Shown: positions 1-20,090 of the stretch, piece after piece
How positions within the stretch are numbered: position 1 is the first letter of the stretch
Layout of the letters: the number at the start of each line of letters is the position of its first letter
Source: Bdellovibrionales bacterium
Lineage (GTDB): Bacteria > Bdellovibrionota > Bdellovibrionia > Bdellovibrionales > JAMPXM01
Direction of reading: 5' to 3'
Length of the DNA stretch: 20,090 bases
Assembly (NCBI GenBank): GCA_043746165.1
Contig: JAYTRM010000225.1
Coordinates: forward strand, 1-20,090
Translations under genes and position numbers: made by a program
Notes under the pieces: model-generated
What the model was told of the DNA's origin: nothing
Seen by the model: only the letters and a program-made list of their open reading frames with translations
Databases searched by the model: none

Positions 1-89
1 CGCCGGCGCCTTGAGACCCAGATCACGCTTGACCGAATCGGCCGTAGCCACTTGAAGGGTCTGGGAGTTTGTCTCGTTTTGGGTTTCGC

Positions 90-851
90 TCACGGTGTAT
101 CCCCTTTTTTTAACGATAGATTTTGTGCTCGGGCCGCAATTTGCTCGAGCTCATGAATAGCTTCGGGCAATTCAACCCGGGAGGAATTCGTTTCCATGGC
201 CGCGATCGCCGCCTGCGCTTGGGCCAACGCCCCAAGTGCCTTTTCGTTTTCGTCGAGTGTTTGTTTGGCTTTATCAATCATCGGTTGAGCGGTTGCTTCT
301 CGCGCTCCGCTTACTGAGGCTTGATTGAGCGATTCGACCGCATCCCTAAGCTGCAAAAAGATTGCAGAGCCACTGATGCGAATACTGTTTTCAAATCGCG
401 AATAGCTGAGCTCGCCGGGACTTAGTTTTTCTTGGAGCAAGTGGCTTGCGTTTTTGAGACTCGCTTCGAGTCGCGCAAGCTGCGTCTGCACGCGCGCGGC
501 TTGCGGCTGAAGGGGCGGCTCTAAACACAGACTCCCGAGCCGATCACGCATTATTTTAAGTTCAGGGGGTAAGCTCATCGACTGCTCGTGCTGTGCCGTG
601 ACTTTTTTAGCAGCTTGAATTGCAAAAAATAGTGCCAAACCGCAAGCTCCGCCCGCGAGGAGCAAAAGACCATGCGTAGCGAACGCCACTGTCGCAATCC
701 CCGCACAGCCAGCAAACGCAACCATCGGTTTAGAAAACTGCCACCTTGAAGCCGGTTTGGCCGCAGGGCCCGACACAGCCGAGAGCTGACCGAGCTGCGA
801 CGGCGACGTGGATATTATTGGCAGACTGTTCGGATCTTGACTGTCGGACAT
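90..851 (-). CDS. hypothetical membrane-anchored protein: two predicted N-terminal TM helices followed by a long alpha-helical/coiled-coil region; possibly XpaC-like, not established
   Basis: The 253-aa ORF has stop TGA at 90-92 (plus-strand tca). A hydrophobic stretch MVAFAGCAGIATVAFATHGLLLLAGGACGLALFFAI is followed by a Q/A/L/E-rich helical sequence. It is divergent from the SPFH operon and shares the 852-1023 intergenic region with it. No catalytic motif was recognised. Confidence 0.6.
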   Translation of the reverse strand: MSDSQDPNSLPIISTSPSQLGQLSAVSGPAAKPASRWQFSKPMVAFAGCAGIATVAFATHGLLLLAGGACGLALFFAIQAAKKVTAQHEQSMSLPPELKIMRDRLGSLCLEPPLQPQAARVQTQLARLEASLKNASHLLQEKLSPGELSYSRFENSIRISGSAIFLQLRDAVESLNQASVSGAREATAQPMIDKAKQTLDENEKALGALAQAQAAIAAMETNSSRVELPEAIHELEQIAARAQNLSLKKGDTP

Positions 852-959
852 AACGAAAACGATGCCATAGCTTGAGTCACGAAGTCAGCTGTGAAGCTCT
901 GACGCAATCCAGCGACATTCAACTCTTTCGATTTGATGAATCGAGTTGGGGTTTTTCAT

Positions 960-988
960 TTGGCAGAAGGCGTTTTGATCTCTATTCT
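960..988 (+). promoter_or_regulatory. candidate sigma70-type promoter: TTGGCA (960-965), 17-bp spacer, TATTCT (983-988)
   Basis: Read directly in the sequence. It is 5/6 to the -35 consensus and 4/6 to the -10 consensus with optimal 17-bp spacing. The predicted TSS of about 995 lies upstream of RBS AAGGAAG (1012-1018) and ATG 1024. Confidence 0.35.
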
Positions 989-1023
989 TTGCCAATTAGA
1001 CAGTGTTGATAAAGGAAGACCGT

Positions 1024-2001
1024 ATGGGCATCATGAGTTTTCTTCGCGGGCAAATGATCGACAACATCGAGTGGAATGAACACGGCGACGGCGTCCTAGT
1101 TTTTAAATATCCGATGCACGACAACGAAATCCAAAACGGCGCGCAGCTCACGGTTCGCGAAACCCAAGCCGCGATGTTTGTCAACGAGGGTCAGATCGCC
1201 GACCTCTTTGGCCCCGGTCTCCATCAAATCGCGACCAAGAATTTGCCAGTTTTGACGGCACTCAAGAGTTGGGAGCGAGGTTTCTCTTCGCCCTTTAAAT
1301 CTGATATTTTCTTCTTTAGCCTTCGTGAACAGGTCAACCAGAGGTGGGGGTCGCAGCAACCGATCGCGATTCGTGACAAAGAGTTAGGACCAATCCGAAT
1401 TCGCGCTTTTGGCAGCTTTTCGTACCGGATCAACGATCCGAAATTATTTTTTAAGAAACTGAGCGGTTCGCGCGATGTGTACGGTACCGAAGATCTCGAC
1501 GGGCAATTGAAGGCTCTTATCATCACTTCACTCTCAAGCTTCTTCGGCAAAGCTGACGTGTCGTTCTTTGATATGGCGGCCAATCAGTCGAAATTTTCTG
1601 AGACGATGAAGGCCAATTTGATCGAGCCTTTTGCGGATTACGGAATGGAGCTTTGCAACTTTTATGTGCAGAGCATTTCGCTTCCTGAAGAGGTCCAGGC
1701 CCAGATCGACAAAATGGCTTCGATGCGCATGACCGGGGACTTGCAAAAATTCGCGCAGTTTCAAGGCGCCTCGAGTATTCCCATCGCGGCTGCCAACACC
1801 GGTGGAGGTGCGGCGAGCGCCGGCGTAGGTCTCGGAATTGGCATGGCAATGGCGCAAAATCTTCAATCGGCAACGACAACTGCGCCCGCTGAAGATCCGC
1901 TTCAAAAGATCAATCAGCTTCACGAGCTGTTGGTCAAAAACATCATCACGCAGGCCGAGTTCGATGCCAAAAAAGTCGAGCTCTTGAAACGGATCACTTG
2001 A
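1024..2001 (+). CDS. SPFH/band-7 family protein (COG4260-type, B. subtilis YdjI-like) with C-terminal SHOCT-like tail
   Basis: The N-terminus MGIMSFLRGQMIDNIEW..VLVFKYP..IQNGAQLTVRETQAAMFVNEGQIADLFGPG is typical of the so-called putative-virion-core / SPFH family. A Gly/Ala-rich linker follows, and the C-terminal LLVKNIITQAEFDAKKVELLKRI resembles a SHOCT domain. The ORF track starts at GTG 1003. ATG 1024 is preferred here because AAGGAAG sits 5 nt upstream and the putative TSS is at about 995. Confidence 0.8.
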   Translation: MGIMSFLRGQMIDNIEWNEHGDGVLVFKYPMHDNEIQNGAQLTVRETQAAMFVNEGQIADLFGPGLHQIATKNLPVLTALKSWERGFSSPFKSDIFFFSLREQVNQRWGSQQPIAIRDKELGPIRIRAFGSFSYRINDPKLFFKKLSGSRDVYGTEDLDGQLKALIITSLSSFFGKADVSFFDMAANQSKFSETMKANLIEPFADYGMELCNFYVQSISLPEEVQAQIDKMASMRMTGDLQKFAQFQGASSIPIAAANTGGGAASAGVGLGIGMAMAQNLQSATTTAPAEDPLQKINQLHELLVKNIITQAEFDAKKVELLKRIT

Positions 2002-2004
2002 CGG

Positions 2005-2649
2005 ATGAAGAAATTTTCCTGTCCTTCTTGCGGCGCTGAAGTTTTAATTCAATCAACGGCTACGATTTTCACCGTCTGTAAATACTGCAAGTCAACTCTT
2101 GTCCGTAAGGATACGGATCTTGAGTCGATTGGCAAAATGGCCGATCTTAAAGAAGATGCGTCTCCCCTACAAATCGGAACCTCGGGCAAATACCGAGCAG
2201 CGGGACTTGTTGCCAGCGACTTTCTCGTCATCGGTCGCGTTCGCGTCAGTTGGGAAGATGGCTTTTGGAACGAGTGGTTTGTACGCTTTGACGACGGTCT
2301 TGGAGGCTGGTTGGCCGAAGCCCAGGGCGATTACATGCTGAGTTTTGAAGTCACCTCGCCGGTCACAGTTCCGAAGCTCACTGACCTTGAGCCCGAAAGT
2401 GAAGTGACAATTGGAAAAATCAAATACTTAGTGAGCGATATCAAAACGGTTACCTACACTTTTGCCGAGGGTGAGCTACCGTTCATAGCGCCGCAAGGTT
2501 TCAAGGGCCAATCAGTCGACCTCGAGGCCGGCGAAAATGACTTTGCGTCGATCAGCTATAGCCAAGAGGGAAACGATGTCTTCGTCGGTCACTATATAGA
2601 GTTTGATGATTTTCATTTTCAAAACCTAAGGGCGATTGATGGCTGGTGA
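2005..2649 (+). CDS. zinc-ribbon + DUF4178-like protein (YdjG/YdjH-like)
   Basis: The N-terminal 4-Cys ribbon is CPSCGAEV...CKYCKST. The downstream region is aromatic/Trp-rich (WEDGFWNEWFVRFDDGLGGWLAEAQGDY), as in DUF4178. The gene starts 3 nt after the SPFH gene stop. Confidence 0.75.
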   Translation: MKKFSCPSCGAEVLIQSTATIFTVCKYCKSTLVRKDTDLESIGKMADLKEDASPLQIGTSGKYRAAGLVASDFLVIGRVRVSWEDGFWNEWFVRFDDGLGGWLAEAQGDYMLSFEVTSPVTVPKLTDLEPESEVTIGKIKYLVSDIKTVTYTFAEGELPFIAPQGFKGQSVDLEAGENDFASISYSQEGNDVFVGHYIEFDDFHFQNLRAIDGW

Positions 2650-3976
2650 TTCCGATTCTAACCCGTCTAACCCGTCTGCCAAGACCATGCCCGCGCCACC
2701 GCCCGTCCAGCCAAGCGCGGGTTTGACGAGTTTCTCGTGCCCCTCATGTGGCGCCGCCGTCGTTTTGCACGCGGCCGGCGCGACTCTGACCGCGGCCTGT
2801 TCGGCTTGCGGCGCTATTTGCGACAATACCAACGGCACCTACACGCTTGTCTCAAAGTCACTTGCCAAGCAGACCATAAGACCTGCGATCGCTCTCGGCA
2901 CAAAAGGAAAACTCCGCGGGCAGCTTTACCAAGTGATTGGCTTCATGGTGCGCTCCGAAGAGAATTACCCTGACCAGGCTTGGGCCGAATATCTGCTCTA
3001 CAATCCGTATTTAGGTTTTGCCTGGCTGTCGGTTTACAATGGACACTGGACGCTTTACAAAACCACGAAAAATCAACCCAAAATGCTGCCCAACCGGCGC
3101 AGCTACACCTTTCACGGTGAGACCTACTCCGTATTTCACAACGCCACGGCTGTCGTGCGCTATGTGATCGGAGAATTTTACTGGCAAGTGCGCTCGGGTG
3201 AGAAAGTTAAGACTCTCGACGCAATTCACCCTCCACACATCATCTCTCGCGAACTAAGCGATGGCGAAAACGTTTGGTCGTTCGGCGACTACATCCGTAT
3301 CGATGAAATCAAAGCGGCGTTTAATCCGTCACCGCTGATCGCTCCGCTCGGCGTCGCCCCGAACCAACCCACTGAGACCGGTCGTGTCTCGATGAACTGG
3401 CTGATTTTCGCGCTCGCCGTAATCTTGCTTTTTCTAGCGCAGATTTATGGGCCGGCCTTCAAAGAACAAAAGGCGGTCGCTTCGCAGCGATTGATCGTTC
3501 CGGCCACGGGTTTGCATGACACCGAGATCGCCGGTTTTTCAAATCCCGAAAATTCGAGCCACGCAGTCATCCGGATCCGGGCTGACGTCAGCCAATCTTA
3601 CGTCACCGTCAATCTTCGCCTCGTTTCAGATGATCCTGGCAATACGACGGTCCACGAGTTTGAAAAAGATTTTTCTTATTACGAAGGCTACGAAGACGGC
3701 GAGCACTGGAGCGAAGGCGACAGTTCGTCAGAGTTTCTCATCAACGCGTTGCCACGCGGTCATTACCGAGTTCTCTTGAGCGCAACACCTGAGCCGGGAC
3801 ACAATGCGCTTCTCACGACGGAGGTCAATCTTGCGCCGCACGTTTGGTCGAATTTCTGGCTTGCAGTGTTTATCCTCCTCATCTATCCGGCTTGGATGGC
3901 ATTAAAATCAAGGTCGTTTGAACACCGCAGATGGGATGACAGCGAGTTCAATCCATTTGAAAAAGAAGATGATTAA
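2639..3976 (+). CDS. zinc-ribbon + DUF4178-like membrane protein, longer paralog with two TM segments and an extra C-terminal domain
   Basis: A Pro-rich N-terminus is followed by CPSCGAAV...CSACGAIC and a DUF4178-like region (QAWAEYLLYNPYLGFAWL, GEFYWQV). There is a TM at about residues 250-270 (WLIFALAVILLFLAQIYG), a roughly 110-aa domain, a second TM (FWLAVFILLIYPAWMAL) and an acidic tail. The ORF track start TTG 2636 is immediately followed by ATG 2639. The gene overlaps the upstream gene by 11 nt. Confidence 0.75.
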   Translation: MAGDSDSNPSNPSAKTMPAPPPVQPSAGLTSFSCPSCGAAVVLHAAGATLTAACSACGAICDNTNGTYTLVSKSLAKQTIRPAIALGTKGKLRGQLYQVIGFMVRSEENYPDQAWAEYLLYNPYLGFAWLSVYNGHWTLYKTTKNQPKMLPNRRSYTFHGETYSVFHNATAVVRYVIGEFYWQVRSGEKVKTLDAIHPPHIISRELSDGENVWSFGDYIRIDEIKAAFNPSPLIAPLGVAPNQPTETGRVSMNWLIFALAVILLFLAQIYGPAFKEQKAVASQRLIVPATGLHDTEIAGFSNPENSSHAVIRIRADVSQSYVTVNLRLVSDDPGNTTVHEFEKDFSYYEGYEDGEHWSEGDSSSEFLINALPRGHYRVLLSATPEPGHNALLTTEVNLAPHVWSNFWLAVFILLIYPAWMALKSRSFEHRRWDDSEFNPFEKEDD

Positions 3977-3990
3977 TATCGGGAGTCGTG

Positions 3991-4221
3991 ATGGCCGCAA
4001 ATGATACAGAAAAAAAAGAAGACCTTCCGAAGCCTCCCAGGCCGCAAACTCCGCGAAGCGTTTTGATCTATGCTGTCTTTTGCCTTGTCGTTGCGAGCGC
4101 GATGGCGGTGGCCAACCGCCGCGGATGGTTCCCAACTTATGGAATTTTTTCTGGTGAGAATTCAATGCACTCGCACTACCGCCCGATCTATTACGGCGGC
4201 TACGGCATTCATGGAAAATAA
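3991..4221 (+). CDS. small single-TM membrane protein, unknown function
   Basis: 76 aa. GGGAG (3981-3985) lies 5 nt upstream of ATG 3991. The N-terminus is charged and Pro-rich, followed by one hydrophobic helix (VLIYAVFCLVVASAMAVA) and a Tyr/Gly-rich tail. Support is weaker because the protein is small and has no recognisable family. Confidence 0.5.
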   Translation: MAANDTEKKEDLPKPPRPQTPRSVLIYAVFCLVVASAMAVANRRGWFPTYGIFSGENSMHSHYRPIYYGGYGIHGK

Positions 4222-4243
4222 ATTTTAAAGGAGTAGACTCAAA

Positions 4244-4462
4244 ATGGAAATCATCATGAACCCCGGTACCATCCTCAACGCCGTCATTTTCTCGATGATC
4301 GGTCTCTGTCTTTTCGGCTTCGGCTTTTGGATCATCGACCGTTTCACGCCCTATCATTTATGGAAAGAGGTGATCGAAGAAAAAAATATCGCCCTGGCGA
4401 TTATCGTCGGCGCTATCTCGATCGGCCTCTGCAACATTATCGCCGCCGCGATTAACGGCTAA
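4244..4462 (+). CDS. DUF350-like small two-TM membrane protein (E. coli YjfL-like)
   Basis: 72 aa. AGGAG (4229-4233) precedes ATG 4244. It has two hydrophobic helices separated by a WKEVIEEKNIALAI amphipathic segment, which is the size and pattern of the DUF350 family. Confidence 0.7.
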   Translation: MEIIMNPGTILNAVIFSMIGLCLFGFGFWIIDRFTPYHLWKEVIEEKNIALAIIVGAISIGLCNIIAAAING

Positions 4463-4470
4463 CTGCGTCA

Positions 4471-5973
4471 ATGGCTGTTCTTTTTCTCATCTCAGCTTTT
4501 GTCGTTTCGACCTGCGGGCTCATCTACGAACTGGTCAGCGGCGCTCTGGCCAGCTACCTGCTCGGCGATTCAGTCACTCAGTTTTCGATCGTGATCGGCG
4601 TTTATCTCTTTGCGATGGGGCTTGGCTCATACTTGACGCGTTTTGTCCGCGGCAACCTCGCTCTGACTTTTGTTTCGATCGAAATCGTGGTCGGTGTGGT
4701 CGGCGGCTTTTCGTCCGCCGCACTTTTCTTGCTCTTTGCTCACGTCACGCATTTTCGCGTGGCGCTTTACTTCTTTGTCACTCTTTCTGGCGCTTTGGTC
4801 GGTGCCGAAATTCCATTACTTCTCAGAATCTTGCAAGACCAGTTTGAATTTAAAGAACTCGTCGCCAAAGTTTTTGCCTTTGACTACGTCGGGGCGCTGA
4901 TTGCCTCGGTTCTCTTTCCTCTCTTATTTATTCCGCACCTGGGCATGATCCGCACGAGCTTCTTTTTCGGCATGCTTAACGTCACAGTCGCGCTCGTGAG
5001 CATTCACGTCCTTGGGAAGAAATCGCGAGGGTTCCTGGTGCTGCGCGGAAGCGCGCTCACCGCACTTATTGCACTGGTGATCGGATTTATTTATTCGGAA
5101 AAACTCGAATCATTCGCCGAGGCCTCGGTTTTTCCTGGTCAGGCAGTTTTCGCAAAGACGACGAGCTACCAGCGCATCTTGATCACGCGGCAAGAAAACG
5201 ACATTCGACTTTTTCTCAATTCGCATCTGCAATTTAGCTCGCGCGACGAGTACCGCTACCACGAAGCCTTGATTCACCCGGGCCTGAGCTCGATTGCTAA
5301 ACCCGAGCAAGTTTTGGTACTCGGCGGTGGCGACGGTATGGCCGTGCGAGAAATCCTCAAAGAGTCCGCTGTCAAAGCCGTCACCTTGGTGGATCTCGAC
5401 GGCGAGATGACTAAGATTTTTTCAACTCTTGATTTTCTTCGCAAGCTCAACGGCAGCTCATTTACTGATCCGCGCGTGACCGTGATCAACGACGATGCGT
5501 TTTTATGGCTTAAGGTTCATCCCGAAAAAAAATTCGACTTTATCGTTTTGGATTTTCCGGATCCCGCCAATTACTCAATTGGCAAGCTCTACACTCTCAC
5601 TTTCTTTCGGCTGCTCCGCGAGGCTTTGGCAGACGGTGGACGGGTTGTCATTCAAAGCACCTCTCCCCTTGCCGCGCGTAAGTCTTACTGGTGCGTGGCC
5701 CATACGCTAGCGGCGGCCGGTTTTTCAGTCGTAACGCCTTACCATACTTACGTACCTTCGTTTGGCGAGTGGGGATTTGTTATGGGTTCCGAAACGCCAT
5801 TTCAACCTTCGCGTCTGGTGCCAGGCCTTAAATTTATCAGGCCTGAGTCGATCGCGGCGCTGCTTGAATTTCCGCTCGACATGGCCGAAGTCCCGACTGA
5901 GATCAATCGCCTCAACAACCAGGCGCTGGTTCGCTACTACGAAGCCGAGTGGTCAGAATTCATGGTGAATTGA
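4471..5973 (+). CDS. speE: polyamine aminopropyltransferase (spermidine/spermine synthase family) fused to an N-terminal polytopic membrane domain
   Basis: The C-terminal half carries the spermidine-synthase signature LVLGGGDGMAVREIL, DLDGEM and FDFIVLDFPDP. The first roughly 210 aa contain about 7 hydrophobic helices. The gene starts 8 nt after the DUF350 gene stop. Confidence 0.85.
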   Translation: MAVLFLISAFVVSTCGLIYELVSGALASYLLGDSVTQFSIVIGVYLFAMGLGSYLTRFVRGNLALTFVSIEIVVGVVGGFSSAALFLLFAHVTHFRVALYFFVTLSGALVGAEIPLLLRILQDQFEFKELVAKVFAFDYVGALIASVLFPLLFIPHLGMIRTSFFFGMLNVTVALVSIHVLGKKSRGFLVLRGSALTALIALVIGFIYSEKLESFAEASVFPGQAVFAKTTSYQRILITRQENDIRLFLNSHLQFSSRDEYRYHEALIHPGLSSIAKPEQVLVLGGGDGMAVREILKESAVKAVTLVDLDGEMTKIFSTLDFLRKLNGSSFTDPRVTVINDDAFLWLKVHPEKKFDFIVLDFPDPANYSIGKLYTLTFFRLLREALADGGRVVIQSTSPLAARKSYWCVAHTLAAAGFSVVTPYHTYVPSFGEWGFVMGSETPFQPSRLVPGLKFIRPESIAALLEFPLDMAEVPTEINRLNNQALVRYYEAEWSEFMVN

Positions 5974-5974
5974 G

Positions 5975-7633
5975 ATGCTATCGCGCCGCCAAGCTTTAAA
6001 GCAGATCACCGCGTTTGCTGCGCTCGTAGCTGGTGGTTTGACTCTGGTAAAACGTAAGAAACCAAGCGAGACTGATTTTCCAGTCAGACTTCTCGGCCCA
6101 ACATTAGCCGCCGGGCACCGCCTACGAAGCGGCGATAAATTTCCCGAGCCAAGTGCTACCCGCAAAGCTCAAGTCGTGATTGTCGGAGGCGGCATTGCAG
6201 GACTTTCAGCGGCGTGGCGACTCAAGAAAAAGGGAGCTACCGATTTTCACATTTTGGAGCTAGAGCCCGAGATCGGCGGTAATTCTCGTTCGGGCAGAAA
6301 CTCCGTCAGTCGCTATCCCTGGGGCGCCCACTACGTGACCTTGCTCAGTGAAGAAGCTAGCATTGCCCGCGAGCTTCTCTCCGAACTCGGCATTATCACC
6401 AGCCATCGCGGTGAGGCGACAACTTACAACGAATACGATCTCTGTCATGCTCCTCACGAACGCCTTTACATCGCCAGAAAGTGGCAAGAGGGACTTGTTC
6501 CCAAAATCGGCACCTCAGCCGAGGACACCGAACAGACAAATGAATTTTTTAGGCATGTCGAAGAAATGCGCTTCAAAAAAGGTCGTGATCAGAAGCCGGT
6601 GTTTGCGATTCCCCTCGAATTCAGCTCGCGCGATCCGGAGCTTTTAAAATTAGATCAGATCACAATCGCCGACTACATGTGGGCTCGCGGCTGGAATTCG
6701 CAGGCGTTGCATTGGTATGTTAACTATTGCTGCCGAGATGACTACGGAACTCCTCACACGCAAACTTCGGCTTGGGCAGGACTCCATTATTTTAGCTCTC
6801 GCCGTAGTCAAAGCGAAGGCGCAGCGGGAACTTCCGTCATTACCTGGCCTGAAGGCAACGGCCGTATCGTCGACGGACTCGAGAGTTTGATTCAAGATCC
6901 CAATCAAGATCCCAATCACGAACGTATTCACCGGGGGCAAATGGCGATTCGCGTACAGAACGTAAAAAGCGGGGTGGAGGTCGACGCGCTCGATACGAAA
7001 ACTGGTCTTGTGACGCGCTGGCAGGCCCAAGCAGTCATCGTGGCTTCACCACGGTTTATCGCGGCTCGCCTCGGGCCCGAGCTCACTGATCAACAGAGCG
7101 TTTTTTTAAAAGATCTCTCTTATTCCCCATGGGTTGTCGCCAACATCACATTAAAATCCTTACCCGTGAACAATCGACCTAACCCGGGCGCTCCGCTTTC
7201 GTGGGATAACGTTATTTATCAAAACGACTCGCTCGGCTACGTCGTCGCCAATCACCAGGACACGAAAATTCACTCTGGCGAAACCGTGTGGACATATTAC
7301 CGTCCCCTCGACGCACTTTCTCCGGCCGAGGCGCGCGAGGAGGCGATCAAGCGCCAGCCATCTGAGTGGCGCGAAATAATTTTAGCCGATCTCGGCGTCG
7401 CTCATCCTGATTTGACCGAGCTCATCACCTCGATGGATGTCTGGGTCTGGGGTCACGCGATGATTCGCCCGACGCCGGGTTTTATCTGGGGCGAAACCCG
7501 CCGGGCCATGCAGAAGCCGTTGGGTAAAATTCACTTTGCCCACTCAGACATGAGCGGCCTCTCGCTTTTTGAGGAAGCCAATTTCCACGGCGCACGGGCG
7601 GCCGACGAGGTCATAAGCCATGGCCTCACCTAA
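5975..7633 (+). CDS. FAD-dependent oxidoreductase (amine-oxidase/phytoene-desaturase superfamily) with twin-arginine (Tat) signal peptide
   Basis: The N-terminus MLSRRQALKQITAFAALVAGG contains the S-R-R-x-A-L-K Tat motif plus a hydrophobic h-region. The Rossmann dinucleotide motif VVIVGGGIAGLSAAWRL is followed by an acidic residue at the end of the second beta-strand (ILELE). The gene starts 1 nt after the speE-like stop. Confidence 0.85.
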   Translation: MLSRRQALKQITAFAALVAGGLTLVKRKKPSETDFPVRLLGPTLAAGHRLRSGDKFPEPSATRKAQVVIVGGGIAGLSAAWRLKKKGATDFHILELEPEIGGNSRSGRNSVSRYPWGAHYVTLLSEEASIARELLSELGIITSHRGEATTYNEYDLCHAPHERLYIARKWQEGLVPKIGTSAEDTEQTNEFFRHVEEMRFKKGRDQKPVFAIPLEFSSRDPELLKLDQITIADYMWARGWNSQALHWYVNYCCRDDYGTPHTQTSAWAGLHYFSSRRSQSEGAAGTSVITWPEGNGRIVDGLESLIQDPNQDPNHERIHRGQMAIRVQNVKSGVEVDALDTKTGLVTRWQAQAVIVASPRFIAARLGPELTDQQSVFLKDLSYSPWVVANITLKSLPVNNRPNPGAPLSWDNVIYQNDSLGYVVANHQDTKIHSGETVWTYYRPLDALSPAEAREEAIKRQPSEWREIILADLGVAHPDLTELITSMDVWVWGHAMIRPTPGFIWGETRRAMQKPLGKIHFAHSDMSGLSLFEEANFHGARAADEVISHGLT

Positions 7634-8714
7634 TCAGCAGCCCTGGATCAGATCGCGTCAGTTCGACGTTTGTTTTATTCTCGCGCCCGCATTTGCGACA
7701 AGTTTTTTTGTGCTTTTTTTCCGTCACTGGCTTCAGCCTTATGCCGAAGTGGGCCCTGTTGCCTGGCTCATGCTCGTTGTCGGGATTGATGTTGCGCACG
7801 TCTATTCTTCACTATTTCGAACCTACTTAGATCGCAATCTCAAGGCGAGACCTTTGCTCTGGCAAGTTCCGCTCGTTTGTTGGGTGATAGGAGCACTACT
7901 TTATTCGGTCAGACCTGAAATTTTTTGGTCGGGCCTCGCGTATTTTGCGGTTTTTCACTTCGTTCGTCAGCAGTACGGCTTTGTCATGATCTACTCACGC
8001 TTTGAAAAGCACACGAGATTGAGCCGCGCTCTCAATCAGTTGGTGATCTATGCCGCTACCGTTTACCCTCTTCTTTACTGGCACTCCCACCTCCCACGGC
8101 GCTTTGTTTGGTTTATCGAGGGCGATTTTTTTTTCGCGGTACCGGCCTCGGTCACAAGCACCTTTGGTTGGATTGAAGTTGCTTTGCTCAGCATTTACGC
8201 GGCTCGTGAAATCCGGGCGTACTGGTTTCATAAAAGCTTCAACCTCCCTCGCAACTTACTCATTCTGGGCACGCTCGCCTCGTGGACGATCGGCATCGTT
8301 TCGCTCAACAACGATCTAGCATTCACCATCACCAACGTAATATCGCACGGCATTCCCTACGTCGCTTTATTGTGGCACTACGGCAATCGCAAAGATCCCA
8401 CGCCGGGTTTTAAAATTCTCCGGCAAAATTTGTTCTGTGCTCGCTGGGTGCCGATTTTTCTCGGGCTTCTTTTGCTCTTAAGTTATCTCGAAGAAGGACT
8501 CTGGGATGGGCTCGTGTGGCGCGATCACCTGCAGCTTTTTCCCCAGTTCGCGGCTCTTCCAATTCTCACCGATTCGAATTTGCTCGTTGTTTTGGTGCCA
8601 TTTTTGGCTTTGCCGCAAGCCACACATTACTTGTTTGATGCTTTTTTGTGGAGAAGTACGGGTACCGATAATGGCTGGAAAAGCATCTTGTCAGGCGCGG
8701 GAGATTTAAAATGA
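7620..8714 (+). CDS. polytopic integral membrane protein of unknown function (about 8 TM)
   Basis: The 364-aa ORF is hydrophobic throughout, with no recognisable catalytic motif. It overlaps the upstream oxidoreductase by 14 nt and the downstream speH by 4 nt (ATGA), so it is embedded in the polyamine operon. Confidence 0.75.
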   Translation: MASPNQQPWIRSRQFDVCFILAPAFATSFFVLFFRHWLQPYAEVGPVAWLMLVVGIDVAHVYSSLFRTYLDRNLKARPLLWQVPLVCWVIGALLYSVRPEIFWSGLAYFAVFHFVRQQYGFVMIYSRFEKHTRLSRALNQLVIYAATVYPLLYWHSHLPRRFVWFIEGDFFFAVPASVTSTFGWIEVALLSIYAAREIRAYWFHKSFNLPRNLLILGTLASWTIGIVSLNNDLAFTITNVISHGIPYVALLWHYGNRKDPTPGFKILRQNLFCARWVPIFLGLLLLLSYLEEGLWDGLVWRDHLQLFPQFAALPILTDSNLLVVLVPFLALPQATHYLFDAFLWRSTGTDNGWKSILSGAGDLK

Positions 8715-9058
8715 CCTTCTCTGTCGGCATTCACCATCTCGTCGAACTCAAAGACTGCGACCCTCGCGCGATCAATGATCTTGAAGGGCTACGTTTGGCG
8801 CTTCTCAATGCCGTCGAAGCTTCAGGCGCCACGATCATCACCGATGTTTTTCACCCGTTTTCTCCGCATGGAGTGACCGGAGTCATCGTTATCGCCGAAT
8901 CCCATGTCTCGATCCACACCTGGCCTGAACTCGGCTATGCCGCACTCGACATTTTCACTTGCAGTCACAAAATGAACTCCCAACTCATTGTGGATCAATT
9001 GAAGGCTTTCACATGTTCGAAAACCCTGGAAGTCTCTAGTTACAGACGAGGACCCTAG
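8711..9058 (+). CDS. speH: S-adenosylmethionine decarboxylase proenzyme, small pyruvoyl type (SpeH/SpeD class 1)
   Basis: 115 aa. The conserved ...VIVIAESHVSIHTWPELGYAALDIFTC block is present. Glu63-Ser64 (codons 8897-8902) is the canonical self-cleavage site that generates the pyruvoyl group. Confidence 0.9.
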   Translation: MTFSVGIHHLVELKDCDPRAINDLEGLRLALLNAVEASGATIITDVFHPFSPHGVTGVIVIAESHVSIHTWPELGYAALDIFTCSHKMNSQLIVDQLKAFTCSKTLEVSSYRRGP

Positions 9059-9293
9059 CCCAAGGTCGAGAATCGATCCAAGTTCTACTCACACCTGAGG
9101 GCGCCTTCTATACTTGAGAGAGTCTAAAAAAACCTCGGAGGTCGAATGCGCGCTGGTCGTGCTATTTCTCATTCATCGCTCGTGTGCAGGAACAAAACAA
9201 CAATCACGGCGCGAAGTTTCGCCTCGTGAGTCTCGACCAAGCCATTGCTGAACACAACGTCCAGTTTCCACAAAATCATCAAGAGGGTCGCCA

Positions 9294-9830
9294 ATGAAAT
9301 CATTTAGTGTCGTCGCTTTAACGTTCGCGGTCACCATCTCAACGGCTTTTGCAAAAGAACACTTTAAAGTCCACACGCACCAAGACGTGATCAAACGGTA
9401 CACCTATTGGAAAGTTGCGAGCGTGGTCGATTACTTCTCATTCCTTCAAGAGGCAGACGACGCAGCGAGGGAGAAAAAAATTCTCGCTTGCGATCCGAGC
9501 CTTGAGCAAGCGCGAGATATATTCGGCGGCGAACTTCACTCCCTCGCCGACGGCGCAAGGAGGCCTGAACTCGACCGCTATCTTAAAAATCCGGTGAGCT
9601 ACGTTGGTCGCATCAAGACATGCGTTGCCGACTGCAGTTGCAATGCCATCGCGATGGTCCTAGCCGACGCTGATCTCACGCTGAATGATAAGGCAGAACA
9701 CAACCGAAATAAAACAGATTTGGATGCGAGTATCAAAGCGCAGCCCAAGGATCAAGACCTCGTCTGCGCGAAAAAAATGACTTGGTACTGCGGCAGCGGC
9801 CTGCAGACTTATCTTTATAAAAGCAAATAG
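9294..9830 (+). CDS. secreted Cys-rich protein of unknown function
   Basis: The signal peptide MKSFSVVALTFAVTISTAFA is clear, with cleavage predicted before KEHF. The mature part has 7 Cys, so disulfides are likely. GAGGG is upstream of the start. Confidence 0.7.
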   Translation: MKSFSVVALTFAVTISTAFAKEHFKVHTHQDVIKRYTYWKVASVVDYFSFLQEADDAAREKKILACDPSLEQARDIFGGELHSLADGARRPELDRYLKNPVSYVGRIKTCVADCSCNAIAMVLADADLTLNDKAEHNRNKTDLDASIKAQPKDQDLVCAKKMTWYCGSGLQTYLYKSK

Positions 9831-9839
9831 GGAGCCTTG

Positions 9840-10400
9840 ATGAAACAATCCACGCCCATACCGGCTCACGTTGTACCTCTGAACTTCTCCCTAGCTTTTA
9901 TTATGGTCGTTGCAACAATTCTTGCAACGCCTAGGGCAGCCCGATCGCAAACTGATGATGAGCCGAAGCCTCATAAAAAGGGTCTGATCGACCAGGTCAG
10001 CGGCCAAGGCTTCGGCATGGCTGGCTGCGGTGTCGGATCTATTTTATTTGGCGAGACGCCTGGCCTCGCCCAAGTTGCTGCCTCACTCACCAATCAAATT
10101 TACTTCAACAACACCTTTGCTGGAACTTCGGGAACTTCCAACTGCGAAGACGCCGACCCTATCGACGCGAGAACAGCGCAAGTATTCATCGACTCAAACC
10201 GCGTCGCGATCGAAAACGATATCGCCAAAGGTAGCGGCGAGACTCTGCAGGCTTTTTTTGAACTCGCCGGTTGCAGCCCACGTGGTGAATCTACCTTAAG
10301 CCTTCATCGCCATTACCAAGAGATATTTGTTCCGGGTGCAAAAAGCATCGACGTAGTAAAATCGATTCGTCAATTCACAACCTGCTCGCGCCTAGGATGA
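9840..10400 (+). CDS. secreted small protein, DUF3015-like, paralog A
   Basis: GGGAG (9830-9834) is 5 nt upstream of ATG 9840. The ORF track starts at TTG 9837. There is a hydrophobic N-terminal signal/anchor. It shares GCG-x-GS, SGTSNC, IAKGSGET, LHRHY..IFP and a C-terminal C-x-x-LG with the next gene. Confidence 0.75.
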   Translation: MKQSTPIPAHVVPLNFSLAFIMVVATILATPRAARSQTDDEPKPHKKGLIDQVSGQGFGMAGCGVGSILFGETPGLAQVAASLTNQIYFNNTFAGTSGTSNCEDADPIDARTAQVFIDSNRVAIENDIAKGSGETLQAFFELAGCSPRGESTLSLHRHYQEIFVPGAKSIDVVKSIRQFTTCSRLG

Positions 10401-10432
10401 ATTTTGATGACCTGTAAGAAAGGACTTAGAAA

Positions 10433-10909
10433 ATGACAAAGCGCTTTGCCTACCTCACTTTTACGGCCATCACGCTCTTAGCTCACTGCTGCTGGGGCGC
10501 AAGCAGACCATACGGCTCGGGAGGCTGCGGCCTCGGAAGTTTAGTGATGGGTAAGGATGGCAACCAAGTTCTTGCGATGACTCTAAATGCGACGGGTACT
10601 CAGACTTTTGCCATAAGCTCGGGAACCAGCAATTGCATCGACGGCGGGCTCATCAAAAAGAAAAAACAAGTTCGCGCCTTCATAGAGATCAACAACCAAA
10701 AGCTTGCGAGCGAGATTTCAAAAGGCCGCGGCGAGACTGTCAGTAGTCTGTCAAGGCTTCTTGATTGCCAAGATGACCAGGCCTTTGCATTGGGTTTACA
10801 CCGCCACTACTCAACTATTTTCCCGACAGAAAATACGCCTGCCGCCGAGGTTGAGCACGCCATTCGAAGCGTGATCAAAATTGACCTCGCGCAAATCTGT
10901 CTCGGATAA
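10433..10909 (+). CDS. secreted small protein, DUF3015-like, paralog B
   Basis: The signal peptide is MTKRFAYLTFTAITLLAHCCWGA. The protein is colinear with paralog A and has the same four conserved Cys positions (GGCGLGS, SGTSNC, LLDC, ICLG). Confidence 0.75.
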   Translation: MTKRFAYLTFTAITLLAHCCWGASRPYGSGGCGLGSLVMGKDGNQVLAMTLNATGTQTFAISSGTSNCIDGGLIKKKKQVRAFIEINNQKLASEISKGRGETVSSLSRLLDCQDDQAFALGLHRHYSTIFPTENTPAAEVEHAIRSVIKIDLAQICLG

Positions 10910-10912
10910 CCT

Positions 10913-12739
10913 GTGCTTCGGACCCTAGGGATCATTATGATCCTGACCAGCTCGGTCAGCGCGGCCGGCCAGGTGGCCGAGCTTTCCAAGTCCTCGGCCT
11001 GGCAAAAGCTGAATCATTTTCACCGCGTTGATCCAGTGACGGAGCTGAAACGGAACCTCGAACTCTTTCGAAACTCGCAAGCTGATAGGGCTCAGATTAA
11101 CGACGATAGCCAACTTGAACAAAAGCCCGAATGCCAAATGCCGGCGAGATTTATCTTTTTCAAAAAAAACCTGCCGGAAGCCTCGAGCTGGCTGATGCCC
11201 CGTTGCCCGAAGTGGCAGCACTTCTCGCAAGGATTAGCGGCCAAGTCGGTCACCCTGGTTTTTTCAAGTTATTATCTAGGAAATCCGACTTCGGCATTCG
11301 GTCACACTTTTTTGCGGCTTAATCGCGACGATGTCGGGCACGAACATCAGAGCCTGCTCGATTCAGGTGTTGGTTTTGCGCTGAGTGCAACAAAACAAAA
11401 TTCTATTTCGTACCTATTGGGAGGAATGCTGGGCTGGAACCTCGGCGAGTTCTCGGTCGTCCCCTATTACTTGAAAGTTTTAGAGTACAACAATTTTGAG
11501 TCACGCGACCTCTGGGAGTATGATCTCAATCTAACGCCAGAGGAGATCGAACTCTTAGTCGCTCATCTTTGGGAGCTCGGCCACGCGCAAATTCATTATT
11601 CCTACCTCAACCACAACTGCAGCTCGTTAGTTCTGGCCGCTCTCGAGGCCGCAGCCCCGAGACTGAATCTCCTAGGCCGCCTACCGTTCTGGGTTTTGCC
11701 CGCCGAGTCCGTCAAGGTGCTCTACCAAGAACCGGGCCTAGTCGGGGGATTTCATTACCGAGCGTCAAAGCGTTCGCAATCTGAGTTCGCTCTCGGAGGC
11801 CTCTCACCTGGCGACCGCAAAGAAGTGACAGAGATTTTAGAAACCAACGCGGCACCGATTGTCCATGGCGATGATCCTGCGCGCGAGCTCGACACGGTGA
11901 TCGATTTCATCGATTATCGATATTTTAAAGAGCTTCTTAAAGGCGATGTCGACGTTCAAAGGCGAAAGCAAGCTGCGTTGGTAGCTCGCAGTCAACTTCC
12001 TGCAGAAGCTGGCTTTGATCAGCAAGCTTCGATTCCCGCACAGGAAATTCCGCAGACCTCCCACGCACCGTCTCGACTCCAGGTTGGCCAACTCATTTCA
12101 CGTCTCGGTGAACGCTCACTTCTTATCGGACAGCGCTTTGCGCTGCATGACCAACTCGATCCGCAACAGGGGTATCCCGAAAGTTCAGAAATCGGCTTTT
12201 TTGACTTCGGCATTCGAGTTCTAAAACAGCCTAGCGTGATCGAGGATAATCAGGGCACAATCCGGGTCGACCATCTCTACGCTTTAAATCTCAAATCATA
12301 CCCTGATCTCACACGGTTGATACCGACTTCATCATGGAATTTTCGTCTCGGCGCCGAACGAACGTGGGACGAATCTTGCCTCAACTGCGTCGCCGGCGTA
12401 ATCGGCGCGGCTTCTGGCGCAAGCTTTAGCGTTCATAAAAAATTGATCGCCACGATTCTCCTTACCGGTGACCTCTCCACTTCCACAGAGTTTTCCAGCT
12501 CACCAGTGAAAAGTCGCCTCGGTCCAGAATTCAACCTACGAGCTATAATCACTCCCCGCCTCGTCTTCAACATAAACTCAACGTATTTACATCTTTTCTT
12601 TGCCGGGCCACCCGACACCTACCGAGTGACTGAAGAGATTCGCTGGACTTTAGCGGAGCCGCTCGCCGCCGGCCTGAAGTTTCAGCAATTACCTCGCGGC
12701 GACGTCGAGTCGTCGGCAAGTTTATATTATTACTACTGA
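10913..12739 (+). CDS. large signal-peptide protein. The N-terminal periplasmic domain is possibly Lnb-N/DUF4105-like and the C-terminus looks like an outer-membrane beta-barrel ending in ...LYYYY.
   Basis: The GTG start is 3 nt after the paralog B stop. The signal peptide is MLRTLGIIMILTSSVSAAG. AFGHTFLRLNRDD resembles the motif I recall for DUF4105, but the family assignment is uncertain. The C-terminal third has alternating hydrophobic strands and an aromatic C-terminus, typical of an OMP beta-signal. Confidence 0.7.
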   Translation: MLRTLGIIMILTSSVSAAGQVAELSKSSAWQKLNHFHRVDPVTELKRNLELFRNSQADRAQINDDSQLEQKPECQMPARFIFFKKNLPEASSWLMPRCPKWQHFSQGLAAKSVTLVFSSYYLGNPTSAFGHTFLRLNRDDVGHEHQSLLDSGVGFALSATKQNSISYLLGGMLGWNLGEFSVVPYYLKVLEYNNFESRDLWEYDLNLTPEEIELLVAHLWELGHAQIHYSYLNHNCSSLVLAALEAAAPRLNLLGRLPFWVLPAESVKVLYQEPGLVGGFHYRASKRSQSEFALGGLSPGDRKEVTEILETNAAPIVHGDDPARELDTVIDFIDYRYFKELLKGDVDVQRRKQAALVARSQLPAEAGFDQQASIPAQEIPQTSHAPSRLQVGQLISRLGERSLLIGQRFALHDQLDPQQGYPESSEIGFFDFGIRVLKQPSVIEDNQGTIRVDHLYALNLKSYPDLTRLIPTSSWNFRLGAERTWDESCLNCVAGVIGAASGASFSVHKKLIATILLTGDLSTSTEFSSSPVKSRLGPEFNLRAIITPRLVFNINSTYLHLFFAGPPDTYRVTEEIRWTLAEPLAAGLKFQQLPRGDVESSASLYYYY

Positions 12740-12812
12740 CCTTGACCTTGACGATTAAGCTAGCTTGACTTTGAATTGCGCGGCGCTTCTGCAAAGGGTA
12801 CCAGGTACCTTT

Positions 12813-14192
12813 TCAACGGACGATTTGTTTAAGTGCGTTGAAAAAATACGAGTCGATCTTTTTAAGGATTGTTCCTTCCATATCGAGCACGGCTTGACTT
12901 GGATTCATCGCCGGCGAGCCCTGTGTTTTGAGAACCCGCTGGCAGAACTCGTTGGCAACCGCCACAATCTTCGTCATTGGATGGATTTGCATCCGGCTCA
13001 TCCGATTCGGAAAGCCTTCACCGTCGCAACTCTCATGATGCTCGCGCACGATCCGGATCACGACCTCCGGCATCGAATTCGATTGACTTAGGACCTCGGC
13101 GCCACGGGTGGCATGTGTATCGTAAAACGCCCGAACGCTTTGCGGCCAATTCTCTCTTGGCGTATTCAAAATACCCGGATGAATATCGCGTAAGCCGATA
13201 TCATGAAGTAAAGCCGCGGCGGTGAGATTGAGTAAATCCGTTGGATTTTCCCAACCCAAAGCTTTGGCAATCATGACGGAGTAAACGCTGACACCGACAC
13301 CGTGACTAAAGAGGTTATCGACGTGCTGGCTTAGCATGTGCAAGAGTTCGTTCATTTCGGCTGATTCGGCCAAAAGGTTAACAGTCGACTGCACGTACGC
13401 CATCGAGCTCTCAAACAATGCGGTATCGAGTCCGTCTTTGGATAGTTGGTCGATAAAAACTTCGGACGTGTGACGAAGGATATCGATACGCCGTTCGTTA
13501 CGCACCGGATCGCTAACGACCGGCTTTGAGCGCCCCTTGAAATTTGTACCAAGGAAATGACGGAAATCTGCTCCGCGCAAAAATAAAAACTCAACGCCTT
13601 TGCCGCGAATTTCTTCCACTCGTTTATTAGTCAAATCAATCCCGCGGTGAGCGATCTTGACGAATTTCTTGACTGATAGCTGCAAAAATATGGGGTAGTT
13701 AGCAAACTTCGGTTGCGAGAACTCGCTGATCAGGATTTTCGCGTAATCATCGTCGAGTTCGGGTTCTGCTTGGCCCACGGAGATTTTCTGCCCAGCCGAC
13801 TTCGGGGAGGTCGATCTGCCAGAGGACATCTTCAAGCAGGCAGCGACTGCCTTGATGATACTTTCGCTTTCGATCGGCTTCATCACAAAAGCATCGGCAA
13901 GCCGTGACTCTGAATCCTGGCCGGCGACCTGACTTTGCAGAACTTCGGCCATATCTGTCATAAGGACGAGCGGCAGACTCGAATTTTCGCGGATGTATTT
14001 TGAAATCTCCAGACCGTCGACGTGCTCGCCGCCGACGTCGCAGACGACGATATCAAAAACCTGTTTTCGTATAAAAGTCATCGCTGTCTTAGAATCATGC
14101 GCCAGAACCACTTCATGGCCAAAGGCGGTGAACGTTTTTTGCAATTTTGTAGACGCACTCTCATCTTCGTCAATCAGTAGAATTCGACTCAC
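12813..14192 (-). CDS. response regulator: N-terminal receiver (REC) domain plus C-terminal HD-GYP-type phosphodiesterase domain (GFP variant of the GYP motif)
   Basis: REC has the acidic pair at the start (LLIDEDE), the phospho-acceptor Asp52 in DIVVCDV, LVLMTD and FVMKP. The HD domain has LLHDIGL (H330-D331) and HHESCDGEGFP (residues 385-395, nt 13008-13040). The GTG start overlaps the upstream stop (GTGA). Confidence 0.9.
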   Translation of the reverse strand: MSRILLIDEDESASTKLQKTFTAFGHEVVLAHDSKTAMTFIRKQVFDIVVCDVGGEHVDGLEISKYIRENSSLPLVLMTDMAEVLQSQVAGQDSESRLADAFVMKPIESESIIKAVAACLKMSSGRSTSPKSAGQKISVGQAEPELDDDYAKILISEFSQPKFANYPIFLQLSVKKFVKIAHRGIDLTNKRVEEIRGKGVEFLFLRGADFRHFLGTNFKGRSKPVVSDPVRNERRIDILRHTSEVFIDQLSKDGLDTALFESSMAYVQSTVNLLAESAEMNELLHMLSQHVDNLFSHGVGVSVYSVMIAKALGWENPTDLLNLTAAALLHDIGLRDIHPGILNTPRENWPQSVRAFYDTHATRGAEVLSQSNSMPEVVIRIVREHHESCDGEGFPNRMSRMQIHPMTKIVAVANEFCQRVLKTQGSPAMNPSQAVLDMEGTILKKIDSYFFNALKQIVR

Positions 14193-15238
14193 CTGAGCTC
14201 CGTTACGAGCGCCCGCTGTTCCGGTCGGCCCATTGCAAATAAAAATGGATCCTTGGCCTGGAGGTCTGTAAAATCTTGCTTGGACTTCAGTCCCCGCCAG
14301 TCGTTTTCAATCAAGATTTGGCCGATCGCTCCACCGAGGGTACTGCCAGGCCCAAGAAGTACCAGGTGGTCAGGTGCAAATTCTTTCAAAGCGACAGATA
14401 CGTCCGCGGTAAAATTGTATTTCTCGACTACTTGATCAACCAATGTGTAGCGATACAGGTTTTCGACATCTGTCGTGTACGGACTCCAAATGCAACCTCT
14501 TCCGTCAATCAAAGGAATTTCGGGACGAGCAAAAAGCTCGGGCTTTAAGAGTTCAAGCGCCCTGTTACTTGTCGATTTTAGCAATGGCGTATGGAAAGCT
14601 GCATGGTTGATCAGCTGAAAAGGATAATTCTCTTCGACCGGCAAAGCCTTGAGTAAAAGCGGAATTGCCGCTTTCGTCGCCCCGATCACCGCGTATCCGC
14701 CCAGATCAATTGAAACGTAACACTCACACCCGGCTTGGCGAGACACTTTCGCGATTGCATCTCGCACCAGCTCAATTCTCTTGGGAGACTTCACCCATTT
14801 CTCATCGACTACCGGATAAATCACTTGGCCGCCGATGACGTCTTCTTTCATCATCGAGCCCATGGTATTTACGACTTCAAACCCCCCGGCCCAATCAAGA
14901 CTTCCGCCAAACGCGGCGGCCAAGTACCAGCCCATAGAATTACCAGTGACCGCGACGATTTCAAATCGCGCGCGATCAATGGCCATGAAGTCGGCGTAAG
15001 ATGAGGCATATATCAACGCCGAAGCGTGTTCACCTTTGGTATGCAAATTAGGTTTAAAAATATCAGCCGAGTCGAGCTCGGTGATTGTTGGCACATTGAG
15101 TTTACGACGACGTTCATCGATATCAGCAATGAAGTCTTGAACCCCGCCACCATAATTACGGAGATAGCCCAACGTCTCCTTGGTGTAGGTTCCGCGCCCG
15201 GGGCAAATGACTACGACTCTTTTTTTCACCGCGTTCAC
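14189..15238 (-). CDS. FabD-family acyltransferase (malonyl-CoA:ACP transacylase-like fold), probably not malonyl-specific
   Basis: It is colinear with E. coli FabD. VVVICPGRGTYT matches FVFPGQGSQT. GNSMG, with nucleophile Ser101, matches GHSLG. NHAAFHTP matches VPSHCALM. The position aligning with the malonyl-carboxylate-binding Arg117 (VEMRGKF) appears to be Met (VNTMGSM), by eye alignment. The GTG start is 1 nt after the E1 gene stop. Confidence 0.85.
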   Translation of the reverse strand: MNAVKKRVVVICPGRGTYTKETLGYLRNYGGGVQDFIADIDERRRKLNVPTITELDSADIFKPNLHTKGEHASALIYASSYADFMAIDRARFEIVAVTGNSMGWYLAAAFGGSLDWAGGFEVVNTMGSMMKEDVIGGQVIYPVVDEKWVKSPKRIELVRDAIAKVSRQAGCECYVSIDLGGYAVIGATKAAIPLLLKALPVEENYPFQLINHAAFHTPLLKSTSNRALELLKPELFARPEIPLIDGRGCIWSPYTTDVENLYRYTLVDQVVEKYNFTADVSVALKEFAPDHLVLLGPGSTLGGAIGQILIENDWRGLKSKQDFTDLQAKDPFLFAMGRPEQRALVTELR

Positions 15239-15239
15239 C

Positions 15240-17450
15240 TTAAATTCTGTTGAGCAGCTTCAACGCACTCACGACAATTTCATCGCGACTCGGAAGACCT
15301 GCGGCCGCTGCGCGACCAAGAGGAATAAAGCAATCATCCGCTGCGACAACCTTGACGCGCGGACGGTTTTCTAGCTCTTCGGCAATCAGACCGCACATCC
15401 ACTCGCTCCACGAACCTGTCTTGCGGCATTCGTCAACGATCAGGAGATTCGGGCATTGAGCAATTTCTTTGGCGAGCGCCTGACGATCGATCGGCGCCAT
15501 CCACCGCATGTCGATAATTTTTGATTTTATCCCGTGCTCGCTTTCGAGAATTTGTGCCGCTTGCCGCGAGTAATAGGTGCCGTTTCCGTAGGTGATGATC
15601 GTGAAGTCACGGCTTTCGCCGTAGACCCCGAATTCACCCAGCGCAATTTTCTGATCGGGCGGCGGATAGTGAAACGTCCAGGCTTTGTCGTTTTCTTTAC
15701 CCAGGTCGCGAGTCATGTACAGCGCGATCGGCTCAACAAAGACCACCACCCGCCCCCGCTCCCAAGCTTCTTCGGTGCAGGTTCTGAGCATCTTCACGGC
15801 GTCTTCGCCATTTGACGGGACCGCGATGATGACACCGGGAATATCGCGAAATACCGCAAGCGAATTGTCGTTGTGAAAATGACCGCCGAAACCTTTTTGA
15901 TAAGGAAGGCCTGCGACCCGAATCACCATGCCATTGGTGAACTGGCCCTTAGAGAAAAACGCTAGGGTTGCCGCCTCACCGCGAATTTGATCCTCGGCAT
16001 TGTGAACGTAGGCTACGAATTGGATTTCGGGGATCGGCAAAAAACCATTATGGGCCATGCCGATCGCCGTTCCGAGAATCGTTTGCTCGTCGAGTAGCGA
16101 ATTGAAAACACGGCGGGGGCCAAAGCGCTTGTGCAGACCGTCGGTCACGTTGTACACGCCACCTTTTTGGGCGACGTCTTCGCCGAACACTACGGCACCA
16201 GGATATCTGGCTAGAGTTTCAAAGAGCGCAAAGTTGATGAGCTTTGCTAAATGCAGTGGGCTTTTAAGTTTCGCTGCGTCCGAGCCGAAAATCTCCGGCC
16301 AGTTTTCTTCTTGCGGAACCGGCGGGGATTTTTTCGGAAAATGGCAGGCGATCAGGCTTTCGCGCACTTCTTCTCGCTTGAGATACTTCGGCCGGGTTTT
16401 GGAATATTCGCCGATCGCGGCGATTTGGGTCTCGAGCGCTTGGTACATGTCGACGATCTCACCAGGACGCAAAAGGCCATTCTCGACGGCAATTCGCGCC
16501 GAATGAAGAAGTGGATCGTTAAATTCCGTCGCTTCGATGCGAGCCAAGGGGTGATAAGACATCTCCATGTCTGAACCCGCATGACCGAGCAGGCGCACGG
16601 TCTTCATGTGCAGAAAAACAGGCTTTTTGAAAGTTCGCGCAAATCGCTCGGCCTCGCGCGCGGCTCGCGTCACGTCGCACAGGTTGAGCCCATCACAGCG
16701 GATGTAGTGAAGACCAGAACGTTCGCCATACTGAGTTTCAAGCCACTGATGCGGCGTCGAAACCGATATGCCGATGCCATTGTCTTCACAGATCAACACC
16801 AGAGGGAGCGGCACGTTCTGGTGCGAAATCCACAACGCCGAATTGACCGCGCCAACTGCGGTCGAGTGATTGATCGAAGCGTCGCCAAAAGAACAAAAAA
16901 CCACGGCGTCGGCTGGCATCACCGCTGATTCGAGTTTGAGGTCTCGCGCCCGCCCAATTGACATCGCGGCTCCGACGGCCTTTGGCAAGTGCGATGCGAT
17001 GGTGCTGGTTTGCGGCGGCACCATGAGTGGGTAACTTCCAAAAACTTTATGCCTGCCGCCGGCGATCGGGTCGTCGCTTGAAGCCACAAACGACAACATG
17101 GTGTCGTAAAGTGGTGTCGAGCCGGGAATTTGTTTTGCCCTCTGAATCATGAACGCGCAGCTGCGGTAGTGAACAAAAGCCATGTCGGTGACGCGAAAAG
17201 CTTTTCCCCAGACTGCGTTGGCTTCATGGCCGGCACTGCCGATGGTGTAAAAGCATTCGTTTTGATTCTTTAAGATTCGTGCCCGCAAATCCATCTGCCG
17301 ACTCATCATCTGAGTCTCAAATAAGTCCAAGAATTCTGGCCCGGTGAGCCCGCTTTCGCTCAAGCCCGTGTGACTGCGCGGCTCCGGAAAGTGCTCTTTA
17401 CCAACGAATTCAACGAAATTTTTGTCTACGACCTCGGCTCGATTGTACAT
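15240..17450 (-). CDS. fused 2-oxoacid dehydrogenase E1 component (alpha and beta subunits in one 736-aa polypeptide), TPP-dependent
   Basis: The N-terminal half is E1-alpha-like (FGDASINHS...LVLICEDNGIGISV matches the TPP-binding region, ...CENNGYAIST). The C-terminal half is E1-beta-like (GEDVAQKGGVYNVTDGLHKRFGPRRVFNSLLDEQTILGTAIGMAHNGFLPIPEIQFVAY). No E2 or E3 gene is in the operon. Confidence 0.9.
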   Translation of the reverse strand: MYNRAEVVDKNFVEFVGKEHFPEPRSHTGLSESGLTGPEFLDLFETQMMSRQMDLRARILKNQNECFYTIGSAGHEANAVWGKAFRVTDMAFVHYRSCAFMIQRAKQIPGSTPLYDTMLSFVASSDDPIAGGRHKVFGSYPLMVPPQTSTIASHLPKAVGAAMSIGRARDLKLESAVMPADAVVFCSFGDASINHSTAVGAVNSALWISHQNVPLPLVLICEDNGIGISVSTPHQWLETQYGERSGLHYIRCDGLNLCDVTRAAREAERFARTFKKPVFLHMKTVRLLGHAGSDMEMSYHPLARIEATEFNDPLLHSARIAVENGLLRPGEIVDMYQALETQIAAIGEYSKTRPKYLKREEVRESLIACHFPKKSPPVPQEENWPEIFGSDAAKLKSPLHLAKLINFALFETLARYPGAVVFGEDVAQKGGVYNVTDGLHKRFGPRRVFNSLLDEQTILGTAIGMAHNGFLPIPEIQFVAYVHNAEDQIRGEAATLAFFSKGQFTNGMVIRVAGLPYQKGFGGHFHNDNSLAVFRDIPGVIIAVPSNGEDAVKMLRTCTEEAWERGRVVVFVEPIALYMTRDLGKENDKAWTFHYPPPDQKIALGEFGVYGESRDFTIITYGNGTYYSRQAAQILESEHGIKSKIIDMRWMAPIDRQALAKEIAQCPNLLIVDECRKTGSWSEWMCGLIAEELENRPRVKVVAADDCFIPLGRAAAAGLPSRDEIVVSALKLLNRI

Positions 17451-17504
17451 AGAATGAAATGCTACATTCCTGCAAAACTGAATAGCAAGCAGGCTTGAAG
17501 CTCC

Positions 17505-17564
17505 GGTGCAGTCCGTCGTTGCAGCCCGTCGTTACAGCCGGTGGGTGCAGTCCGTCGTTGCAGC
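17505..17564. repeat. intergenic direct repeats: identical 21-mer GGTGCAGTCCGTCGTTGCAGC at 17505-17525 and 17544-17564, built from 13-bp CCGTCGTT(G/A)CAG sub-units at 17513, 17526 and 17552
   Basis: Read directly in the 292-bp divergent region between the E1 operon start (17450) and the gcdH start (17743). A candidate regulator operator array. Confidence 0.6.
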
Positions 17565-17659
17565 TCGGGATTTGCGATTTGGTGTGACCGCAGCCAGGTC
17601 TGGGTATCGGTTTGAACCGACAGAAACCAATGAGCGGGACGCGCGGCCAGACGACGGGC

Positions 17660-17710
17660 CGCAACGGAATGTCCCCAGCCCCTTGCCCCCGTTGCGAAAC
17701 TGCGCGAAAC
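17660..17710. promoter_or_regulatory. 8-bp inverted repeat CGCAACGG (17660-17667) / CCGTTGCG (17689-17696) followed by tandem GCGAAAC (17694-17700, 17704-17710), just upstream of gcdH
   Basis: Read directly in the sequence. It is located 33-83 nt upstream of the gcdH ATG, where a promoter or operator would be expected. The function is inferred. Confidence 0.3.
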
Positions 17711-17742
17711 TTCACGCTTAGCCAACGTTAAGGAGACTTCAG

Positions 17743-18912
17743 ATGAAAGCGTACGAATCACTCAATTACTTGCAAGAAGATGGCTTACTGACGAGCGACG
17801 AGATCATGATTCGCGATTCCGTTCGCGATCTCGTCGATAAAGAAGTCATGCCGACTCTGCAGGCCGCTAATCGCGACGAGAAGTTCCCTGCGCACTTGAT
17901 TCCCCGCTTTGCGGAGATGGGTTTGCTCGGCTCGACCATTCAGGGGTACGGCTGCGCGGGCCTCGGGCATGTCGCGTACGGCTTGACGATGATGGAACTT
18001 GAGCGCGGCGACTCGGGCATACGCTCCTTTTGCTCCGTGCAGGGCGCGCTGGTCATGTATCCGATTTACACTTACGGCTCGGAAGCGCAAAAAGACAAAT
18101 ACCTCTCCAAACTCGCCAAAGCGCAATTGATTGGTTGCTTTGGCCTCACCGAGCCCGACGCAGGATCAAACCCTGGCTCAATGCGTACCGCTGCCGTTAA
18201 AGTTCCCGGCGGCTACAAGCTGAACGGCAATAAAATGTGGATCACCAACGGCTGCATTTCTGACATCGCCGTCGTCTGGGCTAAACTTGACGGAGAAGTC
18301 CGAGGTTTCATCATCGAAAAGGGCACTAAGGGCTTTTCGACCAGCACAATGAAGGGCAAATTCTCGCTCCGGGTCAGCGTCACTTCGGAGCTCCATATGC
18401 AAGACTGCGTTGTTCCTGAGGAGAATCTGCTTCCTAAGGGCGTTGGCCTCAAAGCGCCGCTGAGCTGTCTCACGCAAGCTCGCTACGGCATTGCCTGGGG
18501 CGTCTTGGGCGCCGCTAACCAGTGCTTCGACGTCGCCCTCAACTACGCAAAAGAACGGACGATCTTCGACGGAAAAGCACTTTCACACTACCAGCTGGCC
18601 CAGGCAAAACTCGTGAAAATGGCGCAAGAAATCACCAAGGGCAAACTGCTCGTCATTCAGGCAGGAAGACTCAAGGAAGCCGGTAAACTCGAGCCCCATC
18701 ACGTTTCACTTATTAAGATGAACAATTGCCGCGCGGCTCTCGATATTGCTCGCGATGCCCGCGACCTCCTCGGCGCCAATGGCATCATCGACGAGTATCC
18801 AGTGATTCGCCACATGATGAACCTCGAAACCGTGAACACTTACGAAGGTACCGAAGACGTTCACAGGCTTGTGATTGGCCAAGCTCTTACAGGGCAGGCG
18901 GCTTTCCGTTAA
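17743..18912 (+). CDS. gcdH: glutaryl-CoA dehydrogenase (acyl-CoA dehydrogenase family)
   Basis: AAGGAG is 7 nt upstream of the ATG. Long blocks are near-identical to eukaryotic and bacterial GCDH (GYGCAGLGHVAYGL, ELERGDSGIRSF.SVQGALVM.PIYTYGSEAQKDKYL, LIGCFGLTEPDAGS). The C-terminal YEGTEDVH contains the catalytic Glu. Confidence 0.9.
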   Translation: MKAYESLNYLQEDGLLTSDEIMIRDSVRDLVDKEVMPTLQAANRDEKFPAHLIPRFAEMGLLGSTIQGYGCAGLGHVAYGLTMMELERGDSGIRSFCSVQGALVMYPIYTYGSEAQKDKYLSKLAKAQLIGCFGLTEPDAGSNPGSMRTAAVKVPGGYKLNGNKMWITNGCISDIAVVWAKLDGEVRGFIIEKGTKGFSTSTMKGKFSLRVSVTSELHMQDCVVPEENLLPKGVGLKAPLSCLTQARYGIAWGVLGAANQCFDVALNYAKERTIFDGKALSHYQLAQAKLVKMAQEITKGKLLVIQAGRLKEAGKLEPHHVSLIKMNNCRAALDIARDARDLLGANGIIDEYPVIRHMMNLETVNTYEGTEDVHRLVIGQALTGQAAFR

Positions 18913-19738
18913 GTGTCCCTTTGAGCTCGCTCCAATAGAGCGGGCTCTGTGCGATGTTACCGTGCTCAAATCCCGGCAAAAGAATCAGCTTAAGGCGAGG
19001 AATCTCGGCCTTCAAATCAATCGAGTTTTGCACTGGCACGGTTGCATCCCGATCACCGTGAAAGATCAACACCGGTGCTTTAACTTGGGCGAGCCATAAG
19101 TTTTGTTGAAGCTTGTATTTCAAAATAAAATTAAGCAGAAACTCTGGCAAAAATGGGAGCGTTCGTCGCGCCATACGCCCCATGCTGTAGTAAGGCGACT
19201 CCAAAACTAAGAGGTCGCAGCCCTGAGCCGATGCCAAGTAGCTCGCTAAACCGGTGCCGATCGAACGACCGTAAATGACAAATTGCAGCCCCCTTGCCTT
19301 GGCTTCGGCAGAGGCCTTTTGCCCAAACATATCGGCCAGGCTTAGAAGCTGCAGCTGTGAAGAAATGGCCCCGGTAGACTTGCCGTAGCCAGGGAAATCC
19401 ATGATCCAAACAACGGAATTTGTATTTTGCGCGAGTTCCTCGGCGACCTCGCCCCAGGATGATAGATTTCCGGCATTGCCGTGAAAATACAAAATTAACG
19501 AATGGGGCTTATCGGGCTCGAAAATCAGACTATGGATTTTCTCGTCTCCGCCACTCACCGTCAGGTCGAGAGTTCTCTCGCTATAGGCCGTCTTGAATTG
19601 GAAATGGAAGGCATCGGGCAGAGCATCAGCGACGAAAATAAGCTTTTCCTGAAGCACAAAGAGCACCAGGAGAAAAATGGCCAGTAAAGTAGCAGCGAGG
19701 ACGAGGTACGAAAGAATCACGGTTTTTACATTTCCCAC
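18887..19738 (-). CDS. membrane-anchored alpha/beta-fold hydrolase (ABHD-like serine hydrolase)
   Basis: The GTG start has an N-terminal TM (VILSYLVLAATLLAIFLLVLFVL). The oxyanion motif is HGNAGN, the nucleophile elbow is GRSIGTG, the acid is in HGDRDATVP and the His is in GFEHGN. The 3' end overlaps the gcdH 3' end by 26 nt (convergent). Confidence 0.8.
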   Translation of the reverse strand: MGNVKTVILSYLVLAATLLAIFLLVLFVLQEKLIFVADALPDAFHFQFKTAYSERTLDLTVSGGDEKIHSLIFEPDKPHSLILYFHGNAGNLSSWGEVAEELAQNTNSVVWIMDFPGYGKSTGAISSQLQLLSLADMFGQKASAEAKARGLQFVIYGRSIGTGLASYLASAQGCDLLVLESPYYSMGRMARRTLPFLPEFLLNFILKYKLQQNLWLAQVKAPVLIFHGDRDATVPVQNSIDLKAEIPRLKLILLPGFEHGNIAQSPLYWSELKGTLNGKPPAL

Positions 19739-19924
19739 TTGTTCATTTTTAACCTTTTGGCGTTGCTAAGTGAAGATCATTCGCGTTCGTCTCAATGACT
19801 CAAAAGATTTTCTTTTGGGTCTAGTGAGATTGGTGCTAACATATTTATTGGGCCAAGAATTAGGCTGAAAAAATTGTTTAGCCCGCAGCAACCTGAGACC
19901 CTAACCAGGTGGGAGCCGAATAAC

Positions 19925-20090
19925 GATGGCAAAAATGGAACGGTACTTCGACCAAGAATTCGGAACCCTTCGCGAAAAGGTTCTCGAAATGGGTGCGGCG
20001 GTCGAGCGATCTATTGAACTTGCCGTCGGTGGACTGATTGCGCGCGACTTGAATCTGTTTGATCAGGTCATGGAAAACGAACACAAGATC
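19925..20090 (+). CDS. phoU: phosphate signalling/transport regulator PhoU, 5' fragment (continues beyond window)
   Basis: MAKMERYFDQEFGTLREKVLEMGAAVERSIELAVGGLIARDLNLFDQVMENEHKI matches the conserved PhoU N-terminal helix pair. It is preceded by GGGAG. Confidence 0.8.

Follow-up and report, generated by a model that had tools for sequence, protein, structure and literature searches.

A block of nine genes from a Bdellovibrionales bacterium (contig JAYTRM010000225.1; the whole stretch of DNA analyzed, hereafter the window, is 20,090 nucleotides long) is a conserved, PspA-less and SPFH-SHOCT-headed member of a class of gene clusters that combine DUF4178, DUF350, a membrane-fused aminopropyltransferase (APT), S-adenosylmethionine decarboxylase (AdoMetDC) and an amine oxidase. 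This assignment is well supported, and the chemistry of the cluster is probably other than ordinary polyamine synthesis. The best overall explanation, which we hold tentatively, is that the conserved cluster directs aminopropylation, dependent on decarboxylated S-adenosylmethionine (dcSAM), of an acceptor other than putrescine on the outer side of the inner membrane. The features are as follows.

960..988, + strand: candidate sigma70-like promoter TTGGCA-17-TATTCT, 36 nt upstream of the g1 ATG
1024..2001, + strand: g1, SPFH/Band_7_1 protein, 325 aa (Band_7_1, E 2e-72)
2005..2649, + strand: g2, soluble protein with zinc ribbon and DUF4178, 214 aa (DUF4178, 45.1 bits; profile cut-off, 25 bits)
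2639..3976, + strand: g3, membrane protein with zinc ribbon and DUF4178 (DUF4178, 67.4 bits)
3991..4221, + strand: g4, single-pass mini-protein without known family, 76 aa, ending ...GIHGK
4244..4462, + strand: g5, half-size DUF350 (YjfL-like) membrane protein, 72 aa, 2 TM (DUF350, 53.7 bits, half-length)
4471..5973, + strand: g6, 7-TM domain plus APT domain (Spermine_synth, 119.7 bits)
5975..7633, + strand: g7, flavin amine oxidase (Amino_oxidase match over the full length)
7620..8714, + strand: g8, integral membrane protein of ~10 helices, family without annotation
8711..9058, + strand: g9, class 1b AdoMetDC proenzyme (SpeH/SpeD type; AdoMet_dc, 117.9 bits)

In the ORF listing of the window, nine co-directional + strand ORFs fill positions 1024-9058, and a public gene call made independently on this contig gave the same nine genes. 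The intergenic spacings from g1 to g9 are +3, -11 (or -14 from the TTG start of g3), +14, +22, +8, +1, -14 and -4 nt, the +8 separating the DUF350 gene from g6. A sequence-only reading of this DNA had described nine co-directional genes spaced by -14 to +22 nt in an operon-like organization, and these descriptions hold. It had placed the block at 960-9058; the ORFs do extend to 9058, but position 960 marks where the putative -35 hexamer begins, and the first gene most likely begins at the ATG at 1024, preceded by an AGGAAG ribosome-binding site. The same reading had called the 960-988 site a good promoter. It matches the consensus at 9/12 positions, and nine equally good sites occur in 700-9500 versus 5.0 +/- 2.6 in shuffled sequences; the match is therefore no better than chance, not distinctive, and a candidate only. 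Neither promoter nor terminator scans rose above shuffled expectation, so that they neither support nor split an operon, and an Rfam scan of the whole window revealed no riboswitch or other RNA family. From the close spacing and conserved synteny, we infer that the nine genes would form one transcript.

The domains of the nine proteins were assigned by Pfam and NCBIfam profile searches. All of the earlier assignments were borne out, including DUF4178 for the ORFs in 2005-3976 and DUF350 for the ORF at 4244-4462, with SHOCT scoring under its cut-off and its motif present. The g1 protein has a Gly/Ala-rich hydrophobic segment (1771-1863; aa 250-280) and a C-terminal SHOCT-like motif (1942-1986), with the IITQAEFDAKKVELL motif present; its SHOCT profile score is 20.7 bits (cut-off 27), and the profile does match the g1 homologues in loci L088 and L090. 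The CxxC...CxxC zinc ribbon of g2 spans 2020-2088 and the zinc ribbon of g3 spans 2738-2809. In g3, DUF4178 is followed by a TM, a beta-rich domain of ~125 aa, a second TM and a conserved FExxRW acidic tail (3917-3934). In some lineages g2 and g3 are one fused gene.

The mini-protein g4 consists of one TM and a Gly/Tyr/Ser-rich tail, and its family has no Pfam match. Within this family, whose members range from ~45 to 80 aa, the C-terminal Lys is invariant, mostly as ...His-Lys, and the His-Lys (HK) end is itself near-universal. An ORF ending in HK occupies the g4 slot in 49/55 related loci, versus 0.37% of background ORFs. Among 52 family representatives newly retrieved by an exhaustive HMMER search, 48 end in HK and three in HGK, and a word-indexed search with the mini-protein alignment gave 17 matches, every one annotated as 'hypothetical'. 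On these sequence comparisons, the HK mini-proteins appear to be a family newly recognized here, without existing annotation. The flanking charges have a modest bias to an N-in/C-out orientation. A lipoprotein nature was considered and rejected: a lipobox-like Cys is found in some Verrucomicrobia and is absent from the window protein and from Bacteroidota. As g4 contains no such Cys, the mini-protein is treated as a signal-anchor protein.

In g6, a 7-TM domain (aa 2-207) precedes the APT domain (aa ~224-450), and the AF2 model shows seven TM helices and an APT fold. The catalytic motifs YHE, GGGDG, VDLD, DDA and DFPDP are intact. The protein scores 627 bits against NF002956/PRK03612 (cut-off 472), and 134.2 bits against the speE equivalog TIGR00417, below the cut-off of 249.55; by this score and its seven TM helices, g6 is not a canonical soluble SpeE. 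The closest solved structures (7xif, 1uir and 6bq2; E 1e-35 to 1e-28) are broad-substrate or thermospermine-type enzymes, and stand-alone APT paralogues occur. The TM domain is strongly conserved, with invariant E20, D33, E71, E113 and D138. Loops 2, 4 and 6 have a mean K+R of 1.95, 3.74 and 2.55, respectively, whereas the means for loops 1, 3 and 5 are 0.03, 1.03 and 1.03. This concentration of positive charge in the even-numbered loops suggests that the APT domain faces the periplasm, a prediction from the positive-inside rule and the helix count of the predicted model.

The amine oxidase g7 has an N-terminal twin-arginine motif, SRRQALK (5981-6001), followed by ITAFAALVAGGL, and the FAD motif GGGIAG lies at 6185-6202. 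In a regular-expression scan, the twin-arginine motif was flagged in 51/63 homologues, a few of which appear by eye to be false positives, and the scan detected a lipobox in at least 16 of the 63, often after the Tat motif. The motif thus points to a conserved Tat signal and predicted export. The sequence-only reading had considered g8 an 8-TM protein; it is a membrane protein, for which a confident AlphaFold model shows about 10 helices. Its family comprises >3,400 homologues with invariant H60, H113, R116, Q117, Q118, H155, H243, E291, E292, H336 and D340, and g8 has neither a Pfam/NCBIfam match nor a solved structure of similar fold. In a Hydrogenophilales genome (L086), g8 and AdoMetDC occur as an isolated pair. 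The g9 protein scores 124 bits against TIGR03330 (class 1b; cut-off 75.65), and its self-cleavage ES lies inside ESHVSIHT (8897-8920; aa 63-70).

The core of this arrangement, DUF4178-DUF4178-mini-protein-DUF350-APT-amine oxidase, is present in about 44-47/55 related loci and spans Bdellovibrionota, Melainabacteria, Verrucomicrobiota, Bacteroidota and Proteobacteria. Of the individual genes, g2 is found in 44, g3 in 45, g5 in 44 and g8 in 20 of the 55 loci, and an SPFH gene lies immediately upstream of DUF4178 in only 16. In ~44/55 loci, drawn from at least five phyla, DUF350 abuts the APT gene, a few nt apart. All nine genes stand in exactly this order in L088 (Micavibrio), L089, L090, L091 and L009, with Obscuribacter among the carriers. 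The locus of the closest relative, L001, is without SPFH and SpeH. In L041, L056 and L080, APT-oxidase-g8 modules occur with no HK mini-protein, DUF4178 or DUF350 nearby, indicating that the mini-protein is not an obligatory neighbor of APT.

The predicted absence of a PspA/IM30 gene likewise stands. No ORF of the 20-kb window matches the PspA_IM30 profile, and tblastn with E. coli YjfJ gave no match in the window or in any of 80 related loci, which contain no PspA within ±10 kb. In L002, a 222-aa ORF upstream of DUF4178 appeared PspA-like by eye; as it has no Pfam match and no similarity to YjfJ, this reading was rejected.

Li, Kurihara, Kim, Liang and Michael are said to have proposed in 2019 that AdoMetDC has a role outside polyamine synthesis. 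As cited in the available text of PMC11237479, Li et al. (2019; Biochem J 476:2579) linked AdoMetDC to membrane fusions, and PMC12803844, citing the same study, describes bacterial membrane-APT-like fusions as experimentally not involved in spermidine/spermine synthesis. The latter statement renders doubtful the earlier idea that the block 'synthesises an aminopropylated polyamine'. The window resembles the clusters of Li et al. (2019), as cited there, in its class 1b AdoMetDC, membrane domain-APT-like fusion and nearby DUF350; g6 scores 28.6 bits against the MFS_SpdSyn subfamily model, below the cut-off of 40, so that it may not be identical in kind to the proteins assayed in that study.

According to the available text of Ravi et al. 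(2024; mSystems, PMC11237479), PspA-linked operons contain a 7TM-spermine-synthase fusion, DUF350 and DUF4178, and PspA-less variants are also covered. In one variant, Band-7+2TM+SHOCT takes the place of the CesT-PspA dyad and is accompanied by AdoMetDC and polyamine oxidase; the text available devotes one sentence to it, without an example accession, and is ambiguous as to whether its enzyme is a TM-spermine synthase or an ATP-grasp ligase. The window shares with this variant Band-7 with a hydrophobic segment and SHOCT, DUF350, AdoMetDC and the oxidase, and the available text on the variant contains no mention of an HK terminus, the g8 family, a Tat signal or topology. As the neighborhood class, which the sequence-only reading took to be undescribed, is already contained in these sources (Li et al., 2019; Ravi et al., 2024), the locus is not the discovery of a new system. 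The details that are new here are the HK mini-protein family, the g8 family, the conserved Tat signal and the predicted APT topology.

Related operons, as far as they are given in the available text of PMC11237479, share parts of this organization. The B. subtilis pspA-ydjGHI operon has Band-7 and zinc-ribbon membrane proteins in an envelope-stress context, as the sequence-only reading had stated, but unlike the window it includes PspA and has no polyamine-type enzymes. YdjG is ZnR + NTF2-like rather than DUF4178, which makes that reading partly wrong on this operon. The Shewanella oneidensis SO_3765-type operon (Table S3 of Ravi et al., 2024) shares the order small protein, DUF350 and TM-spermine synthase, together with DUF4178; it differs in having CesT/DUF2170 with PspA and an RHH regulator, and SPFH, oxidase, AdoMetDC and g8 are unlisted. 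Its small protein (Ctha_1186), labelled a lipoprotein by Ravi et al. (2024), is signal-bearing and of low complexity, and g4 is likened to it by slot and composition. Mycobacterium tuberculosis Rv2597-Rv2601 is PspA-less like the window and shares the order TM+DUF4178, DUF350 and TM-spermine synthase, whereas the places of the second DUF4178 and of the mini-protein are taken by DUF2617 and a secreted DUF4247 protein; no SPFH, oxidase, g8 or AdoMetDC is listed for it. The DUF4247 protein in the corresponding slot counts against the mini-protein as acceptor. A literature search on Rv2597-Rv2601 found nothing functional.

The E. coli yjfIJKLMC/ygiBC genes (Pederick et al., 2023) resemble the window in having DUF350, a polyamine enzyme and DUF1190, a small exported protein whose tail is of low complexity. 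YjfC, annotated in RefSeq as peptide--spermidine ligase, adjoins DUF350 and DUF1190, which upholds the parallel drawn earlier. YjfC/YgiC join a polyamine moiety to peptide; unlike g6, they are ATP-grasp ligases using pre-made spermidine, not dcSAM-dependent transferases. The yjf operon also differs in having a PspA paralogue and no DUF4178, SPFH or oxidase, and tblastn with YjfI, YjfK, YjfM and YjfC found no significant match in the window, leaving DUF350 alone as common to both. In P. aeruginosa, PA4773-PA4774 (speD2/speE2), reportedly a surface spermidine system studied by Johnson and colleagues in 2012, is likewise a SpeD-like/SpeE-like pair dedicated to envelope protection. These are soluble enzymes making free spermidine, and unlike the window the locus has no TM fusion, DUF350, DUF4178, SPFH or oxidase.

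For the window, we favor the following scheme. SpeH (g9) would make dcSAM in the cytoplasm, and the APT (g6) would aminopropylate an acceptor other than putrescine on the outer side of the inner membrane, with dcSAM passing to the APT domain by way of g8 and/or the acidic TM domain of g6. The Tat-exported oxidase (g7) would oxidize the same amine, leading to its removal or turnover. SPFH-SHOCT and the two ZnR-DUF4178 proteins might constitute a cytoplasmic-face scaffold or sensor, with g3 spanning the membrane and DUF350 embedded in it; together, the scaffold proteins and DUF350 would fill the role of CesT-PspA in sister operons.

As the acceptor we speculatively prefer the C-terminal lysine of g4. 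Lysine has a putrescine-like side chain, and its aminopropylation would yield a spermidine-like group tethered to the membrane. YjfC and YgiC, the peptide-spermidine ligases of E. coli, offer a parallel, lying beside a DUF1190 lipoprotein. The acidic residue of DFPDP, which binds the distal amine of putrescine, is retained, so that a diamine fits better than a C-terminal carboxylate. Use of dcSAM by an enzyme outside the cytoplasm would require export of dcSAM and, to our knowledge, has no precedent. The full write-and-erase version, in which a periplasmic APT uses dcSAM exported by g8 and/or the TM domain to form N6-aminopropyl-lysine on the mini-protein and the oxidase erases it, is unlikely.

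Another candidate acceptor, possible if somewhat unlikely, is a lipid head group or other small envelope molecule, e.g., an amino-lipid in the APT TM domain, in which case the HK mini-protein, DUF350, DUF4178 and SPFH would have a structural or regulatory part rather than serve as substrates. The conserved g6 TM domain with its invariant polar and acidic intramembrane residues, the APT-oxidase-g8 modules without the mini-protein, and the polytopic g8 with invariant His, Asp and Glu, as for a membrane enzyme or transporter, are consistent with such an acceptor, which would leave the near-invariant C-terminal His-Lys unexplained; moreover, nothing in the cluster resembles lipid-metabolism enzymes in Pfam or NCBIfam, and we know of no aminopropylated lipid. 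That the cluster comprises two functionally independent, merely adjacent modules, a membrane-stress scaffold (SPFH-DUF4178x2-mini-protein-DUF350) and an amine-metabolism unit (APT-oxidase-g8-SpeH), is very unlikely. The parts are separable, given APT-oxidase-g8 alone (L041 and L056), g8-AdoMetDC alone (L086) and the optional SPFH; against this, the adjacency of DUF350 and APT extends across at least five phyla in ~44/55 loci, and the combination of DUF350, a small secreted protein and an enzyme recurs in E. coli, Shewanella and M. tuberculosis although the enzyme varies, a pattern that chance adjacency would not give.

Quite unlikely, too, is the production by the SpeH/SpeE pair of a free aminopropylated polyamine (spermidine, norspermidine or thermospermine-like) delivered to or coating the membrane, in the manner of PA4773-PA4774, with the oxidase controlling polyamine levels. 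The intact APT motifs, the true polyamine aminopropyltransferases among the best solved relatives (7xif, 1uir and 6bq2), the NCBIfam family name 'polyamine aminopropyltransferase' and the membership of g7 in the flavin amine/polyamine oxidase superfamily are in its favor. It is opposed by the sub-cut-off TIGR00417 score, by the cluster having no gene to supply putrescine, agmatine or diaminopropane, and by the Tat-exported oxidase and predicted extracytoplasmic APT domain, which misfit cytoplasmic synthesis. The text of PMC12803844 on Li et al. (2019), placing membrane-APT-like fusions outside spermidine/spermine synthesis, further argues for an acceptor other than putrescine.

An AdoMetDC not serving polyamine synthesis is kept by thousands of bacteria, and this locus provides a clean, complete operon example, in an arrangement also found in cultivable bacteria. 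Cultivable carriers of the mini-protein include Methylophilus sp. 14, Taibaiella chishuiensis and Brevifollis gellanilyticus. The HK mini-protein, the Tat oxidase, the transferase predicted to face outward and the AdoMetDC-linked fold-orphan g8 sharpen the vague label of 'envelope/polyamine'. If the write-and-erase version is true, the mini-protein would be a ribosomally encoded, membrane-tethered 'polyamine', bearing N6-aminopropyl-lysine as a new protein modification, and the reaction would be the first to use dcSAM outside the cytoplasm. The 'polyamine-independent role' of AdoMetDC would then have an explanation, and substrates for E. coli YjfC/YgiC would be suggested.

An ORF scan fills 1024-9058 (+) with nine ORFs, here g1 to g9, and the same nine genes appear in an independent gene call of the public contig carrying this sequence, an ENA metagenome scaffold. 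Their junctions, in order, are +3, -11/-14, +14, +22, +8, +1, -14 and -4 nt, exactly the span of -14 to +22 nt given in the sequence-only reading. Every domain proposed in that reading was recovered by Pfam and NCBIfam profile searches, including DUF4178 in g2 and g3 and DUF350 in g5.

Genes of the cluster, with profile matches
1024 start (+): g1, SPFH-SHOCT protein; Band_7_1, E 2e-72
(+): g2, DUF4178a; CxxC...CxxC zinc ribbon (ZnR) and DUF4178, 45 bits, cut-off 25
(+): g3, DUF4178b; CxxC...CxxC zinc ribbon and DUF4178, 67 bits, cut-off 25
3991-4221 (+): g4, mini-protein; no Pfam or NCBIfam match
(+): g5, DUF350, half-length, 53.7 bits
4471-5973 (+): g6, membrane-fused aminopropyltransferase (APT); Spermine_synth, and NCBIfam equivalog NF002956/PRK03612, 627 bits vs cut-off 472
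(+): g7, flavin Amino_oxidase, full-length
7620-8714 (+): g8, multi-helix membrane protein; no Pfam or NCBIfam match
(+): g9, SpeH (AdoMetDC); AdoMet_dc; TIGR03330 (class 1b); self-cleavage motif ESH present

The SHOCT segment of g1 falls below threshold (20.7 bits vs cut-off 27), but its motif IITQAEFDAKKVELL is still visible. The most likely start of g1 is ATG 1024. The good promoter claimed ahead of it, at 960-988, fits 9/12 positions and does not stand out: sites of that quality are no commoner in the region than in shuffles (9 observed vs 5.0 +/- 2.6 expected). An Rfam scan of the window returned no RNA families. The 172-nt intergenic region holding this candidate promoter is shared by the cluster and a divergent upstream ORF of 253 aa (90-851 (-)) with no Pfam match. 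Directly downstream and co-directional, 9294-12739 (+) holds genes for a Cys-rich protein (178 aa, N-terminus signal-like, no Pfam match), a tandem pair of DUF3015 paralogues and an Lnb_N/DUF7840 protein of 600 aa; possibly these form an envelope gene set of their own, and their adjacency to the cluster is not conserved in the other loci. Convergent with that block, 12813-15238 (-) encodes a response-regulator/HD-GYP protein (459 aa) and then a 346-349-aa ORF without a Pfam match.

A scan for the fused APT, using one genome per species, gave 433 relatives, of which the best 80 loci were retained. The closest of these 80 belongs to a Bdellovibrionales MAG (77% identity), and the others come from Oligoflexia, Obscuribacterales (Melainabacteria), Verrucomicrobiota, Bacteroidota, Acidobacteriota and alpha- and beta-proteobacteria. 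Partners were counted by tblastn with the nine window proteins as queries in the 55 of the best 80 loci with sufficient flanking sequence: the amine oxidase was found in 47/55, DUF4178b in 45/55, DUF4178a and DUF350 in 44/55 each, SpeH in 32/55, g8 in 20/55 and SPFH in 16/55. The identical nine-gene order recurs in L088 (Micavibrio sp. GCA_028283745.1), L089, L090, L091 and the Obscuribacter locus L009, as judged from precomputed Pfam labels. Methylophilaceae have the same gene set, with a divergent SpeH and the two DUF4178 genes fused. The closest relative (L001) has no SPFH or SpeH at its locus. The core therefore consists of the two DUF4178 genes, the mini-protein, DUF350, APT and the oxidase; SPFH and g8 vary, as does the place of SpeH. 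Stand-alone fused-APT paralogues, ~53% identical and with no partner genes nearby, occur in Verrucomicrobiaceae (L042, L046, L067, L069, L078); complete clusters are present in these lineages as well (e.g., L045, L052, L064).

No PspA homologue was found in the window or within ±10 kb at any of the 80 loci, in agreement with the PspA-less status assigned from sequence. The claim that such a system is undescribed fails because Ravi et al. describe operons of this class, among them PspA-less variants: one is Rv2597-Rv2601 of M. tuberculosis, and another, a Band-7+2TM+SHOCT variant, has the architecture of the window (Ravi et al., 2024, PMC11237479). They attribute the link with AdoMetDC to Li et al. 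(2019, Biochem J 476:2579). The neighbourhood class is thus already known at the level of comparative genomics, and the cluster is very probably a member of it. In the literature found, no biochemical function is assigned to the class. Overall, the annotation and the absence of PspA in the sequence-only reading hold, its novelty does not, and its proposed product, an aminopropylated polyamine, is doubtful.

In the predicted model of APT, seven TM helices are joined by a linker helix to the catalytic domain. Among 38 homologues, K+R amounts to 1.95, 3.74 and 2.55 in loops 2, 4 and 6, and to 0.03, 1.03 and 1.03 in loops 1, 3 and 5; by the positive-inside rule, this predicts a cytoplasmic N-terminus and a periplasmic catalytic domain. 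Such a placement would be unexpected for an enzyme dependent on decarboxylated SAM (dcSAM). The TM domain carries invariant acidic residues (E20, D33, E71, E113, D138), the catalytic motifs YHE, GGGDG, VDLD, DDA and DFPDP are intact, and the nearest solved structures are broad-substrate or thermospermine-type aminopropyltransferases.

The amine oxidase is likewise predicted to be extracytoplasmic because its Tat signal is conserved: the motif is SRRQALK in the window, and a regular-expression scan flagged an RR motif in 51/63 orthologues, a few of these being apparent false positives by eye; a lipobox follows many of the motifs. Described as an 8-TM protein in the sequence-only reading, g8 has ~10 helices in its AlphaFold model (pLDDT 91.4). 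No solved structure resembling it was found, leaving g8 a fold orphan; its more than 3,400 homologues are all labelled 'hypothetical' and none has a Pfam domain. Invariant His (five), Asp, Glu, Arg and Gln residues are spread over several of its helices. In a Hydrogenophilales genome (L086 9001-10450), g8 and AdoMetDC form an isolated, overlapping pair, suggesting that the tie of g8 is with dcSAM and not with the scaffold genes.

As a membrane-spanning protein, g3 has a ~125-aa domain between two TM segments and a cytoplasmic ZnR-DUF4178 part; past the last TM (3917-3976 (+)), the motif (S/R)xxFExxRWxxSD precedes a strongly acidic tail and recurs at the C-termini of homologues in L007, L012, L013, L036 and L077. 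Some Verrucomicrobia, Bacteroidota and Methylophilaceae have both ZnR-DUF4178 genes fused into one ~640-660-aa protein (L008 7529-9523, L019 7632-9545, L084 8027-9988), which argues that the two DUF4178 proteins act together.

Judged by sequence, the mini-protein represents a real, unannotated family. Its members occupy a slot common to the window and loci L002-L091, are 45-80 aa long, and have a short basic N-terminus, one TM and a low-complexity Gly/Ser/Tyr-rich tail; none matches Pfam. The alignment shows an invariant Gly right after the TM (...N.xGW motif). The C-terminus is near-invariantly His-Lys, its last residue, Lys, being invariant; ...GIHGK is the ending found in the window and its nearest relatives, and HGK is the form of the Bdellovibrionales clade. 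An ORF ending His-Lys-stop fills the DUF4178b-DUF350 gap in 49/55 loci, against a background, within these loci, of 0.37% of ORFs with 30 aa or more. Exhaustive HMMER searching of 1.84 billion representatives gave 58 matches, and of the 52 newly retrieved, 48 end in HK, three in HGK and one is spurious; the profile contains the HK positions, so that the HK match is partly circular, whereas the exact stop there is not. The N-flank has 1.82 K+R and 0.66 D+E, and the C-flank 1.32 and 1.09, a modest bias that suggests an N-in/C-out orientation.

In the paralogous systems of E. coli, YjfC has as neighbours a DUF350 protein and YjfM, which is small and exported and has a low-complexity tail. The Gly/Ser/Tyr/Arg-rich tail of the DUF1190 protein YjfM (L083 8388-9026; ...SRGGYGRSSSARGHWGG), with the C-terminus ...GYGRSSSARGHWGG, resembles the mini-protein tails in composition. 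The current annotation of YjfC is peptide--spermidine ligase (Pederick et al., 2023).

Set beside the observed gene content, conservation, motifs and signal sequences, a possible pathway is as follows. SpeH would produce dcSAM, which might pass the membrane via the acidic TM domain of APT and/or g8. At the outer face of the inner membrane, APT would spend it on an acceptor other than putrescine, and the Tat-exported oxidase might act on the same amine. The SPFH-SHOCT, ZnR-DUF4178 and DUF350 proteins would serve as a membrane scaffold or sensor, the role of CesT-PspA in sister operons. Non-polyamine chemistry at the outer face is a tentative reading, close to evenly balanced. A more speculative step would make the C-terminal lysine of the mini-protein the acceptor, its side chain acting as a tethered putrescine that aminopropylation would turn into a tethered spermidine-like group. 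This step is unlikely: APT-oxidase-g8 modules are found without the mini-protein or DUF350 nearby, a different protein fills the slot in the M. tuberculosis variant, the APT topology rests on prediction, and we know of no precedent for dcSAM export.

The locus adds a member to a known class and is not the discovery of a new system. The role of AdoMetDC in these bacteria is a real question, and the features found here make that role testable.

Follow-up and report, generated by a model that had tools for sequence, protein, structure and literature searches.

A membrane-fused aminopropyltransferase of family NF002956 in a conserved bacterial operon, with a predicted periplasmic catalytic domain

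The window analysed here, a stretch of 20,090 nt of DNA from a Bdellovibrionales bacterium (GCA_043746165.1, contig JAYTRM010000225.1), carries a gene for a membrane-fused aminopropyltransferase (APT) at 4471..5973; like every feature described below, it lies on the + strand. The gene, a member of the NF002956/PRK03612 family, starts with ATG, contains no internal stop codons and encodes 500 aa. The fusion gene is the sixth in a conserved, translationally coupled operon with the order SPFH, DUF4178, DUF4178-TM, small ORF, DUF350, fusion, Tat-signal FAD oxidase, membrane protein and AdoMet decarboxylase (AdoMetDC); operon partners were counted in 80 genomes of many phyla, at distances of up to 6 kb from the fusion gene. 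The first gene (1003..2001; 33/80 genomes) encodes an SPFH/Band-7 protein (PF13421, E 2e-72) with a weak C-terminal SHOCT match of 20.7 bits, below the Pfam cutoff of 27. Two DUF4178 proteins follow, one soluble (2005..2649; 50/80 genomes) and one (2636..3976; PF13785; 69/80 genomes) with an N-terminal zinc ribbon and, by hydropathy, two TM helices around a ~130-aa segment. A 77-aa single-helix ORF without a family match (3988..4221) separates these from a small two-helix membrane protein of the DUF350 (YjfL-like) type (4244..4462; PF03994; 65/80 genomes), whose gene ends 8 nt upstream of the fusion gene.

Downstream, the gene for an FAD amine oxidase-like protein (5975..7633; PF01593 over residues 74-547) begins 1 nt past the APT stop codon, and it adjoins the fusion gene in 70/80 genomes. 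Its N-terminus carries the twin-arginine motif SRRQALK followed by the hydrophobic stretch ITAFAALVAGGLTLV. Under a strict rule, a Tat-like signal is present in 39/68 oxidase orthologues, compared with 2.0 expected from shuffles, and the motif alone occurs in 48/71, several of them with a lipobox-like Cys; this conserved combination of motif and hydrophobic region predicts that the oxidase is Tat-exported. With the oxidase as query, a PDB search matched polyamine and monoamine oxidases over its FAD-binding N-terminus alone, a match that does not assign a substrate. The next gene (7620..8714; 30/80 genomes), overlapping both flanking genes at its ends, encodes an uncharacterised polytopic membrane protein of 364 aa. 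Last comes a class 1b AdoMetDC (8711..9058; PF02675; TIGR03330 at 124 bits, cutoff 75.65) with the self-processing site IAES/HVSIHTWPE and no signal peptide; 51/80 genomes have its gene at most 6 kb from the fusion gene, and it is the likely supplier of dcSAM. Pfam searches at E up to 10 yielded no usable match for the 364-aa membrane protein, the 77-aa ORF or three other ORFs. A promoter-like site at 960-988, a consensus-level match, precedes the first operon gene; the promoter and terminator scan of 700-9400 gave consensus-level matches only and was uninformative, and an Rfam scan of the window found no riboswitch or other RNA family.

The fusion gene is genuine and intact, and its family is very widespread in bacteria and already catalogued. 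Residues 3-496 of its product align to positions 20-520 of the 522-position NCBIfam model NF002956 at 627.4 bits (cutoff 472; E 1.6e-188), and the protein has a ~200-aa polytopic N-terminus followed by PF01564, as expected of a member. At least 8000 homologues were found, and the nearest relatives among the matches listed are no more than 78% identical to the fusion protein. M. tuberculosis SpeE (Rv2601) belongs to the same NF002956/PRK03612 family; the literature on Rv2601 simply repeats the 'spermidine synthase' annotation. The preliminary description had considered that the N-terminal part might be a mis-fused separate ORF, for instance through a sequencing frameshift near 5080-5110. Such an artefact, with two genes joined by a sequencing or assembly frameshift, has a negligible probability and is excluded by the end-to-end match to a curated full-length model (627 bits); no point in its favour was found. 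It is further countered by relatives of similar length (all 120 among the matches listed cover 91-100% of the query), by hundreds of same-length homologues in isolate genomes, and by the identical ORF called on independent assemblies (ENA and Logan contigs). Nor is the architecture new, as the preliminary description had implied, since it is represented by a curated family, by thousands of homologues in many phyla and by a published operon: Ravi et al. 2024, citing Li et al. 2019, describe the fusion together with its operon (PMC11237479), and Li et al. 2025 state that, outside fungi, only bacterial fusions are homologous to a fungal membrane/APT-like fusion (PMC12803844). Literature searches on functional characterisation and on periplasmic aminopropyltransferases found nothing newer than these two papers.

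The arrangement of an APT domain behind seven membrane helices was borne out by the ORF, hydropathy, PF01564 and structure prediction. Approximately seven hydrophobic segments fall within residues 1-209, and PF01564 spans residues 261-440 (E 1.4e-34). The AlphaFold2 (AF2) model, a check that the preliminary description had proposed, has a pLDDT of 86 and a pTM of 0.67, with seven long helices at residues 2-31, 34-58, 63-91, 95-121, 127-157, 159-181 and 186-207; these lead through a short linker helix into the APT fold, although the modelled inter-domain geometry is uncertain. The acidic linker helix (residues 209-220; 5095..5130) was located in the AF2 model, and its Glu217 is kept in 90% of relatives. 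A family-specific C-terminal extension (residues 441-500; 5791..5970) contains an FPxDM motif and Trp494 that are conserved among close relatives. PDB sequence and Foldseek searches matched the C-terminal domain only, and no full-length solved structure was found.

Helices 1-6 (residues 2-181; 4474..5013) form one MFS-like six-helix half, which superposes on MFS structures as a six-helix bundle, whereas the twelve helices in two halves of an MFS transporter are not present in this seven-helix protein. Polar residues Y19, E20, Y29, E113, P115, R119, D138, Y139 and N170 within these helices are invariant, and three of them (E20, E113 and D138) are buried acidic residues. TM1, 2, 4 and 5, which are the cavity-lining helices of MFS domains, are conserved at 2.6-3.2 bits per column, on a par with the catalytic core (2.5). 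Helix 7 (residues 186-207; 5026..5091), placed by AF2 after a K/R-rich loop, has the lowest conservation in the protein, with 1.47 bits per column compared to 2.2-3.2 for TM1-6, and is nevertheless present throughout 168 aligned relatives; it would be a connector that brings the chain out on the other membrane face. The proposal that the membrane domain is a channel for substrate or product fits both the MFS-like fold and this conservation. Alternatively, the domain could be an anchor or sensor that transports nothing and regulates catalysis upon membrane stress. Linkage to SPFH/Band-7, DUF350 and PspA-type modules speaks for such a role, yet we consider it improbable given the MFS-half fold, the conservation maxima in precisely the cavity-lining helices, and the invariance of the three buried acids.

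The soluble part, judged by its sequence, is a complete dcSAM-type aminopropyltransferase domain (residues 224-440; 5140..5790) consisting of N-terminal beta-hairpins and a Rossmann core, as delimited by PF01564 and Foldseek. Its three signatures are intact, as the preliminary description had reported: GGGDG (residues 285-289; 5323..5337), DLDGEM (residues 308-313; 5392-5409) and FDFIVLDFPD (residues 355-364; 5533-5562). The last of these runs into D361-F-P-D364-P (5551..5565), the counterpart of the canonical SpeE motif DSxDP, whose first Asp is catalytic and whose second binds the amine; we take D361 and D364 to correspond to D173 and D176 of the human SpdS structures. Foldseek matched the domain to 7xif, 1uir, 3anx, 6bq2, 6qmm and 1jq3 (E ~1e-16 to 1e-14), and residue-level alignments to solved aminopropyltransferases place the catalytic residues. 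Conservation was calculated over 50 diverse representatives: the residues expected of a dcSAM-dependent APT (D288, D308/D310, D342, D361, D364 and Y263) are all present and 88-100% conserved, and Q234, Y263, D288, D310, D342, D361 and D364 reach 96-100% (98% for D288, 98% for D361 and 96% for D364). D288 of GGGDG occupies the acidic position that gives dcSAM preference over SAM, a role in cofactor choice described for the acidic position of GxG(D/E)G (PMC10349129). In the fungal N-terminal histidine methyltransferase NHMT (AN4663), which likewise couples a seven-helix N-terminus of ~215 aa to a Rossmann domain resembling that of spermidine synthase, Ile replaces this residue and SAM is used for methylation (PMC10349129). 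An NHMT-like methyltransferase reading of the window protein was rejected, since Asp288 is kept and an AdoMetDC gene is linked; unlike in NHMT, aminopropyl transfer is expected.

As for the acceptor amine, one answer would be a plain membrane-anchored spermidine or polyamine synthase that makes ordinary polyamines near the membrane, much as the 'membrane-tethered polyamine synthase' of the preliminary description. The complete catalytic signature, the NCBIfam name 'polyamine aminopropyltransferase' and the nearest solved structures, all of them polyamine aminopropyltransferases, are in accord with this answer. Nonetheless, the protein scores far under the cutoffs of both canonical SpeE equivalogs, with 134.2 bits for TIGR00417 (cutoff 249.55) and 156.3 bits for NF002010 (cutoff 260); the model for fused MFS/spermidine synthases, NF037959, is related and also excludes it as a member (28.6 bits, cutoff 40). 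Furthermore, Li et al. 2025, citing Li et al. 2019, state that bacterial fusions were found experimentally not to be involved in Spd/Spm synthesis (PMC12803844). The tightly linked neighbours of the gene are those for a predicted Tat-exported amine oxidase and for the stress module, not genes for making putrescine, and a membrane domain that is as conserved as the active site suggests more than an anchor. A plain synthase is thus doubtful, and we rate it as quite unlikely.

To which side of the membrane the catalytic domain is directed was evaluated from charge distribution and fold. Over the 168 relatives, the N-terminus together with loops 2-3, 4-5 and 6-7 contains 8.2 K+R, compared to 3.0 in the other loops and the 20 aa after TM7; in several relatives the N-terminal extension is strongly basic, with up to 17 K/R. 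An MFS half starts and ends in the cytoplasm, and helix 7 is therefore needed only if the C-terminal domain lies outside. The K+R bias and the MFS-half fold together predict an N-in/C-out topology with a periplasmic catalytic domain. Together with the Tat motifs of the oxidase, these observations favour the periplasm-facing domain that the preliminary description had entertained, and suggest that the enzyme part may work outside the cytoplasmic membrane. NHMT offers an analogy: it is an ER enzyme that acts on the N-termini of secreted proteins (PMC10349129), so its catalytic domain would lie in the lumen, on the non-cytosolic face, which corresponds topologically to the periplasm.

The location of the cofactor counts against a periplasmic active site. 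SAM and dcSAM are cytoplasmic metabolites, and the operon AdoMetDC, which has no signal peptide, would make dcSAM in the cytoplasm; a periplasmic active site therefore needs a step that translocates dcSAM, and MTA would be released outside the cell. We also know of no aminopropyltransferase that is not cytoplasmic. These points favour the opposite arrangement, in which the catalytic domain faces the cytoplasm (N-out/C-in, or with one helix not spanning the membrane) and the MFS-like domain, a fold that suits an exporter, delivers the product to the periplasmic oxidase. We rate this alternative, in which both dcSAM and the amine that it aminopropylates are cytoplasmic, as rather unlikely. The K+R bias points the other way, basic N-terminal extensions with up to 17 K/R would have to be translocated, and TM7, although maintained throughout the 168 relatives, would be superfluous behind an MFS half that already ends in the cytoplasm.

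We propose, at roughly even chances, that the fusion is an N-in/C-out, dcSAM-type enzyme that aminopropylates an amine other than putrescine at the envelope, within a membrane-stress module. In this scheme, AdoMetDC would make dcSAM in the cytoplasm, and the fusion would present its catalytic domain on the periplasmic face. The acidic, highly conserved MFS-like half would pass cationic dcSAM, or possibly the amine, to the active site, and would probably pair with a second copy; aminopropyltransferases are dimers, and we infer the pairing of the two halves from this property. A non-putrescine amine could then be aminopropylated at the envelope, and the predicted Tat-exported flavoprotein would subsequently act on the aminopropylated product or its precursor, the whole system forming part of an SPFH/PspA-type membrane-stress module. 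A more specific version of the periplasmic arrangement, in which the APT dimer holds a pair of half-MFS domains together as a complete MFS-like conduit handing over cytoplasmic dcSAM, is a tentative possibility. Similarly tentative is its target, an envelope amine that may belong to a lipid head group, the cell wall, the N-terminus of a protein or an exported polyamine; the Tat-exported oxidase would then process the product.

Apparently, then, a very widespread bacterial system consumes dcSAM and has no role in spermidine synthesis. If the periplasmic orientation holds, the acceptor need be sought only among envelope molecules, failed cytoplasmic complementation assays are explained, dcSAM is predicted to cross the membrane by a route of its own, which would be new envelope biochemistry, and polyamine-type chemistry becomes tied to SPFH/PspA membrane-stress modules. 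The conduit arrangement, if real, would give what is to our knowledge the first bacterial SAM-derived alkyl transfer outside the cytoplasmic membrane, and the same logic would cover the supply of SAM to fungal NHMT in the ER lumen.

Comparison with described systems places the window protein among the NF002956 (PRK03612) proteins of ~500-520 aa, which have the same layout of ~210 aa of membrane helices before an APT domain; no structural difference separates it from them, and it is a metagenomic member of the group. The C-terminal domain is best matched by Pyrobaculum calidifontis SpeE (7xif), the Thermus thermophilus triamine/agmatine APT (1uir, 3anx) and thermospermine synthase (6bq2), enzymes of 26-30% identity with the same catalytic residues and large acceptor pockets; in contrast to the fusion, these are soluble and cytoplasmic and possess neither a membrane domain nor the FPxDM extension. 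Relative to MFS transporters such as FLVCR1 (8qcs), YajR (3wdo) and NorA (7lo8), the fusion has one half instead of twelve helices, no Pfam MFS match and a sequence identity of 8-14%. Li, Kurihara, Kim, Liang and Michael 2019 reportedly described a gene cluster of an MFS/SpdSyn-like fusion, a class 1b AdoMetDC and DUF350, in which the membrane part is said to be called MFS and a substrate other than putrescine to be implied. By that account, the fusion type and its linkage to AdoMetDC and DUF350 are the same as in the window, whereas here the membrane part resolves into a single six-helix half and a connector helix, and the periplasmic orientation is predicted by the present analysis. For the oxidase at 5975-7633, the P. 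aeruginosa spermidine dehydrogenase SpdH, which carries a Tat signal (PMC11107197), is a precedent for a Tat-exported periplasmic polyamine-oxidising flavoenzyme. Neither PspA nor CesT/Tir genes were found in the 20-kb window. The gene content of the window corresponds to that of the polyamine-linked PSP-type operons of Ravi et al. 2024 in their band-7/SHOCT variant, comprising the 7TM fusion, DUF350, DUF4178, AdoMetDC and a polyamine oxidase (PMC11237479), to which the window adds the 364-aa membrane protein and the 77-aa ORF.

The fusion gene at 4471–5973 (+) is listed in the window as a single ATG-start ORF of 500 codons, and the motifs GGGDG, DLDGEM and FDFIVLDFPD of the preliminary description lie where it placed them, at residues 285–289, 308–313 and 355–364. 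Pfam assigns residues 261–440 to a Spermine_synth domain (E 1.4e-34), and a Kyte–Doolittle profile gives ~7 hydrophobic segments within residues 1–209. In an AlphaFold2 model (input of 22 homologues; mean pLDDT 86.1), seven long helices (2–31, 34–58, 63–91, 95–121, 127–157, 159–181 and 186–207) are followed by a short helix (209–220) and then by the β-hairpin and Rossmann fold typical of aminopropyltransferases (APTs). The seven-helix membrane domain proposed ahead of the APT domain was borne out by the hydropathy profile and the model, and the fusion is confirmed. A frameshift joining two genes near 5080–5110 is excluded: residues 3–496 align to the 522-position NCBIfam model NF002956, the 120 homologues listed are of about equal length and all cover 91–100%, and gene calling on separately built ENA and Logan assemblies gives the same ORF.

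The implied novelty of the fusion did not hold: exactly this architecture already has a curated equivalog model, NF002956 (PRK03612, 'polyamine aminopropyltransferase'), which the protein matches with 627 bits (cutoff 472), and a homologue search returned at least 8000 homologues, all significant. With the membrane domain alone as query, 2264 cluster representatives at 50% identity were found, complete ones being ~490–560 aa long. One-genome-per-species data place the gene in Acidobacteriota, Bacteroidota, Proteobacteria, Bdellovibrionota, Melainabacteria, Verrucomicrobiota, Leptospiraceae, Nitrospinota and Myxococcota. The protein is an already catalogued, widely distributed type. Ravi et al. 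2024 (PMC11237479), who describe the fusion and its operon, credit the linkage to AdoMet decarboxylase (AdoMetDC) to Li et al. 2019 (Biochem J 476:2579).

The best solved relatives of the APT domain are Pyrobaculum calidifontis SpeE (7xif), the Thermus triamine/agmatine aminopropyltransferase (1uir, 3anx), Synechococcus SpeE (6qmm) and thermospermine synthase (6bq2). Residue-level alignment reveals a complete catalytic set (Q234, D259-E-Y-R-Y263-H-E, GGGD288G, D308 and D310, D342, D361-F-P-D364-P), 88–100% conserved across 50 diverse representatives. Users of decarboxylated SAM (dcSAM) differ from SAM methyltransferases in having an acidic residue in GxG(D/E)G (PMC10349129); from this residue and the AdoMetDC linkage, aminopropyl transfer is the chemistry to be expected. 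Scores against the canonical SpeE equivalogs fall far short of their cutoffs, and relatives do not make spermidine according to Li et al. 2025 (PMC12803844); both point to an acceptor that is probably not putrescine, leaving the membrane-tethered polyamine synthase of the preliminary description doubtful.

The operon lies entirely on the + strand, with gaps of mostly −14 to +22 nt. It encodes an SPFH/Band_7_1 protein with a weak SHOCT match (1003–2001), a soluble DUF4178 protein (2005–2649), a DUF4178 protein with zinc ribbon and two TM helices (2636–3976), a single-helix 77-aa ORF (3988–4221), a DUF350 protein (4244–4462), the fusion protein, an FAD amine-oxidase-like protein (5975–7633), a 364-aa membrane protein without family (7620–8714) and a class 1b AdoMetDC (8711–9058; TIGR03330, 124 bits), which retains the IAES/H self-processing site and in whose sequence no signal peptide was seen. 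Across 80 related genomic loci, partners lying no more than 6 kb from the fusion gene were counted by tblastn with the window proteins. The FAD oxidase was present in 70 of these 80, nearly always directly downstream, followed by the TM-containing DUF4178 (69/80), DUF350 (65/80), AdoMetDC (51/80), soluble DUF4178 (50/80), SPFH (33/80) and the 364-aa protein (30/80); this recurrence therefore shows that the genes form an operon of deep conservation and are not neighbours by chance.

Consecutive genes overlap by 14, 14 and 4 nt (2636–2649, 7620–7633, 8711–8714), and the APT and oxidase genes are only 1 nt apart, which suggests translational coupling along the operon. The larger DUF4178 protein carries a double CxxC zinc ribbon at its N-terminus and TM helices at ~248–276 and 405–425, enclosing a ~130-aa segment with a weak Y_Y_Y-like match; this arrangement probably places domains on both sides of the membrane. 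The 77-aa ORF, called on both ENA and Logan contigs, combines one TM helix with a Gly/Tyr/His-rich tail; it has no family, and tblastn found no match in the 80 loci. The polytopic 364-aa protein, whose gene overlaps the oxidase stop codon and the AdoMetDC start codon, carries His-containing motifs (DVAHVYSS, FHFVRQQYG, ISHGIPY and ATHYLFDAFLWR), gave no Pfam or NCBIfam match at E up to 10, and may serve this pathway as an enzyme or transporter of a kind not yet characterised. Directly downstream of the operon lie a 178-aa ORF whose N-terminus resembles a signal peptide (9294–9830), then, on the + strand, tandem DUF3015 paralogues (9837–10400, 10433–10909) and an Lnb_N/DUF7840 protein (10913–12739); the − strand carries a response-regulator receiver fused to an HD/HD_5 (HD-GYP-like) domain (12813–14192) and a 736-aa fused alpha/beta E1 dehydrogenase component (15240–17450; E1_dh, Transket_pyr, Transketolase_C).

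The FAD oxidase has an N-terminal twin-arginine signal, which reads SRRQALK and then a hydrophobic stretch. Under a strict rule, 39 of 68 orthologues carry a Tat-like signal, versus 2.0 expected from shuffles; the motif alone occurs in 48/71, and several have a lipobox-like Cys. This conserved signal predicts an extracytoplasmic oxidase. In the window protein (5975–6060), KRKK follows the hydrophobic region, and neither the lipobox-like Cys of many orthologues nor an obvious AxA site was found; its N-terminus may be an uncleaved Tat signal-anchor. In Chryseobacterium (loci L051, L052, L057, L060 and L062), the oxidase gene lies ~2–5 nt after the fusion gene and its signal reads SRKDFLK (RK for RR), with a lipobox-like QYCGKK behind it; this partner may there be a lipoprotein variant exported by Tat or Sec.

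In major facilitator superfamily (MFS) domains, helices 1, 2, 4 and 5 line the cavity. Across 50 diverse representatives, these helices of the membrane domain reach 2.6–3.2 bits per column, no less than the catalytic core (2.5), with helices 3 and 6 at 2.2–2.3 and helix 7 lowest at 1.5; conservation follows the MFS pattern. Invariant polar residues include three intrahelical acidic ones, E20, E113 and D138, which would fit a cationic ligand and, with the high conservation, argue against a mere anchor.

In an analysis of 168 family members, the N-terminus together with loops 2–3, 4–5 and 6–7 has a summed K+R of 8.2, against 3.0 for loops 1–2, 3–4 and 5–6 plus the 20 residues past helix 7; K/R is essentially absent from loop 1–2, and the N-terminal extensions of several members are strongly basic. 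This bias predicts an N-in/C-out topology. Independently, MFS halves begin and end in the cytoplasm, so that helix 7, poorly conserved yet found throughout the 168 aligned relatives, would have a purpose only with the C-terminal domain on the opposite side. The chief rival, a less likely reading with a cytoplasmic catalytic domain and the MFS-like part as product exporter, clashes with both the charge bias and the existence of helix 7. A periplasm-facing catalytic domain, an aside in the preliminary description, is the best-supported topology given these two features and the Tat-signal partner, and we regard it as reasonably likely.

A mechanism can be proposed from the family membership, architecture, MFS-half fold, conserved active site and conserved operon computed here. 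Cytoplasmic AdoMetDC would make dcSAM, and the half-MFS domain, probably paired into a full MFS-like bundle through the dimeric APT domain, would carry dcSAM, or else the amine, across the membrane to an active site on the periplasmic face. There, an envelope amine other than putrescine would be aminopropylated, and the Tat-exported oxidase would act on the product or precursor. The chief weakness is that we know of no precedent in bacteria for dcSAM reaching the periplasm. Through SPFH, DUF4178 and DUF350 the system may be linked to the handling of membrane stress, a proposal of Ravi et al. (PMC11237479). Only the predicted periplasmic catalytic domain is both interesting and open to testing, and the fusion would gain in interest if extracytoplasmic dcSAM chemistry were shown. 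A known system shares the layout of the fusion protein: fungal NHMT combines a 7TM region of ~215 aa with an SpdS-like domain and is an ER enzyme modifying the mature N-terminus of secreted LPMOs (PMC10349129), a location and target that imply a lumenal catalytic domain.

Follow-up and report, generated by a model that had tools for sequence, protein, structure and literature searches.

A predicted outer-membrane barrel protein with an Lnb-type Cys-His domain and its DUF3015 neighbours: a candidate two-component envelope module

To our knowledge, the only enzymes known for acyl transfer on outer-membrane lipids are a handful of barrels, PagP, PagL, LpxR and OMPLA (PldA), all studied in Gammaproteobacteria; their active site is part of the barrel and directed towards the outer leaflet. 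Lipoproteins are classically N-acylated at the inner membrane, ahead of Lol sorting, and a lipoprotein N-acyltransferase of Bacteroides, Lnb, has reportedly been found recently. Lnb is a protein of 398 residues with five transmembrane helices in the inner membrane, and its Lnb_N/DUF4105 domain carries a permuted His and Cys pair, of which Cys148 is needed for lipoprotein N-acylation (PMC11573676). Acyl-lipid bonds are the general target of permuted NlpC/P60 enzymes (PMC12994826). The same core is found in the T6SS effectors Tox-Act1, which cleaves PG and PE and belongs to the sister clade of DUF4105, and TseH (PDB 6v98), both of them soluble, secreted proteins with immunity genes, encoded in T6SS contexts (PMC12994826).

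We compared these systems with a locus from a Bdellovibrionales bacterium, contained in a window of 20,090 nucleotides (the whole stretch of DNA analysed, contig JAYTRM010000225.1). Positions 9294–12739 hold four plus-strand ORFs with spacings of 9, 32 and 3 nt (taking ATG 9840 as the start of the second), just as an earlier, sequence-only reading had described. They encode a secreted six-cysteine protein (g1, 9294–9830, 178 aa), a distal DUF3015 paralog (g2, 9840–10400, 186 aa from the ATG or 187 aa from a TTG at 9837), a proximal DUF3015 paralog of the ancestral type (g3, 10433–10909, 158 aa) and an outer-membrane protein with a GTG start that ends in ...SLYYYY (g4, 10913–12739, 608 aa). We propose that g2, g3 and g4 are one instance of a conserved envelope module with two components, DUF3015 and g4-type proteins, and that g4 is a Cys-His acyltransferase or phospholipase, anchored in the outer membrane and facing the periplasm, that works with DUF3015; we put the probability of this joint reading at about 0.55. 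The architecture of g4 and of the module is well supported.

From its N-terminus g4 consists of a signal peptide, a helical domain corresponding to a truncated DUF7843, the Lnb_N/DUF4105 permuted NlpC/P60 domain (residues 104–272, plus strand, 11222–11728), a further helical domain and a 12-stranded barrel, DUF7840 (residues 388–608, plus strand, 12074–12736, with ...SLYYYY as the C-terminal β-signal). In the Pfam scan Lnb_N (PF13387) scores 157.1 bits (E = 4e-46, cut-off 22.2), and DUF7840 (PF25222) scores 86.9 bits over residues 380–607 (cut-off 27); the Lnb-N/DUF4105 search suggested from the sequence was thus the right one. The barrel occupies residues 388–607 in the AlphaFold2 model (pLDDT 91, pTM 0.90) and its aromatic C-terminus is conserved among homologs, so that the anticipated barrel with an aromatic end holds, but not the bounds of 430–608 that had been given for it. 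In structure matches, 12-stranded outer-membrane proteins come up for the barrel, and TseH and YiiX for the enzyme domain. There are no hydrophobic helices after the signal peptide of g4, its C-terminal part being β-barrel. In the model, residues 361–387 form a 27-residue coil rather than a helix before strand 1; the predicted external loops are short (4–10 aa), turns T3–T5 have two residues each, and outside the strands no part of the barrel is as conserved as the turn T1 (0.65). The overall architecture is that of DUF7843-Lnb_N-DUF7840 proteins, including the aromatic-ended 12-stranded barrel, but g4 falls below the DUF7843 HMM threshold: neither the Pfam scan nor the precomputed domains of the database protein (P0001) show a DUF7843 (PF25225) match. 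The protein lacks a conserved segment of ~23 residues that is kept in all nine representative homologs displayed, and retains W30, H35 and E44 in the flanks of the deletion. Because this segment is missing, the g4 copy could be functionally impaired.

The putative catalytic residues are His131 (11303–11305) and Cys236 (11618–11620), with Asp150 (11360–11362) as a third, all on the plus strand. Among 45 homologs with 31–49% identity, H131, N235 and C236 never vary, and conservation of D150 is at least 90%. The His-to-Cys spacing is 105 in g4, compared with 99 in Lnb and 108 in TseH (PMC11573676), and a weak Lnb-profile alignment together with the spacing places H131 and C236 near Lnb His49 and Cys148, and D150 near Asn66 (Lnb positions from PMC11573676). 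Both proteins thus have an Lnb_N/DUF4105 domain with permuted His and Cys at similar spacing, and by analogy they would share an extracytoplasmic, membrane-adjacent location and probable acyl-thioester chemistry. In contrast to Lnb, g4 has no transmembrane helices, instead carrying the 12-stranded barrel and two helical domains, and a DUF3015 gene lies next to it (in two copies here), while no DUF3015 partner of Lnb has been reported. That g4 is Lnb itself is ruled out, as it scores 15.5 bits against the NF051878 equivalog (NCBIfam; cut-off 550), in a local match restricted to residues 128–238, and is devoid of transmembrane helices. Classical lipoprotein N-acylation is also an unlikely role given the outer-membrane location. 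Unlike Tox-Act1 and TseH, g4 is a resident outer-membrane protein and part of a conserved chromosomal pair outside any secretion-system context; unlike OMPLA, LpxR, PagP and PagL, to which the Pfam scan reveals no family relationship, it has its catalytic residues in a separate papain-like domain N-terminal to the barrel. The label of an OMP-like protein is therefore correct for the barrel but incomplete, and since g4 carries a Cys-His NlpC/P60 catalytic domain, the module is better described as an enzyme system than as an evident surface structure or secreted effector.

Signal peptides were judged heuristically in all four genes, from a hydrophobic window and the –3/–1 rules. Those of g1 (MKSFSVVALTFAVTISTAFA, with predicted cleavage before KEH) and g3 (MTKRFAYLTFTAITLLAHCCWGA, before S) are convincing, and g2 has a 14-residue n-region followed by the h-region LNFSLAFIMVVATILA. 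In g4 the predicted signal peptide (residues 1–19, plus strand, 10913–10969; MLRTLGIIMILTSSVSAAG, before Q) requires initiation at GTG 10913; in the database the gene begins at ATG 10937, which gives 600 aa and loses the signal peptide. The Shine-Dalgarno sequence is better at ATG 10937 (AGGGA) and poor at GTG 10913, while signal-peptide-like N-termini are also found in g4 homologs, and DUF3015 homologs show the same N-terminal pattern as g2 and g3 by the same heuristic. The earlier statements that all four products have N-terminal signal sequences and are targeted to the envelope thus agree with these N-termini (for g4 from GTG 10913 only) and with the g4 barrel; the proteins would presumably be cleaved at the predicted sites.

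The two middle genes are indeed paralogs of a cysteine-containing family, with 37% identity over 90 aa (E = 1e-15), and both match DUF3015 (PF11220, gathering threshold 25 bits) in the Pfam scan, g2 with 98.1 bits (E = 5.3e-28) and g3 with 119 bits (E = 2e-34), in line with the HMM search suggested for this family. They share GCG.GS, SGTSNC, I.KG.GET and LHRHY..IF, and with them the family motifs GCG.G, SGT..C and G.GE; in 37 sequences G31, C32, G33, G35, S63, G64, T65, C68, G98 and G100 are invariant. In g2 the signal peptide is followed by a charged proline-rich linker and the DUF3015 domain (residues 57–177), and in g3 by a conserved Gly/Ser/Thr-rich segment from C32 to C68 and a C-terminal helical bundle with C112 and C156. 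Each mature part has four cysteines (the g3 signal peptide adds two), as do 85 of 106 DUF3015 domain sequences with exactly four. From the sequence these proteins probably contain disulfides, but of the two conserved ones proposed earlier only the first Cys pair (GCG, SGTSNC) is invariant in the family; the second is present in most Bdellovibrio/Myxococcus-type members and missing from the Nitrospirae-type. When DUF3015 is modelled alone, the helical bundle reaches pLDDT ~97 and the conserved half has low pLDDT, and this segment (GCGLGS...SSGTSNC) probably needs to bind g4 before it takes on an ordered structure. The tandem pair is an old arrangement, found in 31 of 75 genome loci, rather than a variation in paralog number between strains, for which a test had been suggested; elsewhere the distal copies have diverged further, and 17 of 32 fall into one neighbour-joining clade.

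DUF3015 and g4-type genes are tightly linked whichever of the two is taken as the starting point, which shows a common function though not a physical contact. Immediately upstream of the g4 homolog, 71 of 75 genome loci carry DUF3015 (one ORF in 40, two in 31), a g4-like gene adjoins DUF3015 in 60 of 62 metagenome loci (54 same-strand, 6 convergent), and the pairing extends to the distant Nitrospirae-type DUF3015. The stretch read contains one g4 homolog in 82 of 83 loci and two in the remaining one (L051). Several hundred genomes combine the DUF3015 pair with the DUF7843-Lnb_N-DUF7840 architecture, and the module is vertically conserved in genomes of Bdellovibrionota, Myxococcota, Thermodesulfobacteriota and Nitrospirae, which favours envelope housekeeping over predation- or host-specific effectors. 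The suggestion that such clusters are secreted effectors or surface structures of a predatory or host-associated bacterium is accordingly disfavoured, both by this cross-phylum conservation and by the enzyme domain. The membrane-stress/polyamine operon next door, which had been offered as context, is incidental, as SPFH/polyamine genes are not recurrent beside the module in a tally of neighbours over 80 loci.

In the mechanism that we propose, g4 would be exported by Sec and inserted into the outer membrane by BAM via its C-terminal 12-stranded barrel, with the helical and NlpC/P60 domains hanging from strand 1 on the periplasmic side and docked on the long conserved turn T1. In a step resembling those of Lnb, LRAT/PLAAT enzymes and Tox-Act1, His131 (with Asp150 as third member) would activate Cys236 for attack on an ester-linked acyl chain of a glycerophospholipid, most likely from the inner leaflet of the outer membrane, to form a thioester, and the acyl group would then pass either to water (phospholipase A) or to an acceptor (acyltransferase). 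The DUF3015 proteins would be secreted, probably disulfide-bonded periplasmic partners required for the reaction, which may contact g4 physically and could serve as regulator or adaptor, as carrier of lipid or acceptor, or as the acceptor itself. In a more speculative, rather improbable version, DUF3015 would be the dedicated substrate of g4, receiving an outer-membrane acyl chain on its disulfide-bounded Gly/Ser/Thr loop or on a new N-terminus, and might be passed through or into the barrel; this would amount to a route of outer-membrane lipidation or insertion independent of Lgt/Lsp/Lnt, and to a new lipid-homeostasis or surface-lipoprotein pathway of the outer membrane in Bdellovibrionota, Myxococcota and Nitrospirota.

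The orientation of the enzyme domain depends on the barrel pore: if the linker 361–387 or the helix 346–360 were threaded through it, the domain would be outside the cell. The barrel could then display the NlpC/P60 passenger on the surface, as in the type Va autotransporter esterase EstA (PDB 3kvn), for lipase or acyltransferase activity on membranes of prey, host or neighbours, with DUF3015 as a periplasmic chaperone or inhibitor. We regard this as unlikely, since in EstA a GDSL passenger is combined with a helix that spans the pore, whereas g4 has a coil linker with no helix ahead of strand 1, matches no autotransporter (β-domain) family in the Pfam scan at E ≤ 0.1, resembles the non-autotransporter 12-stranded barrels NanC, Tsx and KdgM equally well, and concentrates its loop conservation in the periplasmic turn T1, as expected for periplasmic docking; moreover, non-predatory Myxococcota, Nitrospirae and Thermodesulfobacteriota conserve the module just as well. 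A barrel gene always preceded by one or two small secreted paralogs also brings to mind FapF, which translocates Fap amyloid subunits across the outer membrane: DUF3015, as major and minor subunits, would be the cargo, and the papain-like domain would process or acylate it. The conserved Gly/Ser/Thr/Asn-rich DUF3015 segment, which is not confidently folded alone, is in keeping with such export, but the rest is a helical bundle that folds well, probably contains a disulfide and would not easily pass a 12-stranded pore, and DUF3015 has neither repeats nor amyloid-like imperfect ones. With the FapF match unspecific (12-stranded barrels are all alike) and no other Fap- or curli-like genes recurrent nearby in 80 loci, we hold this reading to be quite doubtful.

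The catalytic domain itself allows other chemistry. As a member of the NlpC/P60 papain-like superfamily (PMC10318531), g4 might be an outer-membrane-tethered peptidase that cuts peptidoglycan stem peptides or another periplasmic peptide, with DUF3015 as inhibitor or activator; tethering in the periplasm beside the wall is plausible, and TseH, the closest solved fold, was deposited as a cysteine hydrolase and first described as acting on the cell wall. However, the g4 domain is permuted (His before Cys) and matches specifically Lnb_N, and acyl-lipid bonds are what the characterised permuted members attack (LRAT/PLAAT, Lnb, Tox-Act1 and, in liposome assays, TseH; PMC12994826, PMC11573676), which makes the peptidase quite unlikely. 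The sister relationship of DUF4105 to Tox-Act1 (PMC12994826), along with tandem small periplasmic proteins reminiscent of immunity gene arrays beside a lipase, could also indicate a membrane-damaging lipase toxin with DUF3015 copies as periplasmic immunity proteins. This is highly improbable: g4 sits in the outer membrane of the cell that makes it, both partners keep their invariant motifs from phylum to phylum whereas immunity genes evolve fast, g4 homologs are nearly always single, PADLOC gives no matches, and T6SS, CDI, Rhs or mobile-element genes are absent from the window and not recurrent in 80 loci.

Within the Bdellovibrionales window g2, g3 and g4 are ordinary family members, and for this stretch alone the result is modest. 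More generally, an Lnb catalytic domain is fused here to an outer-membrane barrel and genetically tied to a small four-cysteine protein, in a pairing that recurs in several hundred species from Bdellovibrionota, Myxococcota and related groups. The function had been called unknown, and indeed we found no published study of the module in the literature searched, from which DUF7840, DUF7843 and their Pfam accessions are absent, nor any biochemical or genetic data there on a member of a DUF3015/DUF4105-DUF7840 module. If the proposed acyl-thioester chemistry is true, it would provide a second, structurally unrelated way to remodel or sense outer-membrane lipids and a testable function for the uncharacterised DUF3015, DUF7840 and DUF7843, and model organisms carrying the pair exist, namely Bdellovibrio bacteriovorus (L015, L034) and Anaeromyxobacter species (L003, L063).

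The first gene stands apart. This contig shares the gene order of the usual DUF3015/DUF7843-Lnb_N-DUF7840 pair and has the unrelated g1 in front as an extra, so that of the four-gene unit recognised earlier g2–g4 remain and g1 drops out. It has no match in Pfam, NCBIfam or PADLOC and a word-indexed search returned only itself, while exhaustive phmmer found 50 distant relatives (16 at E ≤ 1e-10), with C66, C110, C114, C116 and C158 as invariant positions and C166 as a nearly invariant one. Since no relative occurs in the 83 loci holding the module and the distant ones follow a ~520-aa gene elsewhere, g1 does not belong to the conserved module; it represents a separate small six-cysteine secreted family, unrelated to the module and in front of it by chance, and given the 9-nt gap it is probably co-transcribed with g2 here. 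Many of the relatives have lipoboxes, and on other contigs they overlap the end of the ~520-aa gene by 4 nt, which in one locus (L091) is a Polysacc_deac_1 gene.

The ORF listing confirms four plus-strand genes, separated by 9, 32 and 3 nt: g1 (9294-9830, 178 aa), g2 (9840-10400, 186 aa, with a TTG at 9837), g3 (10433-10909, 158 aa) and g4 (10913-12739, 608 aa, with a GTG start and the C-terminus SLYYYY). The neighbouring g2 and g3, which are 37% identical over 90 aa, both match DUF3015 in Pfam (PF11220; E 5e-28 and 2e-34, respectively), while residues 104-272 of g4 match Lnb_N, the former DUF4105 (PF13387; 4e-46), and residues 380-607 match DUF7840 (PF25222; 2e-24). With these matches the family suggestions of the sequence-only reading, DUF3015 and Lnb_N/DUF4105, turn out to be correct. 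DUF3015 and the Lnb_N plus DUF7840 architecture both stand in Pfam without an assigned function, and within the window the genes are ordinary members of uncharacterised families. In most of the 951 homologs of g4 a DUF7843 domain (PF25225) precedes these at the N-terminus. The protein encoded here retains the flanking invariant residues W30, H35 and E44 of this domain and falls below the HMM threshold because a conserved segment of ~23 aa (consensus G..SE.D....FF.S..G), which each of the nine displayed representative homologs has, is missing at residues ~36-42 (window about 10985-11050). The public gene call starts g4 at ATG 10937 (600 aa), with a good AGGGA Shine-Dalgarno sequence in front; the predicted signal peptide is lost with this start and restored by GTG 10913, 3 nt past the g3 stop, so that the public start is probably mis-called or else reflects translational coupling.

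The strongest new result is the linkage of DUF3015 and g4 genes. We surveyed the neighbourhoods of g4 homologs, taking a single genome for each species and fetching the best 80 of 563 relatives. Among the 75 loci with at least 700 nt upstream, one DUF3015 ORF lies directly upstream on the same strand in 40 and two such ORFs in 31; in three loci DUF3015 is placed elsewhere or an ORF boundary is an artefact, and a single locus has no DUF3015. The reverse survey, started from DUF3015 in metagenome contigs, gives the same picture, with a g4-like ORF just downstream on the same strand in 54 of 62 assessable loci, adjacent and convergent in 6, and absent in 2. Even distant DUF3015 genes, in one Nitrospirae MAG and two unassigned metagenome contigs, are paired with a g4-type gene. 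The module is widely conserved rather than predator-specific, and probably enzymatic. The closest g4 relatives, at 42-49% identity, come from Pseudobdellovibrionaceae and other Bdellovibrionota MAGs. The tandem duplication of DUF3015 is old: the copy proximal to g4 is g3-like in 28/31 two-copy loci, as are single copies in 34/42, and 17/32 distal copies fall in one clade.

The sole other recurrent neighbour, found in 33-34 loci (among them L005, L008, L012, L018, L019, L021, L027, L029, L035, L046 and L057), is an alpha/beta hydrolase (Hydrolase_4/Abhydrolase_1), often with a lipobox. It abuts the g4 homolog on the 3' side in about 20 of 75 loci, lies within ~1.7 kb in more, and may be a third, facultative component of the module, for example a lysophospholipase. 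The window holds only a distant relative of it (18887-19738, minus strand), 26-30% identical, 6 kb away and on the opposite strand. In the Nitrospirae locus (L084; SCVN01000002.1, 5001-10513) a PhdYeFM antitoxin/PIN toxin pair sits between DUF3015 and the g4 homolog, followed by an alpha/beta hydrolase and then by a gene for MlaA, which acts in outer-membrane lipid asymmetry.

Across 45 g4 homologs, at only 31-49% identity, H131, N235 and C236 never vary and D150 reaches at least 90% conservation, and conservation within the protein is highest in this NlpC/P60 domain. Since the histidine precedes the cysteine, at a spacing of 105 residues and with the motif NC, the domain fits the permuted, LRAT-like branch of the fold; the corresponding spacing is 99 in Lnb, the lipoprotein N-acyltransferase of Bacteroides, and 108 in the T6SS effector TseH. 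A weak local alignment places g4 128-238 onto positions 45-149 of the NCBIfam Lnb model, and therefore H131 and C236 near His49 and Cys148 of Lnb, where Cys148 is essential and a triad Asn66-His49-Cys148 has been proposed (PMC11573676). DUF4105 has been placed as the sister clade of Tox-Act1, a T6SS toxin that cleaves PG and PE, and permuted NlpC/P60 enzymes are summarised as acting on acyl-lipid bonds (PMC12994826). We infer that, in its mode of action, g4 comes closest to Lnb and to acyltransferases or phospholipases of the LRAT type. It is not Lnb itself: it scores 15.5 on the equivalog model, whose cut-off is 550, and, in contrast to Lnb, g4 is without transmembrane helices and belongs to another membrane. 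Beside the systems characterised so far it represents a variant, itself new, of the Lnb/permuted-NlpC/P60 kind. In the literature searched, the passages on DUF4105 and DUF3015 describe neither the barrel-fused form nor its pairing with DUF3015; a literature search for DUF7840, DUF7843, PF25222, PF25225 and PF13387 returned no mention, and PF11220 was mentioned only in a fungal secretome study. PDB sequence searches with profiles built from the g4 homologs and from DUF3015 yielded no match at E<=1, and the isolated Lnb_N domain retrieved nothing but spurious matches to histidine kinases, pertussis-toxin S5 and TqaA; the Pertus-S5-tox Pfam match (E 0.066) is likewise noise.

The AlphaFold2 model of g4, built on the 45-sequence alignment (pLDDT 91.1, pTM 0.90), consists of helices (17-108), an alpha/beta domain (112-283), further helices (286-360), a coil (361-387) and twelve beta strands (388-607). 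The sequence-only reading had proposed a C-terminal barrel with a beta-signal, and this is borne out by the model and by the homologs, nearly all of which end in an aromatic-rich last strand, with alternating hydrophobicity in the strands; only the proposed start at residue 430 has to be moved, to 388. In BAM-assembled barrels strand 1 starts in the periplasm. On that basis turns T3-T5 are tight (2 residues each), the loops predicted to face outwards are short (4-10 aa) and the long turn T1 (413-424, consensus HDxLDPxxGYP) has a conservation of 0.65, the highest of the non-strand elements of the barrel, and because of these features the model fits an arrangement in which the N-terminal domains would be docked beneath the barrel, at its periplasmic face. 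Conserved polar residues line the predicted periplasmic rim (H384, R388, R408, H412, D413 and D416; window about 12062-12160), and a conserved CxxC (C489, C492; about 12377-12388) lies in the predicted external loop L3; together they might serve for docking or make up a second functional site.

Conservation in DUF3015, read from 37 diverse members, is concentrated in the N-terminal half, where GCGLGS, N52, F59 and SGTSNC are invariant and are followed by a G.GE motif. The first cysteine pair is invariant and the second subfamily-specific, each presumably forming a disulfide. As the N-terminal segment is highly conserved but not confidently folded alone, the predictions suggest that it becomes ordered on a partner. 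A reading of g3 as a lipoprotein (LLAHC) can be discarded, since histidine at -1 does not belong in a lipobox and the sites in the homologs, at which the signal peptide is probably cleaved, are of the AxA type.

In the mechanism that we propose, g4 would be an outer-membrane-anchored, periplasm-facing Cys-His acyl-enzyme, in which Cys236 would take an acyl chain off a glycerophospholipid, the chain then being hydrolysed or transferred by g4. DUF3015 would be its obligatory periplasmic partner, acting as regulator or adaptor, as carrier or as acceptor. Other arrangements can be considered for a barrel protein with such a partner. Autotransporter-like surface display, with the linker threaded through the barrel, would put the N-terminal domains on the side opposite to that favoured by the turns and loops, and we regard it as unlikely. 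A FapF-like system for secretion or processing of DUF3015 seems slightly less likely. That g4 is a tethered peptidase is harder again to favour, given the affinity of its active site to the permuted branch, and a toxin-immunity pair is very improbable. The acyl-enzyme paired with DUF3015 remains our preferred reading.

The idea of an envelope-localised cluster survives in part, with three genes instead of four, as no relative of g1 occurs in any of the 83 module loci. This gene has no match in Pfam, NCBIfam or PADLOC. A word-indexed search, which missed every relative, made it look like an orphan, and this was overturned by exhaustive phmmer, which gave 50 distant relatives. These (about 50 cluster representatives) are secreted proteins or lipoproteins of 160-230 aa with six conserved cysteines that include a C...C.C motif; g1 defines a small family without a Pfam model. 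In all three contexts examined (L089, L090 and L091) the relative overlaps by 4 nt the end of an upstream gene of ~520 aa, to which it is translationally coupled and which in L091 is a Polysacc_deac_1 protein; no DUF3015 is found near it in these three. With its relatives located elsewhere, g1 is rejected as a fourth component.

The window is an entire metagenome contig of 20,090 bp (ENA ERZ27314304, k141_2027988). GC content is flat across the region, Rfam finds no RNA families and PADLOC nothing in the window, and a scan for promoters and terminators marking operon boundaries gave no signal above background. The upstream operon (1003-9058, plus strand) resembles a membrane-stress/polyamine cluster. 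It comprises, in order, SPFH/Band7, a pair of DUF4178 genes, a small ORF and DUF350, then genes for a spermidine-synthase-like protein (500 aa), an FAD amine oxidase, a multi-pass membrane protein (364 aa) without a Pfam match and AdoMet decarboxylase. A link of the module to this operon is rejected, as the operon is no recurrent neighbour in the 80 loci. Downstream and convergent (12813-15238, minus strand) are a response-regulator/HD-GYP-type (HD_5) protein and a 349-aa protein without a Pfam match, followed by a 736-aa E1-type 2-oxoacid dehydrogenase fusion.

Follow-up and report, generated by a model that had tools for sequence, protein, structure and literature searches.

2-Oxoadipate is a shared intermediate in the breakdown of lysine, hydroxylysine, and tryptophan. 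The human 2-oxoadipate E1 (DHTKD1) borrows DLST (E2o) and DLD (E3) (bioRxiv 10.1101/2020.01.20.912931), and removal of glutaryl-lipoyl adducts depends on ABHD11, a serine hydrolase (PMC12643935). In the Pseudomonas gcdR-gcdH-gcoT system, a LysR gene is divergent from an operon led by the gene for glutaryl-CoA dehydrogenase (GCDH), and another gene supplies the glutaryl-CoA (PMC6667623). Here we analysed a window of 20,090 nt from a Bdellovibrionales bacterium (contig JAYTRM010000225.1) that carries genes for a fused E1, a FabD-like protein, and a GCDH. We tentatively propose, with a little under even confidence, that the three form a catabolic module converting 2-oxoadipate to glutaryl-CoA and then crotonyl-CoA, with a borrowed lipoyl arm and the FabD-like protein as transacylase. 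We found no published account of an E1/FabD-like/GCDH module. If the proposal is true, lysine and tryptophan breakdown would gain an unstudied way of turning 2-oxoadipate into glutaryl-CoA, and the pair would have no part in fatty-acid priming.

Locus layout and its conservation

Three genes are tightly packed on the minus strand. The first (15240-17450, 736 aa) encodes a fused alpha-beta E1, a ThDP-dependent 2-oxoacid dehydrogenase component; the second (14189-15238, 349 aa from its upstream GTG) a predicted FabD-fold Ser-His acyltransferase; and the third (12813-14192, 459 aa) a REC-HD-GYP response regulator of a GFP variant. The E1 stop codon TAA (15242-15240) is followed by one base and then by the FabD-like GTG at 15238-15236. 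A second in-frame GTG at 15229, with the Shine-Dalgarno-like sequence AAGGTG 6 nt upstream, is the start in the public gene call (P0001, 346 aa) and is the probable true start of the FabD-like gene; the E1/FabD-like gap is 1 to 10 nt depending on the start chosen. The FabD-like stop TGA (14191-14189) overlaps the regulator GTG (14192-14190) as GTGA, with GGAG 5 nt upstream. The three gene calls and the overlapping or abutting codons of the first-pass annotation were thus re-found. In 12600-17800, promoter-like and terminator-like sites did not exceed their frequency in shuffled sequence, and no sequence signal appears to favour separate transcription of the three genes.

Divergent from the E1 gene, at 17743-18912 on the plus strand, is a gene encoding a 389-aa protein. 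The first-pass annotation, which covered 12813-17450, overlooked this gene outside its range. The protein matches human GCDH over its full length at E = 1e-127, against 1e-72 or weaker for the next acyl-CoA dehydrogenase/oxidase class. Equivalents of Arg94, Ser98, and Glu370 are kept in the alignment to human GCDH, as are the motifs R-S-x-x-S-V-Q and YEGT, so that both the Arg that binds the carboxylate and the catalytic Glu are present. Judged by these matches the gene encodes a bona fide GCDH, and it is the main functional clue for the E1/FabD-like pair.

The intergenic region between the divergent E1 and GCDH genes (17451-17742) holds a repeat array with a 13-nt period, with 4 copies at 13-nt spacing in 17505-17567. 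The motif TGCAGYCCGTCGT is present in the region as 3 exact copies and one inverted copy with 1 mismatch, the latter at 17651-17663. Five matches of the motif were reached in 0 of 100 shuffles, and it was absent from all other loci examined. The array may be an operator.

For comparison we used 83 related loci from Bdellovibrionota, Oligoflexus, Marinimicrobia, and Gamma- and Alphaproteobacteria (at least five lineages). Carriers that can be cultivated include Thalassotalea, Colwellia, Shewanella salipaludis, and Oligoflexus. In every locus that covers the upstream DNA, the FabD-like gene lies directly downstream of the E1 gene; the two are separated by an estimated median of about 10 nt and often overlap (negative gap). 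GCDH is adjacent to the pair in 60 of the 83 loci; among the 23 without it, 15 have short flanks and eight have adequate flanks. Its position varies. It diverges from the pair in Bdellovibrionota; Gamma- and Alphaproteobacteria and Bacteriovoracaceae have it 5-30 nt upstream in the same orientation, and Marinimicrobia have it downstream. Because three different arrangements keep the gene next to the pair, the linkage points to selection and not to inherited synteny. Of the gammaproteobacterial loci, 22 have a LysR regulator gene divergent from GCDH. In a minority of loci the neighbours include two further genes. One belongs to the HGLS family (PF07063, 2-oxoadipate dioxygenase/decarboxylase), lying inside five gammaproteobacterial loci and adjoining the module in four, its short products (about 270-280 aa) covering part of the 386-position HGLS profile. 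The other, in eight Marinimicrobia loci, encodes a near-equivalog homocitrate synthase (407 bits vs a TIGR02146 cut-off of 413.55) and separates the FabD-like gene from GCDH. Genes for E2, E3, lipoyl proteins, ACP, or ketosynthase (KAS) were found neither in the window nor within about 10 kb of six annotated related loci, which bears out the earlier statement that the E1 has no E2/E3 genes nearby. Conserved genes for a glutarate CoA-transferase or ligase, an aldehyde dehydrogenase, or a CoA-ligase were likewise absent from the module neighbourhoods.

The regulator has a different distribution. Its REC and HD_5 domains score above the Pfam cut-offs (Response_reg plus HD_5/HD); Asp52, Thr79, and Lys105 are present in REC, and the HD part contains H330-D331 and HHESCDGEGFP, in which "GYP" reads GFP (Tyr to Phe). 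About 160 residues without annotation separate REC from HD_5. The gene is missing from all 83 other loci, its nearest homologues (only 31-34% identity) lie in other genomic contexts, and on the two contigs that cover the upstream DNA no FabD-like gene adjoins the homologue. The earlier idea that the regulator ties second-messenger signalling to a metabolic operon is not supported as a general link: its start overlaps the FabD-like stop and it is probably co-transcribed with the pair in this organism, but the link is lineage-specific. The conserved unit is E1, FabD-like, and GCDH; the regulator, found in this lineage only, is a recent addition, either a passenger or a local regulator, and stands outside the conserved mechanism.

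The E1 and FabD-like proteins

The E1 protein carries E1_dh, Transket_pyr, and Transketolase_C on a single chain (Pfam), in agreement with its earlier description as a fused alpha-beta E1. It falls in no characterised PDH, BCKDH, or acetoin E1 equivalog: the best NCBIfam match reaches 115.9 bits against a cut-off of 321, and all other NCBIfam E1 models are further below their own cut-offs. The alpha half is highly divergent from PDH/BCKDH E1s (E about 1e-12), and the beta half resembles BCKDH and PDH to much the same degree. Membership of the OGDH class (DHTKD1-type) was considered and rejected, the OGDH E1 model matching at only E = 0.091. Among 73 family members the ThDP motif G189-D190-A-S...E222-D223-N224 is invariant. 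Three further residues are 100% conserved in the same set, namely alpha-His290, aligned with human PDH E1alpha His263 (HGH motif), beta-Glu455, aligned with Geobacillus beta-Glu59, and beta-His526, aligned with Geobacillus beta-His128. We take the alpha-His and beta-His to serve reductive acylation of lipoamide and the beta-Glu to serve ThDP activation, and on this assignment none of the E1 residues predicted to take part in reductively acylating a lipoyl group varies.

The FabD-like protein has no Pfam match at E <= 0.01, Acyl_transf_1 included, scores 32.7 bits against TIGR00128 (FabD; cut-off 260.9), and gives weak matches to FabD/PksC in the PDB. Its AlphaFold model (pLDDT 96.1) is closest in Foldseek to FabD structures (TM 0.71-0.75, about 18% identity), and the FabD fold first assigned to it is correct. 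In single-sequence and profile alignments to FabD structures, Ser101 corresponds to FabD Ser92 and His216 to His201, and both are invariant across the family. Met126 takes the position of FabD Arg117 in seven alignments to five different FabD-family structures, and in 38 diverse family members this column is M, L, T, V, A, or I, never R. The Arg117-to-Met replacement suspected in the first-pass annotation is real; a non-carboxylated substrate, which had been deduced from it, need not follow, since the PGRG loop carries an almost invariant Arg15 at the FabD Gln11 position, a match inferred from motif register only. On that register Arg15 may be a distal carboxylate binder. FabD residues Arg117, His91, and Gln11 are all replaced, and the proteins form a family of their own (335 representative clusters at E <= 1e-10) with the motifs PGRG(S/T)Y, GNSMGWY, GGQ, AFHTPL, DGRG, and LLGPG. 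In one fusion protein in the representative library (P0239, n = 1), a Ser/Pro/Ala linker connects an E1 C-terminal domain with a complete FabD-like domain. The FabD-like protein is an obligate partner of the E1.

Proposed pathway and alternative readings

GCDH is the partner of the pair, and a C5 dicarboxylic acyl group and catabolism are therefore indicated. In the proposed pathway 2-oxoadipate would be decarboxylated on the E1 thiamine diphosphate, and E1 would reductively pass the glutaryl group to a lipoyl-lysine arm that is not encoded in the module. Another 2-oxoacid dehydrogenase complex would lend this arm from its E2, and the cellular E3 would re-oxidise it. Ser101 of the FabD-like protein, with His216 as base, would accept glutaryl from S-glutaryl-dihydrolipoyl and hand it to CoA, and GCDH would turn glutaryl-CoA into crotonyl-CoA and CO2. 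A separate transacylase to CoA is proposed because a foreign E2 core would handle the non-cognate glutaryl group poorly. The gene identities, catalytic residues, fold, conserved gene order, and local absence of E2, E3, and ACP genes are observed; we infer that lipoyl domains are used in trans, and likewise which way the acyl group moves and what accepts it. Specificity for 2-oxoadipate is not readable from the E1 sequence itself and is proposed from the GCDH linkage and the 2-oxoadipate-related neighbour genes; the E1 may act like E1a (2-oxoadipate E1) though it is outside that family.

A serine-hydrolase-type fold in an E2 acyl-transfer role has precedent, because an alpha/beta-hydrolase is matched by the post-lipoyl region (profile positions 133-219) of NF011457, the E2 model for acetoin dehydrogenase. 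Against the module reading, the known substrates of FabD-fold enzymes are CoA/ACP phosphopantetheine thioesters and not lipoyl thioesters. Against 2-oxoadipate as substrate, the E1 belongs to the alpha/beta PDH/BCKDH class, whereas mammals use the OGDH/DHTKD1 class, eight adequately flanked loci have no nearby GCDH, and no more than a minority of loci carry the HGLS or homocitrate synthase genes. The earlier view that an E1 without E2/E3 partners cannot deliver its acyl group to CoA in the usual way is not supported, since an E1 that lacks adjacent E2/E3 genes can borrow these components, as human DHTKD1 does with DLST and DLD (bioRxiv 10.1101/2020.01.20.912931).

The same pathway could operate with the FabD-like protein as a hydrolase that clears glutaryl from the borrowed lipoyl arms, a functional analogue of mammalian ABHD11, with the host complex protected and the host E2 core itself making glutaryl-CoA. 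ABHD11 is a glutaryl-lipoyl thioesterase that keeps the 2-oxoglutarate dehydrogenase complex working (PMC12643935), the conserved Ser-His dyad would fit such a role, and the strict E1 pairing suits a repair partner equally well. We consider this reading unlikely: glutarate would be released, yet GCDH requires glutaryl-CoA, the module has no conserved glutarate CoA-transferase or ligase, and a translationally coupled 1:1 partner suggests a main-line step over repair.

It is quite improbable that the E1 is a lipoyl-independent decarboxylase/carboligase (e.g., 2-oxoadipate to glutarate semialdehyde or an acyloin), with the FabD-like protein acting on a later CoA/ACP thioester. E1 components are capable of non-oxidative decarboxylation, and no lipoyl protein is encoded in the window or near the six annotated loci; the two His for reductive acylation of lipoamide, however, are invariant in 73 members, and the pair has no conserved aldehyde dehydrogenase or CoA-ligase gene beside it.

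Very doubtful is the model of the first-pass annotation, in which a branched or short acyl unit made by E1 is loaded by the FabD-like protein onto ACP as a fatty-acid/polyketide starter and the HD-GYP regulator ties this to c-di-GMP. The FabD-type Arg is replaced in starter-unit acyltransferases, as it is by Met here, the E1 beta half is about equally BCKDH-like and PDH-like, and the regulator start overlaps the FabD-like stop. The conserved neighbour, however, is GCDH (60/83 loci) and not ACP, KAS III, or a branched-chain acyl-CoA dehydrogenase, and neither the window nor the six annotated loci have an ACP or KAS gene near the pair; the regulator is missing from all 83 other loci and its homologues are located elsewhere. 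Ahead of its catalytic His the FabD-like family also retains an xAFH motif, which in polyketide synthase acyltransferases is associated with acyl groups that lack a branch at the alpha carbon.

That the FabD-like gene is an ordinary paralogue of FabD (its public annotation is ACP S-malonyltransferase) whose adjacency has no functional meaning is scarcely credible and already contradicted by its 32.7 bits against 260.9, the missing Acyl_transf_1 match, the three replaced residues, the separate family of 335 clusters, and the same E1 always directly upstream.

Comparison with known systems

The regulator resembles RpfG-type REC-HD-GYP response regulators in its intact REC phospho-acceptor pocket, its HD_5 domain, and its HD and HHExxDGxG motifs, and differs from that type in having GFP for GYP and the unannotated inter-domain region of about 160 residues. 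The FabD-like protein shares with FabD the two-subdomain fold, the GxSxG nucleophile elbow, and the catalytic His; it differs in Arg117 to Met (a variable, hydrophobic column), GHSLG to GNSMG, and Gln11 to Arg15, and from both FabD and the Arg-less polyketide synthase acyltransferases in its extra GGQ and DGRG motifs and the absence of an ACP/synthase context here. In acetoin dehydrogenase AcoC a lipoyl domain is followed by an alpha/beta-hydrolase-like acyltransferase region that carries out E2 acyl transfer. AcoC-type E2 is thus a precedent for a serine-hydrolase-type fold in this role, although AcoC has its own lipoyl domain and a different fold.

In domain order, ThDP motif, Glu, and two His, the E1 is like Geobacillus PDH (1W85), the Thermus enzyme (1UM9), Pseudomonas BCKDH (1QS0), and the fused "BkdA" E1. 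It departs from the heterotetrameric PDH/BCKDH E1s in its operon without E2/E3 genes, its FabD-like partner, and its divergent alpha half. By gene layout, the 22 gammaproteobacterial loci with LysR divergent from GCDH are like gcdR-gcdH; in contrast to the Pseudomonas glutarate operon, the proposed supplier of glutaryl-CoA is the E1/FabD-like pair and not a glutarate CoA-transferase.

The mammalian 2-oxoadipate dehydrogenase complex likewise has a dedicated E1 without its own E2/E3 (bioRxiv 10.1101/2020.01.20.912931), its glutaryl-CoA product is consumed by GCDH (which the window GCDH matches at 1e-127), and a serine enzyme deals with glutaryl-lipoyl there (ABHD11, PMC12643935), a role that is proposed here. 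The two systems differ in that 2-oxoadipate is a proposed substrate here, in that the E1 is a fused single chain of the alpha/beta (PDH/BCKDH) class and not of the OGDH class of DHTKD1, and in that the serine enzyme has the FabD fold in place of the alpha/beta-hydrolase fold of ABHD11 and is genetically welded to the E1.

Layout and conservation of the locus

The window is a metagenome contig of 20,090 bp (ENA k141_2027988) whose nearest relatives are Bdellovibrionota MAGs. ORF calling gave three minus-strand genes at exactly the coordinates of the first-pass annotation, and Pfam bore out two identities proposed there: a single-chain protein of 736 aa (15240-17450) carrying E1_dh, Transket_pyr and Transketolase_C domains, a fused E1(alpha-beta), and a regulator of 459 aa (12813-14192) with REC and HD-GYP domains. 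Between them lies the gene for the FabD-like protein of 349 aa (14189-15238). The junctions described earlier were also seen, TAA plus one base plus GTG at 15242-15236 and GTGA at 14192-14189. A second GTG at 15229 offers an alternative start for the FabD-like gene; a better-placed AAGGTG precedes it and the public gene call uses it (346 aa). Since the interval 12600-17800 has no more promoter-like and terminator-like matches than expected from shuffled sequence, co-transcription of the three genes is plausible rather than demonstrated. An internal promoter for the regulator was rejected: the sole promoter-like site (14173-14144) falls within the regulator gene, and site counts are those of chance.

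With a 14-sequence alignment as its pattern, a scan of one genome per species found 584 or more relatives of the FabD-like protein. We examined 83 loci, namely the best 80 of these relatives and three metagenomic loci; the taxa include Bdellovibrionota, Oligoflexus, Marinimicrobia/Fidelibacterota, Alteromonadales (Colwellia, Thalassotalea, Shewanella, Pseudoalteromonas), Oceanospirillales, and Alphaproteobacteria. Wherever the upstream DNA is covered in these 83, the gene directly preceding the FabD-like gene is this same fused E1, with an estimated median gap of about 10 nt and many overlapping pairs. The second most conserved neighbour is an ORF that the first-pass annotation left undiscussed, at 17743-18912 on the plus strand, divergent from E1. 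It matches human glutaryl-CoA dehydrogenase (GCDH) with E = 1e-127 (runner-up acyl-CoA dehydrogenase/oxidase class, 1e-72 or weaker) and has both the carboxylate-binding Arg and the catalytic Glu; judged by its sequence, it is a genuine GCDH. This gene stands beside the E1/FabD-like pair in 60 of the 83 loci, and 15 of the other 23 have short flanks. Its arrangement is divergent in Bdellovibrionota, same-strand GCDH-E1-acyltransferase, the genes a few nt apart, in Gamma- and Alphaproteobacteria and Bacteriovoracaceae, and downstream in Marinimicrobia. A linkage re-invented in three layouts is good evidence of shared function. In ten loci where no GCDH was found, some of them short-flanked, ten neighbour sequences looked unrelated by eye (membrane proteins, HflK/C-like, HflX-like, and P450-like), and clustering of all neighbours gave no widely conserved partner of the FabD-like gene besides E1 and GCDH.

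Several minor neighbours point the same way as GCDH. In 22 gammaproteobacterial loci a LysR regulator is divergent from GCDH, which is the gcdR-gcdH layout of Pseudomonas, where a LysR regulator gene diverges from the GCDH gene (PMC6667623). An HGLS-family gene (PF07063, 2-oxoadipate dioxygenase/decarboxylase) occurs in five gammaproteobacterial loci (L055 3494-4291, L068 9154-9993, L070 9061-9891, L078 9328-10143, and L039 15483-16328) and adjoins the module in four. These HGLS-family proteins are short (about 270-280 aa), and no NCBIfam model matched them. In eight Marinimicrobia loci a homocitrate-synthase-like gene separates the FabD-like gene from GCDH; the protein's score of 407 bits falls short of 413.55, the cut-off of TIGR02146 (the homocitrate synthase equivalog). 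Homocitrate-synthase-like proteins of 375 aa without the LeuA regulatory domain were recorded at loci L020-L025, L049-L051, and L054 (for example L022 9002-10126).

Active sites of the FabD-like protein and E1

The FabD-like protein had zero Pfam matches and resembles FabD only weakly in sequence. An AlphaFold model built from 70 relatives (pLDDT 96.1) has as its top structural matches exclusively FabD or polyketide acyltransferase structures (TM 0.71-0.75, ~18% identity), which upholds the FabD fold suggested earlier. Whether made with the single sequence or with a profile, alignments to FabD structures give Ser101 as the nucleophile (GNSMG vs GHSLG), His216 as the catalytic His, and Met126 at the FabD Arg117 position, so that the Arg117-to-Met replacement of the first-pass annotation stands. 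In a 38-member alignment read by eye (28-49% identity to the window protein) this column is hydrophobic and variable and never Arg. The protein belongs to a distinct, moderately large family (335 representative clusters at E <= 1e-10) whose signature motifs are PGRG(S/T)Y, GNSMGWY, GGQ, AFHTPL, DGRG, and LLGPG; public records name the family ACP S-malonyltransferase. Scores, residues, and synteny all contradict the view that the protein is an ordinary FabD paralogue.

The loss of Arg117 had been taken to signal a non-carboxylated substrate. We read it instead as pointing to a dicarboxylic acyl chain that is longer and would have its distal carboxylate held elsewhere. Arg15, nearly invariant in the family, is possibly the residue that binds it. 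The printed alignments leave the N-terminus uncovered, and Arg15 is placed at the FabD Gln11 position by motif register only (P-G-x-G after strand 1). A hint of physical association between E1 and the FabD-like protein comes from P0239, a 595-aa protein of the representative library that appears to be a natural Rosetta-stone fusion: a linker rich in Ser/Pro/Ala connects an E1 C-terminal (Transketolase_C) region to the complete FabD-like domain behind it. Its composition suggests a high-GC or eukaryotic source. A second library protein, P0188, joins mid-E1 to mid-FabD-like and was rejected as a probable assembly or deletion artefact.

The E1 protein misses each of the curated PDH, BCKDH, and transketolase cut-offs by a wide margin. 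The beta half resembles archaeal/bacterial PDH and BCKDH beta subunits to about the same degree (1e-41 to 1e-33), and the alpha half is very divergent (~1e-12). Among 73 full-length relatives the ThDP motif G189-D190...N224, Glu455 (the ThDP-activating beta-Glu), His290 (aligned with human PDH E1alpha His263), and His526 (aligned with Geobacillus beta-His128) are all invariant. In its conserved residues the enzyme is catalytically complete despite the divergence. Because the positions of His290 and His526 are those of the pair classically assigned to lipoamide reductive acylation, E1 looks built for acyl handover to a lipoyl arm.

The regulator and other genes of the window

The regulator has an intact phospho-acceptor pocket, and its HD-GYP motif at 13014-13046 on the minus strand (residues 383-395, HHESCDGEGFP) reads GFP, with Phe for Tyr. 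The ~160 residues between REC and HD-GYP match no family. The gene is absent from all 83 other loci, and only two 100%-identical contigs from other samples share it at the locus. Its closest database relatives are 31-34% identical; none of the contigs of the three nearest homologues carries a FabD-like gene, two of the three including DNA upstream of the regulator homologue, and a metagenome scan for relatives returned one distant REC match only. The regulator is outside the conserved unit and of local interest only. Given its absence from the 83 loci and the other contexts of its homologues, the second-messenger link to the pathway proposed in the first-pass annotation does not hold as a general feature; nucleotide-signalling coupling is at most a local trait of this lineage.

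The divergent E1/GCDH intergenic region contains at 17505-17567 a direct repeat array of 13-nt period with the unit TGCAGYCCGTCGT, three exact copies occurring among four or five units. An inverted copy with one mismatch lies ~90 nt away at 17651-17663. The array, which looks like an operator array, was seen only in contigs of the window's lineage. On the other side of GCDH, an alpha/beta hydrolase gene (18887-19738, minus strand, 283 aa, hydrophobic N-terminal segment) converges on it with a 26-bp overlap of the 3' ends, and its product aligns to the AcoC-type acetoin E2 model in the post-lipoyl region. We considered it as an ABHD11-like module partner and rejected it, since its position beside the pair is not conserved in other loci.

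Other genes of the window lie in three plus-strand strings. An SPFH/Band-7 protein with a SHOCT tail and, after it, two DUF4178 proteins with zinc-ribbon-like CxxC pairs are encoded at 1003-3976, where the tight packing suggests a probable operon. A polyamine-like string at 4471-9058, with overlapping or abutting junctions, encodes a membrane-fused spermidine-synthase-like protein (500 aa), an FAD amine-oxidase-like protein (552 aa), a family-less membrane protein (364 aa), and a small AdoMet-decarboxylase-family protein (115 aa). The string at 9294-12739 comprises a family-less protein of 178 aa, two DUF3015 paralogues (9837-10400 and 10433-10909), and an Lnb_N + DUF7840 protein (10913-12739) whose gene is convergent with the regulator gene, 73 nt separating their stop codons.

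A possible route from 2-oxoadipate to crotonyl-CoA

The metabolite common to the module would be glutaryl-CoA, and the obvious 2-oxoacid precursor is 2-oxoadipate, a product of lysine, hydroxylysine, and tryptophan catabolism. We infer that E1 would decarboxylate 2-oxoadipate and reductively glutarylate a lipoyl arm borrowed from another complex, that the FabD-like Ser-His enzyme would pass the glutaryl group to CoA, and that GCDH would turn glutaryl-CoA into crotonyl-CoA. The gene identities, residues, fold, and synteny are established; substrate, lipoyl arm, and acyl acceptor belong to the proposal. The overall assignment is tentative, with a probability that we place a little below even. 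It is rather unlikely, in our estimate, that the E2 catalytic core has given way to a FabD-fold Ser-His transacylase, with E1 loading glutaryl onto the lipoyl arms of another complex and the acyl group moving from acyl-dihydrolipoyl to CoA via an acyl-serine intermediate on the FabD-like partner. We class the module as a 2-oxoacid dehydrogenase E1 whose acyltransferase partner is not an E2.

Instead of a transacylase, the same Ser-His enzyme could be a thioesterase acting on glutaryl-lipoyl; its product would then be glutarate, for which the loci hold no conserved activating enzyme. E1 could also act as a decarboxylase with no lipoyl partner, which fits poorly with its invariant His pair. Genes for E2, E3, lipoyl proteins, ACP, and ketosynthase were found neither in the window nor in six further gene-annotated contexts, in keeping with the earlier remark that E1 has no E2/E3 partner at the locus. 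The same result weakens the earlier model in which an acyl starter is loaded onto ACP, a model that lacks ACP or KAS context and takes no account of GCDH, the conserved neighbour.

In the bacterial literature surveyed, the step from 2-oxoadipate to glutaryl-CoA is unassigned or bypassed; Pseudomonas putida, as cited in PMC7645780, converts 2-oxoadipate to 2-ketoglutarate instead. Literature searches, which covered few subscription journals and are weak evidence of absence, returned no paper on a bacterial E1/FabD-like/GCDH module. A dedicated and widely distributed module, with carriers that include predatory Bdellovibrionota, abundant marine Marinimicrobia, and Alteromonadales, would close a gap in bacterial lysine/tryptophan catabolism and correct a systematic mis-annotation of thousands of entries named ACP S-malonyltransferase or 2-oxoisovalerate dehydrogenase. 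Replacement of the E2 core, if true, would represent a previously unrecognised architecture of oxidative 2-oxoacid decarboxylation and, spread over at least five bacterial lineages, would supply the dedicated step between 2-oxoadipate and glutaryl-CoA that is missing in bacteria so far. Should the FabD-like enzyme unload lipoyl arms, this would be a new way to complete the 2-oxoacid dehydrogenase reaction and a bacterial counterpart of the recently found mitochondrial glutaryl-lipoyl problem.

Known systems offer parallels. In the NCBIfam model of the AcoC-type acetoin dehydrogenase E2, the part beyond the lipoyl region matches an alpha/beta hydrolase, a hint by analogy that a serine-hydrolase-type fold may serve in an E2 acyl-transfer role. 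An E1 working with a borrowed lipoyl arm would resemble human DHTKD1, which borrows DLST and DLD (bioRxiv 10.1101/2020.01.20.912931). In mammals glutaryl-lipoyl adducts build up on E2o lipoate unless the serine hydrolase ABHD11 clears them (PMC12643935), a recent parallel to the need for an extra enzyme beside the bacterial E1.
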